A DNA stretch of 64,000 nucleotides, from the IMG/VR virus record IMGVR_UViG_3300009545_000018, positions 62,001 through 126,000 of that record; one strand, given 5' to 3'. Made by a program: the position numbers and the translations under genes. How positions within the stretch are numbered: the stretch's first letter is position 1; the number at the start of each line of letters is the position of its first letter. The notes below the pieces were generated by a model. It was given only the letters and a program-made list of their open reading frames with translations. It ran no database searches and was not told the origin of the DNA. Shown piece after piece: positions 1 to 64,000 of the stretch.

Positions 1-108
1 ATTCAGATTTAGATCATAACAAAGCAATAAGTATAATGGAAAAGAAAAGCAATGTTGTGGTAACTAACAGACGAATTATTATAGAGCACGACACACTTAG
101 AGTAGCTA

Positions 109-516
109 ATGTCAACTAATATTTATATTATCATAGCGACTATTCTTTGGGGAGTGGGAGCCATTTTTACTAAGGTAGGCGCTAACAATTTACATCCTTT
201 AATGTTAGCATTAGTGGCAGAATTGTTCTATATAATATTTGTACCTTTAGGTATTTGGTTTACTAAAACTCCAATTCAAATGAACACTACGGGATTTATT
301 TTTGGATTTATTTCGGCGGCATGTGTTGGGGCAGGGTCCTTAGCTTATTACTTTGCTTTGCAGAAGGGTGCTGCGGGCACCATTGCAGCAGCAACAAGTG
401 TATACCCTGTGTTAACTTTAATTATTTCCGTTGCAATTTTAAACGAAGAAATAAGTTTAAGAAAAATAATTGGCTGCCTTCTTGCTATTATTTCTGTTAT
501 TATTATTTCAAAATGA
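109..516 (+). CDS. EamA/DMT family small membrane transporter
   Basis: 135 aa, 4-5 hydrophobic helices, YPVLTLIISVAILNEEIS EamA-like motif. Confidence 0.75.
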   Translation: MSTNIYIIIATILWGVGAIFTKVGANNLHPLMLALVAELFYIIFVPLGIWFTKTPIQMNTTGFIFGFISAACVGAGSLAYYFALQKGAAGTIAAATSVYPVLTLIISVAILNEEISLRKIIGCLLAIISVIIISK

Positions 517-830
517 AATGTCCTATTTGTCAGAAATTATTATTAACTAATATTAATGAAAAATGGTGTGAACAAACCGTTTTTACTAATGATAGTGCAA
601 ATTTACATTATGTAGTTTTTAATATTAAAAATAATAATATGGCTTTATTTTTTAAATATAAAGATCATTCATATGAATTTGACTATTTTTCTTCATCTCA
701 AAAAACAAATATAACATATTATATGGGCAAAACTACTCATGATAGTGATTTTTATTTAGGGGAAATGAAAAATCTAGAAGAACTCTATAAGGCAACACTT
801 AAGTATTTAAAAAACAAAGCATTCTTATGA
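513..830 (+). CDS. small CPxC protein with KAF C-terminal tag
   Basis: ATG at 513 (MKCPICQ) overlaps upstream stop; ends KNKAFL; longer track ORF start judged spurious. Confidence 0.7.
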   Translation: MKCPICQKLLLTNINEKWCEQTVFTNDSANLHYVVFNIKNNNMALFFKYKDHSYEFDYFSSSQKTNITYYMGKTTHDSDFYLGEMKNLEELYKATLKYLKNKAFL

Positions 831-1144
831 TAATGAAATGTCCCTTTTGTAAAGAAGAACTACAATTAGGTATAGAAATATATTTTTGTAATAATGATAA
901 ATTTATTTATCATGATGTAAGTTTTAATACAATAACAAAAGATATACATTTAGCATTTTTATCAGAAAATAAAGAAATAGAATATGAATTTGAATATCTT
1001 TCAGATAAAAAACTTGTAAGTCTATTTGTGTACTCTAACAATCCAGTTACAAGTTTTCTATCTTTAAATTTCGGGGAAATAAATTCTTTGGATGAATTTT
1101 ATACTAAAACAAAATCTTACGTCAAAAATATAGCATTTCAATGA
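827..1144 (+). CDS. small CPxC protein with KAF-like tag
   Basis: MKCPFC...KNIAFQ. Confidence 0.7.
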   Translation: MIMKCPFCKEELQLGIEIYFCNNDKFIYHDVSFNTITKDIHLAFLSENKEIEYEFEYLSDKKLVSLFVYSNNPVTSFLSLNFGEINSLDEFYTKTKSYVKNIAFQ

Positions 1145-1863
1145 TTGAACAATTAAAAACATTATACAACACTTCTCCTCTTGCTTCTAACTGGATTAAA
1201 GAAAATGAACCTGATCCAAATCTTATTTATAACAGTGGAGTTGGGCATCAAGTTAAGCAAGGAATAGCATTATCTAACTTAGTTAGGTTTGATTTAGATG
1301 AGCCTAGGGTGGCAGCCACTCATAGAAGTAAATCTTGCATACTTCCAGTCTTAATGTTTAAGGTTTGGCATTATGATAATGGAGGTGCCTTTTGCTTTAT
1401 AAGAGATAATTTTCATGATGTCAAGCTATCAGTAGTATCTGAGTTTCCTATTGATATTAATTATAATTATATACATCATGAAATGTCTCAAGAAGAATAT
1501 GATGCTGAAAAGAAACGCTGTATTGATTATGATAATAAAGGAACTCCCAGATTAACTGAAGATGAGAAATCTGGAGATGGTTGGATAAATGGTTGGTCCG
1601 GCAATAAAATTATCAGGAAAGATAATAAGATTTGGAAAGCCTATAACGTTAATGAAGTGTATTGTGAAGGCATTAATAGATTAAATTTGCCCAATGAAGT
1701 CTTTCGACCTTATGAAGAAGGTTATGATATGTTTACAATTGCGGCAGGATCTTTTGCACATGTTGCTTATTTATTTGAACATCTTCAAAACGAAATACAA
1801 CATAAGGTTTATTTAAAATTAAAACAAATTAGGGATCAAAATGATAATCTCAAAAGTATGTGA
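1141..1863 (+). CDS. hypothetical phage protein
   Basis: 240 aa ORF, translationally coupled. Confidence 0.6.
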   Translation: MIEQLKTLYNTSPLASNWIKENEPDPNLIYNSGVGHQVKQGIALSNLVRFDLDEPRVAATHRSKSCILPVLMFKVWHYDNGGAFCFIRDNFHDVKLSVVSEFPIDINYNYIHHEMSQEEYDAEKKRCIDYDNKGTPRLTEDEKSGDGWINGWSGNKIIRKDNKIWKAYNVNEVYCEGINRLNLPNEVFRPYEEGYDMFTIAAGSFAHVAYLFEHLQNEIQHKVYLKLKQIRDQNDNLKSM

Positions 1864-2326
1864 GAAAATTTCCAAAAGTTTGCCAGGTATAACTATTCGT
1901 TTGCCAAACCCTAAAACAAAAATTAAACAAGATTATTTAAGTCGTTTCTATTTTTTCTTAGCTGATCGAGATTTTGGAAACATATTCTTACATCACTTTC
2001 ATAGTTCAGATTTAGATGTAGGTGAAGGTGGATTTGGATTATTACATAATCATCCATTTTCCTGGTCATTATCATTTGTATTAGTCAATGGTTATTGGGA
2101 AGAAAGATTAAATCCAGACCAAACAGTTTCACGAAGATTTGTTAAACCATTTTCTTTTAACTTCCTATCTCGTAAAGATTTCCATCGGGTAGACTTAGTT
2201 GATGGTAAAAAAGCTTGGACTATATTTTTTACTGGTTCCCGTTCTAGTCGTGGCAGTTGGGGATTTTATGATAGGATAACTAAACAATATAAAGACTTTA
2301 CCACTTCACCTAATGCAATTAAATAA
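1841..2326 (+). CDS. cupin-fold protein
   Basis: LHHFHSSD..LHNHPFSW..FHRV motifs. Confidence 0.55.
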   Translation: MIISKVCEKISKSLPGITIRLPNPKTKIKQDYLSRFYFFLADRDFGNIFLHHFHSSDLDVGEGGFGLLHNHPFSWSLSFVLVNGYWEERLNPDQTVSRRFVKPFSFNFLSRKDFHRVDLVDGKKAWTIFFTGSRSSRGSWGFYDRITKQYKDFTTSPNAIK

Positions 2327-2337
2327 GGAAATATAAT

Positions 2338-2712
2338 ATGTCTACATCAAATTATAAAAGCAGATTATTAAATCCATTCTATCTAGGAATTTATAAGGAT
2401 AGTCGTGAAGATTATCTTACATATGTTGTTTATTTAAACGTCGCAACTGAAGAGGAACAAAAAGAGTTTAATGAAATATTTCGTGCTAAAGTATTAGCAG
2501 CATGGAATAAGCATATTAAGGATTGCGATAAACAAAGAGAAGAACATCAATCTCATATTGAACTTCAAAAGAAAGAAATTATTAAGTTAAGGCAACTTGG
2601 TCGTTTAGATATGGCGAATAAGCGTGAAGAGTTTGTTCTTCTTTTAGAAAAAAAAGAATTTCCAGGTTATACAACCTGGAGCTATAGATCGTTTGATTTA
2701 GGTTGGGATTAA
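2338..2712 (+). CDS. hypothetical protein
   Basis: ORF with AAGGA SD. Confidence 0.55.
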   Translation: MSTSNYKSRLLNPFYLGIYKDSREDYLTYVVYLNVATEEEQKEFNEIFRAKVLAAWNKHIKDCDKQREEHQSHIELQKKEIIKLRQLGRLDMANKREEFVLLLEKKEFPGYTTWSYRSFDLGWD

Positions 2713-2728
2713 TATATTTGAAATATAA

Positions 2729-3028
2729 ATGAACTGCCCCTTTTGTAAAAAATCTCTTATAAAAGAACCTGGCGGATATTTTTGTAAAAAAAACAAGACG
2801 CATGAATTTTCTATAGGTAACGATCCGTCTTCTGTAAATGATGAACCATATTGGCTTTTATATATTCATGAAGATAAAATTCAGATAGGGAAATATCCAA
2901 AGGGTAATTATATTACTTTTAGAAATAGAGATGGCTTTGGTGGAGAAATAATTAATATTGATCCATTTTCAATAAAAGATTCCCACTCAATTATTAATAA
3001 ATATAAAAAGTTAAAAGCCTTTTTATAA
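2729..3028 (+). CDS. small CPxC protein with KAF tag
   Basis: MNCPFC...KLKAFL. Confidence 0.7.
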   Translation: MNCPFCKKSLIKEPGGYFCKKNKTHEFSIGNDPSSVNDEPYWLLYIHEDKIQIGKYPKGNYITFRNRDGFGGEIINIDPFSIKDSHSIINKYKKLKAFL

Positions 3029-3040
3029 TCGTAATTATAT

Positions 3041-3343
3041 ATGACATTTAATATATGCCCACTTTGTCAATCTAAACTACCAGATAAGGGTGTAAGTTAT
3101 TATACTTGTTATGATAATAATCATGTTTATATTTATACTGGTGGTAATAAATGTTGGTATTTTAAAGATTGTAGAAAAAACATTAGAGTAGGTAAAGATC
3201 TATATAATTATTATATAGTTTTTGATAAAGTATCTTTTGGTAAAAATAATATGATAACATTACAACCTTTTAATGTTCAAGATTCTATGGAAATAATTGA
3301 TAAATTTTATGTTAGATATCAAAAGCTGAAAGCGTTCACTTAA
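3041..3343 (+). CDS. small CPxC protein with KAF tag
   Basis: ICPLC...KLKAFT. Confidence 0.7.
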   Translation: MTFNICPLCQSKLPDKGVSYYTCYDNNHVYIYTGGNKCWYFKDCRKNIRVGKDLYNYYIVFDKVSFGKNNMITLQPFNVQDSMEIIDKFYVRYQKLKAFT

Positions 3344-3354
3344 TAAAGGAATTC

Positions 3355-4089
3355 ATGAATTTTAAATCACTACTATCTAATAAATGGTTTTTAGCCGCAA
3401 CATTTTTCTTAATTTATACTTGGCTAATAAACTGGAAGTTTACCATAGTATTAATGTGTTCTATTGGCTTCCATGAGTCTGGTCACTTATGGGCAGCTAA
3501 TAAAAAAGGTTTATCCACTGGTGGTTTTGTTTTTATTCCATTTTTGGGAGGCTTAGCTGCCATCACAGAAAATTATAAAACTTTTGCACAACAAGCCTAT
3601 ATTGCTATCATGGGTCCTATTTGGGGATTAACTTTAGCAACTATAACAATGTTATTAGGAATTAGTCTGTCTAATAGTTTTTTAACAATTACTGCTACTT
3701 GGATGGGAATTTTTAATTTATTTAACTTAATACCCGTAACCTTTTTAGATGGCGGACAAATATTAAAAACAATTGTACTTTCTCTTTCAAAGATTTATGG
3801 ATTTACAATAATAAACTATTTAACAATAGTGACTGCTGGAATATTCTTTTATTATATTCATTCCCCTTTAATTATCTTTGCCACTATTATTTCAGTTCTA
3901 CAAAATATAGTTGAAGCTAAACAATATTTAAAGTCTAAGTCTTCTTTACCTAGAGATCTAACTAATAACCAGATGATTAAAACTATAATAAGTTATGTGT
4001 CAACAATAATACTATTAGTTATTATTATATGTATTGGGTTTACATATACTCATATATTTACTGGTCATTATAGCTTTATTGTTAAATAG
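3355..4089 (+). CDS. M50 (site-2) family intramembrane zinc metalloprotease
   Basis: HESGH zincin motif, NLIPVTFLDGG motif, multiple TM helices. Confidence 0.85.
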   Translation: MNFKSLLSNKWFLAATFFLIYTWLINWKFTIVLMCSIGFHESGHLWAANKKGLSTGGFVFIPFLGGLAAITENYKTFAQQAYIAIMGPIWGLTLATITMLLGISLSNSFLTITATWMGIFNLFNLIPVTFLDGGQILKTIVLSLSKIYGFTIINYLTIVTAGIFFYYIHSPLIIFATIISVLQNIVEAKQYLKSKSSLPRDLTNNQMIKTIISYVSTIILLVIIICIGFTYTHIFTGHYSFIVK

Positions 4090-4286
4090 GTTTGAAGCTA
4101 TGAGTTAACTTATATATATGCTACTCCCCTATAGATCCCCTCAACAGATGTCGAGAAAAAGTTCGTTTAATTTTTAATAATTGATTATTTAAAGTTTAAA
4201 ATATCATACCCTCAACTTGTCTCGTAGCCGCAGATATAGTACGTAACAATAATATAAATTAGTTTATAATTAGTAATAAGGTAAAA

Positions 4287-5456
4287 ATGTCTATTGCAGA
4301 TCTCTTAAATAAAAAGGTTCGTCTCTTCGTATTTGCCACAGGAGCGGGGGCAGGAGCCCAGAAAACATTATGGGACATTCCTGGATGTTCAAGTTTTCTT
4401 GTAGGAGCTGGATTTACATATGATACTAAACTTACCTCTAAGATAATTGGATATACTCCAAAGCAATTTGCTAGTTTAGATACAGCCGCTGAATTAGCTA
4501 TGGCAGCTTATATGGAAGCATATGATCCCACTCTTAAAGATCATGATACAATTGGTATTGGTCTTTCAGCTTCTGTAGCATCAACTGTTGCACATAAGGG
4601 TGATCATAGAATACATTTAGTTGCAATTAGTAATAAAAAAGTTTATACTATTTCCTTTATTGTTAATAAAGGAACTGGTGAGCCTCAGAGAAAAAATGAT
4701 GGTGAGATTGCTGATCGTCTTATTATAGAAACTATAAAGGGCATTACTAATGTAAATGGATTAAGTGGTTTGGATTCATTTAAATATATGTATAGTGGTT
4801 CTTGTTATGTTTCTAACATAGTAAGTGATGAAAATTCTAGTATAGTTAAAGATTTATTATTACAACGTCCCTTCTTTAAATCTGATGGAACTAAATGTTC
4901 AACCAAAGATTTTTTTGGAGAGGTGACAGAATACCCAAATTATATTTTTTATCCTGGTAGTTTTAATCCGCTGCATCATGGACATTTAAATGCGGCGAAA
5001 CAATCATATAAGACAGCAGTTCATTTAAATGATAATGTTGAAGGTGTAATATTTACTACTTGTATTAATCCAAAACATAAAGCAGAACCAACAGTTCCAG
5101 AGTTACTACAGCGTATTAAACAGATGCGAGGACATAATTTTCTACTTACAATGGATGACCCACTCTTTATTGATAAAGCAAAGATGTTTCCAGGGTCTAT
5201 GATTACTATTGGAACTGATGTATTATTATCTTTGTTTGACCCTAAGTGGGGAGTTGATGCAGTAGAAATGCTAGAAATATTTAGGGAAAACAATGTTCGG
5301 TTTCTAGTGCAGGGGCGTTTAGTTGATGATAAATTTGTTTCTTTGCGAAATGTTCGAGATCAAAATAAATTAATGCAAGATAATAAATACTATAAATTAT
5401 TTGCGCATGTAGAAGGTAGGGTTGATATTTCTTCTACTGAACTTAGAAATAAATGA
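4287..5456 (+). CDS. CinA-like / NMN adenylyltransferase-like fusion
   Basis: C-terminal PGSFNPLHHGH (HIGH) and ISSTELR; N-terminal CinA-like region. Confidence 0.7.
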   Translation: MSIADLLNKKVRLFVFATGAGAGAQKTLWDIPGCSSFLVGAGFTYDTKLTSKIIGYTPKQFASLDTAAELAMAAYMEAYDPTLKDHDTIGIGLSASVASTVAHKGDHRIHLVAISNKKVYTISFIVNKGTGEPQRKNDGEIADRLIIETIKGITNVNGLSGLDSFKYMYSGSCYVSNIVSDENSSIVKDLLLQRPFFKSDGTKCSTKDFFGEVTEYPNYIFYPGSFNPLHHGHLNAAKQSYKTAVHLNDNVEGVIFTTCINPKHKAEPTVPELLQRIKQMRGHNFLLTMDDPLFIDKAKMFPGSMITIGTDVLLSLFDPKWGVDAVEMLEIFRENNVRFLVQGRLVDDKFVSLRNVRDQNKLMQDNKYYKLFAHVEGRVDISSTELRNK

Positions 5457-5791
5457 CAGATAATCCAGAAATAGATGAGTATGGAATTAAGCGATGGTTT
5501 AATGAAAATGGTGAGTTACATCGTTTAGATGGTCCTGCAGTAATTGGACATGGATATGAAAGTTGGTATGTTAATGGAAAAAGACATCGAGATAATGGTC
5601 CGGCAGTAAGCATTGTTTATGAAGATGGAGTTCTTTGCCAAGAATGGTATATAAATAATCTTCTACATAGATTAGATGGTCCCGCAATTATTGATGAATA
5701 TGGTCCGGCTTGGTATGTAAATGACAATAAAATTGAATGCTCCTCTCAAGAAGAATTTAAAAAGTTACTTAAATTGAAAGCCTTTTGGTAA
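5453..5791 (+). CDS. HRLDGPA-repeat protein with KAF tag
   Basis: three HRxDGPA-like repeats; ends KLKAFW. Confidence 0.75.
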   Translation: MTDNPEIDEYGIKRWFNENGELHRLDGPAVIGHGYESWYVNGKRHRDNGPAVSIVYEDGVLCQEWYINNLLHRLDGPAIIDEYGPAWYVNDNKIECSSQEEFKKLLKLKAFW

Positions 5792-6030
5792 TGAAAGATT
5801 GGAATGAAAAAGCCGCCAAGAAATGGCTCTACCTTGCGGCTATGGATATAATTTCTGATGGATTATATGCTGAAGGTGGAGAATTAATTTATTATTATAA
5901 ATTTAATAAGAAAACAATATCTAGAGAATATTTTATCTTTATTATTAAAGATGTTCTTAGTTGGGACCATGATATGATAGAAGATGCAATAGAAGAAGTA
6001 AGAAAGTTAGCTTTATCAGCCTTTATTTAA
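5785..6030 (+). CDS. hypothetical protein, AF-type C-terminus
   Basis: ends ALSAFI. Confidence 0.55.
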   Translation: MVMKDWNEKAAKKWLYLAAMDIISDGLYAEGGELIYYYKFNKKTISREYFIFIIKDVLSWDHDMIEDAIEEVRKLALSAFI

Positions 6031-6031
6031 T

Positions 6032-6217
6032 ATGGAAAAGCAATCAATATATCCTTGTCCTATTTGTCAACAACCAATGACAATTATTGGGCTTAATAAT
6101 AAAAATAAAAAGATTGCAAGTTGTGGGCACGTTTTTTCATTTAGAAAAACCAAATCAGCCAAGATGCTAGATCGTAAATACATTCAAACACCATTTGGGC
6201 TAGAATTACGAAAGTAA
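6032..6217 (+). CDS. small Zn-ribbon protein
   Basis: CPIC...CGH. Confidence 0.55.
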   Translation: MEKQSIYPCPICQQPMTIIGLNNKNKKIASCGHVFSFRKTKSAKMLDRKYIQTPFGLELRK

Positions 6218-6281
6218 TTTTTAAATTTGACAAACGCCAAATCATGGCAATCTTTCGGGCTCAACATACAGGGAATTAATT

Positions 6282-6608
6282 ATGAAGCATAGTAAAACAA
6301 TAAATTTGATTTTCATTAATGCATTAGCAGCATCTATTTTGGGTTGTAGTAGCTCTGAAGAAGTTAAGCACTGTGTTGATGAAAATGGTGTTGTAATTGA
6401 TGAGTCTAATTGTGATCAAGGCAACCCTCATTACAGCCCACATTTTCGTTGGTACTATGGTGGCGGATTATTTAATAGGGGTTCTAGAGTATCAGGTGGA
6501 GGATATCATCCTCTTTCTGGTCATAGTTATTCCAGCCCTTCTCATGGCTCATCTTCAATTACTCGTGGTGGATTTGGTAGCCTTGGTCATGTTAGTTCTG
6601 GTGGATAA
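6282..6608 (+). CDS. YgiB/DUF1190-like lipoprotein
   Basis: lipobox ILGC, Gly/Ser-rich tail ending RGGFG, directly upstream of GspS-family gene. Confidence 0.65.
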   Translation: MKHSKTINLIFINALAASILGCSSSEEVKHCVDENGVVIDESNCDQGNPHYSPHFRWYYGGGLFNRGSRVSGGGYHPLSGHSYSSPSHGSSSITRGGFGSLGHVSSGG

Positions 6609-6610
6609 TT

Positions 6611-7753
6611 ATGCAAAGAAAAAGTATTACAGCACGTTCTAATTGGGAAAAAACTGTTGAGTCACAGGGGTTTCTTTTTCATTCAGTAGAGGGACAACCA
6701 TATTGGGACGAGTCTCATTACTATGAGTTTACTTCGTCCGAAGTAGATGAATTAGAAAAAGCCACCAATAATTTGCATGAGTTATGTTTAAATGCAGTTC
6801 AGCACGTTATTGATAATAATTTATATTCTAAATTATTTATTCCACAACATGCCATACCATTAATTGAATCCTCTTGGAATAATGAGACTCCTGCTATTTA
6901 TGGTAGGTTTGATTTATCTTATGATGGTAAGTCTTCTCCGAAGATGTTGGAATATAATGCTGATACGCCTACTTCTCTATTAGAATCAGCAGTTATTCAA
7001 TGGTATTGGTTGAAAGATCAGTTTCCTTCTTGTGATCAATTTAATTCCATCCACGAAAGATTAGTAAGTAAGTGGAAAGAATTAGGAGATTATTTAAATC
7101 CTGGACCATTATATTTAACTGGACTTGATATGATTGAGGATTATATGAATCTTCAATATATGGCAGAGACCGCCAAGCAAGCAGGATTAGAAACTAAAGA
7201 CATTAATATTGTTGATGTTGGTTGGGATTCTAAAGATAAAAAGTTTGTTGATAATGAATTTTATTCAATCACTAATGTCTTTAAATTGTATCCTTGGGAA
7301 TGGTTATTGAATGAAGAGTTTGGTAAAAACATAGGCGAATGTTTTGATAAGACTTGTTGGATTGAACCCCCATGGAAAATGATTTTATCCAACAAAGGAA
7401 TTCTTCCTATCTTATGGCAACTAAATCCTAATCATCCTAATCTATTACCGGCATTTTTTGATGATAAAAGTGTCTTGTTGAATAAGAGTTTAGTTAAAAA
7501 GCCGTTTTATTCTAGAGAAGGTGCTAACATTTCCATTGAAGAAAATGGGAAAATCATATCCAGTTCTGATGGTGAGTATGGAGAAGAAGGATTTATTTAC
7601 CAGAAGTTTGCCCCATTACCTAACTTTGATGGCAATCACCCTATGATTGGATCATGGGTTATTGATGGAGTATCTGCCGGAATTGGTATTCGAGAAGATA
7701 ATAGTTTGATTACAGGCAACCTTAGTAGATTTGTGCCACATATATTTAAATAA
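6611..7753 (+). CDS. glutathionylspermidine synthase family ATP-grasp ligase (YgiC-like)
   Basis: YGRFDLSYDG, EYNADTPTSLLE, SREGANI, GIGIRED motifs. Confidence 0.92.
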   Translation: MQRKSITARSNWEKTVESQGFLFHSVEGQPYWDESHYYEFTSSEVDELEKATNNLHELCLNAVQHVIDNNLYSKLFIPQHAIPLIESSWNNETPAIYGRFDLSYDGKSSPKMLEYNADTPTSLLESAVIQWYWLKDQFPSCDQFNSIHERLVSKWKELGDYLNPGPLYLTGLDMIEDYMNLQYMAETAKQAGLETKDINIVDVGWDSKDKKFVDNEFYSITNVFKLYPWEWLLNEEFGKNIGECFDKTCWIEPPWKMILSNKGILPILWQLNPNHPNLLPAFFDDKSVLLNKSLVKKPFYSREGANISIEENGKIISSSDGEYGEEGFIYQKFAPLPNFDGNHPMIGSWVIDGVSAGIGIREDNSLITGNLSRFVPHIFK

Positions 7754-7771
7754 TTATAGAAAGAAAATAAT

Positions 7772-8215
7772 ATGAAAAAAGATTTAGTAAAATCAATAAA
7801 ATCCATTTTAAGTAACGGTCAGCCTATGAAACTTATTAATATTTATAATAAGATTGTTGATGAGGGTGATGTAACTTCGCCTAACACATATATGTCAACT
7901 TATCTTGCATTAAGAGAAAATATTCATCTATTTGAAAAAGTATCTAAAGGCTATTACAAAATTAGAGATGAAAAAGAAACTAAAGCTTTTTTGCAATTGA
8001 AAAAAGATCCTGAAGAAGCTTTAGATGAGATATACGATTTTGTTAGCAAAAATCCAAACAAAACACCAACAGCTATCCATCAAGCTATTAATAATAGTGG
8101 AACCTATATTAGTTATAAGTCGGTTTGTCATCATTTAAGAAAAAATTGCTTTACAAGCAAGCTAGATAAAGTAAAAATTAATAAATATACTAGTGTTTAT
8201 TCTACTGAAGAATAA
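7772..8215 (+). CDS. putative winged-helix DNA-binding protein
   Basis: two HARE/wHTH-like segments; weak. Confidence 0.4.
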   Translation: MKKDLVKSIKSILSNGQPMKLINIYNKIVDEGDVTSPNTYMSTYLALRENIHLFEKVSKGYYKIRDEKETKAFLQLKKDPEEALDEIYDFVSKNPNKTPTAIHQAINNSGTYISYKSVCHHLRKNCFTSKLDKVKINKYTSVYSTEE

Positions 8216-8216
8216 T

Positions 8217-9715
8217 ATGTCTTTAGATAAAGTTTATCGTATAAAGTCTGTAAGAGAATACAATAGTTACGGTAGTAGTAAAAAATTTAAATTTAAAATA
8301 CAAAGAAGAGTAAAATTTTTATTTATATCCATTTGGGTAGATGAGTTATCAGACACTTATGATACAATTCAAACAGCAGAAAATTATCTCAAATCTTATT
8401 TAGAAGATAAACATTTTATTAAATACTTTTGTATTATAAGTAATTTTTCTGTTTTTGATGGCGAGACTTTAGTTGAATTAGAAAAGAAAACTAAATTAAA
8501 GGCATTTCTATAATGTACAGAATAGTCTGGGATCCTGAATATCATTATATTATACAAAAAAGATTTTTATATTTCTTTTGGTATACAATACGATATGATG
8601 GTGCATTATGTATTTCTTATTCGAAAAGAGAGCATGCAGAAGAAGTTTTAGAAAAATATATTGATAAAAAGAACTTGCAAAAATCTGGAATAAATCCAGA
8701 TATAAAATATTATTTAAATAGTAATAATAAATTGTTATCTGGAGATACTATTAATGAAGTAAATAAAAAGAGTAAGTTAAAGGCATTTTTATAATGTATA
8801 GAATTAGTTATCATCGAGTATATAAATTTATAATAGAAAGAAGATTTTTATATTTTTTCTGGATTATAATACGAGATCAAGAAGGGAATTTTGGCTGGAA
8901 TTACCCTACAAAAGAAGAGGCAGAAAAGGATCTACAAAAGTATTTAGATTTTAAAGCTACTAAAACAGATACTAATGTAAGTTATTATATGTTTCACAAT
9001 AGTAAGTTGCTCTCTGGCACTTCAGTTAAGGAAGTAAAGAAAAAACGTAAATTAATAGGATTTTTGTGATAGCAACCAGTTCTTCTAAAGAAGTTTGTAT
9101 TTATAAAGCTTTTGAGTGTAAATCATTATTAGAGTTTATGTTTTGTCTTAAGGAAGAATTAGTTCGTGGAATAACTTTTATATCATGCCTTAGAAATCAA
9201 GTCTCATGTGACTCAGAATTAGATGCCATATTAAGTAATGATCATTTTTACCATGTTACAGAAGATGGGGTGGCATATTCAATATTAGATTATAATTATT
9301 ATAACGGTTTTCTTTATAAAGAAATTCGACTATTAAATACTGATAAATTCTATCAATTTATTAAGGATAATGCTGATCGAATCGATAAGCTATATAAAAT
9401 GAAAGCTTTTATATGAACACCAAAAATATAGTTGAAGCAAAGTCTATGATAGAGTGGTTGTGTTTAATTGCACATGAATTTATTAATAATAAAGATTTAA
9501 CGATAGATACAGGGCTTATTGATTTGTTATATCCTAAATATTATTATATAGAATCAAATGATAAGATCATAGCAATACCAAAAAAGCTTCATAATTGGAA
9601 GAGCATTAAAGATTTTGGGTTAGATATTTCCGATGCGGAATATGATTTAATTGCATTTATTGCTCGTAATTGTGAAAAGCTAGATAAGATTTATAAATTG
9701 AAAGCCTTCATTTAA
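8217..9715 (+). CDS. array of five small KAF-tag proteins (8217-8513, 8513-8794, 8794-9069, 9066-9416, 9413-9715)
   Basis: overlapping start/stop codons; C-termini KLKAFL, KLKAFL, KLIGFL, KMKAFI, KLKAFI; first three share IQ/ERRFLYFFW-like motif. Confidence 0.75.
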
Positions 9716-9785
9716 TAATTTATTTTTATAAAATGTCCCATCATTTGACGGCAGTAATTGGATAATTACAACATATTAATGTTTT

Positions 9786-9861
9786 GCCTTCGTAGCTTAA
9801 TGGATAAAGTGCGATTTTTCTAAATTCGAAGATATAGGTTCGAGTCCTATCGAAGGTACCA
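9786..9861 (+). tRNA. tRNA-Arg(TCT)
   Basis: full cloverleaf, loop TT-TCT-AA, TTCGAGT T-loop, ends ACCA. Confidence 0.9.
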
Positions 9862-9862
9862 A

Positions 9863-10087
9863 ATGAATTATGATGAAGCTTTTTTAAAGTTTAAAGAACA
9901 ATATTCATCTCATCCTCGTGTGATGAAAATCATGATGGAACAATTTGGAGGAGATGAATTTTGTGTACTTTATCATGACAAGCATGATACATCTTCACCC
10001 ATTTCAGTAACCTCGTATGAGGGGTTTCCAGACTACTTTCGATCCATTAGTCAGCAAATTGCTGAATATGAGATAGGATTATTATAA
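9863..10087 (+). CDS. hypothetical protein
   Basis: 74 aa ORF directly after tRNA. Confidence 0.5.
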   Translation: MNYDEAFLKFKEQYSSHPRVMKIMMEQFGGDEFCVLYHDKHDTSSPISVTSYEGFPDYFRSISQQIAEYEIGLL

Positions 10088-10217
10088 TGCCTTTTCACTT
10101 TTGTATTGATGAAGCTATGATGATAATGGCAATGATTCCTTTTATAGGAATTTATTTTAAAAAACTTCACCTTTGGTATCATACCAAAGTAAAACATCGC
10201 AGTCATGATGGTCCCAA

Positions 10218-11873
10218 ATGAATGATTATTACAACTTATTAAATACTTGTGCTAAGCCTGTTCCTGGATTAAAGACAAAAGCTATTGCTTTTTATGATGA
10301 TTATAATTATCCGGTTTATTCAGAAGATACTTTTAAACCAGTAACTCAAAAAGCTAAATCTATTATCAATGGTATTACTTTACTTGAAAAGATAGATTTA
10401 AACAAATATGTTTCTTTAAGAGAGAATGTTGGAACAAAAGTTATTTGTTCCAGACTCTTAGAGCTAATTCAAGATCCAACAGATATTTCTCATCTTCCAG
10501 CTAAGTTCTGGGACGTGCATTTTCCTATCTTTGCTAGACCTTGTCCTTTAAAGCCTCGTCATGGATTCATAGATAGCAGAGTTATTTCGACTAAATCAGA
10601 ATTAGAGAAATTACTTTCGGAAGTTAAATCAGTAGATCCAAAAGGCGAAATCATTTTAATGCCTTTTATTAAAGCTGATTATAATGCTATCTTGTGTAAT
10701 AGCGGATACTTATCAATTGGTCCTGGTCATGACGGAGCTACTGCCGGCAATAATTCAGTTTCTTTTCCGGTAGCTCCAGCTAAAATTACTCAAAAAGTAA
10801 AGTTTAAATCTGGTTTGTCTTCAAAATCAACCGTTTTTATTGAGGCTGTCTTTAAAAAGCGTCGTTCGGCAAAACGTTTTGATTATGAATATAGTGTTAA
10901 TAAATCATTTTTTATTACACAACTACGTGGTGGTCCACCAGTTAGTGCGATGAATGATTTTATTCCAGAAAGAATGGATGTTAAAAAAGTAGTTATTCCA
11001 CATAATAACTTATTAAAATGGGAGGCAGAAACTAAAAAATTCCCTAAAGGTACAGTTGTGTATGGTAAAGGTCATACTTTAGCTAGTCATGCAGCTATTC
11101 ACTGCGCCATTAATAAAATACCGTTTATTACTTCTTTTGAGCCTCATGTTGGTGACAGTATTGCTCCTACCGCAATTAGTAAAGTAAAGTTTAATAAACA
11201 ACAATTTTTACGTGGAGTTACAGCCGCTTTAGTTTCTAAAGTTAGTAAAAGAAAAATGCTGCACTTTGCAGCAGTGATACTCCATAATTGGAACTATCTT
11301 TCTACTTCAGAACATTCATCTTGGTTATTAGGCATAGCATCAGTTTATCTTTCGAAAATTTTATGTGCCTTATCATATGGTGAGTATCGGCATTGCCATG
11401 GAAAAACTTTAAAATTTAAGAAGATTAAATCTTCCCGAACTAGAGGATCTATTTACTCTACCGTTATGGATGAAAAATCTTTTAGTTATTACATTAGAAA
11501 TGCTTATAAAATTAAAAAAGAATTTCAATCCAAAGCCAAATTTCGTCGGGGCTATGGTGGTAAGTTATGGGCAAATGCAGTTAAGCAATCCATTAATATC
11601 TGGAATACCATTGCTCTTATTCAAGATTCTAAAAACCTTACAACATCAAAAATTAAAAGCCTAATTAGTTTAGTTAACAAATCTATTAATTTAGTTCATA
11701 ATAATGGTTGGTTATTTAATAAAATAAGTGACAAATCGACTATGACAAAAATATCTGAACAACCAGGTCTTTCAGCGCTGGAATTAGCAGATGTATTTTA
11801 TGAGCATTTACAAAAAGTAAATTCTACTAAAAAATTAAAACCTTTAACTAAAGTAAATCTTACAGAAAAATAA
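10218..11873 (+). CDS. PEP-utilising (phosphohistidine swivel domain) enzyme-like protein
   Basis: GHTLASHAAIH resembles the GGxTSHAAI phospho-His motif; N-terminal FARPCP..PRHGF region. Confidence 0.6.
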   Translation: MNDYYNLLNTCAKPVPGLKTKAIAFYDDYNYPVYSEDTFKPVTQKAKSIINGITLLEKIDLNKYVSLRENVGTKVICSRLLELIQDPTDISHLPAKFWDVHFPIFARPCPLKPRHGFIDSRVISTKSELEKLLSEVKSVDPKGEIILMPFIKADYNAILCNSGYLSIGPGHDGATAGNNSVSFPVAPAKITQKVKFKSGLSSKSTVFIEAVFKKRRSAKRFDYEYSVNKSFFITQLRGGPPVSAMNDFIPERMDVKKVVIPHNNLLKWEAETKKFPKGTVVYGKGHTLASHAAIHCAINKIPFITSFEPHVGDSIAPTAISKVKFNKQQFLRGVTAALVSKVSKRKMLHFAAVILHNWNYLSTSEHSSWLLGIASVYLSKILCALSYGEYRHCHGKTLKFKKIKSSRTRGSIYSTVMDEKSFSYYIRNAYKIKKEFQSKAKFRRGYGGKLWANAVKQSINIWNTIALIQDSKNLTTSKIKSLISLVNKSINLVHNNGWLFNKISDKSTMTKISEQPGLSALELADVFYEHLQKVNSTKKLKPLTKVNLTEK

Positions 11874-11874
11874 A

Positions 11875-12456
11875 ATGCTTAAATTTATGAAGACCTGCAA
11901 TCATCAACCGAAAAAGATTTTTTCGCATGATGGAGTCAATTATTATTCTTCAGATGAAGATAATGCTATTTCATTTGACGGAGATTTAGTTGTTAATTTA
12001 ACTCAATCGCCAGGGATTAGAACATTATCTGGTGCTTATGATATTCCCGCCTTATCTCCGCATTTGATACAACTACCTCCAGAAATAGTTCTTGGATGGA
12101 TAGATATGTCTCGACCTCCAGTTAAAAGCTCTTTTTGGACAGCTTTACATCTTTATTGTAAAAATAATAAGTATAAAGATGTATTGTTCCATTGTGAGCA
12201 TGGTCATGGTAGAACTGGAACCGCACTTTGTGCAATGCTAACGGCTCTTAAGCACACATCAATTAAAACTGCTATTGAGGAAGTCAGAGAGTCTCATTGT
12301 CAATTTGCAGTTGAAAGTGAAAAACAAATTGAGTATCTTTTATTATTAGATAATGAATTAAATGGTAGGCTTCTTCCAGAAGAGGAAGAAGATCTTGAGA
12401 AATTAGTGGATAGTTTATTGCCACCCAGATTAATTAATCGTTCACTAAAAGGATAG
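11875..12456 (+). CDS. dual-specificity/protein-tyrosine phosphatase
   Basis: HCEHGHGRTG = HCx5R signature. Confidence 0.85.
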   Translation: MLKFMKTCNHQPKKIFSHDGVNYYSSDEDNAISFDGDLVVNLTQSPGIRTLSGAYDIPALSPHLIQLPPEIVLGWIDMSRPPVKSSFWTALHLYCKNNKYKDVLFHCEHGHGRTGTALCAMLTALKHTSIKTAIEEVRESHCQFAVESEKQIEYLLLLDNELNGRLLPEEEEDLEKLVDSLLPPRLINRSLKG

Positions 12457-12459
12457 ATA

Positions 12460-13611
12460 ATGTTAACTTTAAATATTTCAGATACAGATGTTACAACAGG
12501 ATCGGTTCCAATTACTTGGTGTTTAGATAATGAAGACATCAAAAATATTATGGAATCATTTGATAATGATCCTATTGTTCTTATTGTAGTTGCTCCGCAA
12601 CAGAGATATTCGGCAAGAAAAGAAATAAGATATATTGTTCCATTAAAAGATTTAATGACTTATATTTCTTTTAAAAGACCTGGTCCTAATAAAATTTTCG
12701 CGGCAGTTCTTGATATGGATATTAAAACTGCTCGCGATGTATTCCTACGAAAATATGATAGGGAATATTTATCTCATGCCCTTAATTATGAGGGAACAAA
12801 GATACAACATTCTAAATTTAATGAAACATCACTAGATGTAAATGTGCCAGAGGAAGCCTTTGCTCCAGAACCACCACAATGGGAAAAAGATTGGGTCCTT
12901 TGGTTGGTTAGTGATAAAGGTTTAGATCAATGTGATTTTCGTAAAAGAAAGATTTTTGCATACACATTACAGCCAATCATCTTTGCTTTAAATTATTTAT
13001 TTAGAGCATTGTTGATCTTTATTTCTGCCTCGCTTTTGCTTGAAAGCTGTAGTCTTAAATTATTAACTAAACCATTACAAAATAATCTTTGTGATTCTTT
13101 TGATTTATTTTATGAACGCTGTTTAGCATTTGGTGAAACTAGGGAGTCTGGTTGGAAATTAACAAATCAACACTCTTGTACTTTTAAAAATTATACGTTG
13201 ACTTGTTGGTATAGTTTTACTAAATTTGGTGGATTACTATTTTTACCAGTATTATGGTTATGTGTTTTTGCACTTTATCATTTCTTTGGGGCGCATGTAA
13301 TTATTAGTCTTGGCATTTTTTGTGCCATTAATATATTTTTATTGATTTTAGTGGGAGCATTAGGTACCTTGGTAGGAAAAATTGCTTGGACATTTATTAA
13401 GCGTGATGTTAAAGAAAAGACCAAGAACACTGACAATGTTAGTAAAAACAAAACCTTTTTTAATAAAAAAGAAATTGAATATATTGCTTGTAATCCAGTT
13501 AACATGCAACCATCTTATGTGAAAGTAGAAGCCTTGCCTATTCAAAAGCGCTCAATTAAATTGCGCTATCAACAACTTAAGTCCAAAATTTGTCGTCCAT
13601 TTCCAGGATAA
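12460..13611 (+). CDS. hypothetical membrane protein
   Basis: 383 aa, 3 hydrophobic segments. Confidence 0.55.
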   Translation: MLTLNISDTDVTTGSVPITWCLDNEDIKNIMESFDNDPIVLIVVAPQQRYSARKEIRYIVPLKDLMTYISFKRPGPNKIFAAVLDMDIKTARDVFLRKYDREYLSHALNYEGTKIQHSKFNETSLDVNVPEEAFAPEPPQWEKDWVLWLVSDKGLDQCDFRKRKIFAYTLQPIIFALNYLFRALLIFISASLLLESCSLKLLTKPLQNNLCDSFDLFYERCLAFGETRESGWKLTNQHSCTFKNYTLTCWYSFTKFGGLLFLPVLWLCVFALYHFFGAHVIISLGIFCAINIFLLILVGALGTLVGKIAWTFIKRDVKEKTKNTDNVSKNKTFFNKKEIEYIACNPVNMQPSYVKVEALPIQKRSIKLRYQQLKSKICRPFPG

Positions 13612-13615
13612 TCTT

Positions 13616-13996
13616 ATGTTTGCTTTAGGACATATTCATTTTAAAAAATATACTTTGTATGTAACTTTGCCTGTAATCTCTGAAGTAAAAGAATATCAGC
13701 AAGGGGCTGATAATCAATCATATTATGAAGTGCTCTTATCAAAGAAGGAGTTACTTCAAGAAGGATCGACCATTCCAGTTACACAACTGTATAATTTTTA
13801 TGTTGATATTATGTCGGAACCTCTTTTAAGAAGTGTTATGGAGGTTGATGAAAAACTTCATCCAATAAAGGATTTTACTGATATGGTTCAATATCAAGCT
13901 TATTTGGATCGTAAAAGTAGTTCTCAACCTTTATACAAACTATCTCATAAGAATGTAACTATGTTAATAGGTATGCTAGAGGTATTAGACAAATAA
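13616..13996 (+). CDS. hypothetical protein
   Basis: ORF track. Confidence 0.5.
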   Translation: MFALGHIHFKKYTLYVTLPVISEVKEYQQGADNQSYYEVLLSKKELLQEGSTIPVTQLYNFYVDIMSEPLLRSVMEVDEKLHPIKDFTDMVQYQAYLDRKSSSQPLYKLSHKNVTMLIGMLEVLDK

Positions 13997-14112
13997 AATT
14001 ATAAATTATTTTAGGCGCCTCCCATCGTCTAACGGCAGTAATATTATAATATAGACTTTAAGATAAGCTTTATTAATCCCCTCCTTTTTCTAATAGAGCT
14101 TATCTTAATTAT

Positions 14113-14198
14113 GCTATTGTGGTGTAATGGCAGCCACGTATCGCTTAGAACGATATGTCCGTAAGGACGTAGGGGTTCAAGTCCCTTCAGTAGCACCA
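14113..14198 (+). tRNA. tRNA-Leu(TAG)
   Basis: type II cloverleaf, stem TATCG/CGATA, loop CT-TAG-AA, ACCA. Confidence 0.92.
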
Positions 14199-14205
14199 AT
14201 TTCAA

Positions 14206-14679
14206 ATGAAGTATTCAAAAGAATTACTATCTAAACTAGTTTCTGAATGTACTACTGTTGCAGAGCTAATGAGAAAGTTAGGACTCCAACAATCTGGAGG
14301 AACACATTCATTTTTAACTAAAAGAATAAAATCATTTAGTATTGACACATCTCATTTTGTTGGTTCTGCTTTTAATGCGGGACTAAATCATGTAGGCGGT
14401 CCAGAGAAACTATGTTCAACAGATGTTTTAGTCCTAGATAGGCTTAACGGTCAAAGAGAGAAATCTTTTAGATTAAAGAGAGCATTATTAGAATCTAACA
14501 TAAAAGAAGAGTGTGAACAATGTGGTGTGAGTACTATTTGGAATAATAAACCAATTACACTTCATATTGATCATAGAGATGGTAATGGTCTAAATAATTG
14601 TATAGAAAATTTAAGGTTCCTTTGTCCTAATTGTCATTCTCAAACGGACAATTATGGATCTAAAAATATTGGAAAATAA
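14206..14679 (+). CDS. HNH homing endonuclease
   Basis: CEQC...LHIDHRDG...N..ENLRFLCPNCH. Confidence 0.9.
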   Translation: MKYSKELLSKLVSECTTVAELMRKLGLQQSGGTHSFLTKRIKSFSIDTSHFVGSAFNAGLNHVGGPEKLCSTDVLVLDRLNGQREKSFRLKRALLESNIKEECEQCGVSTIWNNKPITLHIDHRDGNGLNNCIENLRFLCPNCHSQTDNYGSKNIGK

Positions 14680-16298
14680 TGTCAGAAGAATCCCTTATAG
14701 AAACCCGTCGCCAGAAGCATATTAAAGCTAATGGTGGAACTTACCCCATTGCTAATGATAGTAATTCAATTGATGATATCATTGGGCATAATTTAATTAT
14801 GCGGTTTAAACAACCAGAATCTGACATTAAAACAACTATCTGCTTCTCTGATTTAGAAGGAGAAGAACTCGTTAAGGTTCATGGCAGACTAACCAGTATC
14901 AGAAATACTGGCGGCATTACTTTTCTTAAAATTAAAGATAATACTGGTGCAATACAAATAATTGTTTCAAAAAAAGAATTATCTAATTATAAAGATTTAG
15001 CTAATTTAGATTTAGGCGACATTGTTGAAGTCGAAGGTAAAGTGGTTTTTTCTAAGACCAAAGAATTATCGGTTCTTATGTCTAGCTGGATCTTATTGTC
15101 TAAAGCTATTAGACCTTTACCAGAAAAATATCATGGCATTACAGATGTAGAATTAAAATATCGCAAGAGATATCTAGATTTAATTTGTTCGGATGAGTCA
15201 AGAGAGATCTTTAAATTAAGGTCACTTGTTATTTCTTCCATAAGAAATTTTTTAATTCAGGACGGTTTTATGGAAGTAGAGACTCCAACATTAAATATAG
15301 TTAATAGTGGGGCTAATGCCAAACCATTCCAGACACACCACAATTCTTTAGATATGGATCTTAATTTGAGAATTGCTCCGGAGCTTAATCTCAAGCGATT
15401 AATTGTGGGAGGATTTGATAAAGTATTTGAAATTGGTAAGAATTTTCGTAATGAAGGGCTGTCTACTAGACATAATCCAGAATTTACTATGCTTGAATTT
15501 TATGAGGCTTATAGTAATTTTGGTAATTTAATAGATAAAACAATGCGGCTTTTCAATTATATTGAGGGTGATTTAGAAACTTACTATCAAAGTAAACCAG
15601 AAGAAAAAGTATTATTTGATAAATGGAAAACTGCTCGCCCCTTTTCTTTTTCCTTTTGGAAAGAATTACCTATGTGGGATTTAGTACTTCATGCTTGTAA
15701 TAAAGCAGAAATATTAATTCATCACGGAATTCATCCTCTAGTAAAAGACAGCCCAACAGATGGTGCTCCTTTATTAGAAAGAATTAATTTAAATAATGAA
15801 AGATTATTAAAAATTGATTGGAAAGATTTGTTAGACAAATTAAATCTGGAAAAAGATAATGGTCAAATAATAGGATTATTATTTGAATATCTTGCTGAAC
15901 CATTTCTTACTGAAGATTATAGAACTGCTGATGGTACACATTCTTTGCCAGTCATTGTAACGCAATTCCCCACAGAGCTTTGTCCTTTAGCCAGAGCTTA
16001 TGATAAAGCCCCAACATTATGTGAGCGTTTTGAGCTTTACATAGATGGCAAAGAAATTGCTAATGCCTTTCAAGAACTTAATGATCCAGTAGAACAAAGA
16101 AAAAGGTTTGATGAACAGCTAGTAAGCAATCAAAGAGATGCTATGGATATCGACAATGATTACATTGAAGCTTTAGAATATGGCATGCCTCCAACTGTTG
16201 GTTTGGGTCTAGGAATAGATCGTTTGGTAATGTTATTAACTAATTCATCATCCATTAAAGATGTAATTTTATTTCCTACAATGAAGCCATTAAAGTAA
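14679..16298 (+). CDS. lysS: class II lysyl-tRNA synthetase
   Basis: OB fold, YRKRYLDLI, LRIAPEL.LKRL, FRNEGLSTRHNPEFT, GMPPTVGLGLGIDRL. Confidence 0.95.
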   Translation: MSEESLIETRRQKHIKANGGTYPIANDSNSIDDIIGHNLIMRFKQPESDIKTTICFSDLEGEELVKVHGRLTSIRNTGGITFLKIKDNTGAIQIIVSKKELSNYKDLANLDLGDIVEVEGKVVFSKTKELSVLMSSWILLSKAIRPLPEKYHGITDVELKYRKRYLDLICSDESREIFKLRSLVISSIRNFLIQDGFMEVETPTLNIVNSGANAKPFQTHHNSLDMDLNLRIAPELNLKRLIVGGFDKVFEIGKNFRNEGLSTRHNPEFTMLEFYEAYSNFGNLIDKTMRLFNYIEGDLETYYQSKPEEKVLFDKWKTARPFSFSFWKELPMWDLVLHACNKAEILIHHGIHPLVKDSPTDGAPLLERINLNNERLLKIDWKDLLDKLNLEKDNGQIIGLLFEYLAEPFLTEDYRTADGTHSLPVIVTQFPTELCPLARAYDKAPTLCERFELYIDGKEIANAFQELNDPVEQRKRFDEQLVSNQRDAMDIDNDYIEALEYGMPPTVGLGLGIDRLVMLLTNSSSIKDVILFPTMKPLK

Positions 16299-16305
16299 AA
16301 TAATT

Positions 16306-17364
16306 ATGACTGAAATTTTATTAGCAAAACCAAAATTATCTTCTGATTTTATTGATTCTTCCGTTGGCGAGCCTTACATTATTCGCAAGCATCTCTTTGA
16401 TATGTTTACATGGGACGAGGATGTTGGAGCTGTTGATCTATCATATCCTTTTCCTCAAGGATATGAGCCGTTAGTTAAGATGTTGGAAGATAAACATCAA
16501 GCTCCAGTTATTATAACAAATGGCGCAAAACAAGCCTTGGGTGGGGCTTTTTACTCTCTACAAAAAATGGGTAAAATTAGAATGGGAATGAGAAAGCCAT
16601 ATTGGGCACTCATTCCTCCACTAGCAGAAATGCATGGAATTGTTCCGACTTTTCCAAAACAAGATGTGGATTGTCACCCAAATTTAACAATAGCTAAATT
16701 TAAGGATGACTTTAATCCAAAAGATTTAGATAGTTATTTATGTATAAATCCTAACAATCCTGATGGTTGGGTATCAAATGATATAGAAAATTTGTATTTA
16801 TTATTTGAGAGTCACAAGATTCCATTCATATTTGATGGCGCTTATTATCATGATATGTATATGCAAGGCACATATCCTAAACATAAGCAACTTGGTGACG
16901 TTCAAATTTATACTTTTTCTAAGTCTTTAGGTTTATCTGGACTTAGATTAGGGTACGCTGTTTGTCATAATACAGAGTTTTATAAACACATGTCTGCTTA
17001 TATGGAAGCTATGACAGTTGGAGTATCAACTATATCTCAAAGATATCTTTATAATTTACTTCAATCTATGAATCAGGATCCGGAACTAGTTCGTTCTTTT
17101 GAAGAAAGATGTTTTCTTTCTTTGTTAGAAAACAAAAAAGAATGTTTAAATATTAATCCGGAAGTTTTGGAATTGCCAAGTAATTTTACAGATATTCCAG
17201 GAATGTTTGGATGGTGTAAAGTAGGACCTAAAGCTGATTTTAATAAAGCTAAAATTCATTTTGTTGGTGGTAAGTTATTTGGTGCTGAGGATATGATACG
17301 AATAAATTTAGCTTTTGAAAATCATGTAATCAAAGATATTGTAAATAGATTGAATTCATTATGA
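16306..17364 (+). CDS. PLP-dependent class I/II aminotransferase
   Basis: NPNNPDG, DGAY, TFSKSLGLSGLRLGY. Confidence 0.85.
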   Translation: MTEILLAKPKLSSDFIDSSVGEPYIIRKHLFDMFTWDEDVGAVDLSYPFPQGYEPLVKMLEDKHQAPVIITNGAKQALGGAFYSLQKMGKIRMGMRKPYWALIPPLAEMHGIVPTFPKQDVDCHPNLTIAKFKDDFNPKDLDSYLCINPNNPDGWVSNDIENLYLLFESHKIPFIFDGAYYHDMYMQGTYPKHKQLGDVQIYTFSKSLGLSGLRLGYAVCHNTEFYKHMSAYMEAMTVGVSTISQRYLYNLLQSMNQDPELVRSFEERCFLSLLENKKECLNINPEVLELPSNFTDIPGMFGWCKVGPKADFNKAKIHFVGGKLFGAEDMIRINLAFENHVIKDIVNRLNSL

Positions 17365-17699
17365 AATCATTTGTAGCTGTTATTACTTGTCTAACTTCAG
17401 AATATCATAAAGCTATTTCTCCATCTTTAATTACTTTAGGCTATGAAGTATCAGCCGGGGCAGCGTCTGGTAAAATATCTGTTGATAAATCGGCAATTTC
17501 AACTATAGGTTATTTATTAAAAATTGAAAGTAAAAATGCTAACCAGGTTCGTGATGATATTAAACAGATATGTGATAGTAATAAAGTGTACTATTATTCT
17601 TGTGTGGTATTTCAATTATCAGAATCTGCATGGTGTCTCGGAAACATAGAATGTGAAACAGATCCAACGAGAGTGTTACAATTAAAAGCATTATGGTAA
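17361..17699 (+). CDS. hypothetical protein with KAF-like tag
   Basis: ends QLKALW. Confidence 0.6.
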   Translation: MKSFVAVITCLTSEYHKAISPSLITLGYEVSAGAASGKISVDKSAISTIGYLLKIESKNANQVRDDIKQICDSNKVYYYSCVVFQLSESAWCLGNIECETDPTRVLQLKALW

Positions 17700-17700
17700 G

Positions 17701-17904
17701 ATGACTAAAATTCCTTATGATTTAATTGCTATTGAAGCAGATAAATTAATTACGGAAATGGTGGTGTCTCCTATGTATGAACATAATGTTTTTTATATAA
17801 AATATTTATTTTATCTTAATGCTTGCGGGTGGACTGATAAAGAATTTGATCGTGAAACTCTTCGAAGAATAGATTGTTCTTGGGAGGAAAGGTTTTTAAA
17901 TTAA
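17701..17904 (+). CDS. hypothetical protein
   Basis: 67 aa ORF. Confidence 0.5.
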   Translation: MTKIPYDLIAIEADKLITEMVVSPMYEHNVFYIKYLFYLNACGWTDKEFDRETLRRIDCSWEERFLN

Positions 17905-18278
17905 TGATTATTGTTATAATACTGTTGATGCTTTTTTGCCTAGCGGGTTTTCAAATATATCAAAGTAAACCTAAGCCAACTAAACCATTAGTTAAATTTA
18001 AAGTTGATGATATAAGTGTCACTTTATTTTTTGAAAAGGGACAAGAATTACATAAAAAATTTGAAGGTAGAGTATATAAAACATGTTATCCAACAGCGCA
18101 CCGTGTGTTTTATTATTACGAAACTGTTAAAGCAGAAGATACTATGTTGCGCTGGTTACAGAAAAATAAAGAAAGCGGATTTGTTGCCATTGATGATTCT
18201 ACTCTATTACCAGTAGAACAAATTACTAATATTAATATAGATAAATCTTCCAGAGAAATTGAGTTAGAAGCATTATGA
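17904..18278 (+). CDS. membrane-anchored hypothetical protein
   Basis: N-terminal TM helix from ATG 17904. Confidence 0.55.
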   Translation: MIIVIILLMLFCLAGFQIYQSKPKPTKPLVKFKVDDISVTLFFEKGQELHKKFEGRVYKTCYPTAHRVFYYYETVKAEDTMLRWLQKNKESGFVAIDDSTLLPVEQITNINIDKSSREIELEAL

Positions 18279-18339
18279 AAATTTTGTTTATTATTATAAT
18301 TCTTTCTGCATTTTATTTTATATTGATGAAATCAGGAAA

Positions 18340-18963
18340 ATGGAATCAATGAAACAAAAAATCAGAACCATTCCTAATCTAGCTGATACTTCTCCTGCAC
18401 ATCTTTCTGCTATAGAAAAAGGATTAGAACATTTTGGATCTTGGCAGTATAATGTAGAAGATAGATTTAAATCTTTGGCTCAAGAAGAAATTAAAGCAGA
18501 ATTAAGGCGCACAGCTTTTCCATATGCTGTATTATTTGAACACCTCATTGGAGATTTTAATTTAGGAACTGGTATTAGAAATGCTAATGCCTTTAATGCC
18601 AGAGAAGTATTTTATCTCGGAAATAAAAAATGGGATAAGCGAGGAGCTACTGGAGTATATAATTATACTGATATCACCTTTCTATCTACCATAGATGAAG
18701 TAATAGAGTTGCAATCTAAATATACTTTTATTGGAGTAGATAATGTTCCTGGAAGTATTCCGCTAAATGAAATAGAGTATCAACCAAACACTCTTTTTGT
18801 TTTTGGAGAAGAGGGGGTAGGTTTAACTCCTGCGATGCAATCTTTTTGTAAAAACATTGTTTACATTAAACAATACGGATCAGTAAGATCTTTGAATGTT
18901 GGAACTGCTAGTGGTATTATAATGCATGATTTTGTCACCAGATTCAAACCACACAATTTATAA
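18340..18963 (+). CDS. SpoU/TrmH family RNA 2'-O-methyltransferase
   Basis: NLGTGIRNA, FGEEGVGL, RSLNVGTASGI SPOUT motifs. Confidence 0.9.
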   Translation: MESMKQKIRTIPNLADTSPAHLSAIEKGLEHFGSWQYNVEDRFKSLAQEEIKAELRRTAFPYAVLFEHLIGDFNLGTGIRNANAFNAREVFYLGNKKWDKRGATGVYNYTDITFLSTIDEVIELQSKYTFIGVDNVPGSIPLNEIEYQPNTLFVFGEEGVGLTPAMQSFCKNIVYIKQYGSVRSLNVGTASGIIMHDFVTRFKPHNL

Positions 18964-19016
18964 TTTTAAAAATAGGCAGCCCTTGACAATTTATTTATAG
19001 AAATAATGTTATAGGT

Positions 19017-19310
19017 GGCAATTATGCCTAGTCTTTGCAATGCAGAATAACTGTCTGCTAGTGAGGTTTAAGCTCATGAAAACGGGAGTAGTTACCCGAA
19101 GAAGTAGCCGGCTCGGCTGTTCCAAAAGAACAATAGTTTGCTAACAAGGATAGCGATACAATTATCATAATAAGTCTTATGAAAGTCAAAACGAACTTTT
19201 GATATAAGTAAGAACTAAAAGGTATGTAGAAGCGGAACACTTAGATACATAGGAATAAGGTGTAACAGCTTTATTCCGCTGAAACAAGTTAAACCGTATC
19301 CGTAATTTTT
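19017..19310 (+). ncRNA. putative structured ncRNA, class unknown
   Basis: intergenic, follows TTGACA promoter, chain of hairpins (CGGG/CCCG, TGTTC/GAACA, CATAA/TTATG, TATGTA/TACATA, GGAATAA/TTATTCC); ends approximate. Confidence 0.45.
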
Positions 19311-19497
19311 AATATGTCCAAATTAATATATACAACAATACTTTCATTTATTACGCTATACTTACTCAATGCATTATGGCTCTTTGTGGTATACAAATGT
19401 AATATATTTCATTTAGATTTTGTATGGGGACCATTTGGTGCTCTAATTTTATTCCAATCTGTTATGATTGGAATTGGTCGTAGCATATAGGTTTAAT

Positions 19498-19917
19498 ATG
19501 AGACACGCTGCTGTTATGTTAATTATAAACAGAGAAGGTAAAATTTTAGCCGTTTCTCGCCGTTATGACTCATCTAAGTTCGGACTTCCAGGCGGCAAAC
19601 TTGAGGAAGGCGAATCTACCTCTGATGCTGCCCGAAGAGAAACCCTAGAGGAAACAGGAGTAAAAGTTACCGCCTGTGACTTAATTTATACTAGAGTTGA
19701 AAAGAAACATAATGATAGTGGGGAAGATTTCAATACACATTGTTTTTATGCTACTGAATTTGATGATTCAGGATTAGTAAAATCTTCAGAAGAAGGAACG
19801 GTAAAGTGGATGAGTTCTTCAGAATTAACTTCTATGGAACACGGGGCTTTTCCGGATTATAATTCTAAAACAATAGAATCGTTTAAATTAAAATACCCAG
19901 AGATTAAAATATCATAA
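19498..19917 (+). CDS. NUDIX hydrolase
   Basis: GGKLEEGESTSDAARRETLEETG Nudix box. Confidence 0.92.
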   Translation: MRHAAVMLIINREGKILAVSRRYDSSKFGLPGGKLEEGESTSDAARRETLEETGVKVTACDLIYTRVEKKHNDSGEDFNTHCFYATEFDDSGLVKSSEEGTVKWMSSSELTSMEHGAFPDYNSKTIESFKLKYPEIKIS

Positions 19918-19937
19918 TAAAGTTAGGAATAATTAAA

Positions 19938-20561
19938 ATGAAATTAAATAGTATTGTTTGTGCGTTTATGATTGCTACTTGCGCTATTACATCAACTGGT
20001 TGTGGTCTTTTAGATCAAGGTGTGCAAAAATATGACACTTTAGTAGATAAAGATGAAAAGTGTAACCAGGCTTGGTCAGACTATGAGGCACAATTACAAA
20101 GACGTTCTGATATGATTCCAAATTTAGTAGCTGTTGTAAAAGGTTCTGCTGCACATGAGCATAGTACTCTTAAAGATGTAATTGATGCTAGGGCTAGTGC
20201 CACTCAAGTTAAATTAAATGCTGATGATTTAACCGATCCAGCTAAGGTTGAAGCATTTAAAAATGCTCAAGCAGGTTTGACGGGCGCGTTAAGTAAGCTT
20301 ATGAGCATTCAAGAACAGTATCCAACACTTCAAGCTAATGCTCAATTCCATGATTTAATGATCCAAATGGAAGGAACAGAAAATCGCATTTTGACAGCAC
20401 GTCGAGATTATAATACATCAGTACAAAGTTTTAACTTAGAGTTACGACGTGTTAGTGGAAAAGTGGTTAATCCATTGACTGGCAGGGAATTTAAACCACG
20501 AGTTTATTTTTCTGCTGATGCTGATGCTAAGACCGCTCCCAAAGTTTCTTTTGATAAATAA
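19938..20561 (+). CDS. lemA: LemA family protein
   Basis: LQRRSDMIPNLV, YPTLQAN, ENRI..ARRDYN. Confidence 0.9.
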   Translation: MKLNSIVCAFMIATCAITSTGCGLLDQGVQKYDTLVDKDEKCNQAWSDYEAQLQRRSDMIPNLVAVVKGSAAHEHSTLKDVIDARASATQVKLNADDLTDPAKVEAFKNAQAGLTGALSKLMSIQEQYPTLQANAQFHDLMIQMEGTENRILTARRDYNTSVQSFNLELRRVSGKVVNPLTGREFKPRVYFSADADAKTAPKVSFDK

Positions 20562-20636
20562 TATCTAAAAATGATATACGTAATAATGTATTTTCTATTT
20601 ATGATATTTTGTTGTTGGCGAATGGAGTCCAGATAA

Positions 20637-20831
20637 ATGACATTTTTATTATTTGTACTAGCGGTAGTGGTATTGATATTAGCAATACGTTATGGTTTTG
20701 TTGGTATCCTATTAGATATATTCTTTGCCATTGTTACTGGCGGAAGCTCTTCTGGTAGTTCTGGTAAGAGTGGAGGAAGTGGATTTGGTGGAGGAGATTC
20801 TGGGGGATCTGGTGCCTCTAGTGATTTTTAA
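20637..20831 (+). CDS. short TM protein with TPM-type Gly-rich tail
   Basis: TM helix plus GFGGGDSGGSGASSDF. Confidence 0.65.
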   Translation: MTFLLFVLAVVVLILAIRYGFVGILLDIFFAIVTGGSSSGSSGKSGGSGFGGGDSGGSGASSDF

Positions 20832-20844
20832 TTGGAGATTTAAG

Positions 20845-21735
20845 ATGAAGAAAAGTATTTATACATTAATTGGTTTATTAGCATTATCAACTTTAGGTTG
20901 TTCAAGTGAAGAAATTCCAGCCGCTCATAAAGGCAGAATGTTTGAAAAGACGGGCGCGCTCGCCTTTTATAGTGGCGAGGTAGGTTTTACAGGACCTATT
21001 CTTGGTCCAGGAACGCATTATACTGGATTGTACAATGAACTTAAAATGGTAGAGTGTGCCCAAGGAACCAAAAAAGAAACGCTGCCATCCTTAACAAAGG
21101 ATGGAGTACAATTTAGCGTGGATGTCTATACAAGATTTTCTGCTAATTGTGACGATGATGCTGCATTAAAATCTATCTTAGATAAGTTTTCTCCTGGATG
21201 GACCGACGATGAAAAGCACCCAGAATGGAAACATGTAATCTTTGGTGTTCAATTATATGATCAACTAGCTCGCCCAGCTCTTGGTTCTTCTGTCAGAAAA
21301 TCAGTATCTCCTTATATTGCTAATGATATTAACAATAATCGAGAAAAGATATTTGATGAAACCACCAAATCATTCTTAGACGATATTAATAATCAAAAGC
21401 CCAAGATGATTAATATCTTAGAAATTAATCTTTCTAATTTAGATTTTCCTGATGAATTAGATAAGGCTAACGTAGCTCGGGCGGAACAAGCCGTTTTCAA
21501 AGATAAGGCTATTGCTGAACGTGAGAGAGTAACGGCTGAAATTGAAACTATGAAAATGAGAAAAGATTTAGCCACTAGTGAATCTAATAATGAAGCAGTT
21601 CGTATTGATGCCCTTGGTTCTGCCTATCGTCGCAACCCAGAATATGTTCAATTAGAATCTATTCGGGTAGCGGCTGAAAAAGGGAATTTAATTATAGCTC
21701 AACCAGGGACCGGGCTAATCATTCAACATAAGTAA
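20845..21735 (+). CDS. SPFH/prohibitin-like lipoprotein
   Basis: lipobox TLGC, LTKDGVQFSVDV, C-terminal coiled coil; start at ATG 20845. Confidence 0.75.
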   Translation: MKKSIYTLIGLLALSTLGCSSEEIPAAHKGRMFEKTGALAFYSGEVGFTGPILGPGTHYTGLYNELKMVECAQGTKKETLPSLTKDGVQFSVDVYTRFSANCDDDAALKSILDKFSPGWTDDEKHPEWKHVIFGVQLYDQLARPALGSSVRKSVSPYIANDINNNREKIFDETTKSFLDDINNQKPKMINILEINLSNLDFPDELDKANVARAEQAVFKDKAIAERERVTAEIETMKMRKDLATSESNNEAVRIDALGSAYRRNPEYVQLESIRVAAEKGNLIIAQPGTGLIIQHK

Positions 21736-21740
21736 AAAAT

Positions 21741-22049
21741 ATGAGATTTGTTTTAGAGTTTGCGGTTTTAATTGGTATTGTTACTTTAATTGTTTTCATA
21801 GTTAAAGTATCATATGCAGCATGGTCTAAAAGACGAGATATAATTGCCAAAAAAGAAGAAGCTATGTGGCAGGATCTTCGCCAGGCGTTAAGTAATAACT
21901 CTAAACAAAGATTAGAGGACTGTCTTATATTACATAATAAAAATATTCCAAAAGAAATAAAACCAATAATTCAATCTAGAATTGATGATTTAGCAATTAA
22001 AGAATCTGATGATAAGGCTTTAAAGATTATACATTTTACAGATAAATAG
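21741..22049 (+). CDS. membrane-anchored hypothetical protein
   Basis: N-terminal TM helix. Confidence 0.55.
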   Translation: MRFVLEFAVLIGIVTLIVFIVKVSYAAWSKRRDIIAKKEEAMWQDLRQALSNNSKQRLEDCLILHNKNIPKEIKPIIQSRIDDLAIKESDDKALKIIHFTDK

Positions 22050-22060
22050 GATTTAAATAA

Positions 22061-23188
22061 ATGAAAAAATATATTTCGTTATTGTTCGCCGTATTAATTA
22101 CGGCTTTTACGGCAAATGCTATGGCATTTGCCCCTCCACCTAAACCAGATAATGGTTGGTACATTGTTGATCAGGCAAATAAATTATCTGAAGATCAAAA
22201 ATCTAATCTCAATAAAAAGATTGATGGTATTAATAAAAATACTAAGAATGAATTTGCTGTTTTAATTATCACATCTATGGATGGAGATAATATTGAGGAT
22301 GTGGCTCAAAACACCTTTCGTAGTTGGGGTGTTGGTAAAGCCGGGTTAAATAACGGAGTATTACTTGCTATTTCAGTAGGTGAACGTAAGATGCGTTTAC
22401 AAACTGGCAAAGGGGTAGAGGGTGATTTACCAGATCTTAGAGCAAAAGATATCTTAGATCAAACTCTTAAACCACATTTAAAGAATGGTGATTTTTATGG
22501 AGGTATTGATGCGACTATTGATGCAACATCTTCTTTTCTAGAATCACGTGCCAACAAACAAGCTTCTCCGGCTCCAGATTCTCAAGAAAGCCCAGTATCA
22601 TCTACTACAGAAAATTCTAGTTCTGCTGGTGTTTTTCTCTTGATTTTATTTTTAGGTCTTGGAGGTGGTGGTTTATTTTTCTATTGGCTTATTCGTCGGG
22701 CAGAGCGTAAAGAAAAGGAAGCTAGTCTTCGTGATTGGCAAAAAGAGCAAGACATTTATAATAAATACGTTCAAAAACAACAAGATATTATTAATAAATA
22801 TGCTGCTGATGTTGCTAAAGCTAAAAGACAAAAATCTGCTGCGGCACCTAATATTAATCATTCCGCTGTTAATTCAGTTACTGCTGGTACAGTAGCTGTC
22901 GCTGTTGTTGGAACATCCGCCGTAGCAGCTTCTCATTTATCATCTGATGATGAGGTTAAAAAGCGCAAGAAGCGAGAAGCTGAACAAGCCCGTGAAGCTG
23001 AAGCTGCATCTAGAAAACGTCGAGATGAGGAAGAAGCAGCTGCTCGTAGACGCAGAGAAGAAAGTTCTTCATACTCTAGCTATGATTCTGGGAGTAGTAG
23101 CAGTTATGATTCTGGTAGTAGCTATGACTCTGGTGGTGGATTTGGTGGAGGAGACTCGGGTGGGTCCGGCGCCAGCAGTGATTGGTGA
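22061..23188 (+). CDS. TPM-domain (YgcG-like) membrane protein
   Basis: signal peptide, FRSWGVGKAGLNNGVLL, GKGVEGDLPD, TM, GGGFGGGDSGGSGASSDW tail. Confidence 0.88.
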   Translation: MKKYISLLFAVLITAFTANAMAFAPPPKPDNGWYIVDQANKLSEDQKSNLNKKIDGINKNTKNEFAVLIITSMDGDNIEDVAQNTFRSWGVGKAGLNNGVLLAISVGERKMRLQTGKGVEGDLPDLRAKDILDQTLKPHLKNGDFYGGIDATIDATSSFLESRANKQASPAPDSQESPVSSTTENSSSAGVFLLILFLGLGGGGLFFYWLIRRAERKEKEASLRDWQKEQDIYNKYVQKQQDIINKYAADVAKAKRQKSAAAPNINHSAVNSVTAGTVAVAVVGTSAVAASHLSSDDEVKKRKKREAEQAREAEAASRKRRDEEEAAARRRREESSSYSSYDSGSSSSYDSGSSYDSGGGFGGGDSGGSGASSDW

Positions 23189-23194
23189 AAATTT

Positions 23195-23398
23195 ATGGTA
23201 AAAGTAATTTCTAAAAAACCAGTTTCTTCTAAGAAGTGTATCTGTTCTAATTGTGGATATAAACTAGAGTATACTATAGAAGATGTTAAACGGCACGACT
23301 ATACAGATTATGCCGGTTATTCTGATACATATTACTATATAATTTGTCCACGTACAAATTGTAATAACAAGAATGAAGTAAAGCAATATATTGTTTAA
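23195..23398 (+). CDS. Zn-ribbon protein
   Basis: CSNC...CPRTNC. Confidence 0.6.
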   Translation: MVKVISKKPVSSKKCICSNCGYKLEYTIEDVKRHDYTDYAGYSDTYYYIICPRTNCNNKNEVKQYIV

Positions 23399-23410
23399 AA
23401 GATTAGGAAA

Positions 23411-23809
23411 TTGTTAATGGATAATAAAAGATTTTTAATACAATGTGCCGGTAGAAATGCATTTGATTTGGCTATGAAAGTAGCATTTATTACTGAATAT
23501 GATGACAATGATCCTAAAATGAAGGTCTCTCATTATTTTGAAGATCCAGAAAAAGGATTAGTCTTTCTTTGGTCTGAAGATAAATCGGTTAATTCTATTA
23601 AATTACCAGTTGATTTGAATTGGGAAGGTGCTGCTAATCTGGCGTGGCAGTGGTTACAAAATCAGCCAAATGAAAAATATCAAGAAGATCTTGATCATGC
23701 TGGAAGTAATAGTAAAGGATTTAGAGTTTATAATGAAGCTTGGGGACATATCAAGTCACATTATGCTGTTGTAGGAATAGTTCCTATTTGGGCTTGGCAC
23801 GGGAAGTAA
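23411..23809 (+). CDS. hypothetical protein
   Basis: ORF with AGGA SD. Confidence 0.55.
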   Translation: MLMDNKRFLIQCAGRNAFDLAMKVAFITEYDDNDPKMKVSHYFEDPEKGLVFLWSEDKSVNSIKLPVDLNWEGAANLAWQWLQNQPNEKYQEDLDHAGSNSKGFRVYNEAWGHIKSHYAVVGIVPIWAWHGK

Positions 23810-23811
23810 TA

Positions 23812-24084
23812 ATGGAAAACCCAGCAACGTGGAATCAATGTATTAGAATATTAAATAATAGTCTCAATTATGGAAATGATTCTATGTTAACGACAGATAA
23901 AGTTTTATCAATTTTAATTAATAATAATTTTCTTATACCTGAAGATAAAAATAATCAAAAAATTATTGATGCTATTGACAAGTCTATAGCAAGTCATCAA
24001 TATGCTATTGATAATCAATGTTGCGGGAATAGTATTGGAAACATAATTTATTTTAATTTGAAACCTTTAGGTGTTGTAGAATAA
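23812..24084 (+). CDS. hypothetical protein
   Basis: ATG 23812 just after upstream stop. Confidence 0.5.
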   Translation: MENPATWNQCIRILNNSLNYGNDSMLTTDKVLSILINNNFLIPEDKNNQKIIDAIDKSIASHQYAIDNQCCGNSIGNIIYFNLKPLGVVE

Positions 24085-24089
24085 CTAAT

Positions 24090-24206
24090 GTCGAGATGGC
24101 GAAAAGGTAAACGCGGAAGAATTATGGGTATAATACATAATTCATCTGGGAAACTGTAATTATACTACATAACCCTTGCAGGTTCAAGTCCTTGCTCTCG
24201 ACACCA
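24090..24206 (+). tRNA. atypical type-II tRNA-like RNA with extended anticodon arm
   Basis: GTCGAGA/TCTCGAC+ACCA, Leu-like D arm, TTCAAGT T-loop; 21-nt loop containing ATTATG/CATAAT. Confidence 0.7.
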
Positions 24207-24208
24207 TA

Positions 24209-24478
24209 ATGAATAAATATGATAATGAATATTGGTCAATAATTGAAGAGGCTCAACTTTATTTAAATATAGATGTTCTTAATTATGCTAAAAATAATAA
24301 ACATGGAGTTTTTTATCTTTATGAAAGTCCATGGACCGGAGAGCTAATAGCAAAATATGAAGATGATATATTTGAATTCCGATATTATAATGAATGGAAA
24401 TATCTCATTAAATATAATAATGAGTTAATTTTTGAACAAGAATTAATTAAAAGAATAAAACTTATTGCCTTTATTTAA
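24209..24478 (+). CDS. small protein with KAF-like tag
   Basis: ends KLIAFI. Confidence 0.65.
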   Translation: MNKYDNEYWSIIEEAQLYLNIDVLNYAKNNKHGVFYLYESPWTGELIAKYEDDIFEFRYYNEWKYLIKYNNELIFEQELIKRIKLIAFI

Positions 24479-24492
24479 AGTTTGTTGTTGAA

Positions 24493-24888
24493 ATGAAAGA
24501 TATTTGTAATATGCAAATTAAAATGTTTAAATCTAAAATTCATCGTGCTACCTTAACTGGAGCAAATCTCGAATATGAAGGATCAATTAAAATTGATTCT
24601 GATCTTTTAGATGCTGCTAATATACTTGAATATGAATCAGTTTATGTATGGAATATTAATAATGGTAATAGGTTAATGACATACACTTTACGAGGTGAAG
24701 CTGGTTCAGGCATTGTAGAATTAAATGGCAGTGCTGCCAGATTAGGTCATAAAGGTGATTTAATAATCATTACTACCTTTGCTGACATGACCCCCTTAGA
24801 AGCTAAAGAATTTAAACCTACTGTTGTTTTAGTAGATTCTTTTAATAAAGTTAAATCTATATCAGATAGATCAGGCGGATTAACATGA
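24493..24888 (+). CDS. panD: aspartate 1-decarboxylase
   Basis: KSKIHRATLTGANLEYEGSIKID (G-S self-cleavage site), LNGSAAR; start may be 24511. Confidence 0.93.
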   Translation: MKDICNMQIKMFKSKIHRATLTGANLEYEGSIKIDSDLLDAANILEYESVYVWNINNGNRLMTYTLRGEAGSGIVELNGSAARLGHKGDLIIITTFADMTPLEAKEFKPTVVLVDSFNKVKSISDRSGGLT

Positions 24889-25079
24889 GCAATAAAACAT
24901 CTAAGAAAAAGAAAGCTCCCAAGAAAATTAAAAGAATTGACGAAGATAATCCTGAACATTTTGAAGAGAAAATATCAGAACAAATTAAACAACAAGATAA
25001 AGTTCAAACTGAAATTATAATAAATAATGGAGTAGTGATAGTAAATCCCGTTTACAATCCACTTGATGAAAATAAATAA
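24885..25079 (+). CDS. hypothetical protein
   Basis: 64 aa ORF. Confidence 0.45.
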   Translation: MSNKTSKKKKAPKKIKRIDEDNPEHFEEKISEQIKQQDKVQTEIIINNGVVIVNPVYNPLDENK

Positions 25080-25087
25080 ATCATTAA

Positions 25088-25699
25088 ATGCAAACATTAA
25101 AACTTATTCAACTTAATAATTGTCTAATTAATTATAAATTAGGAAAAGAAATTGGTTGTGGGGCTGATGGACAACTATTTGAACTTGCAGACTTTAAAGA
25201 TAAAGTAATTAAGATATCAGTAATATTTGATTTAGATTTTATTGGTAAAGATGTATTAAATAATAAATATGATGCATTTTCTAAAAACCTAAGTTATTTA
25301 CAACAACACAATACTATTTTTGCAAAAGTCTTTGATTTTCAAAAGATTGGAATCTTTAAAAGATTATTCAATAACATAGATCAATATTATTTATTACATT
25401 ATTGTGTAATGGAAAAATGCTTTAAGCTTACTGAAGATGAGAAAAAAGTATTTCATACAATTATTTCTCATGAAGATCGTGGAATAACAAAAAAATTTTC
25501 AACAGAAAAAATTGAAGAAATATTATTTGGATTATCGCGGGGGCTTGACTTTGATTCTAAAAAGATTAAATTGTTTTATGAATCAGTGATGACATCACCC
25601 ATTAAACATTTAGATTTGCATCCCAGAAATATTATGAAAGATATTAATGGGAATTTTAGATTAATAGATTTTGACCGAATTCAATTGGAGATTACATGA
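25088..25699 (+). CDS. protein kinase-like fold protein
   Basis: IGCGADG loop, HLDLHPRNIM, LIDFD. Confidence 0.75.
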   Translation: MQTLKLIQLNNCLINYKLGKEIGCGADGQLFELADFKDKVIKISVIFDLDFIGKDVLNNKYDAFSKNLSYLQQHNTIFAKVFDFQKIGIFKRLFNNIDQYYLLHYCVMEKCFKLTEDEKKVFHTIISHEDRGITKKFSTEKIEEILFGLSRGLDFDSKKIKLFYESVMTSPIKHLDLHPRNIMKDINGNFRLIDFDRIQLEIT

Positions 25700-26304
25700 A
25701 AGTTAATATTACATATTTAAAAAAACTAGTTGATCAATTAGAGACAGAGTTAAAGACGTCTGAAATGGATACTGGCACCGCACTCTCTAAAGAGGCTCAA
25801 GAAGCGCTAGAACATGAAAAACTAATTGCTTTGAATAAGGCGGGTGGCGTTTGTATGGGCATTTATCAAGAAGCTATAATGTTAGTCTCTGATATTCATA
25901 AAGTAGTAGCATCATCTTTTGGTCCTCCAAAATCATCAAAGGATGATGTTGTAGAGACTTTGTTGGGCTCCTTTAATAAATCATTTAAAGTTAATGGCGA
26001 TAAAAATAATTAGGAGATTAAAATGTATTCAGCATCAAAAAATGATATAAAGACTTTTGCACAAAAAATAGAGATCTTGGCTAAAGAGGTTTCTTCTACC
26101 ATTGATAATGGTGGCGATGTATTAGCGGTGGCTAACAAATTAGTAAGTAATAGTAATACATTCGTTTTTGTTTTGGGTGAAGTGTATGCCGTAGACCAGT
26201 TAGCAAAAAATACGCCTACACCACAAACAAATAAAATTTCTACGGTTAAAAATTCTAACTATCATAATGTTAGAGACAGTTTGGGACGCTTTAAAAAAGC
26301 ATAA
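25696..26304 (+). CDS. two hypothetical proteins (25696-26013, 26023-26304)
   Basis: ORF track, GGAG SD. Confidence 0.5.
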
Positions 26305-26331
26305 TTTTATATTAAATATTGGAGTAAAATC

Positions 26332-26694
26332 ATGAGTAACAATGTAACAAGAGCTACAGAAAAGTTTGAGAGTATTGCTAAGGCTACAGAAGATGCCTTA
26401 AATAGTTGGAGCGGTGAAGGATGTTTACAGTTTCCAACCTTATTGGGAATGATGGCTGTAAAATTCAATTGGGATGAACAAGAGGTTCGTAAAAACGATC
26501 CATTGATTAGGTTTTTTATTAGAGAGCATGATGATTGGCACGTTACTCGTGGTGCTCATGGTGGTATCATGAGAATGTCCGAGAAACAGAAGAAAGAGCA
26601 AAGTCGAGTGGCTAAGAATGCCGCCAAAGAAGCAGCTCGCGTAGCTGTCGAAAATGCAACAAACATATCAACTACCTCTGAAACACAAGAGTGA
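26332..26694 (+). CDS. putative winged-helix protein, paralog of 63460-63747
   Basis: ATE..L..S...Q..L ... VTRGAHGGI. Confidence 0.55.
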   Translation: MSNNVTRATEKFESIAKATEDALNSWSGEGCLQFPTLLGMMAVKFNWDEQEVRKNDPLIRFFIREHDDWHVTRGAHGGIMRMSEKQKKEQSRVAKNAAKEAARVAVENATNISTTSETQE

Positions 26695-26700
26695 GTTGCC

Positions 26701-26738
26701 AAAAGGGACGTGAGAAAAAACTCACGTCCCTTTTATTT
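26701..26738 (+). terminator. intrinsic terminator
   Basis: AAAAGGGACGTGAG-AAAAAA-CTCACGTCCCTTTT. Confidence 0.88.
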
Positions 26739-26765
26739 ATCTGATATATGTAGTGTGAGGTATTT

Positions 26766-27317
26766 ATGAGTTCTTTATCTAAAATTTTAATTGTTAGTTT
26801 ACTGTTTTGTACGGCATCATGTACTTCTTGTTCTAAGAAAAATGTAACTGATCCACCAAAACCATTACCCACTTCTACTGAGACGGTAATAGTTCCTCCA
26901 GTACCCACTACACAATTAGTAGAATCATATCATGCAAGTGTAACTGTTCCATTACTCTTTCAAGACCAGCATAAAGATACTACTAATGATCCTAATTATA
27001 GGCTTTTTGCCAATATGAATGCTAATGAATTACTTTCATTAGATGCTGAGGCGTTTTCCTCTTCATATGAAGAATATGTATTAGAGGCTATAAGATTTAT
27101 AAAAGAAACTGGCGGCACCATACAATCAGCCAATTCTGTAACTCTTAATGGACAGAAAATGACATTGATAGAATCTTCTAGGGAAGGTATTGTGGCTTAT
27201 TTTTGGGTAACAACCAAAGATGGGTATGGTTATACTTTTACTTGTGGTGGAGAAGAAACATCTTCTACTATAGAAGATACCTGTGCGATGCTATCTACGA
27301 CTTTTCAAATTAAGTGA
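26766..27317 (+). CDS. putative lipoprotein
   Basis: signal peptide with Cys, Pro/Thr linker. Confidence 0.6.
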   Translation: MSSLSKILIVSLLFCTASCTSCSKKNVTDPPKPLPTSTETVIVPPVPTTQLVESYHASVTVPLLFQDQHKDTTNDPNYRLFANMNANELLSLDAEAFSSSYEEYVLEAIRFIKETGGTIQSANSVTLNGQKMTLIESSREGIVAYFWVTTKDGYGYTFTCGGEETSSTIEDTCAMLSTTFQIK

Positions 27318-27643
27318 AAACATGGAAAATAGAGATGGCAGTAGTTGCTATCATTCTTTTATTGGTTAATTTGTTAACTCATAAATTATTTACCATAGAA
27401 ATAATATCTGCTGTTGCTGTTTTGTTGACTTTCGGTTATGCCCAAATATCTAGTAGATTAAGTGAACATCAATCTATTATAGAACAGCCTACGATAGATT
27501 GCTATCGCAAACTTATCCTATATTATATAGGAAAAGAGGTTTGCTGGTTTGGATATTTTTTATTAACTAAATCTTACTCTGCTTTAGTTGGTGTATTAGT
27601 ATTTCTCTTATATCCGTTATGGAGGAAGTACTATAAATCATGA
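27314..27643 (+). CDS. membrane protein
   Basis: 3-4 TM helices. Confidence 0.6.
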   Translation: MKTWKIEMAVVAIILLLVNLLTHKLFTIEIISAVAVLLTFGYAQISSRLSEHQSIIEQPTIDCYRKLILYYIGKEVCWFGYFLLTKSYSALVGVLVFLLYPLWRKYYKS

Positions 27644-28065
27644 AAGTAAAATGTCCTATTTGTGCGACTTGGTTAACCAAAAAATCAAGACGTGATTATT
27701 GGAATTATGAAAAAATATACACTTCATTAATTTGCAATCATTGTGTTCAAAAACAAGGTTACTTCTTTAAAGTAGATTTGTGTGATAATAATGAAGAAGA
27801 TTTTTATTTATCAATGGCTATGTCTTTTGTGCATAAAAAATATTATTGTAATGGTAAAATCGTAAATTACAAAAACAATGATATAGATATTTGTTTTTAT
27901 GTATTCGGCATGCCACATGGTAATTTAAAAGATATTACATATGAGAAAAAATTTAACTTTAATGATCTCTGTGATAAAAACATAGATATTTTAGATTACA
28001 ATGAAGTATATTGGCTTTTTAAAAAAGAGGCTCGCAGGTGGTCTAAACTACAGGTATTTTCATAA
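27640..28065 (+). CDS. CPxC Zn-finger protein, KAF-like end
   Basis: CPIC...CNHC; ends KLQVFS. Confidence 0.55.
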   Translation: MKVKCPICATWLTKKSRRDYWNYEKIYTSLICNHCVQKQGYFFKVDLCDNNEEDFYLSMAMSFVHKKYYCNGKIVNYKNNDIDICFYVFGMPHGNLKDITYEKKFNFNDLCDKNIDILDYNEVYWLFKKEARRWSKLQVFS

Positions 28066-28943
28066 TGGATAAAATATTGTTAATAGATGGGATGAATCAA
28101 ATGTGGCGAGCTAATACTACCTTTGGTCCGCCAATCAAACATATTCAAATTGAAGATAAATGCGCTTGTAAGTCTCCTTGGAATGTTACAGATAACTTTT
28201 GTTATGGGGAAAAATATGGTGTAGTTTTTAATTTCTTTAGAAATCTTAGACCATTAATTGAATTATTTCAGCCCAATAAATGTTTCTTTGTTTTAGAGGG
28301 TCATCCTCAATTTAGATATGATTTATTTTCTGACTACAAAGCTAATAGAATTATCAAGACTGCTTCTGCAGTTAAACAGGAAATATTTGATAAATTTGAA
28401 ATTATTAAAACACTTATTCGTTATTTGCCAATAACAATAGTCAAATCAGATAATTATGAATGTGATGACGTCATTGCAACTCTGGCAGAAAATTTAAAAG
28501 ATGAAGATGTTACTATACTAAGTAATGATTCTGATTATATTCAATTATTGCAAAAAGGATATAAAAATCTTTGCATTTATAATCCAATAAAAAAAGTTGC
28601 TATGGAAGCTCCATCTTATCCTTACGTAGCTTGGAAAAGTTTAGCCGGTGATAAATCTGACAATATTCCCTCACTGTTAACACCCAAGAAAGTTATAAAA
28701 TGCATGGAAGATCCGACAGCTTTTCAGGCGTTCCTATCCAGCGAAGAGAATAGAGCAAATTTTAATATTAATCGTCAACTGATAGAGTTTAGGTCAGTAC
28801 CTGAAGAAGAAATTTCTTTTGTTGAAGGTATATCTAATTTTGATGCATTACGTAAAGAATTTATCAAAATGAAATTTGACACAATAACAAATGATAAAAG
28901 TTGGGAAAAGTATATTAATACATTTGATTGTATCAACTTATAG
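28065..28943 (+). CDS. 5'-3' exonuclease / T4 RNase H-like (FEN family)
   Basis: LLIDG, YKANR, YECDDVIATL, SNDSDY, LAGDKSDNIP. Confidence 0.92.
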   Translation: MDKILLIDGMNQMWRANTTFGPPIKHIQIEDKCACKSPWNVTDNFCYGEKYGVVFNFFRNLRPLIELFQPNKCFFVLEGHPQFRYDLFSDYKANRIIKTASAVKQEIFDKFEIIKTLIRYLPITIVKSDNYECDDVIATLAENLKDEDVTILSNDSDYIQLLQKGYKNLCIYNPIKKVAMEAPSYPYVAWKSLAGDKSDNIPSLLTPKKVIKCMEDPTAFQAFLSSEENRANFNINRQLIEFRSVPEEEISFVEGISNFDALRKEFIKMKFDTITNDKSWEKYINTFDCINL

Positions 28944-28951
28944 GAGTATAA

Positions 28952-29416
28952 ATGAAAATATTAAATATTAAATATATTCCGTTCGAGCCTGTTAAGCCTT
29001 CTCCGCCATTAGAGTATATTAAAAAATATAATCCTATTGATGTGGGTTATTATGAAAAAGAATTTACCATTGCAGATATTGAAAAGAAATTACCTCCCAA
29101 TATCATGTTGAGCGATGTAATTTTTGTTCTTGAATCTTCTTATGAAGATGATAGTACTACTATTACTACTACTTCTATTTTTTATCTTACTAAAATTAAA
29201 AATCCCAAATACGAATCGGAATTGAAAAAATATAATAAAGAAATTGAAATTTACAATAAAAAATATTCTAAATTTCAAGTAGAATTAAAAGAATATGAAG
29301 AACAACAAGCCGCGAAGCAGCTATTATTGGAAAGCCAGGCTTTACAAAGAGCAGAGAAAGAATTATTGGCAGCTCAGCGTAAAGTAGAAAAACTTAAGAA
29401 AAAATTAAAAGTATAA
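28952..29416 (+). CDS. coiled-coil hypothetical protein
   Basis: Lys/Glu-rich C-terminal helix. Confidence 0.5.
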   Translation: MKILNIKYIPFEPVKPSPPLEYIKKYNPIDVGYYEKEFTIADIEKKLPPNIMLSDVIFVLESSYEDDSTTITTTSIFYLTKIKNPKYESELKKYNKEIEIYNKKYSKFQVELKEYEEQQAAKQLLLESQALQRAEKELLAAQRKVEKLKKKLKV

Positions 29417-30010
29417 ATGAATATATTTATAATTGGATTACCACGATCAGGTCGCACTACAATTGCAAAAGAAATTTCTAAGAAATTAGGATATACTTAT
29501 GTATCAAGCACTGATTGGATTAAACAAACTTTTAGATTGCAAAATCCAGATGAACATGAGCAGTCTTATGTGGAAGAATATCAAAAATATGTTTTTGATA
29601 GATTAAAAGTAAATCCAGATCTTAATGTAAAAAATATTGTAGATACCATGGCTTGCCAGAAAGATAATAATTTTATTATTGATGGCATTAGTTCCCCCCG
29701 AGACTTTGTTAATTTATTTGACTACAATAAAGATATTGTAGTTATTTTGAATAGAGTTGATAACGAACATTATCATAAAGATTATGATGGTATCTTTATT
29801 TCAGCCGTTAAAGATTATTGTTTTTGGTTAGCTGCCGCCGAATTATTAGAAAAATCACATTGGCTTGAATATAATTTTAAAATAAAGGGAGAGCCTTTAG
29901 ATATTGTTAAACCTATGGGGGCAAAAAATTCTGTTTTCTTGGTCAAGAATATTAATCGAGTTATATCTCACTTAGAAGAACAAGTGAGGAATGTTGTTAA
30001 ATTATCCTAA
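29417..30010 (+). CDS. P-loop nucleotide kinase-like protein
   Basis: IIGLPRSGRTT Walker A at N-terminus, IIDG. Confidence 0.7.
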   Translation: MNIFIIGLPRSGRTTIAKEISKKLGYTYVSSTDWIKQTFRLQNPDEHEQSYVEEYQKYVFDRLKVNPDLNVKNIVDTMACQKDNNFIIDGISSPRDFVNLFDYNKDIVVILNRVDNEHYHKDYDGIFISAVKDYCFWLAAAELLEKSHWLEYNFKIKGEPLDIVKPMGAKNSVFLVKNINRVISHLEEQVRNVVKLS

Positions 30011-30758
30011 TGATTTTATAAATAAAATTATTTGTGGCGACTCAATTGAAATAATGAAACAGATGCCCAACGAATCTGTTGATTTAGTTATTACGTCACC
30101 ACCATATAATCTTAATATAAGAAAAACATATGCCAATACTGCAAAGAATTTCAAAGGCAAATGGAATAACTCTAAATTACAATTATCTGGTTATGATTCT
30201 CATTTAGATAATATGCCGGAAGATAAATATATTGAGTGGCAGCAAAATATTCTTAAAGAATGTTTCAGGTTAATTAAAGATGATGGTGCAATATTTTACA
30301 ATCACAAATGGAGAGTTCAAAAGGGACTTTATCAGCAAAGATTAGAAATTATACAAGGATTACCATTAAGGCAAATTATTATCTGGAAAAAAGCAGGTGG
30401 TATTAATTTTAATGAAGGTTATTATTTGCCAACATATGAAATTATTTATTTGATAACTAAGCCTAAATTTAAAATTGCTAATAAATCATATAAGTATGGT
30501 GATGTTTGGGAAATACCACAACAAAAAGGTAGTTGGCACCCAGCTCCATTTCCTTTAGAAATACCTAAACGATGTTTAGAGTCTACTAACGGAGATGTAA
30601 TTCTAGATCCTTTTATGGGGTCCGGAACTGTTGCTGAGGCTTGTATTAAAGCAAACAAGAACTATATAGGAATTGATATTTCTTCAGAATACTGTACAGA
30701 AACTGAGAAGCGACTTAGCTCAATCGTCCAACCCAGTAATGTGCAAATTATTAAGTAA
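29991..30758 (+). CDS. N4-C/N6-A DNA methyltransferase (beta class)
   Basis: TSPPYN, HPAPFP, DPFMGSGT. Confidence 0.92.
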   Translation: MLLNYPNDFINKIICGDSIEIMKQMPNESVDLVITSPPYNLNIRKTYANTAKNFKGKWNNSKLQLSGYDSHLDNMPEDKYIEWQQNILKECFRLIKDDGAIFYNHKWRVQKGLYQQRLEIIQGLPLRQIIIWKKAGGINFNEGYYLPTYEIIYLITKPKFKIANKSYKYGDVWEIPQQKGSWHPAPFPLEIPKRCLESTNGDVILDPFMGSGTVAEACIKANKNYIGIDISSEYCTETEKRLSSIVQPSNVQIIK

Positions 30759-30889
30759 TTCTTGAAAAATCTTATCAGCATACTCTTTTGAATCTTGAGT
30801 GGTTGATTGATTAGCTTTATCAATTGCATCTTGAGCCGTTTTGTTAAGTTTAGCTTCCTTAACAATTTTATTTATAATATTTTTCTTGT

Positions 30890-31642
30890 TCATAGTAATC
30901 CGCCTTGTAAGTGATTTATAATTTTTGAAGTTGTTTCAGTTAATGGTATAAAGAACTTAACTTGATTATATTTAGTATATAATTCATTACCATACTGTAT
31001 TAGTTTTTCTATTTCTTCTTTAGGGCTATCAGCATTTACAGATAATATTTCATTCTTAAAAATTAAAAATTTACTACTATGTTCAGCATATACCCTAACT
31101 TCATTTTGTTGTTCTGCATAATTATTCATAGCCTTATTTAATTCTTTGGTTGTCTTTGCTAAATATGCAGTATCATTATTTTGTTTAGCAACAGCCACAT
31201 TATTTATCAAATTTTCAAATAAGATATTTTTTTCGGACATTAATTTTCGTATAATTGATTTTTTTATTTCATGTTTTTGTGTAGCAATTCTGGTTTGCAA
31301 CTGTAAACATAGCCCTTCTAAGTTATTTGATTTTTTTATTTCTCTTAGTTTGGTTGCTATTTCCTTATTTTTATTTTGTCTTTCAATAAATTTTGGATGA
31401 TTTTCTAGCTCTAAATTTATCAGCTGTAATTCTTTTTCTAAATCTTGTTTTTTTGCCGGATCTATTTCGTTTTTTAAAAGTTGTAAAACTATTTTTTTAC
31501 GATTTAATAATTCAGATCCATCATAAAACTTTGATAAATATTTTCTTTGTCTTTCTTTTGCTTTAGAACGATATAAAGATCTTTTATTAGGATCCATCAT
31601 AATTTTTTTATATTGTTCTTTTCTTTTATCTATTTTGGGCAT
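30890..31642 (-). CDS. helical protein, duplicate of C-terminal half of 31646-33031
   Basis: shared YRxKAKERQxKYL, LQxRIATQK, YAxQQNEVxVYxEHS, YxQVKFF. Confidence 0.75.
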   Translation of the reverse strand: MPKIDKRKEQYKKIMMDPNKRSLYRSKAKERQRKYLSKFYDGSELLNRKKIVLQLLKNEIDPAKKQDLEKELQLINLELENHPKFIERQNKNKEIATKLREIKKSNNLEGLCLQLQTRIATQKHEIKKSIIRKLMSEKNILFENLINNVAVAKQNNDTAYLAKTTKELNKAMNNYAEQQNEVRVYAEHSSKFLIFKNEILSVNADSPKEEIEKLIQYGNELYTKYNQVKFFIPLTETTSKIINHLQGGLL

Positions 31643-31645
31643 AAA

Positions 31646-33031
31646 TTATAATTTGCTTTGCAAATAGCTAACGATTTGAGATGTTGTATCTACAACAGTT
31701 TTAAAAAATTTAACTTGTTGGTAATTCATACAAAGTTCTTTGCCATTATCAATTAGTGCTTGCACAGCAGGTTTAGCCTCTTCTGGTACGCCAGAATCTA
31801 ACCAACCTAATTTATTTAATTCTTTAACTTGATCTTTGTAAGCTTTGAATTTCAAACTATGTTCAACATATACTTTAACTTCATTTTGTTGATCGGCATA
31901 TGCACTCATTGCCTTATTTAATTCTTTTGTGGCAGCTGTTAATGCTACAGTATCATTTGCTTCTTTAGCTTTTTCAATAGCGTCTAATTGTGGCTTAAAC
32001 ATAGAATCTTTATTGGCTAATAATTTATCAGTTATACTTTGTTTTACTACAATTTTTTGAGTGGCTATTCTTTGTTGTAAATGAGTTAATAAACCATCTA
32101 AATTACCACTTTCTTTAACATTTCTAATCTTTGTAGCAACATCCTTATTCTTATCATGGCGTCTTAGAAAGTCTTTTTGTTTTTGTAGCTCTTGATCTAT
32201 TTCCAATAACTCTTGTTCTAGTTTGTGAGTCTTTTCAACACTAGTTTCATTTTTAAGCATTCTGATAATCAATTCTTTACGAGCTTGTAAATCAGTACCA
32301 GATTTAAATTTTTCTAAATATTTCGCTTGTCTTTCTTTAGCTTTAGTACGATAAATTCCTTTTTTAATAGGATCATCCATTATATCTCTGTATAATTTAC
32401 GACGAGATTCGATATAAGAACGATATTGTGGATGGTTAGGATTTAGTTTTTTTAAAGCCATTAGGTTTTCAAACCAGCGTTTTTTAGCTTCTAAATTTTG
32501 TCTAACTTTATCTCCAGTCCAAGTAATGTTTTTGTCGCCCTTATCAATGCCTTGTTGATTAAACTCTTTAGCTAATTGGGCAGCTTTCATATCAGAAATT
32601 TCAAAGTCTTCACCAGCAAAAGACTTTAATTTATTAGCGGCATCATCATATACTTGTACTACAAAGGTTAAGAAGTCGGCAGGATTAAAGTTTTCGTCCC
32701 ATCCTTGTTCTTCTGTTAGATTAAAGTATGGATTTTTAATGATTCTTTCTAATCTTTTTTCTAGAGTTGTTAAGAGTTCACCAGCATCTTCGAAGTTTTC
32801 TGGGTCTAAATGTTCTGAATCTGTCTTAAGAGTATTCATTAGCTCTTTATATCCAGACATGAATGTCTCAAATTGTTGAAACAGCTCTTCATCTCTAATA
32901 TCATAATCTTCAGATTTGGTTAAAATATCTGCAACTGAAGCTGCTATTTTAACCATATGATACTCAAAATGAGCATCAATGGAGAATTTTTCTATACGAT
33001 TGACAAGTTGTGCTAGTTTATCCATCTTCAC
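31646..33031 (-). CDS. large helical hypothetical protein
   Basis: 461 aa, AAGG SD on minus strand. Confidence 0.75.
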   Translation of the reverse strand: MKMDKLAQLVNRIEKFSIDAHFEYHMVKIAASVADILTKSEDYDIRDEELFQQFETFMSGYKELMNTLKTDSEHLDPENFEDAGELLTTLEKRLERIIKNPYFNLTEEQGWDENFNPADFLTFVVQVYDDAANKLKSFAGEDFEISDMKAAQLAKEFNQQGIDKGDKNITWTGDKVRQNLEAKKRWFENLMALKKLNPNHPQYRSYIESRRKLYRDIMDDPIKKGIYRTKAKERQAKYLEKFKSGTDLQARKELIIRMLKNETSVEKTHKLEQELLEIDQELQKQKDFLRRHDKNKDVATKIRNVKESGNLDGLLTHLQQRIATQKIVVKQSITDKLLANKDSMFKPQLDAIEKAKEANDTVALTAATKELNKAMSAYADQQNEVKVYVEHSLKFKAYKDQVKELNKLGWLDSGVPEEAKPAVQALIDNGKELCMNYQQVKFFKTVVDTTSQIVSYLQSKL

Positions 33032-33082
33032 CTTTAATTCAAAAGTATTCGATTTTATTACCTAAGATGATATATCATTTGT

Positions 33083-33991
33083 ATGAATAAAACAATAAAA
33101 TCTCCTTATTCTTTATTTGGAGGAAAATCTAAAGTATCTTCTATAATTTGGGAAAGATTAGGTGAAGTTTCTAATTATATTGAGCCATTTGCTGGAACTT
33201 TGGCGGTTTTATTAGGAAACCCTAATATTCCAAAAATAGAAACAGTTAATGATATAAATTGTTATATTGCTAATTTTTGGCGAGCTGTTGCTGCTGAACC
33301 GGATAAAGTAGCAAGTTTTGCAGATTACCCATTAACACAAACCGACTTGCATGCCCGCCATAGATGGTTAGTTTCCAGCACCAATGATAATTTTCGATTA
33401 AAAATGGATACAGATCCTGACTTTTATGATGTAAAAATTGCAGGATGGTGGTTATGGGGAATAGGCGCATCTATTGGAAATAATTGGTTAAATTCGAAGG
33501 GGTTAAATTCTATGCCTTTATTGTCTTCCGCAGGGGGAGGCATTCATGGATTAACCAATAATATTGATGACTGGATGCATCAATTACAAAAAAGAATGCG
33601 CCGAGTTCGGGTAGCATGTGGCGATTGGAAAAAAATACTTACTCCATCTATTAGCTTTAATAACAAAGGATTAACTGATAAAGATATAACTGGAATTTTG
33701 TTAGATCCGCCATATGATTTTACTTCAAGATCTAAAGTTTATGATAATGATGAAGATATTTTTCTTAATGTAGTTAAGTGGGCTGTTGAAAATGGTAGCA
33801 ACCCTAGATTAAGAATAGCTTTATGTGGTTATGATGGAGATTGGGGAATTCCAGATTCTTGGGAGAAATATAACTGGAAAGCCAATGGCGGGATGGCAAA
33901 CCTGGGAAATAAACAAGGCAAACAAAATGCTAATAAAGAAGTAATATGGTTTTCTCCTTTTTGTTTAAAGTCAGAAAATGAAATTATATAA
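33083..33991 (+). CDS. DNA adenine methyltransferase (D12/Dam-like)
   Basis: YSLFGGKS, YIEPFAG, DPPY. Confidence 0.88.
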   Translation: MNKTIKSPYSLFGGKSKVSSIIWERLGEVSNYIEPFAGTLAVLLGNPNIPKIETVNDINCYIANFWRAVAAEPDKVASFADYPLTQTDLHARHRWLVSSTNDNFRLKMDTDPDFYDVKIAGWWLWGIGASIGNNWLNSKGLNSMPLLSSAGGGIHGLTNNIDDWMHQLQKRMRRVRVACGDWKKILTPSISFNNKGLTDKDITGILLDPPYDFTSRSKVYDNDEDIFLNVVKWAVENGSNPRLRIALCGYDGDWGIPDSWEKYNWKANGGMANLGNKQGKQNANKEVIWFSPFCLKSENEII

Positions 33992-34932
33992 TAACTTAAA
34001 AAAACATCTTAATAAGTCTAATCTAGAATTAACTCAAGATATGGCATATTATATAGCTCTTGCCATTAAAGAGTATTTGCCTAGCTTTTACGAAAGAGCT
34101 AAGAAATCTGATTGTGATGATTTAAAGTTAGTAAAATATACTGATGCTTTAGATTTAACTGAAGAGGAAATTATAAAGATATTAAAGTATGCTGGTAAAA
34201 TTGGAAATTTAAAAGCTTTTATTTAAAGATTATGAAACTAAAACAAGGTTTTTCTAAAACAAAAATAACAAAAGACATGTATCCTATGTTATTATTTGCT
34301 ATTAAGCAAGTATTGCCAGAATTTTATAATGCATGTTACAGTAGAAGAATGAATGAAACGACTATAATTTTATTCGCCTTAAACGAAAGTATTGATGAAA
34401 TATCTTATTATAAAATAATTGATATCTGTGAAAAATATAAATCTATGCAGGCATTTTCATGACATCAATTAATAAAATTTTAGATTACAAGGCAATAGAT
34501 ATTGTAAAAAATTACCCAATTCTTATTTTAGTTATTAAAGAAATTTTTCCAGACATATATGACAGCAAGAAAATAGAAAATTGGTCTGACTTAACTATTA
34601 TCTCTTATATTTTAAATTTAAAAATAAATACAATTACAGTAGGCAAATTTCTTTTGTTATATGATAGGTATCAAAAATTTTATGTGTTTAGTTAAATGAA
34701 AATTAATACATTAATGTATAGTTGTGATTGGGAAGTTTTATTTCTAGCAATTAGTCAAGTGTATCCAGAAATGGTTATAGAGGCTAAAAAATATTTAGTT
34801 GGAAAATACGGACATTATATTTCAAATGAAACTATTATTGGCTATTGTGCAGTACAAATTGACTCTAGTTTAGATTCAAAATTAGTTGTTGATGTCTATA
34901 ATAGATTATTGAAGTTAAAAAGTTTTACTTAA
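33978..34932 (+). CDS. array of four small KAF-tag proteins (33978-34226, 34232-34462, 34459-34695, 34696-34932)
   Basis: ends NLKAFI, SMQAFS, KFYVFS, KLKSFT; share AIK(E/Q)xxP(E/D)xY-like motif. Confidence 0.7.
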
Positions 34933-34964
34933 CGGGCACTTATATCGATGAAGAAAGAAAAATT

Positions 34965-36155
34965 ATGCAAGTAATATATACTGGTGAAAAAATACCTAAG
35001 AAGATAACGAAATCAATATTTTTGGCTGGACCATCTGCTCGTCCTGGACAAGAAGATGAAGTAGCTCATTGGCGTCATGATGCTATTAAGATCTTAGAAG
35101 ATAAGGGGTTTGACGGAGTAATATTTAGTCCAGAAAATAGGGACGGTTCTTTTGGTAAGGATTTTGATTATGATGATCAAATAGATTGGGAAGATGAGTG
35201 TCTTAATATTGCTGATTGTATTTTGTTTTGGGTTCCACGAGATTTATCACTAGATTCTAATGGTAATTTGAAATTAGGAGGACTTACAACTAATGTGGAA
35301 TTTGGCGCATGGTGTAATTCTGGCAAAGTATTATTTGGTGCTCCCCCTAAAGCAGATAAAGTAAGATATTTACAACGTTATGCTGATACCTATAATTTAG
35401 GTAATTATGAAAATTTAACGGAACTATTACAGGCAGCTATAGATAAATTGGGAAATGGCGCTGAAAGAAATGAGGGGGAAAGATATGTTCCATTAATGAT
35501 TTGGAATACTCCATCTTTTCAATCTTGGTATACAGCGCAAACTAATGCTGGTAATGTCTTAGAGACTGCCAAATTATTATATTCTTTTCGACCCGGGTTT
35601 AAAGACTTTGTATTTCTCTGGATTCTTAAAGTTGAAGTTTATATTACATCAGAAAAAAGAAGCAAAACAAATGAATTTGTTCTCGCCAGAACAGATACAT
35701 CTTCTGTTGTTATGTGGTATCCAGAAGGTGAATCTATTGAGGAGAATTTAGTTGTCTTAATAAAAGAATTTAGATCTCCAGCATCTACGGAAGATGGTTT
35801 CATTTATGAAAATGCCGGCGGATCTTCTCATAATCCAAAAGAAGATGCTTTTGACACTGCTATTGAAGAAGTACACGAGGAGACAGGGCTTATGATTGAT
35901 AGTAAAAGATTAAAATCAATGCAATCTAGACAAGTCTGTGGAACATTATCTTCTCATAAAAATTATTTATATTCTTATCAATTAAATAAAGAAGAATTAG
36001 ATTGGCTAAAATCTCAAGATGGAATTGCTCATGGAGTAGAAGAAGATACGGAAAGATCTTTTGTTACTATTTCTAGTGTGGGAGAAATATTGCAAAGCAC
36101 TAATGTAGATTGGGCTAATTTGGGCGCTATATTATCAGTAATAGTTAAAAATTAA
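34965..36155 (+). CDS. nucleoside 2-deoxyribosyltransferase-like / NUDIX fusion
   Basis: IFLAGP, QIDWE, ILFWVPR, TNVEFG; C-terminal AGG..TAIEEVHEETG. Confidence 0.82.
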   Translation: MQVIYTGEKIPKKITKSIFLAGPSARPGQEDEVAHWRHDAIKILEDKGFDGVIFSPENRDGSFGKDFDYDDQIDWEDECLNIADCILFWVPRDLSLDSNGNLKLGGLTTNVEFGAWCNSGKVLFGAPPKADKVRYLQRYADTYNLGNYENLTELLQAAIDKLGNGAERNEGERYVPLMIWNTPSFQSWYTAQTNAGNVLETAKLLYSFRPGFKDFVFLWILKVEVYITSEKRSKTNEFVLARTDTSSVVMWYPEGESIEENLVVLIKEFRSPASTEDGFIYENAGGSSHNPKEDAFDTAIEEVHEETGLMIDSKRLKSMQSRQVCGTLSSHKNYLYSYQLNKEELDWLKSQDGIAHGVEEDTERSFVTISSVGEILQSTNVDWANLGAILSVIVKN

Positions 36156-36181
36156 ATCTATTAAAAATAACATATGTATTT

Positions 36182-36343
36182 ATGTTATTTGATAAAAGCA
36201 AACATGTTTTATTTAGATGTGAGTCTTGTGGAACAATTGTGTCTGTTGATTTTGAAGACGAAGATGATATTGAAAAGTTAGATGAAAATAAAATTGTATT
36301 AGAGTGCCCTTGTGGGGGAAGTTCCGAGATTTTAAGAAATTAA
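36182..36343 (+). CDS. small Zn-ribbon protein (below ORF-track cutoff)
   Basis: 53 aa, CESC...CPCG. Confidence 0.55.
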   Translation: MLFDKSKHVLFRCESCGTIVSVDFEDEDDIEKLDENKIVLECPCGGSSEILRN

Positions 36344-36433
36344 TTTTATAAATTATTAAGATATTGACAATATTGGCGAGCACCTTAAATTAGAGTGTGC
36401 CTAGATTATAAATTTACTATTACAGAAAATTAT

Positions 36434-36979
36434 ATGACTAATAACTCTTTCATAAATGAATTGTCTCAGTTGCGCCCTAATTCTACCTTTTTAGTCCTTA
36501 AAGGTTATCGAAATTCTTATTCTGAAGTTTCAGATTATAATATAGTTTTTAATGTTAATTATCAAAATGCATTGCAGAAAAGCATTAATTTTCTACAAAA
36601 TTATACGCCCCTTTCTTCTTTAGAAATTCAAGCAAAAGATGAATTAATTGCTAGTTATCAAAAATCTTTAACTAAAATGGAAACAATTCCATTTGAGGAA
36701 CTTGAAGATAATTATCTTCATTTTAAAGATGATAATGGAGATTATATTAAAGGGGTAAAGTATCATTTGAAATCTGATACTATTCATTTATATGGATTTG
36801 TGGTGCATAAAAAAATTATTATCCCAGGCAATTACCCCCAAGTTAATAAAAGGGAATTAACACTTGTTAAAGATAAATTATCTAAACTAACAATCGTATC
36901 AAAATTTAGACAATTTAAGATTGTACCAGAACAATTAGATTATATTAAAGTTAATAAATTAACAATATTTCCTGAATGA
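36434..36979 (+). CDS. hypothetical protein
   Basis: follows TTGACA promoter. Confidence 0.6.
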   Translation: MTNNSFINELSQLRPNSTFLVLKGYRNSYSEVSDYNIVFNVNYQNALQKSINFLQNYTPLSSLEIQAKDELIASYQKSLTKMETIPFEELEDNYLHFKDDNGDYIKGVKYHLKSDTIHLYGFVVHKKIIIPGNYPQVNKRELTLVKDKLSKLTIVSKFRQFKIVPEQLDYIKVNKLTIFPE

Positions 36980-37731
36980 GAACTATTAATAAATCTACAC
37001 TTGACTCTATTAAAATAAGGGTTGAAAAATTTCTTAATAAAAAAGATATTTTATTTTACGATTATGAAAATATGCGAGAAAATATTCTTTTTCTTATTAA
37101 AGAGAATGCTGTTCTTAAAGAAAAATTATTTGATTTAGAACAAGAATTGCCTGATGATAAACGTTGGGAAAACATTTTAGCTTCTAAATTAGAATTAGCA
37201 TTTTTAGAAAATGAAGCTAAAGAGTTCTTTGAAATAAATAATTCTATCAATAATCAAACATATACAATTATCATTCAGAAAAAGTTTGGGAAAACACCTA
37301 AACAACTTTTGAAATCTTCCGAGATTCGTCGTTTAAAAGCAATTAGAAAAATTGTAAGCTTACAAAAGCATATAATAGAATTACAAAAAACTTGCACCGA
37401 TTATAATAATCAAATTGGTGCTTTGACAAACATTGTAAGCAAACCTTTTCAAAATGATGAGTCTGTACGATTATCTCGACAAATTGTTGAGGCTGCGCTT
37501 CTTAAAGCACAACAATTAGCACATTCATTTAATACTCAGTTCATAAAATATGAAACTGTTAAATTACATAAATCATTTACAGCATCTTATTATGAAAGCT
37601 GGCGCCGTGCTTCTGACGCAGAAAGTCAAGTAGAAAAGTTGAAAAACGAAATTAGTAAAATAAAAAGAGTCATTTTGCAAAAGAAATATCCATTCTGTCG
37701 GATATATAAAGGAAGATTAAAGAAAAAATAA
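36976..37731 (+). CDS. coiled-coil hypothetical protein
   Basis: 251 aa. Confidence 0.55.
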   Translation: MRTINKSTLDSIKIRVEKFLNKKDILFYDYENMRENILFLIKENAVLKEKLFDLEQELPDDKRWENILASKLELAFLENEAKEFFEINNSINNQTYTIIIQKKFGKTPKQLLKSSEIRRLKAIRKIVSLQKHIIELQKTCTDYNNQIGALTNIVSKPFQNDESVRLSRQIVEAALLKAQQLAHSFNTQFIKYETVKLHKSFTASYYESWRRASDAESQVEKLKNEISKIKRVILQKKYPFCRIYKGRLKKK

Positions 37732-37823
37732 TTTTATTATTTGCAAAACCTTGACGGCAATATACAATGATTTAACTTGTTTGCCTCACAATTCGTTGAA
37801 TTTATTTCAAATATAAAAGGAGA

Positions 37824-39404
37824 TTGATTATGGTATCTAAAAATTTATTTAAGTCTACAGGTTCAGTTAAGAAAGCAATTAAACCAGTTAATGCTGTTAA
37901 TAATGCGGGCGGTGTGGCTTATACTATGGATGATAAGGCTGCCTTAGCGCAACTTGCCATGACTGGTTGTTTTAATGGAACTTATTATGTTGATGCTAAA
38001 GATCAACTTAATCAAGTTGTTGCTCTTGCTAATAAGCTTCCAGTAGAGTTCGTGGCAAAGTTAGCAGTATATGCTCGCCAAGAAGGTTTTATGAAGGATA
38101 TGCCTGCAGTATTAGCCGCAGTTGTTGCTAGCAAAGATACTGTTCTTTTATCCAAGATCTTTCCAAAGGTTATTGATAATCCAAAAATGGTTCGTAACTT
38201 TGTACAAGTTATTCGTTCTGGAGTAACAGGCAGAAAAAGTTTGGGAACCCGTCCTAAGAAATTAATTCAAAATTATTTGAATTCATTAACTGATGAGCAG
38301 TTGTTTAAGGCTGATGTAGGTAATAGCCCTTCATTACAAGATATTATTAAGTTAGCTCGTCCTAAGCCAGCTACTAAGAATCGCTCTGCTTTGTATGGTT
38401 ATTTGCTAGACAAGGAATATAATCCAGAAGACTTATGTTCCTTGGTTCAAGAGTTTGAATCTTTCAAAAAAGAAATGAGTTTGGATATTCCAAATGTTCC
38501 ATTTCAAATGTTAACAGCTTTGCCATTAACTGATAAGCATTGGAGCAAGATTGCTGAAAATGCAACCTGGAATCAAACCAGAATGAATTTAAATACTTTT
38601 GCTCGTCATAAGGTATTTGAAGATGCTACTACTTTAAACCTATTGGCTGAGAGATTAGCTGATTCTTCACAAATTGCAAAAGCAAAGGTATTCCCATATC
38701 AATTGTTTGCTGCATTTAAAAATGTAACTGCAGATGTTCCTAAGAAATTAACTAATGCTTTACAAAAAGCAGCGGATGCTTCGCTGGAAAATATTCCAGC
38801 TATTGAAGGTGAAGTTCACGTTTTAGTTGATGTATCAGGCAGCATGAGTAGCCCAGTCACTGGTAATCGTGGTTTTGTCACTAGTACTATGCGTTGTATT
38901 GATGTAGCAGCCTTAATGGCTTCTGCATTAATGCGCAAGAATGAAGATACTAAGGTATATCCATTTGATACTAGAGTTCATAATCATTCATTGAATCCAA
39001 TGGATTCAGTGATGACTAATGCGGCAACTCTTGCTGCATTTGGTGGTGGAGGAACTGATTGTGGTATGGCGTTAGAGAATTTAAATAAGCAGAAAGCCAA
39101 AGGCAATCTTGTTATTTATGTTTCTGATAATGAGTCTTGGGTAGATACTACTCCTAATTCCTATTATTCTCAAAGAGGTACTAAGGTAATGGAAGAGTGG
39201 AATAAATATAAAGCTCGTAATCCAAAAGCCAAATTGGTTTGTATTGATGTCACTCCTAATAAAACCACTCAAGCTCATAATAGAGAAGATATAATCAACA
39301 TTGCAGGATTTTCTGATCAAGTATTCGATGTTATTGCATTATTCCAAAAATTTGGCAATAATAAAGATCTTTGGGTTCAAACCATTGACTCAGTAGAAAT
39401 GTAA
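37824..39404 (+). CDS. rsr: Ro60 / TROVE-domain RNA-binding protein
   Basis: NNAGGVAY, LAQLAMTG.FNGTYY, YARQEGFMKDMP, MNLNTFARH, vWA DVSGSM, GGGGTDC, SDNESW. Confidence 0.93.
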   Translation: MIMVSKNLFKSTGSVKKAIKPVNAVNNAGGVAYTMDDKAALAQLAMTGCFNGTYYVDAKDQLNQVVALANKLPVEFVAKLAVYARQEGFMKDMPAVLAAVVASKDTVLLSKIFPKVIDNPKMVRNFVQVIRSGVTGRKSLGTRPKKLIQNYLNSLTDEQLFKADVGNSPSLQDIIKLARPKPATKNRSALYGYLLDKEYNPEDLCSLVQEFESFKKEMSLDIPNVPFQMLTALPLTDKHWSKIAENATWNQTRMNLNTFARHKVFEDATTLNLLAERLADSSQIAKAKVFPYQLFAAFKNVTADVPKKLTNALQKAADASLENIPAIEGEVHVLVDVSGSMSSPVTGNRGFVTSTMRCIDVAALMASALMRKNEDTKVYPFDTRVHNHSLNPMDSVMTNAATLAAFGGGGTDCGMALENLNKQKAKGNLVIYVSDNESWVDTTPNSYYSQRGTKVMEEWNKYKARNPKAKLVCIDVTPNKTTQAHNREDIINIAGFSDQVFDVIALFQKFGNNKDLWVQTIDSVEM

Positions 39405-39412
39405 GCAGGTAT

Positions 39413-39733
39413 ATGCAAATGAAAATTGTTGAGCATAGATTTGGAAAATATACAGCTCATGAGCCGCAAGAATGTTATTTTGCCGTAGTGGAACCAAATA
39501 TGGAAGATTATCCGCCCGTACTTATTTTTATTTCAGATAAAGAGACTTGGGATAAAAATAAATATACTGGGGATGTTAAGTTTGAAGACGGAATTCTTCC
39601 AGAAGAATTTGTGGAGTGGGTAGAGTCTGTTTATGAATCAAATTCTACGTCGCAAGAAATAAAAGAGGCTTTACTAAAAGTAGGCTTTACTTATTGTCAA
39701 GAGATGGAGTCTTGTATAGAAGAGTATAATTAA
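39413..39733 (+). CDS. acidic hypothetical protein, paralog of 41131-41436
   Basis: ECYF..EDYP..WDKN motif. Confidence 0.6.
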   Translation: MQMKIVEHRFGKYTAHEPQECYFAVVEPNMEDYPPVLIFISDKETWDKNKYTGDVKFEDGILPEEFVEWVESVYESNSTSQEIKEALLKVGFTYCQEMESCIEEYN

Positions 39734-39737
39734 ACTA

Positions 39738-40061
39738 ATGAAAACCATGTTGTTTGAAAAAACTATTAATTTAGTTAAAACTTTAAGAGAAACATTCACA
39801 ACTCGATGTTTACATAATCAAAAATTGCCCCTTTTTAGTTGGTTACATAGAAATTCTAGTAACTTTTCGAATGAAGAGTTTGAAGAGTTTTGGAAATTTT
39901 TAGTAATTTTATTTAAATATAAATATAAGGATATGAGCTTATTTTATGAAGCAGGAGAGTCTCCATTAGAAATGTTTGATTTTAGAGCAAACAAAGATCA
40001 AATCAATGACTTTATTTCTTTATTAGAAAATAAAATTAATAAATTGAAAGCTTTTATTTAA
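39738..40061 (+). CDS. small KAF-tag protein
   Basis: ends KLKAFI. Confidence 0.65.
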   Translation: MKTMLFEKTINLVKTLRETFTTRCLHNQKLPLFSWLHRNSSNFSNEEFEEFWKFLVILFKYKYKDMSLFYEAGESPLEMFDFRANKDQINDFISLLENKINKLKAFI

Positions 40062-40897
40062 TGATTAAAAGAAATGGTATTGAAATTAAGACTGCCCAAG
40101 CTCCAAATATAGTAGCAGCAAAAGATACTTTAAATATTCTTAAGAATAAAAATTATCTTGTTAAAGATAAGATCATAGATATTTCAGTGGCATTAGATAA
40201 TTCAATTAAAAATACTAAGTTATATTTGCCAGAAGATTGTTTTAATAGTAAAAATAATTTAATTAAACCTACTATAGAGGTAACAAATGAAACTACTACC
40301 TCTGCTGGGTTAAGATTATTAAATAGTGGTTTAGAAAATATTGTAGCTTTGAATTTTGCCTCAGCTAGAAATGTTGGGGGCGGATTTTTAGCGGGGGCAG
40401 TTGCCCAAGAAGAAGATTTGTGTCGGTGTTCTGGATTATATCTTTGTATTAAAAGCAAACCTATCTTTTATAATAAAAACATTTTATGTGATGATACTTT
40501 CTATACTAATCATATTATTTACTCACCCAATGTTCCTTTCTTTCGTAATGATAATCTAGATCTTTTAGAAGAGATATTCCACATTTCTATTATTTCTGCG
40601 CCCGCACCTAATGTTAGAGCTATGGAGAATGTTGATGAAGATAATTTAAGAAGCATATTAGAAATAAGGGCAGCTAGAATTTTACAGATTGCTATTGAAA
40701 ATAATCATGAAAATATTATCTTAGGAGCTTGGGGCTGTGGTGCTTTTGGTAATGATTCTAAAATGATAATTGAGGTTTTTCAAAAGGTATTAAATAGATA
40801 TCCTCATTTCAAACATGTTTGTTTTGCCGTCTTTGATAATAAAATAAATGCCCCTATTTTCAATGCATTTAAAGAAGCATTTGAAAATAATGAATGA
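40061..40897 (+). CDS. TIGR02452 / bacterial PARG-like ADP-ribose glycohydrolase
   Basis: LNFASARNVGGGF..GAVAQEEDLCRCS, LGAWGCGAFGND. Confidence 0.9.
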   Translation: MIKRNGIEIKTAQAPNIVAAKDTLNILKNKNYLVKDKIIDISVALDNSIKNTKLYLPEDCFNSKNNLIKPTIEVTNETTTSAGLRLLNSGLENIVALNFASARNVGGGFLAGAVAQEEDLCRCSGLYLCIKSKPIFYNKNILCDDTFYTNHIIYSPNVPFFRNDNLDLLEEIFHISIISAPAPNVRAMENVDEDNLRSILEIRAARILQIAIENNHENIILGAWGCGAFGNDSKMIIEVFQKVLNRYPHFKHVCFAVFDNKINAPIFNAFKEAFENNE

Positions 40898-41117
40898 TTT
40901 TAAAGTTGGAGATTTTGTTAAATTGGCACTTGTAGCTAAAGATGTTATGCCTTTAAATTATTCTCTGTATCAATTTAGTATTGGTAAAATTACTCATATA
41001 CAATATCATGTGATACAACAATGTAATTATATATCAGTGTGTTGGTCTAATGACACCAGAACTTATGTTTATATGGATAAACATTTAGTTAAAACAAATT
41101 TAAAAGCTTTCGTGTAA
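40890..41117 (+). CDS. small KAF-tag protein
   Basis: MNDFKVGD...NLKAFV. Confidence 0.65.
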   Translation: MNDFKVGDFVKLALVAKDVMPLNYSLYQFSIGKITHIQYHVIQQCNYISVCWSNDTRTYVYMDKHLVKTNLKAFV

Positions 41118-41130
41118 AGGAAATATTAAA

Positions 41131-41436
41131 ATGAAAATAGAAAATGATACAGAAATATATGTTCCAAATGAATGTTACTTTGGAATTGATGAAAGTGAAG
41201 ATTATCCAACGACCGTTCTTATTGTGAATAAAGATTATTGGGATAAAAATCAATGTACCAACGAATCTATTGGAGATCAATCGTTTGAATCAACTATTAT
41301 TCCAAATGATTTTTATAATGTTATGGAAGCCACTTGGGAAACCCAAATGCCTATGGAAAAAGCCAAACTAATTTTAGAGAAATCTGGTTTTACTTTTAAT
41401 AAATCATTATCTGAGTTTGTAGCAGATTATGTATGA
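41131..41436 (+). CDS. acidic hypothetical protein, paralog of 39413-39733
   Basis: ECYF..EDYP..WDKN motif. Confidence 0.6.
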   Translation: MKIENDTEIYVPNECYFGIDESEDYPTTVLIVNKDYWDKNQCTNESIGDQSFESTIIPNDFYNVMEATWETQMPMEKAKLILEKSGFTFNKSLSEFVADYV

Positions 41437-41720
41437 TACCACAAGAATTTCATAATAAAGCCATAGAAATACTTACAAAATGGAGGAAAACTCCTTGTAT
41501 GTATGCTTCTGATTATGAAGCTTGGATGACTATGGTTCTTGCAATTATGGAATTTGTTGATGTAAGAAATGAATCTCCTGGATTTTTTAAAAAACATATA
41601 GGTACTTATGGTAATTCATATCTAAATTTAGATAAGAAATTAGATGATGAATGGGCTCATAAAGTTATAGATGAAGCAATTAATATTATTAAAATAAATA
41701 AATTAAAAGCTTTTATTTAA
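41433..41720 (+). CDS. small KAF-tag protein
   Basis: ends KLKAFI. Confidence 0.65.
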   Translation: MIPQEFHNKAIEILTKWRKTPCMYASDYEAWMTMVLAIMEFVDVRNESPGFFKKHIGTYGNSYLNLDKKLDDEWAHKVIDEAINIIKINKLKAFI

Positions 41721-41780
41721 ATTTATTTTAAATAACTGAAGATATATTTTTTCTTGCACTTCATTGGCAAGAGGATATTT

Positions 41781-42470
41781 ATGACAAAAGAAAATTATAC
41801 ATTAGTAGGCGTAGTAATAGATCGTAGCGGGTCTATGAGTTCATTAGTTTCTGATACAATTGGTGGATTTAATTCCCTTTTAAAAGAACAAAAAAACGAG
41901 CCTGGACAAGCTTCTGTTAGTTTATGTTTATTTAGTACAGATTATAAACTTACTCATTATGATGATATTAATCAGGTTGAAGAATTAAATGAAATTTCTT
42001 ATAGACCAGGTGGTGGTACTGCACTATTAGATGCTTTGGGTACTACAATTGATGAGATTGGAGTTAGATTAGCTGCTAAAAATGAAGAAGATAGACCATC
42101 TAAAGTAATTATTATAGTGATTACTGATGGTCAGGAAAATTCATCTAGAAAATATTCTAAAAATAAAATTAAAGAAATGATTTCTCACCAAGAAGAAAAA
42201 TATAATTGGTCATTTACTTTTATTGGCGCCAATATGGATGCAGTTAGTGCTGGCGACTCTATTGGGTTTTCTGCCAATAATTCTTATAATTATTCCGCTT
42301 CCGCTGGTGGGACTCAAAAAGTATATGCTACCATGAATAATTCTTTAAAAAGAGCTAGAGTTATGGGAAGTGGCATGAAATCTAATGAATCCTTATTTAC
42401 TCCAGAAGAGGCGCAAAGCTTATTAGATTCTGATAAAAAGGTGAAAGATAATGCAGAAAATAAGTCATAA
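41781..42470 (+). CDS. vWA-domain protein
   Basis: IDRSGSM MIDAS, GGTALLDA, ITDGQENSS. Confidence 0.88.
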   Translation: MTKENYTLVGVVIDRSGSMSSLVSDTIGGFNSLLKEQKNEPGQASVSLCLFSTDYKLTHYDDINQVEELNEISYRPGGGTALLDALGTTIDEIGVRLAAKNEEDRPSKVIIIVITDGQENSSRKYSKNKIKEMISHQEEKYNWSFTFIGANMDAVSAGDSIGFSANNSYNYSASAGGTQKVYATMNNSLKRARVMGSGMKSNESLFTPEEAQSLLDSDKKVKDNAENKS

Positions 42471-42942
42471 AATATTAGTGCTATTTCTGTTGTGCTTTGG
42501 ATGTTCTTCTGTAACTTCTACTATAAAAGATCCTGTAACTACCAAACATTCTTTACAAGTAGATCGAATATTAAATAATCCAGAAGCACCACACCTGGCA
42601 GACCCTTCTTCAGAAGCAGAAAGAATTTGTATAAAACAAGGTGGCAGAATTATAGGTCTAAATCATAGTTCTTTTAATTGTCAATTAGATAATGAAACTA
42701 TTTTTTCTTATTATATAATACCCATTTCTTCAGATGAAAGTAAGATTGTTGGAATGCGAGTTTTCTTTCATCATGATAATGGTTCTTTATTACAACTTGC
42801 CACCCAAAAATTTGGACAACCTACTTTATGGAAAGATAATGTTGCTTCTTGGTATAATGAAAATAATGGAGTAGTTATGTCTATAGAATCTCATGATAAA
42901 ATCACTATTATCAGTTTTTATATTGCAGCGGCATTTATGTAA
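42451..42942 (+). CDS. putative lipoprotein
   Basis: signal peptide with lipobox-like CFGC. Confidence 0.55.
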   Translation: MQKISHKILVLFLLCFGCSSVTSTIKDPVTTKHSLQVDRILNNPEAPHLADPSSEAERICIKQGGRIIGLNHSSFNCQLDNETIFSYYIIPISSDESKIVGMRVFFHHDNGSLLQLATQKFGQPTLWKDNVASWYNENNGVVMSIESHDKITIISFYIAAAFM

Positions 42943-43139
42943 TGACAAGTGAAAAATGGGTCGCCGGAGAAAATAGTATTTTTTGGTTTCTGCCAGGAAC
43001 CGATCTGTTACATCGTATAGATGGTCCAGCTATAGAATATTCTCATGGTGTTAATTATTGGTACTATAATGGCATTCAAATTGACTGTCAATCTCAAGAA
43101 GAGTTCAATCGTAAAATTAAACTCTTAGCATTTTTATAG
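42942..43139 (+). CDS. HRIDGPA-repeat protein with KAF-like tag
   Basis: LHRIDGPA; ends KLLAFL. Confidence 0.7.
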   Translation: MTSEKWVAGENSIFWFLPGTDLLHRIDGPAIEYSHGVNYWYYNGIQIDCQSQEEFNRKIKLLAFL

Positions 43140-43147
43140 GGGTTTAT

Positions 43148-43867
43148 ATGGATCCAAAATGGAAAAATCCTGATTTATCATTAGGTGAGCGATGTGTAGC
43201 TTTTGCAGAAAATGAAATGAATAATGGAGTAAAAGAAGATAAACCTAATTCTTTTACTTCGCCCCGATTAAGAGAATACTTTGCCATTTGCACTCGTTTA
43301 GTTAATGGTAAAGAAGTTTCTATGAAAAGCTTTACTGCTGGTAATTGGTGTGCCGCTGGCGTCTCTTTTTGTTTACATGAAAGTCTATTACTTAATGAAA
43401 TGGCGCCTCATGGTTATCGTTTAGGTGTAGTTGAATTAGTAGCAGATATGCAACACAATAAAACTTATTTTACTATTGATGAGGTTCGCAAAGGACTATA
43501 TACTCTTAAAGTTGGCGATATTATTATTTTTGATAGAAGCAATCCTAATAAACCAGAAACTCAATGGTTTCGTCATGTTGGAAGAATTTATAGTGTAGAT
43601 GGTTTGGATTCTTTTAAATGTATCTCTGGTAATTCTGGGGGACAATGGAGAATTAGTTCTCATAATTTATCTCAAACTAATTTGTTAGGGTTTGGTTATT
43701 ATCCAGAAAAAGCGGCTCCTACAACAGTAAATCCAGTTCAACCAAGACAACCATTATCATTTGATAATGTTGATATTTTATCTCTTGCCCCCTTAGAAGA
43801 TTCTGGTAAATTTATTTCTCAAGGGTTTTTTGATAAATTTTTTAATTTGTTTGGAAATAAATCATGA
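43148..43867 (+). CDS. CHAP-like cysteine amidase / cell-wall hydrolase
   Basis: NWCAAGVS, GDIIIF, HVG, ISGN. Confidence 0.6.
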   Translation: MDPKWKNPDLSLGERCVAFAENEMNNGVKEDKPNSFTSPRLREYFAICTRLVNGKEVSMKSFTAGNWCAAGVSFCLHESLLLNEMAPHGYRLGVVELVADMQHNKTYFTIDEVRKGLYTLKVGDIIIFDRSNPNKPETQWFRHVGRIYSVDGLDSFKCISGNSGGQWRISSHNLSQTNLLGFGYYPEKAAPTTVNPVQPRQPLSFDNVDILSLAPLEDSGKFISQGFFDKFFNLFGNKS

Positions 43868-44160
43868 TTGATATTGAAGATATGGTTGAGCAATTGTATC
43901 AAGCTTCTTTAGATCAAACAAATGTTTCTAAAGAAAAAATGCGTTTAATATTAAATTTAGCATTACAAAAGCAATGTAATAATAATTTAGATATTATTTA
44001 TAAATATCTAAATCAATGGAGCGCAACTAAAGTATTAGGCTCTGAAGATAATGATCCGACCTCAAGATTAATTAAATTATTGTTCAGTTTAATCACTGAT
44101 GATATTAATGATGAAGTTAAAGAATATGGAAAGCTATCTGTTAATTATAATATAAAATAA
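43864..44160 (+). CDS. hypothetical protein
   Basis: ORF track. Confidence 0.5.
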   Translation: MIDIEDMVEQLYQASLDQTNVSKEKMRLILNLALQKQCNNNLDIIYKYLNQWSATKVLGSEDNDPTSRLIKLLFSLITDDINDEVKEYGKLSVNYNIK

Positions 44161-44167
44161 TATTGCG

Positions 44168-45170
44168 ATGGATCAAAAAGATTTAATAATACAAGAATTA
44201 CATAATATCATTTATAAATATGGCGTCAAAGCTTTAATGGAATTTGAGTCTAGGTTTCCGTGTGATCAATTAAGTTGTGTTAAAGTTCCATATAATCATA
44301 TTCCTAACAATTCAAAATTCATAGAGAGAAATTTTGGATATGGAATTTTTGTTTGGCAAGGAATTTCTTATAATGATGCATATTTATTTAGAATTCAATC
44401 ATATGAGAAATTTTGGATCGATTGGAATCAATTTAAACGTTATCTAGAATTATTAGCATTTACATGAAGACTAAAAAAGATATTGCAGATTTACTTCGAC
44501 CTATGCTTGAAAAATATGGAAGAGAATATCTTGTTAATTTTAACTTATTGATTAATAACGTTACTTGGGACGGCACTCTTAGTGAGTATGTTTCTATTCC
44601 TTTTAATAACATAAGTGAACACAGAGTTAATTGTAGTTCTTTTTTAGAGCTTAAACAACATATTAATAATTTAGAGATGAAAAGAACTTGGGGAAATTCG
44701 TGGACATATATTGAAGTTCCATCTGATTGTAATGATTTTTTTCATCTTAGAATTGATGGTGTTGAAAATTTTTACATTAAGTGGGAAAAATATCAAAGAT
44801 ACTTAAATTTGAAAGCTTTTATATAATGACAACAGAAGAAGATTTTAGAAAAAGTTTATCTTGTATTATTGAAAAATTTGGTCCAGAACATTTTAGTGTT
44901 ATTTTAACAATTGCACAAAATTCAAGCTTTTATTTTAAAAGTAAAAATATGTTATTAATACCATTTAAATCTAATTCTTCGTTTAAAAGAGTAAATGTTA
45001 AATATGAGGAGTGTGCCGCTGTTGTATGGAAAAATTATGCTAATCATAAATATTTTCCATTTCCTCCAGATTGTGATGATTGGTATTGTATGCTTGGTGA
45101 TTCTTTTGAAAGTATACTAACTCTGTATAATGTTGGTAGCAAAATGATAAAAATGAAAGCTTTTATATAA
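44168..45170 (+). CDS. array of three KAF-tag proteins (44168-44467, 44464-44826, 44826-45170)
   Basis: ends ELLAFT, NLKAFI, KMKAFI; mutually similar N-termini. Confidence 0.7.
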
Positions 45171-45664
45171 TGACAATTGGAATATTTGCTGGCAGTTTTG
45201 ATCCTATTACTTTAGGGCATTTAGATATTATAAATCGTAGTTTAACTTTTTTAGATAAATTAATAGTGTTAATAGCAGTTAACCCAAATAAGAAAACCAC
45301 TTTCTCTTTAAATAAAAGAAAATCTTTAATTATAGAGAGTCTTTTCGAAACATCAACGAGATCTGCAGATGTTATAGTGGATTCATATGATGGATTGGTT
45401 GTTAATTATGCTAAGTTACATGGAGCTTCAGTTTTGATTAGAGGTGTTCGTACCTCAACAGATTTTGAATATGAAACTAATTTAGCTAATGGTAATAGAT
45501 TATTAGCACCAGAGATTGAAACTGTCTTTATACCAACTCGTCCAGAATTATCTGTAGTATCTTCTTCCATGGCTAAAGAAATTAATAAATGGAATGGTGA
45601 TGTATCTAAATTAGTTACAGTTAAAGTTAAAAATGCTCTGAATGAAATTGTGAGTTTAAAATGA
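45170..45664 (+). CDS. coaD: phosphopantetheine adenylyltransferase
   Basis: AGSFDPITLGHLDII, IRGVR..DFEYE, VSSSMAKE. Confidence 0.93.
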   Translation: MTIGIFAGSFDPITLGHLDIINRSLTFLDKLIVLIAVNPNKKTTFSLNKRKSLIIESLFETSTRSADVIVDSYDGLVVNYAKLHGASVLIRGVRTSTDFEYETNLANGNRLLAPEIETVFIPTRPELSVVSSSMAKEINKWNGDVSKLVTVKVKNALNEIVSLK

Positions 45665-45912
45665 AAGTTAAAGAATTTAATAAAAGAGATAAAGCTATAG
45701 GTACTTTAGTACATACCACAGAGTATATTTATAGTGTTATTTACCCTTTCTTCCAACCAGGTTTTTGTGAAGGCGTAATTGATCTTATTAAAGATACTAA
45801 GTATGTACATATAATTGTTGATAATAATTTATCTAAAAATAAAATCGAAGCTATTGTTGAATCTGATTTTCAAGAAGAAAAAGAATATATTGTAATTGAA
45901 ACCGCCGATTAA
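45661..45912 (+). CDS. hypothetical protein
   Basis: ORF track. Confidence 0.5.
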   Translation: MKVKEFNKRDKAIGTLVHTTEYIYSVIYPFFQPGFCEGVIDLIKDTKYVHIIVDNNLSKNKIEAIVESDFQEEKEYIVIETAD

Positions 45913-45935
45913 TTTATTTTTTAAAATAACGGGCG

Positions 45936-45963
45936 TTGACAACAAGTAAGTCGGAGTTATAAT
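45936..45963 (+). promoter_or_regulatory. sigma70-like promoter
   Basis: TTGACA-N16-TATAAT. Confidence 0.75.
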
Positions 45964-45970
45964 ATGCCTT

Positions 45971-46159
45971 GTGCTAAGCAATGATGATTTATTGGGATTA
46001 GAGGAATCAGTAGCTATTAAGTTATTAAAAGATTCTAATAGTTCTTTTAGAATTACTAAGAGAGATAATCAGCATTATATTGTAACTCGAGACTTTAAAC
46101 CAGAAAGATTTAATTTAGAAATTAAAGATGCTTTAATTGTTAAAGTAACAAAAGGATAA
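45971..46159 (+). CDS. I78 peptidase-inhibitor-like small protein
   Basis: VTRDFKPERFNLEI resembles TMDYRxDRLNV motif. Confidence 0.5.
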   Translation: MLSNDDLLGLEESVAIKLLKDSNSSFRITKRDNQHYIVTRDFKPERFNLEIKDALIVKVTKG

Positions 46160-46212
46160 AAATCTAGGAATAACATGATATAAATAATACGTATTTGTTA
46201 TTTTAAGTTTAT

Positions 46213-46302
46213 GGGGAAGTAGCTCAGCCGGCCAGAGCGCTTTACTGTTTTATAAAACGAATAGTGAAGAGGTCGATGGTTCAAATCCATCCTTCCCCAC
46301 CA
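46213..46302 (+). tRNA. tRNA with 20-nt anticodon loop, identity uncertain
   Basis: GGGGAAG/CTTCCCC+ACCA, canonical D and T arms; anticodon arm extended to about 11 bp. Confidence 0.75.
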
Positions 46303-46374
46303 TGAATCAAATGCAGATAAGATTACATTTAACAGTTAATTAAAAAAGCATCTTATCAATAATTTGTTGATTCA
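46303..46374 (+). ncRNA. scaffold-family ncRNA copy A
   Basis: TGAATCAA/TTGATTCA, GATAAGAT/ATCTTATC, ATGC and TACATT motifs. Confidence 0.7.
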
Positions 46375-46380
46375 TTTAAT

Positions 46381-46464
46381 GCCGTAGTTGGACAGTGTGG
46401 TGAGTCCAAGACGCTGTAAACGTCCCGGTAAACTTTGTAGGTTCGATTCCTACCTGCGGCACCA
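46381..46464 (+). tRNA. tRNA-Tyr(GTA)
   Basis: loop CT-GTA-AA, long variable arm, ACCA. Confidence 0.9.
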
Positions 46465-46518
46465 AAAGATAAAGCAAAGTAATTTGCCTTGTTATTTGAC
46501 AACTTAATAGTTATGTAT

Positions 46519-46593
46519 TGGGTAGTAATGTCAACCTGGTAGACGCCTCCGTTTGGATCGGAGAAGTTGCGAGTTCAAATCCCGCCTACCCAA
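46519..46593 (+). tRNA. tRNA-Pro(TGG)
   Basis: CTCCG/CGGAG stem, TT-TGG-AT; no encoded CCA. Confidence 0.85.
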
Positions 46594-46653
46594 CAAATAT
46601 AAATGATTTCATATAGTTAGCAAAGCCAAAGTATTTGGTCAACAAAGTATGGT

Positions 46654-47622
46654 TTGAACTGTTATATATTCTGTATGATTGTCATACAGAAACGATCTTT
46701 TTCTTTAGAAGAGTTAAGAGAAATATTCAAAAGTTCATTGTCAAAGCAAGATGTTGCCATAAAGTTAGGTTTTACTTATAGTAATGGGAAAGTTTATAAA
46801 AAAATTGAGAAACTTTCTATTGAATATAATTTATCGACGGATCATTTTGATCCATTTTTAAGTCAAAGATTAAATACAAAATTTCCTAAAATAGAAAAAG
46901 AATGTCCTATATGCGGTAATTTATTTGAAACTAAACATGGACATCGTGATGAAAAAATTACTTGCTCAATATCATGCTCTAATACTTATTTTGCTCCTAG
47001 TAAACACACTGAATTATCAAATTTAAAAAGATCGTTAAAGCTTTTAAAAAATTCAAAAAATGAAACTGTCAATATAATAAAAGTTCGTAAAAAACGTAAA
47101 AAGAATTTTAAATTAAAAGCTGTTGTTTTATATATTAAGTCTTGTGAATTTTGTGATTATGATTTTGAAACTTATAATAAAAATAAAAGATTTTGCAATA
47201 TATCATGTCAAATCAAACATAATTGGGAAGATCCCAATTATCGTATTAATATTATAAATAAAGCTAATGAAAGAGTTACAAATGGAACCCATAATGGGTG
47301 GTCATCAAGATCAAAACTAAAACCTTCTTATGCTGAACAATATGTTATCAATCTTTTAGATGAGTTAAAAATAACAAATATTACTCGAGAATACAAAATT
47401 AACAAATGGTTTATTGATTTTGCTGATATAGATAGAAAATTAGCTTTAGAAATAGATGGTAAACAACATGAATTACCAGAACGTAAGGCTTCGGATCAAG
47501 TTAAAGATCAATATTTAAAAGATAATGGTTGGACCATTTTAAGAATAAAATGGAAAAAGATAACAGCAGAATTTAGAGAAGAATTAATAAAAGTTTTGCA
47601 AAATTTCACAAGGATCATATAA
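46654..47622 (+). CDS. homing endonuclease, Vsr/DUF559-like
   Basis: CPIC and CxxC Zn motifs, IDFAD..LALEIDGKQH..D..L..GWTILRIKW. Confidence 0.82.
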   Translation: MNCYIFCMIVIQKRSFSLEELREIFKSSLSKQDVAIKLGFTYSNGKVYKKIEKLSIEYNLSTDHFDPFLSQRLNTKFPKIEKECPICGNLFETKHGHRDEKITCSISCSNTYFAPSKHTELSNLKRSLKLLKNSKNETVNIIKVRKKRKKNFKLKAVVLYIKSCEFCDYDFETYNKNKRFCNISCQIKHNWEDPNYRINIINKANERVTNGTHNGWSSRSKLKPSYAEQYVINLLDELKITNITREYKINKWFIDFADIDRKLALEIDGKQHELPERKASDQVKDQYLKDNGWTILRIKWKKITAEFREELIKVLQNFTRII

Positions 47623-48026
47623 TGAATTTTAAAGATGCTCAAGACAAGTTTGATAATGAAATTAAATCAAAATCAACTATTGTAACACATAATAAAAATG
47701 CTGTAAATCAATATAGATGTTTCGACGCTGGTCTTGTCTTAAGAACGTTAAGACAACTATCTATTTCGAATCATATAGTTGATTTATATAATTTTTTTAC
47801 ATCACATCCATTTAAAATTAATAATACTTCAGATTTAGATAATTTAAGAAATAAAATTAAACTTGCAAACCAAGATTTGAGTAAATTTAGGGAGGTGGAG
47901 TTTAATTCTTATAAAGTAATAAATGAATCTTTGATTTTATCAATTGAAAAAGATATAGAATTTATTATTTCTTCTTTTAAAGAATTAGAAAAAGCTCTAC
48001 GTGATATACAAGATTCAGAAATTTAA
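47622..48026 (+). CDS. hypothetical protein
   Basis: ORF track. Confidence 0.5.
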   Translation: MNFKDAQDKFDNEIKSKSTIVTHNKNAVNQYRCFDAGLVLRTLRQLSISNHIVDLYNFFTSHPFKINNTSDLDNLRNKIKLANQDLSKFREVEFNSYKVINESLILSIEKDIEFIISSFKELEKALRDIQDSEI

Positions 48027-48053
48027 TATTACAACATTAAAGGAAAACACAAC

Positions 48054-48215
48054 ATGAACGAAATAACTGATTTAAAACCGTATTTAAAATATAACAATGG
48101 CGTGGTTACCGTCTTGAAGGTATTAGCCTTCCCATTAAACTGGGTAGCTGATGTATTCGAAAATTGGAGTCGCAAGCGCACACAAAAGAAATGTGAAAAG
48201 TGGCTATCTGAATAA
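48054..48215 (+). CDS. small hypothetical protein (53 aa)
   Basis: AAGGA SD, MNEITDLKPYL...WLSE. Confidence 0.5.
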   Translation: MNEITDLKPYLKYNNGVVTVLKVLAFPLNWVADVFENWSRKRTQKKCEKWLSE

Positions 48216-48319
48216 TTTTATACTACTAGAGTAGTATTCTTTTATCTATACTGGTTGAGTTACCCAGCTAAAATATAAACTTCCAGGCACGGTAGCCTGG
48301 TTAATCAAAACCGATTTAT

Positions 48320-48397
48320 AGGCTTCTAGCTTAACTTTTAGAGCAAGGGACATAAAGAGTCCCGTGGATCTTGGTGTAAATCCAAGGGAGCCTGCCA
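48320..48397 (+). tRNA. atypical tRNA-like RNA (loop AT-AAA-GA)
   Basis: AGGCTTC/GGAGCCT+GCCA, GGGAC/GTCCC, T-loop TGTAAAT, D-loop lacks GG. Confidence 0.65.
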
Positions 48398-48402
48398 TTT
48401 AT

Positions 48403-48484
48403 TGCGGGGTAGAGGAGTATGGTTATCTCACCAGCCTCATAAGCTGTGGTATACGTGGGTTCAAATCCCACCCTTCCGCAACCA
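48403..48484 (+). tRNA. tRNA-Met(CAT)
   Basis: CT-CAT-AA loop, TTCAAAT T-loop, ACCA; slightly irregular acceptor junction. Confidence 0.8.
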
Positions 48485-48552
48485 CTGGATGGTGGTTACC
48501 AAATCCGCAAAGGGGTATAGAAATATACTCGGAGGATTGAATCCACTATTAT

Positions 48553-48687
48553 GCAATTCTGGTATAATGGCATTACTGACTCTAAAAAGAGTATCACTTA
48601 CAAAGAAACCTGTGAGGCTACCAGGAAATTATTGTAAGAATAACGCCTTGCCTGGCGTAGATGTTGGTTCGATTCCAACGGATTGCA
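48553..48687 (+). ncRNA. tRNA-like RNA with multi-hairpin central insertion
   Basis: GCAATTC/GGATTGC, D arm, GTTGG-TTCGATT-CCAAC; about 80 nt of hairpins replace anticodon/variable arm. Confidence 0.6.
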
Positions 48688-48691
48688 TTAA

Positions 48692-48782
48692 GTGATGTTT
48701 GATAAGTAATCACGCCAGAAACATGATTTATCATGTTTGCCCTGATCAGCCTGGTAGTTAGGTGCAAATCCTAAGCATCACA
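48692..48782 (+). ncRNA. tRNA-like RNA with branched anticodon arm
   Basis: GTGATGT/GCATCAC, TTAGG-TGCAAAT-CCTAA, AAACATGA/TCATGTTT hairpin inside CCAG/CTGG. Confidence 0.55.
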
Positions 48783-48798
48783 ACAACTGAGTTTATAT

Positions 48799-49079
48799 GC
48801 CCGAATCCCTATATTGGTTAAGACATATAGACAATAGTCCGGTCTTAGGCTACCATTAAGGAGTAATCCTTTTAGAGACCACTGCTTCGGTGTGGGCAAA
48901 CCCGGCATTTAGGTGGAAAGCCTAATAAATTTTGCTTGATTAAATAGTTTCTTGCTACAAGATCAACGGTGTACAACGAATCTTGCTATTTAATTGGGAA
49001 GTCTTATAATTGTGGACTTGGTGAAACAGGTATAAGGCGAATTACGCTCGATATTGGATAAAACTAACATTGGGCGCCA
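48799..49079 (+). ncRNA. 281-nt structured RNA ending in GCCA
   Basis: GCCCGA/TTGGGC terminal stem plus GCCA; GTAA, cTTCGg, GCAA tetraloops. Confidence 0.55.
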
Positions 49080-49143
49080 TGAATCAAATCCGTATAGGAA
49101 TACATTCGGAAAAAATAAATCTTATACACTACTTGTTGATTCA
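49080..49143 (+). ncRNA. scaffold-family ncRNA copy B
   Basis: TGAATCAA/TTGATTCA, GTATAGGA/TCTTATAC, TACATT. Confidence 0.7.
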
Positions 49144-49148
49144 ATTAT

Positions 49149-49225
49149 TGTCGATTAGCTCATCGTTAGAGCGCCCGGCCGTAAGAGTCTGGAGGTACTA
49201 GGTTCAATTCCTAGATCGACAACCA
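49149..49225 (+). tRNA. tRNA with irregular anticodon arm (Thr-CGT-like, uncertain)
   Basis: TGTCGAT/ATCGACA+ACCA, good D and T arms; loop region CCGTAAGAGT. Confidence 0.65.
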
Positions 49226-49337
49226 TGTAACAAATGCCAGGGCAGCATTACATTTATTGGAATTAAATCCGATGAGGCTCGACTCCTCTTAAGGTCCGGT
49301 GACAGGCAAAACATGTTGCTCATTATTTGTTGTTACA
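49226..49337 (+). ncRNA. scaffold-family ncRNA copy C
   Basis: TGTAACAA/TTGTTACA, GGCAGCAT/ATGTTGCT, TACATT; cargo includes GAGG-CTCGACT-CCTC. Confidence 0.7.
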
Positions 49338-49465
49338 AATTTTTGACAGTATATCTAAACTGTATAGTGTGAGTTATGCGCAAGGGATAATTACCTAAGT
49401 AGCAACTATAGGTTTGCTAGTTAATCCTACACATGAATCAGAGTTAACCTGAAAACTAGCACAAT

Positions 49466-49539
49466 GCGAGTATGGCATAATGGTTGTGTCCCATGTTTCC
49501 AACTTGGTTATCTCAGTTCGATTCTGAGTACTCGCTCCA
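49466..49539 (+). tRNA. tRNA-Gly(TCC)
   Basis: GCGAGTA/TACTCGC, T73, TT-TCC-AA, CCA. Confidence 0.9.
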
Positions 49540-49591
49540 TGCCCACTAACTTAATTACATAAAAGTAAGGTTGTCGGGGCGCCAAATTTAC

Positions 49592-49666
49592 GTTCTGGTC
49601 GTCTAAATAATTAGGACATCTCCGCGAAAGGGGAAGATATTGGAGAATTACCAATCTGGAGCGCCA
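49592..49666 (+). ncRNA. non-canonical tRNA-like RNA
   Basis: GTTCTGG/CTGGAGC+GCCA, T-loop AGAATTA, anticodon loop GCGAAA. Confidence 0.6.
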
Positions 49667-49753
49667 TAAGTTAGTGGCTGGAAATCATTTAAGCGAGTTC
49701 AAATGCAATAACAGTCCGCCTAATTGCTCGTATATTAGGTAACTTAATTTTAT

Positions 49754-49830
49754 GCCCCTGTCGTCGTAAAAAGTCAGGACATCTCCAGTAATAGGAGAAG
49801 ATGTTGGAGAATTGCCAACTGGGGGTGCCA
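49754..49830 (+). ncRNA. non-canonical tRNA-like RNA, paralog of 49592-49666
   Basis: GCCCCTG/TGGGGGT+GCCA, TCTCC/GGAGA, T-loop AGAATTG. Confidence 0.6.
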
Positions 49831-50132
49831 AAGGCAAGTAAGGACCAGGAAGCCTTATGAGCTGCTGGTTTTTCATATAGGGAACTAGCCTGGTTAGTCC
49901 TATATGAGAACCAACCAATGTCTTTAAATAAAGAAATTTATATAAGGACACCATGATTAATTTGTGCAGCTGACTTATATTGGATTTCGCGATCTGATAT
50001 ATGAGTGCTGGAAAATACGGAAAGTTGGAAAACTGATGCACACCGTATAAGTTAACTAAATCACTAACTGTTATTATCTACGCGAATAGATAAAAACAAA
50101 GTAATTAGTTAATTATAATTAATCAAAAACTT

Positions 50133-50226
50133 TAGCAAATGCAGTAAGGATTACATTGGTTATAGTCAATCGAAAGATTGATGGTGGGTATCGATTCCCA
50201 CAGTATCTTTACAAAACTTGTTGCTA
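50133..50226 (+). ncRNA. scaffold-family ncRNA copy D
   Basis: TAGCAA/TTGCTA, GTAAGGAT/ATCTTTAC, TACATT; cargo GNRA hairpin plus GTGGG-TATCGATT-CCCAC. Confidence 0.7.
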
Positions 50227-50230
50227 TTAT

Positions 50231-50367
50231 TCCGAGGTACGTCTAATGGTAAGACACGCGGCTGTGGGAACTATAGGTTAATAATAAGTCCCGTTCGATT
50301 CGGGCAGTTCCAAGAATAACCGCGCGGTGGTAACACTTTGTAGGTTCGAGTCCTACCCTCGGAGCCA
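50231..50367 (+). tRNA. tRNA-Asn(GTT)-like gene with 51-nt insertion in the anticodon
   Basis: TCCGAGG/CCTCGGA+GCCA; CGCGG-CTGT[50266-50316]TAA-CCGCG. Confidence 0.75.
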
Positions 50368-50392
50368 TTATATTAAATAAAAGGAAAGTACT

Positions 50393-50554
50393 ATGCAAGT
50401 TCAAATACATCTTTACAATCAATCCAATCCTATTGTGTTGGAACATGTAACTAATGCTTATCAAAAAGGTGATTTTTATTGTGTTATGTTTGCTAGTAAA
50501 CTAGTTCAAAAGTTTCCAATTCAACATATATTTAGAATAATAGAAACTCCTTAA
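50393..50554 (+). CDS. small hypothetical protein (53 aa)
   Basis: AAGGA SD, MQVQIHLYNQSNPI... Confidence 0.55.
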   Translation: MQVQIHLYNQSNPIVLEHVTNAYQKGDFYCVMFASKLVQKFPIQHIFRIIETP

Positions 50555-50557
50555 TGT

Positions 50558-51330
50558 ATGATTTCAAAATTAACAATCAAATCTTATGGAGTGACAGTAA
50601 CTCTTCCCAGTGAAATTCTAATTTTAGAAGATTGTATCTGGGCTAAAACTGGTGAACATTTAGCTTTAGGAAAAGACAAAAATATTATGGGTAATGATTG
50701 TTTTATTGTCCTTAGAAAAAACGGAGTTGTTATTTCTGGACCTTCTCCTTTAATTCATTCGGTTGGAGCAAATAGTTTAATTTATCAAGAGTGTTCGGTA
50801 GAAAAATATTATAAAATGAAAGCATTTTTGTAATGATCAAATATGTTGATGATAACGGTAAAGAAAAAATTTTACCTGAAAAAATAGTTATACTAAAATG
50901 TCCTGATAGTTGGCTTATTGAGCCTGGAGATTATATAGAATTTATTCATACATATTATCTTCATATGAGGATCTCCAGCTTTGAAATCAAAGTTTTAAAA
51001 GGATATCATAAGAATAAAATATTTGATTTACTCTTTAGTCATTTATCTAAGATTGAATATGTAAGCATAGAAAAGTTTGAAAAACTAAAGGCGTTTGTTT
51101 AAATGGAAACCAAGTGGATTTTAGTAACACAACAAAACTCTGTTTACTATAATAAAATCTTAGAATTAAAAGAAGGTTGGACATCAACCATTTATAATGG
51201 GACTATTGTTTGGTTTATTGAGTCAGTAAATGGTCAAGTTAGACATTATCCGGATTGGTTTGAGTTAAACGATTTGCCAACACATACAGTAGTAACAAAG
51301 GATGCCCTTAATTTATTAGCCTTTTTATAA
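50558..51330 (+). CDS. array of three KAF-tag proteins (50558-50833, 50833-51102, 51103-51330)
   Basis: ends KMKAFL, KLKAFV, NLLAFL. Confidence 0.7.
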
Positions 51331-51336
51331 AAAACT

Positions 51337-51579
51337 TTAGATGAATGCCGCAATGGAATACATATACAACCGATAGCTGAATGTCGCAAGACATTCAATA
51401 TCTCCGATTTCATAAAAGAGATATGAACCAACCTAAAGGAATTCCTATAAGGATAAACTATGTGACTGACAAACTTGAAGCCAGTTAAAGCTCAAGTCCT
51501 CTATGGTATTATTAGGATAAGATATACTGTGCTATTGGATAAAATTAATCGCACTTTCTATTGCATTCTTGTCATCTAA
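51337..51579 (+). ncRNA. scaffold-family ncRNA copy G (large cargo)
   Basis: TTAGATGA/TCATCTAA, ATGCC, GCAATGGAA/TTCTATTGC, TACAT, CTTG. Confidence 0.62.
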
Positions 51580-51591
51580 TTAACTTTTCAT

Positions 51592-51720
51592 TTAAATGAA
51601 TGCCGATTCGGGAATACATTAAACACAAAGATACTGCAGCATGTGCCAGGCTAATCCACATGTACCTTAGGAGTACTCAGGGTAAAGTGTACCGACTTCT
51701 CAATCACCTTTGTCATTTAA
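51592..51720 (+). ncRNA. scaffold-family ncRNA copy H
   Basis: TTAAATGA/TCATTTAA, ATGCC, GATTCGGGAA/TTCTCAATC (imperfect), TACATT, TTTG. Confidence 0.62.
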
Positions 51721-51721
51721 C

Positions 51722-52962
51722 ATGAATTACTTAAAACACACATTAGATAACGGCACAGTATTAGAAATACCAGAAGAATTTATGGTATTAGATAATTTAC
51801 CATCAGAAGATCTACATTACAAAGTAGAATTAATTCTTGATTTTATTAGAGGCTGGGTATTTAAAATAACCCATATAAATGGTTTAGAACTAACTCAATA
51901 TAAAGAAGATCCAACATGGATTTGTTATTTTAGTCCAGAAAAGATTTTTAATAAAAAAATTATACCATGTTCACTTGAAAAATTTAACAATATGAAAGCA
52001 TTTTTATAATGTCAAAAGAAGAAAAACCATTATCACCTTATGAGATAAGAAGATTAGGTCATTGCAAAGAAACAGAGCAGTGTGTTGATGATCTATATTG
52101 TAATTGTCCTTGTTTACCTTGTTCTAAGCAAGATTGTTTTAGACCAGGATGTAAATGTGGTAGAACTCATCCATATAAAAATTAATGTACTTACATATCC
52201 ATGATAAAGATGTTCCATCTTCTATTTTAGTTTTAGAAGACTCAAAAACTCACACCATTGAAAAGAATTCTCATTTTGTTTTTAGAAAAATTAAGTATAA
52301 TGAATATTGTGTTGATTTTTTTAATGGTAAAGATAATCGTTATTCTTATGCAAGATATTCAGAAGATGATTTATATCGTATGTTTTTTGATGGCAAATTA
52401 AAATATAAAGAATTTTCTTTAGCCCAGTTTAATAAAATAAAAGCATTTTTATGAAATATTATATTATTGAGGATACAGTAGTTCCAAGTGAGTTCATTAT
52501 AATTCATGATACAGATTTATGTAGAATTTATAATATTTATCCAGAGTTTAATAGAAATATTTATACTCATAAGAATTTTTTTGATTATATAAGCTACGAT
52601 CTTGATTATAATTTTATTTCGATTGCTACCATGCCAGGCAGTCAATTACTAAGTTATATTGATAATAATAAGTTATTTCCAATAGAAAAGTTTAATAGTT
52701 TAAAGGCTTTCTTATGAAATATATTCAAACTGCTAAATATAATTATCCAGAAGAAATATTTGTAACACAAAGTTTCTTTAGACACGAGTGGACTAATAAA
52801 CACTTGGTATTAAAACAATATAATGAATATGTATTAAGTGTATTTTTAATAAATGGGGAAGAGCCCTCACATCCAATGGCTATTACCAATAATTTCATTC
52901 ATGAGGCTAATTTTTTAGAAATGTCTTTAGAAAGATATTTAAAGATTAAATCTTTCTTATAA
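51722..52962 (+). CDS. four KAF-tag proteins (51722-52009, 52185-52454, 52451-52717, 52714-52962) and a Cys-rich 58-aa ORF (52009-52185)
   Basis: ends NMKAFL, KIKAFL, SLKAFL, KIKSFL; overlapping start/stops. Confidence 0.7.
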
Positions 52963-52985
52963 TAACTTGATATATAGTAATTCAT

Positions 52986-53059
52986 GCCTTCATCGTTCAA
53001 TGGTAGGACGCTGGATTGTCACTTCAGTAACAGCGGATCGTAACCGCTTGGAGGCGCCA
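52986..53059 (+). tRNA. tRNA-Asp(GTC) with atypical T-loop
   Basis: GCCTTCA/TGGAGGC+GCCA, TT-GTC-AC, T-loop ATCGTAA. Confidence 0.85.
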
Positions 53060-53066
53060 TTATTAT

Positions 53067-53142
53067 CCGCTATGAGTCTCTTGGTTGAGCTGAAGGTTCT
53101 TATAAAGCTTTTGGACAAGTTCAAATCTTGTATGGCGGACCA
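53067..53142 (+). tRNA. degenerate tRNA-like element
   Basis: CCGCTAT/ATGGCGG+ACCA, ACAAG-TTCAAAT-CTTGT; weak D and anticodon arms. Confidence 0.5.
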
Positions 53143-53197
53143 TGAGGAATATTCCTCACTTTGCACATGGTATCCATGTGATAATTTAGGAGCACTC

Positions 53198-53476
53198 ATG
53201 TTAGATAATAGAGATGGTTATATTTGTCCCGATCAGCGTGTTGGATTTAATAATCATTCAGGTTTGAATTTTTCTGATATATCTTCAGAAGAATATCGAA
53301 TTTATGAATTTGAAAGCGGAAGATCAATCTTAATAAATAAACCATTAAGATTAAATGTCTCACCAAGTGGTGGACATAGGGTATTTGATGAAGATAAAGT
53401 ATCTCATTATATTCCTAAAGGTTGGATTCATCTTAAATGGAAAGCCAGAGAAGGTCAACCTAATTTTGTGAAATGA
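53198..53476 (+). CDS. hypothetical phage protein
   Basis: AGGAG SD before ATG 53198; DISSEEYRIYEF..SGGHRV..SHYIPKGW; the track's earlier start overlaps tRNAs. Confidence 0.7.
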   Translation: MLDNRDGYICPDQRVGFNNHSGLNFSDISSEEYRIYEFESGRSILINKPLRLNVSPSGGHRVFDEDKVSHYIPKGWIHLKWKAREGQPNFVK

Positions 53477-53516
53477 ATTTATCAAGCAATAATATTAAGT
53501 TATTATTGCTTTGACT

Positions 53517-53586
53517 ATGGACAAATTAGATAAGGATTACATTTTATTGGAAAAACAAACATCTTTGTCAACTACTTGTTGTCCAT
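53517..53586 (+). ncRNA. scaffold-family ncRNA copy E
   Basis: ATGGACAA/TTGTCCAT, GATAAGGAT/ATCTTTGTC, TACATT. Confidence 0.7.
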
Positions 53587-53589
53587 TAT

Positions 53590-53666
53590 GGTACATAGGC
53601 GAATCTAGTGAACGCAAAACCCTGAAGAGGTTTGGAGCCCAGAGCGTAACTTGGGATGTACCACCA
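53590..53666 (+). tRNA. tRNA-Phe(GAA) with atypical T-loop
   Basis: GGTACAT/ATGTACC+ACCA, AAACC-CTGAAGA-GGTTT, T-loop AGCGTAAC. Confidence 0.8.
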
Positions 53667-53782
53667 AGAAAGGTAGCGCCTTTCAGCCTGCTCACATGGA
53701 CGAAACTGTGACGTTCCCTCTTGGCTGTATAGCTCAAGTAGTAAAAGGGACAGCCGGTTCACCTGGTTGGAAACGGTGATAA

Positions 53783-53859
53783 AGTCATCTAGTTTAATGG
53801 TAAAACGCCATCACATTTATGTGCCGGCGGAGATCTGGGTTCGAGTCCCAGGATGATTT
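53783..53859 (+). tRNA. degenerate tRNA with expanded anticodon loop
   Basis: AGTCATC/GATGATT, canonical D and T arms, 13-nt loop, no CCA. Confidence 0.55.
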
Positions 53860-53862
53860 CTA

Positions 53863-54013
53863 TGAAAACAAATGCCCGTACAAGGATTACATTCATTATA
53901 GGAACGTGAAGAAAGTTCGATTCTTTCCGCAGCGACCAAACTAAAAACAATTGCTGCGTGGTGTATTGGTTAACACACGAAAAAAACATCTTTGTCAATT
54001 TTTGTTGTTTTCA
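53863..54013 (+). ncRNA. Y RNA-like ncRNA: scaffold copy F with circularly permuted tRNA domain
   Basis: TGAAAACAA/TTGTTTTCA, ACAAGGAT/ATCTTTGT; inside: T arm, CGCAGCG-ACCA, linker, TGCTGCG, D arm. Confidence 0.78.
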
Positions 54014-54033
54014 ATTATTTAAATAGGTGAAAC

Positions 54034-54366
54034 ATGAAATGTAAGATTCATCCAAAATATAAAGCCATATATCAGCCTAGGAAAACTAATAAGTTTCCAG
54101 ACGGTTGTATGGAATGTATTAAAATTTTTAACAAAAAACATAAAGTTTTTCTCTGTACAAGGAATCTTAGTAAAAATAATAATTTGCTTTTTAAAAAGGG
54201 TAAACATTATCAATTTATTTGTAAACAAAAAGTTATTAGTCATATGCCTTTTTCCAAATCACCGTATGATTATTTAATATATATTCGAAATGAAAGAGGG
54301 GATTACTCTTTTTTTAGTAAAGATAAAAATTTTCCTTATTTTTGGATAAAAGATTATTTCGAATAA
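54034..54366 (+). CDS. hypothetical protein
   Basis: AGG SD, MKCKIHP. Confidence 0.5.
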   Translation: MKCKIHPKYKAIYQPRKTNKFPDGCMECIKIFNKKHKVFLCTRNLSKNNNLLFKKGKHYQFICKQKVISHMPFSKSPYDYLIYIRNERGDYSFFSKDKNFPYFWIKDYFE

Positions 54367-54372
54367 CACTAT

Positions 54373-54449
54373 CGACCTCTAGCTCATTTGGTTAGAGCGA
54401 CCGCCTGATACGCGGTAGGTGCGGGGATCATAGCCCCGGGGGTCGACCA
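54373..54449 (+). tRNA. tRNA-Ile(GAT) with atypical T-loop
   Basis: ACCGC-CTGATAC-GCGGT, CGGGG-ATCATAG-CCCCG, ACCA. Confidence 0.87.
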
Positions 54450-54483
54450 TTAACAATATAATAATTTGAATTAGGAACTCTAT

Positions 54484-55011
54484 ATGTGGACAAAAGAAGA
54501 TCAAAAAAAATCAGACCAAGCGTTTAGAGAAAGACGAAGAGCGCGTACACATATTGAAACGCCAATCAGTAAAATTTGTTCTGGATGTTTAATAGATAAA
54601 CCAGCTAGTGAATTTACAAGAGACAAAATCTCTAAAGATGGTTTAAAATTTCATTGCAAAACTTGTACTAAAAAAGAAGGCGATGCTTAGAAAAACAAAA
54701 ATTGGTTTAAAAAATTGTTACATACCGCAAAATCAATTTCGAAAAAATATAATCTTTTATTTGATTTAGATGAAGATTTTATAATTGGTTTATTTAATAA
54801 ACAAGATAGAAAATGTTTTTATCTTGGAATAGATTTAGAACCAGCATTTAATAGAAGAAAATTAAATTCTCCATCATTAGATAGAATAGATTGCAATAAA
54901 GGATATACTAGGGATAATGTAGTTTTATGTTCACAATTTGCCAATTTAGGTCGGTGTGATGTTCCTTTTGAAGAATTTAAAAATTTTTGTAACAAATTAT
55001 TAAATAATTAA
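54484..55011 (+). pseudogene. HNH-type homing endonuclease interrupted by one in-frame TAG
   Basis: CSGC..CKTC domain in frame with SLDRID..GY..NV domain; TAG at 54688-54690. Confidence 0.7.
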
Positions 55012-55032
55012 TATATTGACACTATTGGAAGG

Positions 55033-55827
55033 ATGGTTACTATGAATACTAGTTATTTTCAAGTTTGTAAATGTCATTGTCATATTTCTAAGAATGTCAA
55101 GCACATTATGGCTTGTTGTTTTAATTGTAGCATTTGTGATAAGAATATTGTAAATGTTTATTTTACTTCGCACAAAAAAGCATGTGAAGAAGAAAAGAAG
55201 CAATTATTAGAAAAAATAACAAAAGAATTTAATGAAAGCACAAATAAGGATCATGGCGACAACAATTCATGAATTAAAAAATTGGTTCTTAAAGGGTAAG
55301 ACAAAGGGAGCTACACATATGATTATTGTTTGCTCTACTTTTGATTGGGAAGATTTTCCAATTTATGTTATGCCAAGCCAAGATGTCAAAAAAGAATTTG
55401 ATTTACAATCTAAAAAAGAGATGCAAAAGATAATGGAAGTTTATAATCTTAATAAAGATATTAGTGCTCAATTAAACCAATTTCGAACAATGGAGTTTTA
55501 ATGGACAATTTAATGTCAGACTTAAGACAGTCAGTAGCTTTATTTAAACACTCTTTATCTTCTTTTATTTTAAAGAAAGAGGTCTTTTCCATTGTTGATG
55601 GGTTGTCGTATCAACAATATTGTTTACAAGAAGCAATCTTTTATTTAGTTGAAATGGAAAGAGCCGCAAAAACCTTATTGCATTTATCATTGAATGATCA
55701 AAAACAAATTATGTTTTGGGCAATTCAAATGAGAGATGAAATGCAAAGAATCTTAAAAAATGATTTTCATACCATTTATGAGATGTTTTTGACCGATAAT
55801 GAGACGAGAGTAATTAATGCGTATTAA
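55033..55827 (+). CDS. three hypothetical proteins (55033-55272 Cys-rich, 55253-55501, 55501-55827)
   Basis: downstream of TTGACA-N16-TACTAT at 55016-55043; coupled ORFs. Confidence 0.5.
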
Positions 55828-56289
55828 GATAGAAAAAGCAAATAATAAAGCTAAATGTCGTGGACTTAAATGTAAAAAATTACCAGAATTTATCAATCGT
55901 AAAGGTAGAATAAGAAAAGACACTAGTTGCGCTGTTGTTAGTATAGCTAGTGCAGGTGGTGGAGCTACCGCCTTTTATTGTAGAGATTGTATTGATCAAA
56001 TTTATATGGATATGAAAATGGCTTTGGATCCAAAATTATGGATATTTAAATGAGAAATATTTTATATATTAAAGTGGAGCCTAATCCTGGTGGTAATGCT
56101 CCATGTTATTATAAAAATTGTAGTAATAATCCAGATTTAATAAATAAAGATGGTTCTATTAAAACAGGAACTTTAAGAGCTAGAATAGAAAATTCTTTCT
56201 ACTGTAAAGAATGTATTCCGAAAGTTTATAAGGATTTATGCTTTCAAATAAAGAGAGAATTAGATCCTAAGTTGTGGGCATTTAAATAA
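55817..56289 (+). CDS. two paralogous Zn-finger proteins (55817-56053, 56050-56289)
   Basis: FYCxxCI and C-termini LDPKLWIFK / LDPKLWAFK. Confidence 0.65.
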
Positions 56290-56290
56290 T

Positions 56291-56374
56291 GGGTTCGTCG
56301 CATAGTGGTATTGCACCTGGCTCTTAACCAGACGTAGAAATGCAACGTCGGTTCGATTCCGACCGGACCCACCA
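56291..56374 (+). tRNA. tRNA-Lys(CTT) with long variable arm
   Basis: CT-CTT-AA, 14-nt variable region, ACCA. Confidence 0.88.
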
Positions 56375-56387
56375 ACATATTAAATAT

Positions 56388-56461
56388 GGGCTTATAACTC
56401 AATGGTAGAGTAGCTGGCTTTTAACCAGTTAATCAGAGTTCGACTCTCTGTGAGCCCACCA
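56388..56461 (+). tRNA. tRNA-Lys(TTT)
   Basis: CT-TTT-AA, canonical, ACCA. Confidence 0.92.
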
Positions 56462-56484
56462 ATCCAATTAGGAGATTTATTAAT

Positions 56485-56907
56485 ATGATTGATTCATTAA
56501 AAGATTTAGAATTAGATAAAATTGATTTAAAAGCCGAAGATTATTTAGAAAAAATTAATTCTATTCTTCAAGAAAAACTTGGAGTAGGATTTAAAGAGAT
56601 CAAATCTCCTTTAATAGACTATGTTAAGTCTCATGCCGAAGAGTTATCATTATCATTTCCTAATATTGCGCCCCATGGTGACTATAGTAAAATGATTGAG
56701 GATAATGATGGTATGTCAAATTTTCTAAAGTCTTTAGAGAATTTAGATGATTGGAAAGTCTTATCAATAGATGAAGATACTAAATTTAATTTATTAAAGT
56801 TTTCTTTCGTATCTATAGCAGTAGATGATGGTGATTCCTTGGAAGGATTTACTTATCTATCTAAAGATGGTAAAATTAAACATTCTTTTGCTCAATATGT
56901 CGGATGA
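56485..56907 (+). CDS. acidic hypothetical protein
   Basis: AGGAG SD. Confidence 0.55.
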   Translation: MIDSLKDLELDKIDLKAEDYLEKINSILQEKLGVGFKEIKSPLIDYVKSHAEELSLSFPNIAPHGDYSKMIEDNDGMSNFLKSLENLDDWKVLSIDEDTKFNLLKFSFVSIAVDDGDSLEGFTYLSKDGKIKHSFAQYVG

Positions 56908-57209
56908 AAGACCTTACTGACGAAGAGATTGCAGAAGGTTGCGTCATGACAAGTGATGGGACAAAAAGATGGTATAATAAGGAAAACATATTGCATCGTT
57001 TAGATGGTCCTGCCATATTGTGTACCAATGGCAGTTATGCTTGGTATAAAGATGGTAAAAGACATCGTTTAGATGGTCCGGCTTATTATCTAAAAATCGC
57101 TTATAAATCATTAGAAATTATAAAAGAGTGGTATTTTGAAGGTAAAAAAATAGAATGTAGTTCTCAGGAAGAATTTGAAAAACTAATCAAACTAAAAGCA
57201 TTTTGGTAA
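56904..57209 (+). CDS. HRLDGPA-repeat protein with KAF tag
   Basis: two HRLDGPA repeats; ends KLKAFW. Confidence 0.75.
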   Translation: MKDLTDEEIAEGCVMTSDGTKRWYNKENILHRLDGPAILCTNGSYAWYKDGKRHRLDGPAYYLKIAYKSLEIIKEWYFEGKKIECSSQEEFEKLIKLKAFW

Positions 57210-57212
57210 AAC

Positions 57213-57770
57213 ATGGTAAATGATTTAAAAACAAAAATAATAAACTTATATGGCGGACCAGGCGTTGGTAAGAGTACTTCTGCAGCTTATCTTTATTTTT
57301 TATCTAAAATAAATAAACAAAATGCTGAATTAGTTCGAGAATATGCCAAGGATTGGGTATATCAGGACAGAAAGATTGGTCCCTACAATCAAATATATTT
57401 CTTGGGAAAACAAATTCATAAAGAGAGTTTACTATATGGAAAAGTAAATTATATAATTACTGACTCTCCCATTATGATGAGTGTATATTATGCTTATCTA
57501 TATTGCGAAAAGGACTTGGCTGATGGAGTTTGTTGTGCAGCTGAAGCTTTTTATGAGCAAGCCAGAAAAGATGGTCATCAACATATCCATGTTATGTTAA
57601 GTCGAGCACATCCTTATGATCCTAATGGTAGGTATCAATCTGAAAAAGAGGCGGTTCAAATTGATAATGGAGTTAGAAAACTTTTGTCAGATTTAGATAT
57701 TCCTTTTATAGAGTGCAAAAGTGACGAAAATGATTTATCTGAATTAATGATGCATTTACAAAAACTATGA
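57213..57770 (+). CDS. P-loop ATPase/kinase (AAA_28/NadR-like)
   Basis: GGPGVGKST, VREYAK, ITDSP. Confidence 0.8.
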   Translation: MVNDLKTKIINLYGGPGVGKSTSAAYLYFLSKINKQNAELVREYAKDWVYQDRKIGPYNQIYFLGKQIHKESLLYGKVNYIITDSPIMMSVYYAYLYCEKDLADGVCCAAEAFYEQARKDGHQHIHVMLSRAHPYDPNGRYQSEKEAVQIDNGVRKLLSDLDIPFIECKSDENDLSELMMHLQKL

Positions 57771-58135
57771 GAAAAAATTTTATATTAGAAACATTATTAG
57801 AGAGTGGGGAAGTAGTTTGGAAACCCCGCGGCAACTCTATGACTCCTAAAATTAATTCTGGAGATCAAGTTTTAATAAAATCTTCAAATCAATTAATACT
57901 ATTAGTTGGTGATATTGTGTATGTTAAGGTAAAGAGTAATTATTATTTGCATCTAATATCAGCAATTGATGGTGATAGATATCAAATTTCCAACAATCAT
58001 GGTTTTGTAAATGGGTGGGTTCATCGAAATAATATCTTTGGAATATGTATTAAGATAGAAGATAAAGTTCTCTTGAATGGTGAAGATTTAAAACTTAGAG
58101 AAGAAGCATTTACCTCTGAACAAAGTAAAGCTTGA
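57767..58135 (+). CDS. S24/S26 peptidase-like protein
   Basis: GNSMTPKINSGD motif; second catalytic position appears to be His. Confidence 0.65.
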   Translation: MRKNFILETLLESGEVVWKPRGNSMTPKINSGDQVLIKSSNQLILLVGDIVYVKVKSNYYLHLISAIDGDRYQISNNHGFVNGWVHRNNIFGICIKIEDKVLLNGEDLKLREEAFTSEQSKA

Positions 58136-58223
58136 TATAAGATTTAATGTTCAGTAGATCTTAAAAGTTAATTTAGAGTCCAAATCTAAATCTTCTCGAA
58201 TAAATTTAATGATATATAACTAT

Positions 58224-58297
58224 GGGGCTGTGATATAATGCGATTATGTTGCCCTTGCAAGGCAAAAAAATGGGTTGGATTCCCATCAGCTCCACCA
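58224..58297 (+). tRNA. tRNA-Ala(TGC)
   Basis: G3:T70 pair, CT-TGC-AA, ACCA; T-loop TTGGATT. Confidence 0.9.
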
Positions 58298-58326
58298 ATT
58301 TATTATAATAATTAATCCGTCATTTC

Positions 58327-58761
58327 ATGATATATGAATTGGTCATGAGACCATTATTAACAATAAACGCTTACGGTTCTGTAATTGACAATAGCAGAAA
58401 AAATTATGCTGGAAATTATACTGGAGCTATGGGACCTATAGGACCTACGGGTCCAACAGGTCCAACAGGTCCTATAGGGGGCGCTTTTATCTCAGCTTCT
58501 ATACCAGCTATTGCTACAAATTCAACATCCGGTGCCTCTCTTGTTTGGAATGGTTCTGGAGCTGGATGGATCTCCTCATATATTTCTGGAGCTACTGCCG
58601 CTTCAGGATACGGAAAGTCTCTAACTCACGTGAATCCTTCAACTTCTGTCTCAGTTGGACCCAAATATATTTCTATATTAGGTGGTTCTTTTTATAAAGA
58701 CCAACCAGATGATTATCCAAAATACCGAAATATAATAAGCGGAAGCTTTATCAATAAATAA
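58327..58761 (+). CDS. Ser/Gly-rich protein with short collagen-like (GPT)n repeat
   Basis: GPIGPTGPTGPTGPIG. Confidence 0.55.
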   Translation: MIYELVMRPLLTINAYGSVIDNSRKNYAGNYTGAMGPIGPTGPTGPTGPIGGAFISASIPAIATNSTSGASLVWNGSGAGWISSYISGATAASGYGKSLTHVNPSTSVSVGPKYISILGGSFYKDQPDDYPKYRNIISGSFINK

Positions 58762-58835
58762 TCTTTCTACCATAACTAATGGTAATAAAAGAGAATAACA
58801 TCATGCAACTTAATTAATCTTTTAAGGGAATAAGT

Positions 58836-59711
58836 GTGATGTCTAATAAAGCTATAGAATCAGAAGATCTTCCAGAATTAGAGTTGATTGAAATGGACAA
58901 GCATTCTGAAGAAAAAATAAAGAGAATAAACAAAGACATTTTGGGATTACAGACCGAAAGTGACTTAGTACTTTTTAAACATATTCCAGAAATAGTAAAT
59001 AAATTAGATTATTTATCAAATAATTTTAATATTCTTAGAGACGATCATACTGATACTAATAGATTAGTACGTAAGATGTATTATGATCAAATACCATCTT
59101 TACATTCTAAAATAGATAGTCTGAATGATAAGTTAGATCTTCTTTGTAGTAAAATAGATAAGTTAATAAACAAATGATAGTATATTTAATTATCTTGATA
59201 TTGGCAATAGCTACTTCGATTTGTGCAGCAATGTATTGGACTGTTAAAATTGAGTTAAAACATTTACAAGATAATTTTCAGATTAAACTATTAGCCAAAC
59301 ATATTAGTTTAACAAGAGAAATAGAATCCCTTACTAAGATTAGGGCTAAGGAATTAGATTTTACTGAACTAGATAAAATCATAGAAAATTTAAGAAGGCT
59401 CCACAATGGATAATGATCTATTAGAGCGCGCGCTCGACAAACAAGAACTTTTTGAAAAGTCTCTTTTAGAATTAAGAGATATTTCTTATGCTCTAAAACT
59501 AAGTGTAAACACTCAAGAATTAGAGAATAGATATTTAAAGCAATCTGTAGAAGAGCTTAAAAAGATTCTTGAAAAAGAAGCAGAAAAAAGAGAACAAGAA
59601 AAACAGGCAGCTAAATCATCAGCTACCACAGTTAAAACTGCATTAATTACTGGCATATTAGGTTTTATTACTGCTACAGTAGTTGCAATTATTTCTTTGT
59701 TCAAACATTAA
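58836..59711 (+). CDS. three coiled-coil/TM proteins (58836-59177, 59174-59413, 59406-59711)
   Basis: heptad patterns; N- or C-terminal TM helices. Confidence 0.55.
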
Positions 59712-59727
59712 TAACTATTAAGTTGTC

Positions 59728-60108
59728 ATGCCAACACAAAAAGAAATATTAAATTCTTTGCGTTGCCCAATTTGTCAATCACAAATTGATGGAGTATCTT
59801 ATTCAATAAGATTTTATTGTGCCCAAGATCAAAAACATTATAATGTTTGGATTAAAGATGGTAAATTAAAAAAAGAAACTATTAATCTTTATGATTTAAA
59901 AAAATTATTAAAGTATGAATTAACGCAGACTTATGAGACTAATGGTGTTAAAACGATAATTATATTAGAAAATATTGATGCAGAGGGTAGGGAAATTTTC
60001 TCATTTGAGGAAAATTCTTATACAGCTAATCTTGCTTTATTTGATTTTAGAAATTTTAATTATGATAAAGCTATAAATAAAATAAAAACATTTTTAGTAT
60101 TTGGATAA
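59728..60108 (+). CDS. CPxC protein with extended KAF-like end
   Basis: CPIC...KIKTFLVFG. Confidence 0.6.
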   Translation: MPTQKEILNSLRCPICQSQIDGVSYSIRFYCAQDQKHYNVWIKDGKLKKETINLYDLKKLLKYELTQTYETNGVKTIIILENIDAEGREIFSFEENSYTANLALFDFRNFNYDKAINKIKTFLVFG

Positions 60109-60129
60109 TTTGTCTCTTAGGAGAATGTC

Positions 60130-61026
60130 ATGTCAAAGAAAAATTTAGCCAGAACAGCCATAGAAGGTGGTAGGGTTAACACTTGGGAACGTCGCCATTC
60201 CCATAATCAAGAACGCAGATCAATTAGAGAGTTTTGTCAAAAAGTTTTGATTGATCCAGAACTAGCTGAAGAAATTGATATTGAAGAAAAAGATTTAATT
60301 TGTAAAGAATTTCATGATAAATTAAATCCAATGTTTCGTTGGCTTCGTTCTAAAGTAGGTCAACCTTGGTCAGAAGTTCGTTCAGAAATAACTAAGAAAT
60401 TTGATGCTCGCACTACTGCTGGGCGTCATATTTTATATGACCATTTGTTATCTTCTGTTAATGATACTCAAAGTGGTTTTGATCAATATGGAAACATTAT
60501 CGATCCTACTATTGAAGTTATTGGTAAGAGAAAAGAAATTAAATATTATTTTGGTCGTCCTTATAATGAATTTTATGTTAATCAAGAAGGTATTCTTTGC
60601 AAAGTTATTCGAGAAAAATATCCTTATGCATTTGTTACAGAAATTGAATATAAAGAAGCTGGTGATTGGTTAAATGGAAGAATGATTGTAGACAAGGGTG
60701 GCGTCTTATTTTGGTGCTGCCCGATGGATGGCATTTGGAAAGCTTCGTGGTTTGACCCTAATGGTACTGTTCCACAATCTTATAAATTATTCTTGGGTTA
60801 TTATTTATTTGATAATGGCTTACATAAAGCTCCCGGATTTATAGGCTTTGACTGGGAAGAGACTTCAAACTTTACTGGCAAAATTCATAGTGATTACTGG
60901 AATTTAATTGAAAACCCATTCTCTTTTAAACAAAGAGGCTCATTATCTGAAGATGAATTAAAATTCTTTAAATCACTAAAGAAAAAGTTGCAAAAAGATA
61001 TTTTAGACTATACTAAAGGCAGATGA
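60130..61026 (+). CDS. hypothetical phage protein
   Basis: 298 aa, AGGAG SD. Confidence 0.6.
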   Translation: MSKKNLARTAIEGGRVNTWERRHSHNQERRSIREFCQKVLIDPELAEEIDIEEKDLICKEFHDKLNPMFRWLRSKVGQPWSEVRSEITKKFDARTTAGRHILYDHLLSSVNDTQSGFDQYGNIIDPTIEVIGKRKEIKYYFGRPYNEFYVNQEGILCKVIREKYPYAFVTEIEYKEAGDWLNGRMIVDKGGVLFWCCPMDGIWKASWFDPNGTVPQSYKLFLGYYLFDNGLHKAPGFIGFDWEETSNFTGKIHSDYWNLIENPFSFKQRGSLSEDELKFFKSLKKKLQKDILDYTKGR

Positions 61027-61932
61027 TTATTTAGTTAAATGATATTTATTTCTTGTTTTTAATCTATTTCTAATGGCTGTGCCATGAACTCCAAGTTGTT
61101 TTGCTACTTGCTCTATATTTGATAATTTTATCATCTCAATTAATTTATCATCATTTGGCCAATTTATTTTAGTATTAATATTTAATTTTTTTAATTTTCG
61201 TTTATCAATTATAGGAGATTTTTCATAAAAATCAATAATATTATATGCTAATTGCTCTTTTCTTTTTAAGCTAAGTTGCGATTTATCATAATAAATTAAA
61301 GATAAAAATTTATAAGCATTTTTTCCAATAACATATAAGGAATAACACTTATTTTTTTGTATGATTGGCTTGTTATCAACAATATTTGGTTTTGATTGTT
61401 TTTTCTCAGTTATTCCGGCTTTTATATTAATTGATGCCAAATAATTTTGAATTTTATTCAAGAAAATTAAAGAAGATGAAGTTAAACTACAAACTCTTTT
61501 AATTGATGTTTTATTTTTATATATTCCTATAGATCCATCACCATCAATACATCCTCTTAAAAAATCTCGTATATATATTTCTGGAATATTTGGGAAATCA
61601 ATAATTAATGTTTTTCTAGGAAAACAGCCATGGCTAATTAACCATTGAGCAATTTCATTGCGTATTATTCTAATTCCATAATAATTTTCTTTAAATTTAT
61701 GTAATTTGAGATTTGTACCAATAATATCTTTAATAGAATTAAGCCAGTCTTGATCGCAAGAACTTATTTGACAAGCAAATGTGTTTTTATTGTTTTTATA
61801 AACACACCCATCAGTATAAAACACTCCTAATAAATAATAGGAAATTTCATTTTCATTGTAAAATATGTTGTAATTATAATTATATTTTATACTCATAACA
61901 TGAGATATATCACCACTAACTATTTTTATCAC
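61027..61932 (-). CDS. LAGLIDADG homing endonuclease (double motif)
   Basis: YLLGVFYTDGCV and FLRGCIDGDGSI, C-terminal HTH; start may be 61896. Confidence 0.88.
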   Translation of the reverse strand: MIKIVSGDISHVMSIKYNYNYNIFYNENEISYYLLGVFYTDGCVYKNNKNTFACQISSCDQDWLNSIKDIIGTNLKLHKFKENYYGIRIIRNEIAQWLISHGCFPRKTLIIDFPNIPEIYIRDFLRGCIDGDGSIGIYKNKTSIKRVCSLTSSSLIFLNKIQNYLASINIKAGITEKKQSKPNIVDNKPIIQKNKCYSLYVIGKNAYKFLSLIYYDKSQLSLKRKEQLAYNIIDFYEKSPIIDKRKLKKLNINTKINWPNDDKLIEMIKLSNIEQVAKQLGVHGTAIRNRLKTRNKYHLTK

Positions 61933-61940
61933 ATTTTTAT

Positions 61941-62477
61941 ATGTCTTATGAGGATAATTTTATAGTTTATGGACCATATTTATCTAAGGATACTGGACGT
62001 AAAATAGTTATTGTAAAATCTAAAAAAGATGGTACAAAAAGAACGATGACTTATCCACGATGGTTACTTGAAGTTCATATGGAAAAACCATTAGATTCTG
62101 ATTTAACTGTGGATCATTGGGACTCAAATCATACTAATGATTCTATTGATAATTTTAAGTTATTTCCAAGATCTGAACATTCATCTAATGATACCAGACG
62201 TGTTAAATTAGTTAAATTCAAATGTAAATGGTGTGACAAAGATTTTGAAAGAAGTCCCCGTCTTATTAGAGATAAATCTAAAAAAGATAAAGCCGGACCC
62301 TTTTGTTCTAGACCTTGTGCTGGCAAATATAGCAGAAAAGTACAGCTCAAATTAATTGATCCAATGGAAGCTCAGCCCATGATAGAAAGCGAATATTATA
62401 AGAAAAAATATGCGTCAGCCATCAATGATATGGTTGATATTTATATTGATTTTTGCTGTGATGTTTGGGAAGAATAA
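61941..62477 (+). CDS. HNH homing endonuclease
   Basis: TVDHWDSNHTNDSIDN, CKWC..FCS..C. Confidence 0.8.
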   Translation: MSYEDNFIVYGPYLSKDTGRKIVIVKSKKDGTKRTMTYPRWLLEVHMEKPLDSDLTVDHWDSNHTNDSIDNFKLFPRSEHSSNDTRRVKLVKFKCKWCDKDFERSPRLIRDKSKKDKAGPFCSRPCAGKYSRKVQLKLIDPMEAQPMIESEYYKKKYASAINDMVDIYIDFCCDVWEE

Positions 62478-62529
62478 ATTAAAATATTTGCAGTCTTGAC
62501 TTTTATTATTTACATTTTATATTGATGAC

Positions 62530-63039
62530 ATGGAAAAATACAATTATACTATTAGAGATAATTATTTATTATTTTGGCACAGTCACTTTTCAAATTGGTA
62601 TCCAGCAAATTTTATAATTGACATTGCTGATGTGGGTACCATGAGATTTAATTGTGCCGAACAATATATGATGTATATGAAGGCAAAAACTTTTGATGAT
62701 AAATCTATAATGTCCAGTATTATTAATACAAATGATCCAAAAGAACAAAAAAGACTTGGTAGAGACGTTAAAAATTTTAATCCGATAGTTTGGGACAAAC
62801 TAAAAGAACCAGTAGTATATTATGCATGTTTGGCTAAGTATTCGCAGAATGAAGACCTTAAAAAGGACATTCTTGATACTAAAGATTTAATCTTAGTAGA
62901 AGCATCACCTTATGATAAAATTTGGGGAATTGGCATGGCAGAGAGTGATCCTGATGCTACTAATGAAAGTAAGTGGAAGGGTCAAAATTTATTAGGCAAA
63001 GCTTTAATGAAAGTAAGAAATACTTTGAGGTCTAAATGA
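62530..63039 (+). CDS. NADAR (YbiA/DUF1768) family hydrolase
   Basis: FSNWY, AEQYMMYMKA, KRLGR, LVEASPYDKIWGIG, GQNLLGKALM. Confidence 0.93.
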   Translation: MEKYNYTIRDNYLLFWHSHFSNWYPANFIIDIADVGTMRFNCAEQYMMYMKAKTFDDKSIMSSIINTNDPKEQKRLGRDVKNFNPIVWDKLKEPVVYYACLAKYSQNEDLKKDILDTKDLILVEASPYDKIWGIGMAESDPDATNESKWKGQNLLGKALMKVRNTLRSK

Positions 63040-63356
63040 AAAAAGATAATTTAAATAATTTTTTTAAAGGTTGGACGATTGGGAATATAACCCCAACACT
63101 TATCAAAACTAATGAATTTGAATTTGCTATAAAAAAATATAAAGCTGGAGATTTTGAAAATTTACATCATCATAAAATTGCCCAAGAAATTACATATATT
63201 ATTTCTGGTGAAGTTGAAATGAATGGTGAAAAATTTGTCGCTGATGATATTATAATTATTGACCCCAATGAAAGCACCGATTTCAAATGCTTATCAGATT
63301 CTATTACTGCAGTAATTAAATATCCCGGCGCCAATAACGATAAATATATAGATTAA
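63036..63356 (+). CDS. cupin-domain protein
   Basis: HHHKIAQEITYIISG. Confidence 0.75.
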   Translation: MKKDNLNNFFKGWTIGNITPTLIKTNEFEFAIKKYKAGDFENLHHHKIAQEITYIISGEVEMNGEKFVADDIIIIDPNESTDFKCLSDSITAVIKYPGANNDKYID

Positions 63357-63459
63357 AGAATTAACTTTAATTTTTTAAAATTTTGTATTGTTGACAAAAT
63401 TTTTTTAGTGGCTAAACTAGTTGCGGTAAAAAGACTAAAATGTCTAAAAATTATTTTAA

Positions 63460-63747
63460 TTGGAGTCAATTATGAATCAAGAAGTTACATCATTAATCAA
63501 AAATATTGAAATTGTATTTAGTGCTACTGAAACCAACTTACAAGCTATGAGTGTTGGTGAACGTATTCAAATGAAAGATTTAACAGCTGCCGTGGGGCTA
63601 GCTGTTGCAAAAGATCCTAAAGATATTTTGCCTTTCGTAAGCTATTTTGTCCATAACACCTCCTTAGCTTATGTTAGCCGAGGTAAAAATGGCGGAATCA
63701 TTCGTGGAGCCAAGTCAGTAAAGAACGAATCAACTCAAACAGTTTAA
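63460..63747 (+). CDS. putative winged-helix protein, paralog of 26332-26694
   Basis: ATETNL..S..Q..L ... VSRGKNGGII; preceded by TTGACA-N16-TAAACT. Confidence 0.55.
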   Translation: MESIMNQEVTSLIKNIEIVFSATETNLQAMSVGERIQMKDLTAAVGLAVAKDPKDILPFVSYFVHNTSLAYVSRGKNGGIIRGAKSVKNESTQTV

Positions 63748-63771
63748 TTTAACTTTATAAATTATTACTTG

Positions 63772-63800
63772 AGGCTGGACTTGTTCCAGCCTTTTTATTT
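63772..63800 (+). terminator. intrinsic terminator
   Basis: AGGCTGGA-CTTGT-TCCAGCCT-TTTT. Confidence 0.85.
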
Positions 63801-63827
63801 AGAGTTTTGAAAAAAGGTTAGAAAATT

Positions 63828-64000
63828 ATGAAAGAACACAATTATTTATTTACAAAATATATTCTACCAAACTTAGGAAAAAAACAAGATGATGTTTTTT
63901 CCATACTAGAAAGGGGGCACCCAGGTTTATTAGTTTATTTTTTAAATAATCCATCTATTATTATAGATGAAACGGAGCACTTTCCCGTGTATGTTCCTAC
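63828..64000 (+). CDS. partial ORF running off window
   Basis: ATG 63828, open to end. Confidence 0.45.
   Translation, partial: MKEHNYLFTKYILPNLGKKQDDVFSILERGHPGLLVYFLNNPSIIIDETEHFPVYVP

What the first reader, a model, noticed from the sequence alone, without database searches (positions are those of the whole stretch)
46303..54013. Eight-member modular ncRNA family with a shared co-varying terminal scaffold and variable cargo
Seen: copies at 46303-46374, 49080-49143, 49226-49337, 50133-50226, 51337-51579, 51592-51720, 53517-53586 and 53863-54013. Each has the layout stem1, ATG(C), stem2, TACAT(T), cargo, stem2', YTTG, stem1' (two copies read ATCC or ATTA instead of ATGC). Stem sequences differ but keep pairing. 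Stem1: TGAATCAA/TTGATTCA, TGTAACAA/TTGTTACA, TAGCAA/TTGCTA, TTAGATGA/TCATCTAA, TTAAATGA/TCATTTAA, TGGACAA/TTGTCCA, TGAAAACAA/TTGTTTTCA. Stem2: GATAAGAT/ATCTTATC, GTATAGGA/TCTTATAC, GGCAGCAT/ATGTTGCT, GTAAGGAT/ATCTTTAC, GCAATGGAA/TTCTATTGC, ACAAGGAT/ATCTTTGT. Cargo runs from a short A-rich loop through T-arm mimics and a whole permuted tRNA to about 190 nt. Three copies start right after an upstream CCA. Established: Y RNAs use a terminal stem to bind Ro60 and a separate effector domain. Inference: this is a phage Ro60-docking scaffold displaying interchangeable effector or decoy modules. I do not recognise this motif from described RNA families.
Basis: partly seen in the sequence, partly recalled or inferred. 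Interest (0 to 1): 0.95.

Follow-up and report, generated by a model that had tools for sequence, protein, structure and literature searches.

The report
Eight phage Y RNAs for Ro60
Eight small structured RNAs in a giant phage's tRNA island are real, but they are Y RNAs, the already described partner RNAs of the Ro60 protein that the same phage encodes, so this is a large new set of a known RNA class and not a new class.

Summary
All eight copies are at the stated coordinates with the stated layout. A covariance model built only from bacterial sequences recovers exactly these eight and nothing else. The scaffold is neither new nor phage-specific. It is the Ro60 (Rsr)-binding module of bacterial Y RNAs of the YrlA/YrlB lineage. 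In GC-richer relatives the 5' box reads GNCGAAUGC, which is the published GNCGAAN0-1G motif, and the UACAU box is the published YUAY. Longer relatives match Rfam YrlA over its full length (up to 45 bits, E about 1e-6, below the gathering score). In a motif-first scan of bacterial genomes, 104 of 120 loci held a Ro60 gene just upstream on the same strand. In Ro60-first phage loci, all 196 model hits lay on the Ro60 strand. Stem covariation is strong. Its "not a described family" claim is wrong. What is unusual here:
- There are eight paralogues, against one to five in bacterial loci.
- They are spread through a tRNA island 6.9-14.6 kb from Ro60, often abutting tRNAs.
- The CGAA box has degenerated to CAAA or UGAA.
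- Two large cargo modules (about 85 and 190 nt) are unassigned, one of them conserved in a related phage.

The parts
37824..39404 (+). Ro60 (Rsr/TROVE plus vWA) gene, the presumed protein partner of the eight RNAs
   Evidence: Pfam vWA_Ro60 E 1.4e-15 and TROVE E 7e-8. Best PDB sequence matches are phiRo60 9KOP/9L5Y (E 2e-14) and Rsr 2NVO. The clade profile matches 2NVO, 1YVP, 9NEN and 9KOP over the full length.
46303..46374 (+). Y RNA copy 1, minimal form with a 20-nt A-rich loop as cargo
   Evidence: R2 47.4 bits, E 4e-13. Starts 0 nt after tRNA 46213-46302 and ends 6 nt before tRNA-Tyr 46381. Fold.
49080..49143 (+). Y RNA copy 2, minimal form with the AUCC junction variant
   Evidence: R2 36.6 bits. 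Preceded by a tRNA-like element ending GCGCCA. Ends 5 nt before tRNA-Leu 49149.
49226..49337 (+). Y RNA copy 3, about 58-nt cargo with two hairpins, one with a T-loop-like CUCGACU loop
   Evidence: R2 33.9 bits. Starts 0 nt after tRNA-Leu. Orthologous copies lie in related phage contigs: L076:16467-16570 (73% over 104 nt), L066, L052, L064, L058.
50133..50226 (+). Y RNA copy 4, about 47-nt cargo: a GAAA-capped hairpin plus a T-arm-like hairpin with an 8-nt loop
   Evidence: R2 40.8 bits and R1 37.2 bits as a non-training sequence. An insertion-bearing tRNA at 50231-50364 begins 5 bases downstream, after a 4-nt gap.
51337..51579 (+). Y RNA copy 5, about 190-nt cargo of unknown kind
   Evidence: R2 24.6 bits, E 6e-6, filters off. 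All descriptor features are present. The cargo core (CUGACAAACUUGA...AAAGCUCAAGU) and the scaffold are conserved in L062:19203-19432. No Rfam match.
51592..51720 (+). Y RNA copy 6, about 85-nt cargo of unknown kind
   Evidence: R2 34.2 bits and R1 32.4 bits with filters off. No Rfam match. Ends 1 nt before the ATG at 51722 of the next ORF.
53517..53586 (+). Y RNA copy 7, minimal form with the AUUA junction variant
   Evidence: R2 34.1 bits. 80% identical over 51 nt to L003:8233-8279. Followed by an uncalled tRNA-like element ending ACCA (read).
53863..54013 (+). Y RNA copy 8, YrlA-type with a circularly permuted tRNA-like module
   Evidence: Module parts, read: T arm 53911-53927 (GAAAG-UUCGAUU-CUUUC), acceptor-like 3' strand 53928-53934 followed by encoded ACCA 53935-53938, loop, acceptor-like 5' strand 53952-53958, and D arm 53961-53976 with GG in its loop. 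R2 28.6 bits. Strict T arm found. It aligns with relatives that match Rfam YrlA, and the T arm and acceptor-like stem covary. Orthologue L056:16159-16295, 77% over 145 nt. Starts 3 nt after tRNA-Met.

Best explanation
The eight elements are Y RNAs of the bacterial YrlA/YrlB lineage, encoded by a roughly 448-kb phage that also encodes a Ro60 orthologue.

**Anatomy (shown)**
- The 5' and 3' ends pair to form stem 1.
- The top three pairs of stem 1 are the CGA of the published CGAA box. Here they read CAA or UGA, and the 3' partner changes to match.
- Next is an asymmetric internal loop, 5' A-U-G-C-(N) opposite 3' A-N-Y-N-Y-U-U-G. Its A, U, U and G are invariant across 49 phage copies.
- Stem 2 follows. 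It corresponds to the anticodon-stem equivalent of YrlA.
- Stem 2 is capped by an invariant UACAU, which is the YUAY/UA kink of YrlA.
- The variable middle is the second module.

**Mechanism (inferred by homology)**
- Stem 1, the loop and stem 2 dock on the outer surface of the phage Ro60 ring.
- The variable module then tethers Ro60 to a partner or gates its cavity, as in the Ro60-Y RNA-PNPase complexes of Deinococcus and of Thermus phage phiLo.
- Copy 8 presents a tRNA-like module, as YrlA does. Copies 1, 2 and 7 are minimal and YrlB-like. Copies 3-6 carry other modules.

**Processing (inferred from layout)**
Most copies lie 0-6 nt from tRNA or tRNA-like genes. They are probably cut out of polycistronic tRNA transcripts by RNase P and the tRNA 3'-end enzymes.
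For: 1. **Independent model.** R2, built only from bacterial sequences that sit mostly just downstream of Ro60 genes, finds exactly the eight copies.
2. **Published motifs.**
   - GC-richer relatives carry the literal GNCGAAN0-1G...YUAY of Chen et al. 2014, for example GCCGAAUGC...GGGAUUAC (PMC4201824).
   - The same layout is seen in a mycobacteriophage YrlA.
3. **Rfam.**
   - Rfam YrlA RF02553 aligns end to end with larger family members, all below the gathering score of 69. Examples: L025:12340-12475 at 45.1 bits, E 7e-7; L010:8687-8820 at 44.8; L010:8304-8439 at 43.4; L014:13420-13563 at 36.
   - The positive-control mycobacteriophage YrlA scores only 28.8 bits.
4. **Linkage, Ro60 first.**
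   - There are 49 plus 147 R1 hits at E<=0.01 in about 1.7 Mb around phage Ro60 genes.
   - All are on the Ro60 strand and none is on the other strand.
   - Hits occur in 49 of the 62 second-batch loci.
5. **Linkage, motif first.**
   - 104 of 120 bacterial loci hold a Ro60 gene, always on the same strand.
   - The motif lies 15-1180 nt past the end of that gene.
   - At least 7 of 23 IMG/VR contigs that carry the motif also carry Ro60.
6. **Covariation** in both stems, and in the T arm and acceptor-like stem of c8-type members.
7. **Conservation of individual paralogues.** Orthologues of c1, c3, c5, c7 and c8 occur in related phages.
8. **Experimental precedent.**
   - Rsr co-immunoprecipitates YrlA and YrlB (PMC4201824).
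   - phiRo60 binds two phage Yrl RNAs through the CGAA box and forms a complex with host PNPase (PMC12135203).
Against: - There are no expression or binding data for this phage.
- No window copy has the literal CGAA box that matters for phiRo60 binding. Six read CAAA and two read UGAA. In phiLo, single substitutions cost only three- to four-fold in affinity (PMC12135203).
- No window copy matches Rfam YrlA, YrlB or Y_RNA, even at E<=10.
- The copies lie 6.9-14.6 kb from Ro60. That is further than the 4 kb or less reported by Chen et al., and further than the 15-1180 nt seen in bacteria.
- c5 scores low (24.6 bits), and only with filters off.
- The partner of each cargo is unknown.
Confidence: 0.85

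Rival explanations
1. The elements are processing or spacer hairpins of the tRNA island. They would help RNase P or the 3'-end enzymes separate neighbouring tRNAs and have nothing to do with Ro60.
For: Six of the eight window copies lie 0-6 nt from a tRNA or tRNA-like element, and many relatives do the same. For example, L025:6193-6336 has gaps of 4 and 7 nt.
Against: - Tandem arrays occur next to Ro60 in loci with no tRNA genes at all (L010 and L013 have 0 tRNAs).
- They also occur right after rsr in bacterial chromosomes.
- c5 and c6 lie between ORFs.
- Invariant single-stranded nucleotides and the YrlA matches are not explained by this reading.
Confidence: 0.04
2. The RNAs act without Ro60. 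They would be decoys or sponges for host tRNA-directed enzymes or defence nucleases, and the shared scaffold would only be a stable handle.
For: - c8 is a close permuted tRNA mimic with an encoded ACCA.
- Phage tRNA islands are generally thought to buffer attacks on host tRNAs (established knowledge, not tested here).
Against: - Only one of the eight has a canonical T arm, and three are minimal with no tRNA-like part.
- The conserved part is the scaffold, not the cargo.
- The scaffold tracks Ro60 genes across phyla.
Confidence: 0.07
3. Only some copies are functional Y RNAs. Others, such as c2 and c7 with their variant junctions, or c5 with its very long insert, are decaying duplicates.
For: - c2 reads AUCC and c7 reads AUUA. 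In 49 phage copies, 45 have G and 43 have C at these two positions.
- c5 has the lowest score.
Against: - All eight keep the invariant A-U, UACAU and UUG and have fully compensated stems.
- c7 and c5 have conserved counterparts in other phages.
Confidence: 0.12
4. The family is a dispersed DNA-level repeat, such as a REP-like element, a miniature mobile element, a recombination site or a terminator, and not an RNA.
For: It is multi-copy, intergenic and palindromic at its ends.
Against: - Strand bias is absolute relative to Ro60: 196 of 196 hits.
- Stems are kept by compensatory changes including G-U pairs, which only make sense in RNA.
- There are no target-site duplications and no T-runs after the stems.
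- The terminator scan finds nothing at the copy ends, apart from the internal c4 hairpin.
Confidence: 0.01

Closest known systems
YrlA (Rfam RF02553), the bacterial tRNA-like Y RNA (Chen et al. 2014, PMC4201824; structure in bioRxiv 10.1101/312249)
   Same: - The ends pair into a stem that carries the Rsr box (GNCGAAN0-1G).
- The next stem is the anticodon-stem equivalent.
- A conserved YUAY/UA follows, then a T arm, a closed acceptor-like stem and a D arm.
- c8 has exactly this order.
- GC-rich relatives of the family match RF02553 end to end.
- It is encoded on the Ro60 strand.
   Different: - The window copies do not reach any Rfam score.
- Their CGAA box reads CAAA or UGAA.
- Seven of the eight lack the full tRNA-like module.
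- They lie 6.9-14.6 kb from Ro60 and are mixed with tRNA genes.
- The family also conserves a 3'-strand YUUG, whereas only the 5' strand was recognisable in Salmonella and M. smegmatis YrlA (PMC4201824).
YrlB (Rfam RF02565), the second and shorter Rsr-bound RNA of Salmonella and M. smegmatis
   Same: It is a short Y RNA sharing the Rsr box and lacking the full tRNA-like domain, like c1, c2 and c7. It is encoded in tandem with YrlA.
   Different: Only weak sub-threshold similarity was seen, in relatives (27.3 bits, E 0.25 at L014:13633-13706). None was seen in the window.
Yrl1 and Yrl2 of Thermus phage phiLo, with phiRo60 (PMC12135203; PDB 9KOP, 9L5Y)
   Same: - These are phage-encoded Y-like RNAs next to a phage Ro60, with a stem-loop-stem layout and a CGAA box.
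- Binding was shown by EMSA and cryo-EM, and a complex forms with host PNPase.
- phiRo60 is the best single-sequence PDB match of the window protein.
   Different: - phiLo has two RNAs upstream of Ro60. Here there are eight, downstream and dispersed among tRNAs.
- The two proteins are distant in sequence (phmmer E 2e-14).
- No UACAU or YUUG conservation was reported there.
M. smegmatis YrlA
   Same: It has a 7-bp acceptor-like stem, is cleaved by RNase P and carries a CCA end (PMC4201824). c8 also has a 7-bp acceptor-like stem, and ACCA is encoded right after it. The same holds in its phage relatives L056, L058, L062 and L065.
   Different: Cleavage of c8 is only inferred. CCA is encoded here and not added.
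Metazoan Y RNAs and D. radiodurans Yrn1
   Same: A terminal stem binds Ro60 and a separate module binds effectors. Both helix strands are conserved. The 3' YUUG-stem recalls the CUUGAC of animal Y RNAs; that comparison is from my memory and is a lead only.
   Different: There is no match to Rfam Y_RNA. The bulged-C helix GGUCCGA is absent.

Membership tests
Bacterial Y RNAs of the YrlA/YrlB lineage (Chen et al. 2014) | Encoded near a Ro60/Rsr gene and on the same strand | tested here: met
   Ro60 is at 37824-39404 (+) and all eight copies are on the + strand. The distance, 6.9-14.6 kb, exceeds the 4 kb or less of the original survey. Close relatives show the same spacing of about 5-10 kb, for example L053, L056 and L064.
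Bacterial Y RNAs of the YrlA/YrlB lineage (Chen et al. 2014) | 5' Rsr-binding box GNCGAAN0-1G | tested here: not met
   - None of the eight window copies matches the literal box. They read CAAAUG (six copies) or UGAAUG (two copies).
- The homologous columns read CGA in 37 of 49 phage copies and in at least 46 of 55 bacterial copies.
- These columns are base-paired and change together with their 3' partners.
- The box is therefore present in degenerate, compensated form.
Bacterial Y RNAs of the YrlA/YrlB lineage (Chen et al. 2014) | Conserved YUAY (UA kink) just after the anticodon-stem equivalent, about 10 nt past the Rsr box | tested here: met
   UACAU is invariant. It reads UUAC in c1, c3, c4, c7 and c8, and AUAC in c2, c5 and c6, so the first Y is lost in three copies. 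The spacing is the same as in the mycobacteriophage YrlA.
Bacterial Y RNAs of the YrlA/YrlB lineage (Chen et al. 2014) | The 5' and 3' ends pair into a terminal stem with an internal loop | tested here: met
Bacterial Y RNAs of the YrlA/YrlB lineage (Chen et al. 2014) | Physical association with Ro60/Rsr | not testable with these tools
   This needs EMSA or RIP. Only linkage and homology are available.
Rfam YrlA RF02553 as curated | Score at or above the gathering threshold of 69 bits | tested here: not met
   - The window has no hit, even at E<=10.
- Relatives reach 31-45 bits over the full model.
- A genuine mycobacteriophage YrlA reaches only 28.8 bits, so the model is narrow.
Rfam YrlA RF02553 as curated | tRNA-like module: T arm, closed acceptor-like stem, D arm | tested here: met
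   Met for c8 only. c3 and c4 have loose T-arm-like hairpins. c1, c2, c5, c6 and c7 have none.
Animal-type Y RNA (Rfam Y_RNA) | Bulged helix GGUCCGA/UUGACC, and a match to the Rfam model | tested here: not met
   No Y_RNA match at E<=10 in the window or at E<=5 in three relatives.
Ro60/Rsr protein family (for the partner gene) | TROVE HEAT-repeat ring plus a C-terminal vWA domain | tested here: met
   Pfam TROVE and vWA_Ro60. Full-length profile matches to 2NVO, 1YVP, 9NEN and 9KOP.

The most novel reading that the evidence does not exclude
The eight paralogues form a set of adaptors that lets one phage Ro60 ring engage several different partners during infection. On this reading, the two large cargos (c5, which is conserved in a related phage, and c6) are new effector-binding or decoy modules. 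Embedding the RNAs in tRNA transcripts ties their production to the phage's tRNA supply, for example to counter host defences that cut tRNAs or to redirect host PNPase.
Probability: 0.25. Interest if true: 0.65.

Novelty: new member of a known kind. Interest (0 to 1): 0.4.

Why it matters
- **Open question.** What Ro60-Y RNA particles do in bacteria is understood in only a few cases, and in phages it is close to unknown. Only one phage system has been studied in vitro.
- **A natural test set.** This window and its relatives give one fixed scaffold with cargos from 9 to about 190 nt, as 8 paralogues here and 10-14 in some other phage contigs. That makes "which partner does each module recruit" directly testable.
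- **Better annotation.**
  - The comparison yields a sharper scaffold consensus: cggGcCGA-AUGC-N-G..GGGA-YUACAU ... UCUC..C-AAY-NYUUG-UCGgCccg.
  - The curated Rfam YrlA and YrlB models miss all of these copies.
  - A model such as R2 would annotate hundreds of unrecognised Y RNAs next to Ro60 genes in Acidobacteriota, Planctomycetota, Verrucomicrobiota, Rhodobacteraceae, Burkholderiales, Myxococcota and large phages.
- **Origin of Y RNAs.** The close packing with tRNA genes fits the published idea that these Y RNAs derive from tRNAs and use the tRNA processing machinery.

Tried and rejected
- **Rfam on the window.** Gathering thresholds, then E<=10 on 13.5 kb, then E<=10 on c5 and c6 alone. 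This gave only tRNAs and noise.
- **Megablast against 50,697 phage records.** The 8.4-kb region has no match. The phage is known only as IMG/VR contig IMGVR_UViG_3300009545_000018.
- **A plain TACAT search.** Uninformative: 172 hits against 201 expected.
- **MAFFT plus RNAalifold on 13 minimal copies.** Only stem 1 was predicted, because stem 2 was aligned in two registers. I supplied the majority register by hand and let Infernal realign.
- **R1 with default filters.** It missed c5 and c6. With filters off it recovered c6 but not c5. R2 with filters off found all eight.
- **Motif-first test in IMG/VR.** Inconclusive for 16 of 23 contigs. The bacterial genome scan settled the question instead.
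- **Two review papers on bacterial Y RNAs.** Not held in the library.
- **Kink-turn or loop-E reading of the internal loop.** I considered it and found no consensus match by eye. It was not pursued.
- **MAFFT pairwise alignment of c5 with L062.** The 5' ends were misaligned. Only the central block and the 3' end are trustworthy.

Full report
**1. The observation**

The region 46.2-54.4 kb of the window is a tRNA island in a 30.8% GC, phage-like sequence. All real genes are on the + strand.

Each of the eight stated intervals reads stem1, AU(G/C/U)(C/A), 0-3 nt, stem2, UACAU, cargo, stem2', 3-6 nt, YUUG, stem1'. RNAfold of each interval gives the two nested stems.

A descriptor of my own asks for pairing, UACAU and UUG but does not fix the stem sequences. 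It finds the eight, all on the + strand. It finds only a few loose hits elsewhere, and those lack the AU junction, apart from one hit inside an ORF at 16143-16441 whose junction begins AT.

**2. What it is**

ORF 37824-39404 is a Ro60 orthologue, with Pfam vWA_Ro60 and TROVE matches. Its nearest catalogued phage homologue is in Myxococcus phage Mx1, at 49.9% identity.

Mx1 has 56% GC. Its tRNA island holds two copies of the same layout with quite different stems: AGCCGA-AUGC...ACUACAU...AUUUUG-UCGGC and CAGUGA-AUGC...CUACAU...UUUUG-UCACUG.

IMG/VR gave 24 and then 80 loci with related Ro60 genes. The window's own contig, 447,763 bp long, is among them.

I built covariance model R1 from 13 minimal copies. 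Its results were:
- In the first batch of loci, 49 hits at E<=0.01, of which 36 were not in the training set.
- In the second batch, 147 hits.
- All 196 hits are on the Ro60 strand, and 49 of the 62 second-batch loci have at least one hit.
- Some loci hold long tandem arrays. By the 5' pattern there are 12 copies in L011 and 14 in L014. R1 finds 10 each in L044 and L048.

Both stems covary strongly.

**3. Link to the described family**

Chen et al. 2014 (PMC4201824) defined YrlA by these features, in order:
- a 5' GNCGAAN0-1G box thought to bind Rsr;
- a conserved YUAY at about nt 22-25;
- a T arm, a closed acceptor-like stem and a D arm.

The evidence that this family belongs to that lineage is as follows.
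- The GC-richer members carry those motifs literally, for example GCCGAAUGC-N-...GGGAUUAC. A mycobacteriophage YrlA has the same spacing.
- Rfam YrlA RF02553 aligns over its whole length with the larger members at 31-45 bits and E down to 7e-7, below its gathering score of 69. YrlB gives weak hits on minimal members.
- A bona fide mycobacteriophage YrlA reaches only 28.8 bits, so the Rfam model is narrow.
- Copy 8 has the YrlA order exactly. It aligns with the members that match Rfam, and its T arm and acceptor-like stem covary.
- The crystal-structure paper (bioRxiv 10.1101/312249) identifies the stem after the Rsr module as the anticodon-stem equivalent and the conserved UA as a kink. These map onto stem 2 and UACAU here.

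**4. Is the scaffold tied to Ro60?**

These span many phyla.
- In 104 of the 120 loci, the 8 kb or less of held DNA contains a Ro60 gene.
- In all 104 the gene is on the same strand, with the motif 15-1180 nt past its end.
- These bacterial loci hold 1-5 tandem copies, usually a minimal one first and longer ones after it.

Model R2 was built from 56 of these bacterial sequences only. It then finds exactly the eight window copies and nothing else.

**5. Mechanism**

Shown:
- the fold;
- the invariant nucleotides (loop A-U, UACAU, U..G of YUUG);
- the linkage to Ro60;
- the homology to YrlA;
- the abutment to tRNAs.

Inferred from the families involved:
- The scaffold docks on Ro60. This rests on the Rsr immunoprecipitation of YrlA and YrlB in PMC4201824, and on the EMSA and cryo-EM of phiRo60 with Yrl2 in PMC12135203, where the CGAA box matters.
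- The variable module recruits a partner such as PNPase, or gates the ring.
- The RNAs are released from tRNA precursors by RNase P and the tRNA 3'-end enzymes.
- c8 is probably nicked in its acceptor-like loop to expose its encoded ACCA, as M. smegmatis YrlA is.

Points against:
- The window copies have CAAA or UGAA in place of CGAA.
- They match no Rfam model.
- They are unusually far from Ro60.

**6. What is unusual here**

- There are eight paralogues, dispersed over 7.7 kb among tRNAs, tRNA-like elements and small ORFs.
- Several individual paralogues are conserved in related phages. c1, c3, c7 and c8 have counterparts. So does the core of the 190-nt cargo of c5, in L062.
- The cargos of c5 and c6 match nothing in Rfam.
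- By a strict rule only c8 carries a canonical T arm.

**7. Verdict**

The Ro60-scaffold reading is supported by homology and linkage, with no binding test. The claim of a new RNA family is not supported.

This is a large and somewhat divergent set of new members of the known bacterial and phage Y RNA class. A useful by-product is a scaffold model that finds many unannotated Y RNAs.

Noticed in passing
window 49585-49668, 49750-49832 and 48985-49079: Two clearly related tRNA-like elements of about 83 nt end in GCCA and have an odd T loop (UUGG-AGAAUUR-CCAA). Neither ARAGORN nor Rfam tRNA calls them. A weaker third relative ends GCGCCA directly before Y copy 2.
   Followed up: partly
window 53589-53668: An uncalled tRNA-like element lies 2-3 nt after Y copy 7. 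It has an acceptor-like pairing GGUACAU...AUGUACC followed by ACCA (read).
   Followed up: no
window 50231-50364, 46213-46302 and about 48538-48690: Three tRNA genes carry long insertions. One is a 134-nt tRNA (Rfam 39.3 bits). One is a 90-nt tRNA for which ARAGORN reports a 4-nt anticodon. One is an acceptor pair GCAAUUC...GGAUUGCA enclosing an extra roughly 80 nt.
   Followed up: no
window 50558-52962: Seven tandem small paralogous ORFs (75-95 aa) flank Y copies 5 and 6. Six of them end in a conserved ...EKFxK(M/L/I)KAFL-like tail, and the seventh (51103-51330) keeps only a shorter ...NLLAFL end.
   Followed up: partly
window 46654-47622: An ORF with DUF559/MTES_1575 endonuclease-like domains lies inside the tRNA island. 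It may be a homing-type endonuclease.
   Followed up: no
window 14679-16298, 6611-7753, 40061-40897, 34965-36155: The window also encodes a class II aminoacyl-tRNA synthetase (Asp/Lys/Asn type), a glutathionylspermidine synthase, a microbial PARG and a nucleoside 2-deoxyribosyltransferase-like protein.
   Followed up: no
L001 (Myxococcus phage Mx1) 8610-8732 and 9732-10109: An annotated 41-aa hypothetical CDS overlaps a Y RNA at about L001:8606-8711. A tmRNA gene (117.7 bits) lies where the record has no RNA feature and overlaps the short 'Hef-like endonuclease' CDS at L001:10005-10130.
   Followed up: partly
L014:3411-3775 and L025:4987-5360: Related Ro60-bearing phage contigs carry tmRNA genes and very large tRNA arrays. 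ARAGORN tRNAs in 18 kb of L014 and 42 in 22 kb of L025.
   Followed up: no
window 45936-45963: A perfect sigma-70 consensus (TTGACA, 16 nt, TATAAT) lies just upstream of the island. Promoter-like sites are not over-represented in the region overall.
   Followed up: no
L113-L172 (bacterial rsr loci): Bacterial Ro60 genes in many phyla are followed by 1-5 tandem scaffold copies. Typically a minimal one of about 65 nt comes first, then ones of 100-140 nt. The curated Rfam YrlA and YrlB models are too narrow to recover even the phage relatives tested at their thresholds; I did not run Rfam on these bacterial loci.
   Followed up: partly

What the first reader, a model, noticed from the sequence alone, without database searches (positions are those of the whole stretch)
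48799..49079. 281-nt highly structured RNA closed by an acceptor-like stem and ending in GCCA
Seen: 5' GCCCGA pairs with TTGGGC, followed by GCCA. The interior has AAGGA-GTAA-TCCTT, a cTTCGg hairpin, a GG-GCAA-ACC-type loop, TTAGG/CCTAA and a long TTAAATAG/CTATTTAA stem. Scaffold copy B starts at the next base. It is not tmRNA (no G3:U70, no TTCRA T arm). Inference: a large, possibly aminoacylatable or CCA-matured ncRNA. Large ornate RNAs (GOLLD, ROOL) are known near phage tRNA clusters, but I cannot assign this one.
Basis: partly seen in the sequence, partly recalled or inferred. Interest (0 to 1): 0.75.

Follow-up and report, generated by a model that had tools for sequence, protein, structure and literature searches.

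The report
Oversized tRNA-like RNA in phage array
A 281-base non-coding stretch in a 448-kb soil phage sits where a tRNA gene would sit and has tRNA-type ends, but its middle is replaced by unrelated hairpins; it is most likely a lineage-specific tRNA mimic or decayed tRNA, and no relative or transcript was found to prove it works.

Summary
"Highly structured" holds only in part: the whole RNA folds no better than shuffles (z -0.92). Only the 3' half is stable in a strand-specific way (z -2.9 on +, -0.3 on -). The GCCCGA/UUGGGC closure competes about 50:50 with a local 34-nt minihelix.

Both ends lie in tRNA-type context. The 5' G follows the AU that precedes most of this phage's 39 tRNAs. The 3' G-CCA ends a degenerate T-arm/acceptor helix and is followed, at the usual spacing, by a conserved post-tRNA element. 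An internal hairpin is paralogous to the T arm of the adjacent tRNA-like gene.

It matches no Rfam family. It fails the tests for tRNA, tmRNA, YrlA, RNase P RNA and group I intron. No homolog turned up in 16 related huge phages, the phage database, IMG/VR or JGI metagenomes. No RNA run was listed.

Best reading (0.42): a tRNA-derived mimic processed like a tRNA. Main rival (0.30): decayed tRNA debris.

Context adds interest. The phage encodes a Ro60 protein, and five relatives encode their own RNase P RNA, which this genome lacks.

The parts
48799..49079 (+). The 281-nt tRNA-slot element as a whole
   Evidence: Non-coding. No Rfam family up to E = 10. ARAGORN finds no tRNA or tmRNA even with 250-nt introns and a lowered threshold.
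48799..48805 (+). 5' acceptor-like strand GCCCGAA, preceded by ...UUUAUAU
   Evidence: Pairs with 49070-49075, ensemble probability 0.49. By my count of the table, the AU at -2/-1 precedes about two thirds of this genome's 39 tRNAs. It can also pair with UGGGC at 48893-48897 (p 0.30).
48809..48830 (+). D-arm-like hairpin CUAUAU-UGGUUAAGAC-AUAUAG, with GG at RNA positions 18-19
   Evidence: Read from the sequence. It is not formed in the MFE. The 6-pair stem is atypical for a D arm.
48837..48906 (+). GUCCGG ... CCCGGC helix (48837-48842 with 48902-48906, bulged U) enclosing the two capped hairpins
   Evidence: Four G-C pairs. The strands resemble the RNase P P4 strands of relatives. Collinear homology is not significant (p = 0.13). 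Ensemble probability is below 0.001 in the nested model.
48858..48871 (+). GNRA-capped hairpin AAGGA-GUAA-UCCUU
   Evidence: Five perfect pairs.
48879..48895 (+). UUCG-capped hairpin with one bulge
   Evidence: Read from the sequence. The MFE uses a 5-pair variant.
48909..48925 (+). T-loop-type hairpin UUAGG-UGGAAAG-CCUAA
   Evidence: With its 5' flank (48901-48925) it is paralogous to the variable region and T arm of the neighbouring tRNA-like gene at 48750-48774. None of 200 shuffles reached that score. Pair probability is 0.4-0.6.
48935..48998 (+). Long hairpin, 13-pair base (3 G.U) plus inner stem
   Evidence: In the MFE. z = -2.3 on +.
49001..49038 (+). Hairpin GUCUUAUA.../...UAUAAGGC
   Evidence: Eight pairs, probability about 0.6. 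A sigma-70-like TTGCTA-16-TATAAT lies at 48983-49010 and overlaps its 5' side.
49046..49079 (+). 3' minihelix: GCUCGAU, degenerate T arm (AUUGG-AUAAAA-CUAAC), acceptor 3' strand AUUGGGC, then G-CCA
   Evidence: Pairs listed. Probability 0.51. Aligns with the T arm, acceptor and CCA of tRNA 46213-46302. The 201-281 segment gives z = -3.2 on + and -0.8 on -.
49080..49148 (+).
   Evidence: Homologous to 46303-46380, which follows a tRNA. The same element follows tRNA CCA ends at 5-7 nt in this genome and in relatives.
48694..48784 (+). Adjacent upstream degenerate tRNA-like gene, the source of the paralogy
   Evidence: ARAGORN calls it only at a lowered threshold. Its T loop is UGCAAAU. Paralogy shown.

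Best explanation
The 281 nt are a tRNA-derived, gene-like unit occupying a tRNA slot in the + strand tRNA/ncRNA array of a 448-kb phage.

Shown:
- The 5' end lies in the same leader context as the phage's tRNAs.
- The 3' end is a degenerate T-arm/acceptor helix with encoded G-CCA. It is followed at canonical spacing by the conserved element that follows real tRNAs.
- An internal T-loop hairpin is a paralog of the neighbour's T arm.
- The space where an anticodon arm should be is filled by capped hairpins plus a 140-nt, strand-specifically stable extension.

Inferred:
- It is co-transcribed with the flanking tRNAs.
- It is cut at 48798/48799 by host RNase P and ends at the encoded CCA. This would give an RNA of about 281 nt, or 247 + 34 nt if RNase P uses the local minihelix instead.
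- It cannot decode. It most likely acts as a tRNA mimic, a ligand or decoy for tRNA-binding factors.
- The most specific candidate partner is the phage's own Ro60 protein, together with its RNA ligases and CCA-type nucleotidyltransferases.
For: - 3' context: CCA followed by UGAAUC and AAAU..., as after tRNA 46213-46302 and after many tRNAs in relatives.
- 5' context: AU at -2/-1, as before most of the 39 tRNAs.
- Acceptor complementarity between two independently defined ends, with 0.49 ensemble probability.
- T-arm paralogy.
- The 3' half is stable only on the + strand.
- G+C is 0.46 in the 5' part and 0.36 in the 3' part, against about 0.30 for the genome.
- Neighbouring odd tRNA-likes 49592-49666 and 49754-49830 keep every stem except one D-stem pair in the second copy (G.G), through changes on both sides, so such RNAs are under structural selection here.
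- Relatives carry other non-tRNA structured RNAs in the same arrays.
- The genome encodes Ro60, three RNA-ligase homologs and two CCA-type enzymes.
- Bacterial Y RNAs are tRNA mimics, and one of them is RNase P-cleaved and CCA-tailed (PMC4201824).
Against: - No homolog anywhere, so no covariation is available.
- No transcript data.
- The whole-RNA and 5'-half folds are no better than shuffles.
- The T arm next to the acceptor is degenerate, with an A.C mismatch and a 6-nt loop lacking UUC.
- The terminal closure is only one of two equally probable folds.
- The Ro60 motif GNCGAAN0-1G is not met at the 5' end, which reads GCCCGAAUC.
- No YrlA hit.
Confidence: 0.42

Rival explanations
1. Decayed tRNA debris. 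The stretch is a mosaic of broken and duplicated tRNA-gene pieces in a rapidly rearranging array. It is transcribed, if at all, only as spacer and has no function of its own.
For: - It is absent from all relatives, although their arrays are syntenic.
- Array content differs strongly between relatives.
- A DUF559 endonuclease gene lies inside the array at 46654-47622.
- The T arm is degenerate and there is no anticodon arm.
- The 5' half folds no better than shuffles.
- Several other degenerate or insert-bearing tRNA-likes lie nearby.
Against: - It has diverged beyond recognition from its paralogs yet keeps G+C of 0.36-0.46 in a 0.30 genome.
- It keeps perfect 5-13-pair stems, a complementary acceptor pair, the encoded CCA and the exact spacing to the downstream element.
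- The stability of the 3' half is strand-specific.
Confidence: 0.3
2. Not one RNA. A dead tRNA-like remnant (48799-48925) is followed by an internal promoter and leader. A separate 34-nt CCA-ended minihelix (49046-49079) is processed together with tRNA-Leu.
For: - The local minihelix is as probable as the long-range closure (0.51 against 0.49) and is the MFE choice.
- A sigma-70-like TTGCTA-16-TATAAT with 10 of 12 matches lies at 48983-49010.
- Other CCA-ended minihelix-like elements, read by eye, occur at 49541-49595 and inside the insert of 50231-50367.
Against: - Promoter-like hits are at chance frequency in this region: 24 found, 21 expected.
- The 5' strand sits exactly where an acceptor strand should, 2-3 nt before a D-like hairpin with GG at positions 18-19, and it pairs with the 3' strand.
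Confidence: 0.12
3. A relic or miniature of the clade's RNase P RNA. Five relatives encode a type-A RNase P RNA that this genome lacks. The element's 5' third carries P4-like strands in the P2-P3-P4...P2'-P4' order.
For: - RNase P RNA at 247-308 bits in G002, G003, G013, G015 and G016; none in this genome.
- AAUAGUCCGG and GCAAACCCGGCAUUUAGG resemble the relatives' CR-I and CR-V, with the bulged U in place.
- The summed best matches to 11 conserved RNase P blocks score 49.0. Shuffles give 23.2 +/- 8.4 (p = 0.005), and 1.1% of 469 array windows from relatives reach that score.
Against: - No Rfam RNase P hit up to E = 10.
- nhmmer with the relatives' profile finds nothing, even in the element alone.
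- The collinear chained profile score is not significant (p = 0.13).
- The best block matches fall at the wrong positions or in the wrong order.
- It is not syntenic. The RNase P slot at 62477-63460 holds two ORFs.
- The motif test was designed after I had seen the motifs.
Confidence: 0.05
4. A tmRNA-like or otherwise aminoacylatable RNA.
For: - Acceptor-like closure with encoded CCA.
- A tag-like frame GCA AAC CCG GCA UUU AGG UGG AAA GCC UAA UAA at 48896-48928, read.
Against: - ARAGORN tmRNA search negative at a lowered threshold.
- No Rfam tmRNA hit.
- C3-G70 rather than G3:U70, a G73 discriminator and no GGUUCGA T arm.
- The tag-like frame overlaps the T-arm paralog, and the paralogous neighbour has a stop in that frame.
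Confidence: 0.02

Closest known systems
Bacterial and phage Y RNAs of the YrlA type (Rfam RF02553), partners of Ro60/Rsr
   Same: A non-coding tRNA mimic in a genome that encodes Ro60. Its ends can form a long interrupted terminal stem. M. smegmatis YrlA is cut by RNase P and receives CCA (PMC4201824). Jumbo phages with TROVE proteins are expected to have a tRNA-like partner (PMC7824862).
   Different: - 281 nt against 80-130 nt.
- No RF02553 hit.
- The near-invariant T and D stem-loops are absent.
- The 5' motif GNCGAAN0-1G is not met.
- The gene lies 9.4 kb from Ro60 rather than adjacent to it.
tmRNA (SsrA)
   Same: A tRNA-like acceptor end with CCA that closes a large internal domain where the anticodon arm would be.
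   Different: - No G3:U70.
- No canonical T arm.
- No detectable pseudoknot series.
- ARAGORN and Rfam are both negative.
tRNA-like processing signals and non-tRNA RNase P substrates (plant mitochondrial t-elements, PMC1920247; pre-4.5S RNA, phage C4 antisense RNA, plant viral tRNA-like structures, PMC11143913). From my own memory, the stable 'species 1' RNA of the T4 tRNA cluster.
   Same: An acceptor/T-type minihelix with CCA could direct RNase P and 3' trimming, releasing an RNA that is not a tRNA from a tRNA-rich transcript.
   Different: No sequence relation to any of them. Processing was not tested here.
Type-A RNase P RNA (RF00010) of related phages
   Same: Short P4-like strands with a bulged U, preceded and followed by A-rich joiners.
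   Different: Fails the model, profile and collinearity tests. It has no specificity domain and is not syntenic.
'RNA X', an unnamed structured RNA of about 280 nt in the tRNA arrays of G013, G015 and IMGVR_UViG_3300028558_000791 (L125:11974-12250)
   Same: Similar size, the same kind of location inside the array, no Rfam family, and a weak 30-nt resemblance at the element's 3' end.
   Different: A profile of RNA X does not hit the window. RNA X shows helices that covary among three sequences, read by eye. The element has no relatives to test.

Membership tests
tRNA (RF00005) | Recognised as a cloverleaf by tRNA models | tested here: not met
   No Rfam tRNA hit over 48799-49079. ARAGORN is negative with introns up to 250-300 nt and a lowered threshold, also after removing RNA positions 128-270.
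tRNA (RF00005) | 7-pair acceptor stem, discriminator base and CCA | tested here: inconclusive
   Six pairs plus an A.A, then G and CCA. A local alternative is equally probable.
tRNA (RF00005) | Anticodon arm with a 7-nt loop | tested here: not met
   No 5-pair stem with a 7-nt loop in the right place. Hairpins capped by GUAA and UUCG stand there instead.
tRNA (RF00005) | T arm with a UUCRANY loop next to the acceptor 3' strand | tested here: not met
   AUUGG-AUAAAA-CUAAC has an A.C mismatch and a 6-nt loop.
tmRNA (RF00023 and relatives) | G3:U70, a T arm, and detection by ARAGORN or Rfam | tested here: not met
   C3-G70 with the G.U at pair 5. ARAGORN -m is negative. No Rfam tmRNA match on the element.
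tmRNA (RF00023 and relatives) | Tag reading frame with a resume codon and stop | tested here: inconclusive
   A 9-codon frame ending UAA UAA exists. It overlaps the T-arm paralog and is not kept in the neighbouring paralog.
YrlA / Y RNA (RF02553, RF00019) | Match to the family model | tested here: not met
   No hit on the element. Genome-wide hits are sub-threshold; the one I checked in this genome lies on the tandem tRNA(CUA) pair.
YrlA / Y RNA (RF02553, RF00019) | GNCGAAN0-1G (or GGUCCGA) near the 5' end (PMC4201824) | tested here: not met
   The 5' end reads GCCCGAAUC. It matches only the looser pattern GNCCGAA.
YrlA / Y RNA (RF02553, RF00019) | A Ro60 ortholog encoded nearby | tested here: inconclusive
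   A TROVE + vWA_Ro60 protein is encoded at 37824-39404, 9.4 kb upstream rather than adjacent. The complex prediction was not folded.
RNase P RNA, bacterial type A (RF00010) | Match to the family model, or to the profile of the relatives' RNase P RNAs | tested here: not met
RNase P RNA, bacterial type A (RF00010) | Collinear conserved regions CR-I to CR-V | tested here: not met
   Chained profile score 33.6 against 27.7 +/- 4.4, p = 0.13. The order-free motif sum gives p about 0.01, in a test designed after seeing the motifs.
Group I intron (RF00028) in a tRNA | Match to the model, with tRNA exons flanking | tested here: not met
   No Rfam hit. No tRNA is recovered with an intron of any length up to 250-300 nt.
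GOLLD / ROOL / other large ornate RNAs | Match to the Rfam models | tested here: not met
   No hit up to E = 10.

The most novel reading that the evidence does not exclude
The element is a functional, RNase P- and CCA-matured giant tRNA mimic that serves the phage's own Ro60 protein as a Y-RNA-type partner. It would be part of a phage tRNA surveillance and repair module (Ro60, RNA ligases, CCA enzymes). The module would belong to a huge-phage clade whose other members even encode their own RNase P RNA.
Probability: 0.12. Interest if true: 0.75.

Novelty: new variant of a known kind. Interest (0 to 1): 0.45.

Why it matters
If it is real, it would show that the tRNA arrays of huge phages are not only codon-supply depots. 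They would also breed fast-evolving tRNA mimics that reuse tRNA ends for processing and replace the decoding arm with other modules.

The context makes this testable:
- a phage Ro60 protein with no known RNA partner;
- several RNA ligases;
- a conserved element after tRNA 3' ends that in some copies carries the Ro60-binding motif;
- bona fide RNase P RNA genes in five relatives.

If it is debris, it still documents how fast these arrays turn over.

Tried and rejected
- **Rfam:** searched at gathering and E-value thresholds over the window, the array and the element alone. Only tRNAs were found.
- **ARAGORN:** tRNA and tmRNA searches with long introns, lowered thresholds and one trimmed construct. 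Negative for the element.
- **Homolog searches, all negative for the element:**
  - blastn against the phage collection;
  - BLAST in 16 related huge-phage records found through the terminase. Two 14-nt hits lay in coding DNA;
  - nhmmer in syntenic arrays and in 54 CoaD-anchored loci;
  - an exact 18-mer in IMG/VR;
  - a CoaD-anchored scan of JGI metagenomes, which returned only the source contig;
  - a 20-mer in GTDB genomes, which gave one chance hit in coding-looking DNA.
- **Paralogs and duplication:** no paralogs by short-word BLAST in the genome. An internal tandem duplication is not supported.
- **Sequencing runs:** one DNA run, the likely source. No RNA run was listed.
- **RNA X:** its profile does not hit the window.
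- **RNase P derivation:** profile and collinear tests are negative.
- **Ro60 plus RNA complex:** the job was not folded and gives no evidence either way.
- **Promoter and terminator scan:** at chance level.
- **Literature:** searches found no description of such an element or of phage-encoded RNase P RNA. This is absence in the held library only.

Full report
**Where it lies.** The window is bases 62001-126000 of a single 447,763-bp IMG/VR virus record. CheckV rates it 100% complete, and it came from a rhizosphere metagenome. Genome G+C is about 0.30, but the 48-50 kb bin reaches 0.395. The element lies in a stretch of about 2.2 kb (48200-50390) that has no plausible + strand gene. That stretch is packed with + strand tRNAs and tRNA-like sequences. 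The genome has 39 ARAGORN tRNAs, all on the + strand and nearly all with encoded CCA.

**Checking the observation.** As a whole the RNA is not more stable than dinucleotide shuffles: -70.3 against -66.0 +/- 4.7 kcal/mol, z = -0.92. Split in two, the picture changes:
- The 5' 127 nt give z = -0.2.
- The 3' 154 nt give z = -2.9 on + but -0.3 on the reverse complement.
- The last 81 nt give z = -3.2 against -0.8.

The 3' half therefore carries strand-specific, G.U-dependent structure. Only one clean tetraloop hairpin is present (AAGGA-GUAA-UCCUU), and 14% of shuffles have at least one.

The terminal closure GCCCGA/UUGGGC has ensemble probability 0.49. The same 3' strand pairs locally with GCUCGAU (49046-49052) at 0.51 and is the MFE choice.

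**Why the ends are nevertheless tRNA-type ends.**

*3' end.* The 69 nt after the element are homologous to the 78 nt after the tRNA-like gene 46213-46302. The alignment runs back through CCA, the acceptor 3' strand and the T arm.

The first part of this spacer is a conserved element. It reads CCA, then 5-7 nt, then [G/A]AC[G/A]AAUG, a small hairpin, and (A/U)UUACAUU. It follows many bona fide tRNAs here and in related phages. By eye, the inner hairpin covaries: CCC/GGG, CCU/AGG, CUA/UAG, UCC/GGA. The element's GCCA is followed by UGAAUC and AAAUCC-GUAUA-GGAAUACAUU at the same spacing.

In this register the last 34 nt read GCUCGAU / AUUGG-AUAAAA-CUAAC / AUUGGGC / G / CCA. That is a degenerate T arm stacked on an acceptor helix.

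*5' end.* The first G is preceded by AU. By my count of the table, that dinucleotide precedes about two thirds of the 39 tRNAs. The 5' strand is followed after 3 nt by a hairpin whose loop carries GG at positions 18-19.

*Interior.* RNA positions 103-127 (CCCGGCAUUUAGGUGGAAAGCCUAA) are paralogous to the variable region and T arm of the adjacent degenerate tRNA-like gene at 48694-48784. None of 200 shuffles reached that score. Its loop UGGAAAG, like UGCAAAU and UGUAAAU in two neighbours, fits the general T-loop motif as I know it, but not the tRNA UUC.

**What it is not.** There is no Rfam family up to E = 10. ARAGORN finds no tRNA or tmRNA under permissive settings. No YrlA, RNase P, group I, GOLLD or ROOL match was found.

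**No relatives.** The terminase finds 225 related loci in IMG/VR, at up to 89% amino-acid identity. None of the 16 large records searched holds a homolog, although their tRNA arrays are syntenic. Profile searches in those arrays and in 54 further CoaD-anchored loci are negative. A metagenome scan returns only the source contig. No RNA-seq run was listed. Covariation and expression therefore could not be tested.

**Context that bears on function.**

1. *Odd tRNA-likes are under selection.* Other odd tRNA-likes in the same zone appear to be under structural selection. The paralogs 49592-49666 and 49754-49830 have T loops AGAAUUA and AGAAUUG, anticodon loops GCGAAA and AGUAAUA, and G-CCA ends. 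They keep every stem apart from one D-stem pair (G.G in the second copy). In the acceptor stem only 2 of 7 positions have an identical pair, and double changes occur in the acceptor and T stems.
2. *Relatives have other array RNAs.* Relatives carry a different structured RNA of about 280 nt ('RNA X') between the post-tRNA element and a tRNA-Asn. By eye it has helices that covary among three sequences. Non-tRNA RNAs that turn over quickly are thus a feature of these arrays.
3. *The phage encodes Ro60.* The protein (TROVE 32.5 bits, vWA_Ro60 58 bits) is encoded at 37824-39404.
   - It is conserved at 65-70% identity in five relatives, always a few kb upstream of the array.
   - It is 50% identical to the TROVE protein of Myxococcus phage Mx1, which also sits among tRNAs.
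   - No canonical YrlA is found in any of these phages.
   - Bacterial Y RNAs are tRNA mimics, and one is RNase P-cleaved and CCA-tailed (PMC4201824).
   - TROVE proteins of jumbo phages are thought to work with a tRNA-like partner (PMC7824862).
4. *Other RNA enzymes.* The genome also has three RNA_ligase-family hits above the cut-off and two PolyA_pol/CCA-type enzymes.

**The RNase P lead.** The motifs AAUAGUCCGG and GCAAACCCGGCAUUUAGG looked like the P4 strands of RNase P RNA, so I searched RF00010 in the relatives. Five of them carry a bona fide type-A RNase P RNA of 247-308 bits, against a gathering score of 100. In the two relatives where both flanks matched (G013 and G002), the gene lies between homologs of window ORFs 61941-62477 and 63460-63747. 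This genome has none, and two small ORFs fill that gap.

The tests of the element against those RNAs came out as follows:
- An order-free sum of matches to 11 conserved RNase P blocks is high for the element: 49.0 against 23.2 +/- 8.4 for shuffles, and 1.1% of 469 array windows reach it.
- That test was designed after seeing the motifs, and the best block matches fall at the wrong positions.
- A collinear chained profile score is not significant (p = 0.13).
- nhmmer finds nothing.

I keep this reading as a low-probability rival.

**Verdict.** The stretch is best read as a lineage-specific, tRNA-derived unit with tRNA-type ends and a non-tRNA interior. I put 0.42 on it being a processed tRNA mimic, with the Ro60-partner version at about 0.12. 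I put 0.30 on inert tRNA debris, 0.12 on two separate pieces, 0.05 on an RNase P relic and 0.02 on a tmRNA-like or chargeable RNA. Which steps are shown and which are inferred is set out under the best explanation.

Noticed in passing
window 37824-39404 (+): A Ro60 ortholog (TROVE plus Ro60-type vWA domain, 526 aa). It is conserved at 65-70% identity in five related huge phages, a few kb upstream of their tRNA arrays. It is 50% identical to the TROVE protein of Myxococcus phage Mx1, which also lies among tRNAs. No canonical Y RNA was found in any of them.
   Followed up: partly
G016:C1:51723-52066, G002:C1:411691-412037(-), G013:C1:58158-58489, G015:C1:36384-36715, G003:C1:415917-416284; syntenic gap at window 62477-63460: Five related huge phages encode a bona fide bacterial type-A RNase P RNA (247-308 bits, gathering score 100). 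In G013 and G002 it lies between phage genes that have homologs on both sides in this window. This genome has none, and no RnpA protein was found in any of the five genomes tested. The papers I searched do not mention phage-encoded RNase P RNA.
   Followed up: partly
window 46303-46335, 49080-49112, 49226-49262, 50131-50163, 53517-53549, 53861-53900; L105:5954, 6410, 8297, 9952; L106:6067, 6407; L107:6349; L115:11440, 12001, 13701; L121:12474, 15880; L110(-): A conserved post-tRNA element lies 5-7 nt after tRNA CCA ends. It reads [G/A]AC[G/A]AAUG, a small hairpin that covaries by eye, then (A/U)UUACAUU. Long forms run on into a T-arm-like hairpin and ...CACUGCAACCA. The GACGAAUG form matches the Ro60-binding motif GNCGAAN0-1G of bacterial Y RNAs (PMC4201824).
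   Followed up: partly
window 50231-50367, 46213-46302, 48552-48688; L108:11176-11424: Several tRNA genes carry inserts in the anticodon loop: about 50 nt, 13 nt, about 44-60 nt, and 160 nt in a relative. These are too short for group I introns. The unit at 50231 shares its acceptor stem with the relatives' tRNA-Asn. No uninterrupted tRNA-Asn was found in this genome, and by eye the insert folds as an acceptor/T-arm minihelix. The splice points could not be fixed.
   Followed up: partly
window 49592-49666 and 49754-49830: Two paralogous odd tRNA-likes with T loops AGAAUUA and AGAAUUG, no GG in the D loop, non-standard anticodon loops and G-CCA ends. They keep every stem except one D-stem pair (G.G in the second copy), through one- and two-sided changes.
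   Followed up: partly
window 49840-50130: An exceptionally stable predicted structure: z = -6.5 on + and -4.2 on -. It lies just upstream of a post-tRNA element and overlaps a 118-aa minus-strand ORF that may be spurious.
   Followed up: no
L125:11974-12250, L144:12256-12533, L115:12214-12541 (3' part also in L113 and L121): 'RNA X', an RNA of about 280 nt with no Rfam match, lies between a post-tRNA element and tRNA-Asn in related phages. By eye it has covarying helices, including two apparent pseudoknots such as GAUAGUU/AGCUAUC against UAUAGUU/AGCUAUA.
   Followed up: partly
G000:C1:212881-213035 (outside the window): Two adjacent tRNAs with anticodon CUA, which ARAGORN labels Pyl. They would read TAG and hint at amber suppression or recoding in part of the genome.
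   Followed up: no
window 48320-48397: A near-canonical cloverleaf with anticodon AAA, T loop UGUAAAU, no GG in the D loop and a G-CCA end. ARAGORN calls it, but Rfam's tRNA model does not.
   Followed up: no
window 46654-47622; 40061-40897; G000:C1:44638-45156, 140899-141393, 201161-201634, 266533-266928, 295333-295704: A DUF559/Vsr-type endonuclease gene lies inside the tRNA array. A microbial-type PARG gene lies downstream of Ro60. Elsewhere in the genome there are three RNA-ligase-family and two CCA/poly(A)-polymerase-family genes. Together these form an RNA repair and maturation toolkit.
   Followed up: no
window 48983-49010: A sigma-70-like TTGCTA-16-TATAAT (10 of 12 matches) lies inside the element. 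Promoter-like hits are at chance frequency in this region.
   Followed up: no

Follow-up and report, generated by a model that had tools for sequence, protein, structure and literature searches.

The occurrence of short hairpins ending in NCCA among the tRNA genes of a phage raises the question of whether they are RNA elements under selection and, if so, what such small structures could do. The sequence comes from a 447,763-bp IMG/VR virus record assembled from a rhizosphere metagenome, with a GC content of 31% and 37 tRNA genes predicted by ARAGORN; the window analyzed here is the 64,000-nucleotide stretch that corresponds to bases 62001-126000 of this record. The initial annotation described three plain hairpins with NCCA ends (here named h1, h2 and h3), the last two in tandem, and proposed that they act as decoys for toxins of the tRNA acceptor end or as amino-acid carriers outside the ribosome. 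The three sequences were all found where they had been reported, h2 and h3 follow each other with only the dinucleotide AT between them, and the location among tRNAs was corroborated, with a tRNA-Gly before h1, two tRNA-like units (tl1 and tl2) between h1 and h2, and an insert-bearing tRNA after h3. The features of the region are the following:

48216-50392, plus strand: RNA island, gene-free, about 1.9-2.3 kb, containing all the hairpin and tRNA-like units
49046-49079, plus strand: type A minihelix of 34 nt, absent from the initial annotation
49466-49539, plus strand: tRNA-Gly(UCC) with an encoded CCA, detected by ARAGORN and Rfam (53.2 bits)
49541-49584, plus strand: h1, a weak hairpin followed by GCCA, 1 nt past tRNA-Gly
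49592-49666, plus strand: tl1, a cloverleaf tRNA-like unit between h1 and h2, ending in GCCA
49754-49830, plus strand: tl2, a cloverleaf paralog of tl1 ending in GCCA, immediately 5' of the pre hairpin
49831-49865, plus strand: the "pre" hairpin, directly 5' of h2, with a covarying stem and the invariant loop GACCAGGAA
49866-49917, plus strand: h2, a long hairpin (variable base of 7 bp, bulge of 1 nt, invariant upper part) followed by ACCA
49920-49953, plus strand: h3, a 34-nt type B minihelix with 12-13 bp, a GNRA tetraloop and ACCA
49954-50230, plus strand: conserved non-coding RNA stretch from h3 to the next tRNA, with no Rfam match
50231-50367, plus strand: tRNA with a 54-nt insert in the anticodon loop (Rfam tRNA, 39.3 bits) and a GCCA end, closing the island

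The RNA island is the largest gene-free stretch of the genome and has a GC content of ~40%, as compared with 25-28% in the flanking genes. A GC-rich patch in an AT-rich genome is a usual sign of structured RNA. A second assembly (a Logan contig from the same DNA run) matches the island stretch without differences, which is not independent support since it derives from the same sample as the IMG/VR assembly. A run search located the phage sequence in its source DNA metagenome alone among public runs, and in no RNA run. Another GC-rich patch (40-48% GC) lies at 53500-53780 of the window, beneath small predicted ORFs; a 77-nt unit there (53590-53666), with a perfect 7-bp terminal stem and ACCA, may be a hidden tRNA-like gene.

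Two of the three reported hairpins are stable. h2 folds into a 21-bp interrupted hairpin followed by ACCA (-21.6 kcal/mol, z -4.45, with 0/200 shuffles equally stable), and h3 has a stem of 7 and 5 bp interrupted by an A.A mismatch, capped by GAAA and followed by ACCA (z -4.42, 0/200 shuffles as stable), so that its size is that of the tRNA acceptor/T-arm stack. The complementary strands of both fold worse (z -0.44 for the minus strand of h3) because G.U pairs are in use. A scan for 7-bp stems followed by NCCA uncovered the additional unit at 49046-49079, in which 7 bp and 4 bp flank a 1x1 mismatch beneath a 6-nt loop, with GCCA at the end (z -3.18). In contrast, h1 has a 4-bp closing stem with internal loops (z -1.46, 19/200 shuffles as good), and BLAST found no homolog of it in the relatives described below; the description as acceptor-like NCCA hairpins therefore holds for h2 and h3, and has to be withdrawn for h1. 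The ends of h1 (GCCC... and ...GGGGCGCCA) match those of the tl family, its middle aligns poorly with them, and its 5' half is also complementary to 49667-49678. Judging from this alignment, h1 is probably a decayed tl tRNA-like copy that inherited the terminal pairing and GCCA.

Two upstream features are shared with related loci on metagenomic contigs:

37824-39404, plus strand: Ro60/Rsr homolog, 10.5 kb upstream of the island, with several genes between
45170-45664: CoaD-like gene, with homologs on metagenomic contigs at 63-74% identity

Contigs with a CoaD homolog and readable DNA show the order Ro60, CoaD-like gene, tRNAs, endonuclease gene and gene-free island, and this Ro60-to-island synteny is kept in at least eight contigs. 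The relatives L012 and L014 come from independent metagenomes, with ~67-69% identity in a protein encoded nearby, and BLAST shows that both conserve most of the island, piecewise and rearranged. The Ro60 protein is of the TROVE-vWA type and was found in the window as well as in relatives L012, L016, L017, L021-L043 and L047-L049. Its synteny partners include a nucleoside deoxyribosyltransferase-like gene, PARG, GIY-YIG, the CoaD-like gene and the tRNA island, joined by an RNA ligase in some relatives, and in many of the more distant Ro60 phages large tRNA arrays flank the Ro60 gene. The endonuclease gene within the tRNA/RNA island of the window (46654-47622) is of the DUF559/MTES_1575 type, and the islands of relatives carry LAGLIDADG, HNH or GIY-YIG endonucleases (L012 9516-10421; L017 10778-11464 and 16017-16541). 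The order of the RNA units varies among relatives, which suggests endonuclease-driven shuffling.

Homologs of h2 are located at L014 8957-9008 and L012 13998-14051, both with ACCA kept, and those of h3 at L014 9011-9044 (13 bp, GAGA loop) and L012 14054-14088 (GAAA loop). The stretch comprising tl2, pre, h2, h3 and the downstream RNA (window 49750-50156) has 77-81% identity to L012 and L014, and each of the three copies independently folds into the same three hairpins. In the alignment of pre, h2 and h3, 97% of the cells are paired, as compared with 33-49% when partners are slid, and seven pairs have changes on both sides, such as U.G to G.U at h2 position 6 and C-G to U-A in h3. Double changes affect three pairs of helix 1 of pre, and two compensatory ones fall in the basal helix of h2. 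The upper 14 pairs of h2 (34 nt) are nearly invariant, which points to sequence-specific recognition. The ACCA tails of h2 and h3 and the AT linker are invariant while the stems vary. It was also observed that the pre loop GACCAGGAA (49843-49851) is complementary over 6 nt to the apical CCTGGT of h2 (49889-49894), both being invariant, and the two loops may form a kissing interaction tying both hairpins.

The type A unit has homologs at L012 11157-11190 and L016 11184-11217, both exactly 34 nt long and with a 12-bp helix. Double changes were observed at 7/12 pairs, 97% of the cells pair, 0/500 shuffles match this, and the apical TTGG-GTTAAA-CTGA is kept in the homologs. A further 34-nt unit of the h3 type, with 13 bp, a GAAA loop and ACCA, is present at L017 13257-13290. 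Two recurrent 34-nt architectures can thus be distinguished, type A with 12 bp and a 6-nt loop and type B with 13 bp and a GNRA loop (4/4 units), each followed by NCCA. Length is held at 34-35 nt among homologs, and, at the DNA level, all copies and homologs have NCCA immediately 3' of the helix. The covariation counts are small because each element has just 3-4 related homologs; the compensating base changes in related phages indicate that the hairpins are real RNA elements, and on the evidence of these alignments h2, h3 and the 49046-49079 unit are selected RNA structures. Conservation in related phages, which had been put forward as a check of the proposal, was thus found for h2 and h3, with compensatory changes, but not for h1.

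The frequency of such structures in the rest of the genome was also considered. A lax definition of a hairpin plus NCCA gives 68 and 82 matches on the two strands and is so common genome-wide that one such hairpin carries little weight. When a 7-bp base, 11 bp or more and small loops were required ahead of NCCA (strict rule), 39 matches remained over 895,526 strand-bases (both strands), a rate from which 0.08 would be expected in the 1.9-kb island; three were found there, a ~36-fold enrichment with a Poisson estimate of ~1e-4. NCCA follows 1.6% of the strict hairpins genome-wide and 3 of ~5 distinct ones in the island.

Additional searches covered a wider set of sequences. An IMG/VR search with two small flanking ORFs and the CoaD-like protein returned no close relatives, a 134-aa neighbour protein had no relative among 5.8 billion proteins, and a DNA pattern for the tl family had no matches in IMG/VR. 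The h2 core pattern matched the source contig alone among metagenome contigs; BLAST of the block against five Ro60-phage records recovered nothing beyond the three training loci, and a covariance model of pre, h2 and h3 (R1) run on 27 sources recovered nothing beyond the three closest genomes. Three IMG/VR matches to the type A core pattern, without the flanking helix or tRNAs, were dismissed as chance. A strict scan of 23 loci of distant Ro60 phages gave mostly chance matches in GC-rich DNA, with no clear tRNA-adjacent enrichment. Sequence-unrelated minihelix-like units were observed outside the closest clade in L021 and L051. The one exception in the strict scan was an unrelated GC-rich Ro60-encoding phage (L043), where, 7 nt past tRNA-Lys in a 42-tRNA array, positions 4772-4807 form a textbook minihelix with a 7-bp acceptor stem, a 5-bp stem, a TTCGAGT T loop and ACCA.

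The hairpins lie among several non-canonical tRNA-like genes. tl1 has a 6-nt "anticodon" loop, the T loop AGAATTA and a D loop without GG; neither ARAGORN nor Rfam called it at default thresholds, and ARAGORN called it (49592-49666) once thresholds were lowered to 80%. The tl family, made up of tl1, tl2 and homologs at L014 8723-8795, L012 13881-13962 and L017 ~13375-13457, escapes tRNA finders at default thresholds; all its members end in GCCA, with T loop AGAATTN (TTAAAAT in L017), no D-loop GG and odd anticodon loops. The 54-nt insert of the tRNA that closes the island holds a T-arm-like hairpin with a TTCGATT loop, and since this insert-bearing tRNA is kept in relatives (L014 9363-9524; L017 13669-13813) the insert is not a random disruption. 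Another tRNA-like gene with an 82-84% conserved body (window 48320-48397; L012 10687-10764; L014 7430-7507) has a non-canonical T loop and varies in its anticodon loop from relative to relative (AAA, UCG, or a loop of 8 nt); ordinary decoding is an unlikely role for it. L012 and L014 also hold truncated tRNA-like units of 57-62 nt.

Conserved repeated spacer hairpins were located directly 3' of CCA ends (window 46303-46380, 49080-49148 and 49226-49340; L012 11428-11496 and 11871-11990; L014 8073-8140 and 8595-8712). One type reads TGAATCAAAT...TTGATTCA, and a longer type, TGTAACAAATGCC...TTTGTTGTTACA, encloses a T-arm-like hairpin. A small hairpin with an ACCA end of its own uses the 3' ACCA of tRNA-Met as its 5' strand (48480-48501; L012 10910-10931); it shows a pairing-preserving C-to-T change in L012 and is absent in L014. 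At genome 212881-213035 (outside the window) and window 46213-46302, two tRNAs with the anticodon CUA and one to which ARAGORN gave a 4-nt anticodon were noted; the CUA anticodons suggest that part of the genome may decode TAG as a residue.

Known classes of elements do not account for the hairpins. They had no match to the tRNA family RF00005 with cmscan up to E = 10, nor with default ARAGORN. Rfam detected only tRNAs in the island (E <=10) and in 36000-48300 (E <=1), with no Y RNA, tmRNA or intron; the tmRNA calls made by ARAGORN at a lowered threshold were taken as noise. The Ro60-binding motif GNCGAA(N)G is absent from 46160-50400, and its sole matches elsewhere fall within coding regions. 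A stack of ~12 bp, as in the acceptor/T-arm half of tRNA, is present in h3 (13 bp in L014) and in the 49046 unit; the interrupted 21 bp of h2 and the 4-bp closing stem of h1 do not form one. A 7-nt T loop carrying T54-Psi55-C56 was seen in none of the hairpins, whose loops are GAAA/GAGA in type B, ATAAAA/GTTAAA in type A, and D-arm-like GCCTGGT or CTG in h2. Intrinsic terminators were rejected, since the hairpins precede ACCA and then AT or TGA and none appeared in a terminator scan. A minus-strand ORF (49685-50041) was rejected as a gene, as its reading frame is broken in L012: it has 118 aa in the window and 95 aa in L014, and is split into 65, 61 and 48 aa in L012. Indels of +2 and +1 nt occur within h2 and h3 of the relatives. 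A reading as attP-type tRNA fragments was likewise rejected. h2, h3 and the 49046-49079 unit are therefore not tRNAs, terminators, protein-coding sequences or members of known Rfam families.

The sequence context of the hairpins is that of tRNA genes. CCA is encoded in 30 of the 37 phage tRNAs, and ~30/37 are preceded by A (-2) and then T or C (-1). This A-Y leader is common to five of the six non-tRNA CCA-ended units in the window (h1, h3, the 49046 unit, tl1 and tl2), unlike h2, whose leader is GC; homologs of the hairpins share it, and a CCA-W trailer is common to hairpins and true tRNAs. No plus-strand terminator with a U tract was found inside the island by the terminator scan, and a perfect sigma-70 consensus (TTGACA-16-TATAAT) lies at 45936-45963, upstream of the first tRNA. 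The lack of an internal terminator, the shared leader and the upstream promoter fit one long precursor that would need cutting. The phage encodes a full CCA tRNA nucleotidyltransferase (genome 294541-295788, minus strand; 321 bits, curated cut-off 290) and a truncated second member of this family (genome 266470-267243), and the sole synthetase found in the window is a class IIb LysRS.

The reading that we rank first, at a probability of about one in two, is that h2, h3 and the 49046-49079 unit are processed in the manner of tRNAs and act in trans as mimics of the acceptor end. They would be small-RNA genes that copy the acceptor/T-arm half of tRNA (minihelix), transcribed together with the island's tRNAs and tRNA-like RNAs and released by RNase P cutting at the 5' side of the helix (+1). 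The encoded N-CCA would give a free 3' end, maintained by the phage CCA-adding enzyme and shielding the RNA against exonucleases. It is known that minihelices can be substrates of CCA-adding enzyme and some synthetases. The target of selection would be the shape (12-13 bp of helix with a compact loop, and a 4-nt NCCA) rather than the stem sequence, and it is for this reason that the units are read as putatively stable mimics. These could occupy a protein that recognizes acceptor ends, whether from the host (an enzyme or toxin that targets the CCA end) or from the phage (an RNA-repair factor, with Ro60 or a nucleotidyltransferase as candidates); the original idea of decoys for acceptor-end toxins is a possible reading, compatible with the data. 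The mimic is placed first given the conserved loop identity, length and upper part of h2, and the tandem of h2 and h3. Against it, h2 is about twice as long as the acceptor/T-arm stack, and a stoichiometric decoy would face competition from a very large tRNA pool. Since the minihelices have no T loop, it is uncertain whether enzymes that read the tRNA elbow would recognize them.

The strong rival, which we hold to be possible but distinctly less probable than the mimic, is that the minihelices are processing punctuation, that is, cis-acting RNase P entry sites for cutting up the long transcript of the island, which would fix where neighbouring non-tRNA RNAs end on their 3' side and trim the trailers of tRNAs lying upstream, with the released hairpins as functionless by-products. 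It is established that RNase P accepts hairpins with a 3' RCCA as minimal substrates. The RNA 3' end ATAAGGCG just before 49046 is conserved, and it is followed by the minihelix in the window and in L012 and directly by a full tRNA, filling the same slot, in L014; any RNase P substrate seems to suffice there, and the L014 arrangement fits a mere RNase P site as well as it fits a mimic. Several units also begin 1-3 nt past another CCA end (h3 after h2, and the L016 11184 unit after tRNA-Pro), and stem sequence is freely variable. However, one site would do where h2 and h3 stand in tandem, and a cutting signal has no need of the conserved loop identity (GNRA; TTGG-GTTAAA-CTGA), of the conserved upper 34 nt of h2 or of a length fixed at 34 nt. 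Decay products are an improbable source of the same units: internal deletions could be expected to leave remnants of tRNA and tRNA-like genes, devoid of selected function, in an island that is rearranged among relatives and carries homing-endonuclease genes, the truncated 57-62-nt units of L012 and L014 are in keeping with this, and h1, which aligns with the tl family at both ends, looks like such a remnant. Debris would lose its pairing, whereas in h2, h3 and type A pairing survives seven double substitutions per alignment and CCA is invariant at a divergence that has altered the stems, so this origin is disfavoured for them.

It is also conceivable, although we consider it unlikely, that a single larger folded RNA (~49831-49953 or longer), possibly a tRNA-like Ro60 partner, has pre, h2 and h3 as its domains, in place of independent minihelices. 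They are inherited as one block at 77-81% identity, the ACCAGG of the invariant pre loop is complementary to the invariant apical CCUGGU of h2, and a Ro60 homolog is encoded on the same strand, 10.5 kb upstream, with its synteny conserved. Bacterial Ro60 partners have tRNA-like modules and can be CCA-tailed (PMC4201824; PMC7824862). This is opposed by the lack of a Rfam Y RNA match and of GNCGAA(N)G in the island, by a loop-loop pair that shows no covariation because both loops are invariant, by internal ACCA-AT-G junctions that resemble tRNA-type cut sites, and by type A and type B units that stand alone in L016 and L017. The amino-acid carriers of the initial annotation, charged by a synthetase and donating their amino acid outside the ribosome, are disfavoured and rank as the least probable of the alternatives. 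The NCCA end, the acceptor-like helix and the LysRS encoded by the phage speak for them, and some synthetases charge minihelices in vitro. Nevertheless, acceptor pairs 1-7 and the discriminator vary between homologs (type A position 73 is G or A), the first pair in L016 is C1-G72, G3:U70 is absent, and a class IIb LysRS reads the anticodon and is thus anticodon-dependent; this free variation, the missing G3:U70 and the anticodon-reading enzyme argue against a fixed aminoacylation identity.

A bolder extension of the mimic reading, which we put forward tentatively and regard as doubtful, is that a clade of huge Ro60 phages deploys 34-nt CCA-tailed RNAs either as acceptor-end decoys against host defence or as guide or gate RNAs for its own enzymes. 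The putative targets of the decoys would be CapRel-type CCA-end pyrophosphokinases and MenT/AbiE-type nucleotidyltransferase toxins; as guides or gates, the RNAs would serve the phage Ro60 and the truncated CCA-adding-like enzyme. If either were true, these would be the first natural minihelix genes. Minihelices have been known for over 30 years as laboratory constructs and as a hypothetical tRNA ancestor, and no report of natural conserved minihelix genes, phage ones included, was found in the literature searched. If the RNAs are made, tRNA maturation (RNase P and the CCA end) would serve phages as a general cassette for making and stabilizing small non-decoding RNAs, and the units would be a concrete candidate in the tRNA-centred arms race of phage and bacterial defence; their conserved neighbourhood includes Ro60, RNA ligase, PARG and CCA-adding enzyme. 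For annotation, it is relevant that tRNA finders and Rfam are blind to the minihelices and to the adjacent non-canonical tRNA-like genes.

Several known systems resemble the units in part. Prokaryotic tRNA gene fragments and pseudo-tRNAs mostly retain the 3' part and lack the 5' acceptor strand, and their pairing is unselected. The phage units are likewise partial tRNA-like sequences adjoining tRNA genes, but they have both strands, which covary, and h1 alone resembles debris. The tRNA cluster of phage T4 contains the stable non-tRNA RNAs species 1 and 2 (rnaC and rnaD), which exceed 100 nt; the units described here would resemble them in being small stable RNAs co-transcribed and co-processed with phage tRNAs. 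In eukaryotes, RNase P and RNase Z release mascRNA and menRNA from MALAT1 and NEAT1, and these RNAs are then CCA-tailed. They share with the phage units the borrowing of tRNA processing for a small non-decoding CCA-ended RNA, which is here a prediction, and differ in being ~60-nt cloverleaf-shaped RNAs with CCA added post-transcriptionally, whereas the phage units are plain hairpins with an encoded CCA in a tRNA operon.

Closer to the phage setting, YrlA of M. smegmatis is a Ro60-bound RNA that is cut by RNase P and CCA-tailed in vivo (PMC4201824), and bacterial Ro60 partner RNAs bear tRNA-like modules (PMC7824862). The island resembles YrlA-type Y RNAs in having non-tRNA RNAs with tRNA-like parts, and a Ro60 gene lies in conserved synteny with it, several genes away; unlike YrlA, its hairpins have no Ro60-binding motif, T-arm/D-arm module or Rfam match, lie 10.5 kb from that gene and are far smaller, at 34-52 nt. 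The nearest counterpart in form is the synthetic tRNA minihelix, an acceptor stem on a T stem-loop followed by NCCA, which serves as a minimal substrate of RNase P, CCA-adding enzyme and some aminoacyl-tRNA synthetases. The phage units differ from it in being natural, genome-encoded and conserved, known here from their sequence, in having a GNRA or 6-nt loop instead of a 7-nt T loop, and, for h2, in being about twice as long; they share with it a 12-13-bp helix with a 7-bp acceptor-like base, a single-stranded N-CCA and a nearly equal length, 34 nt as compared with ~35 nt.
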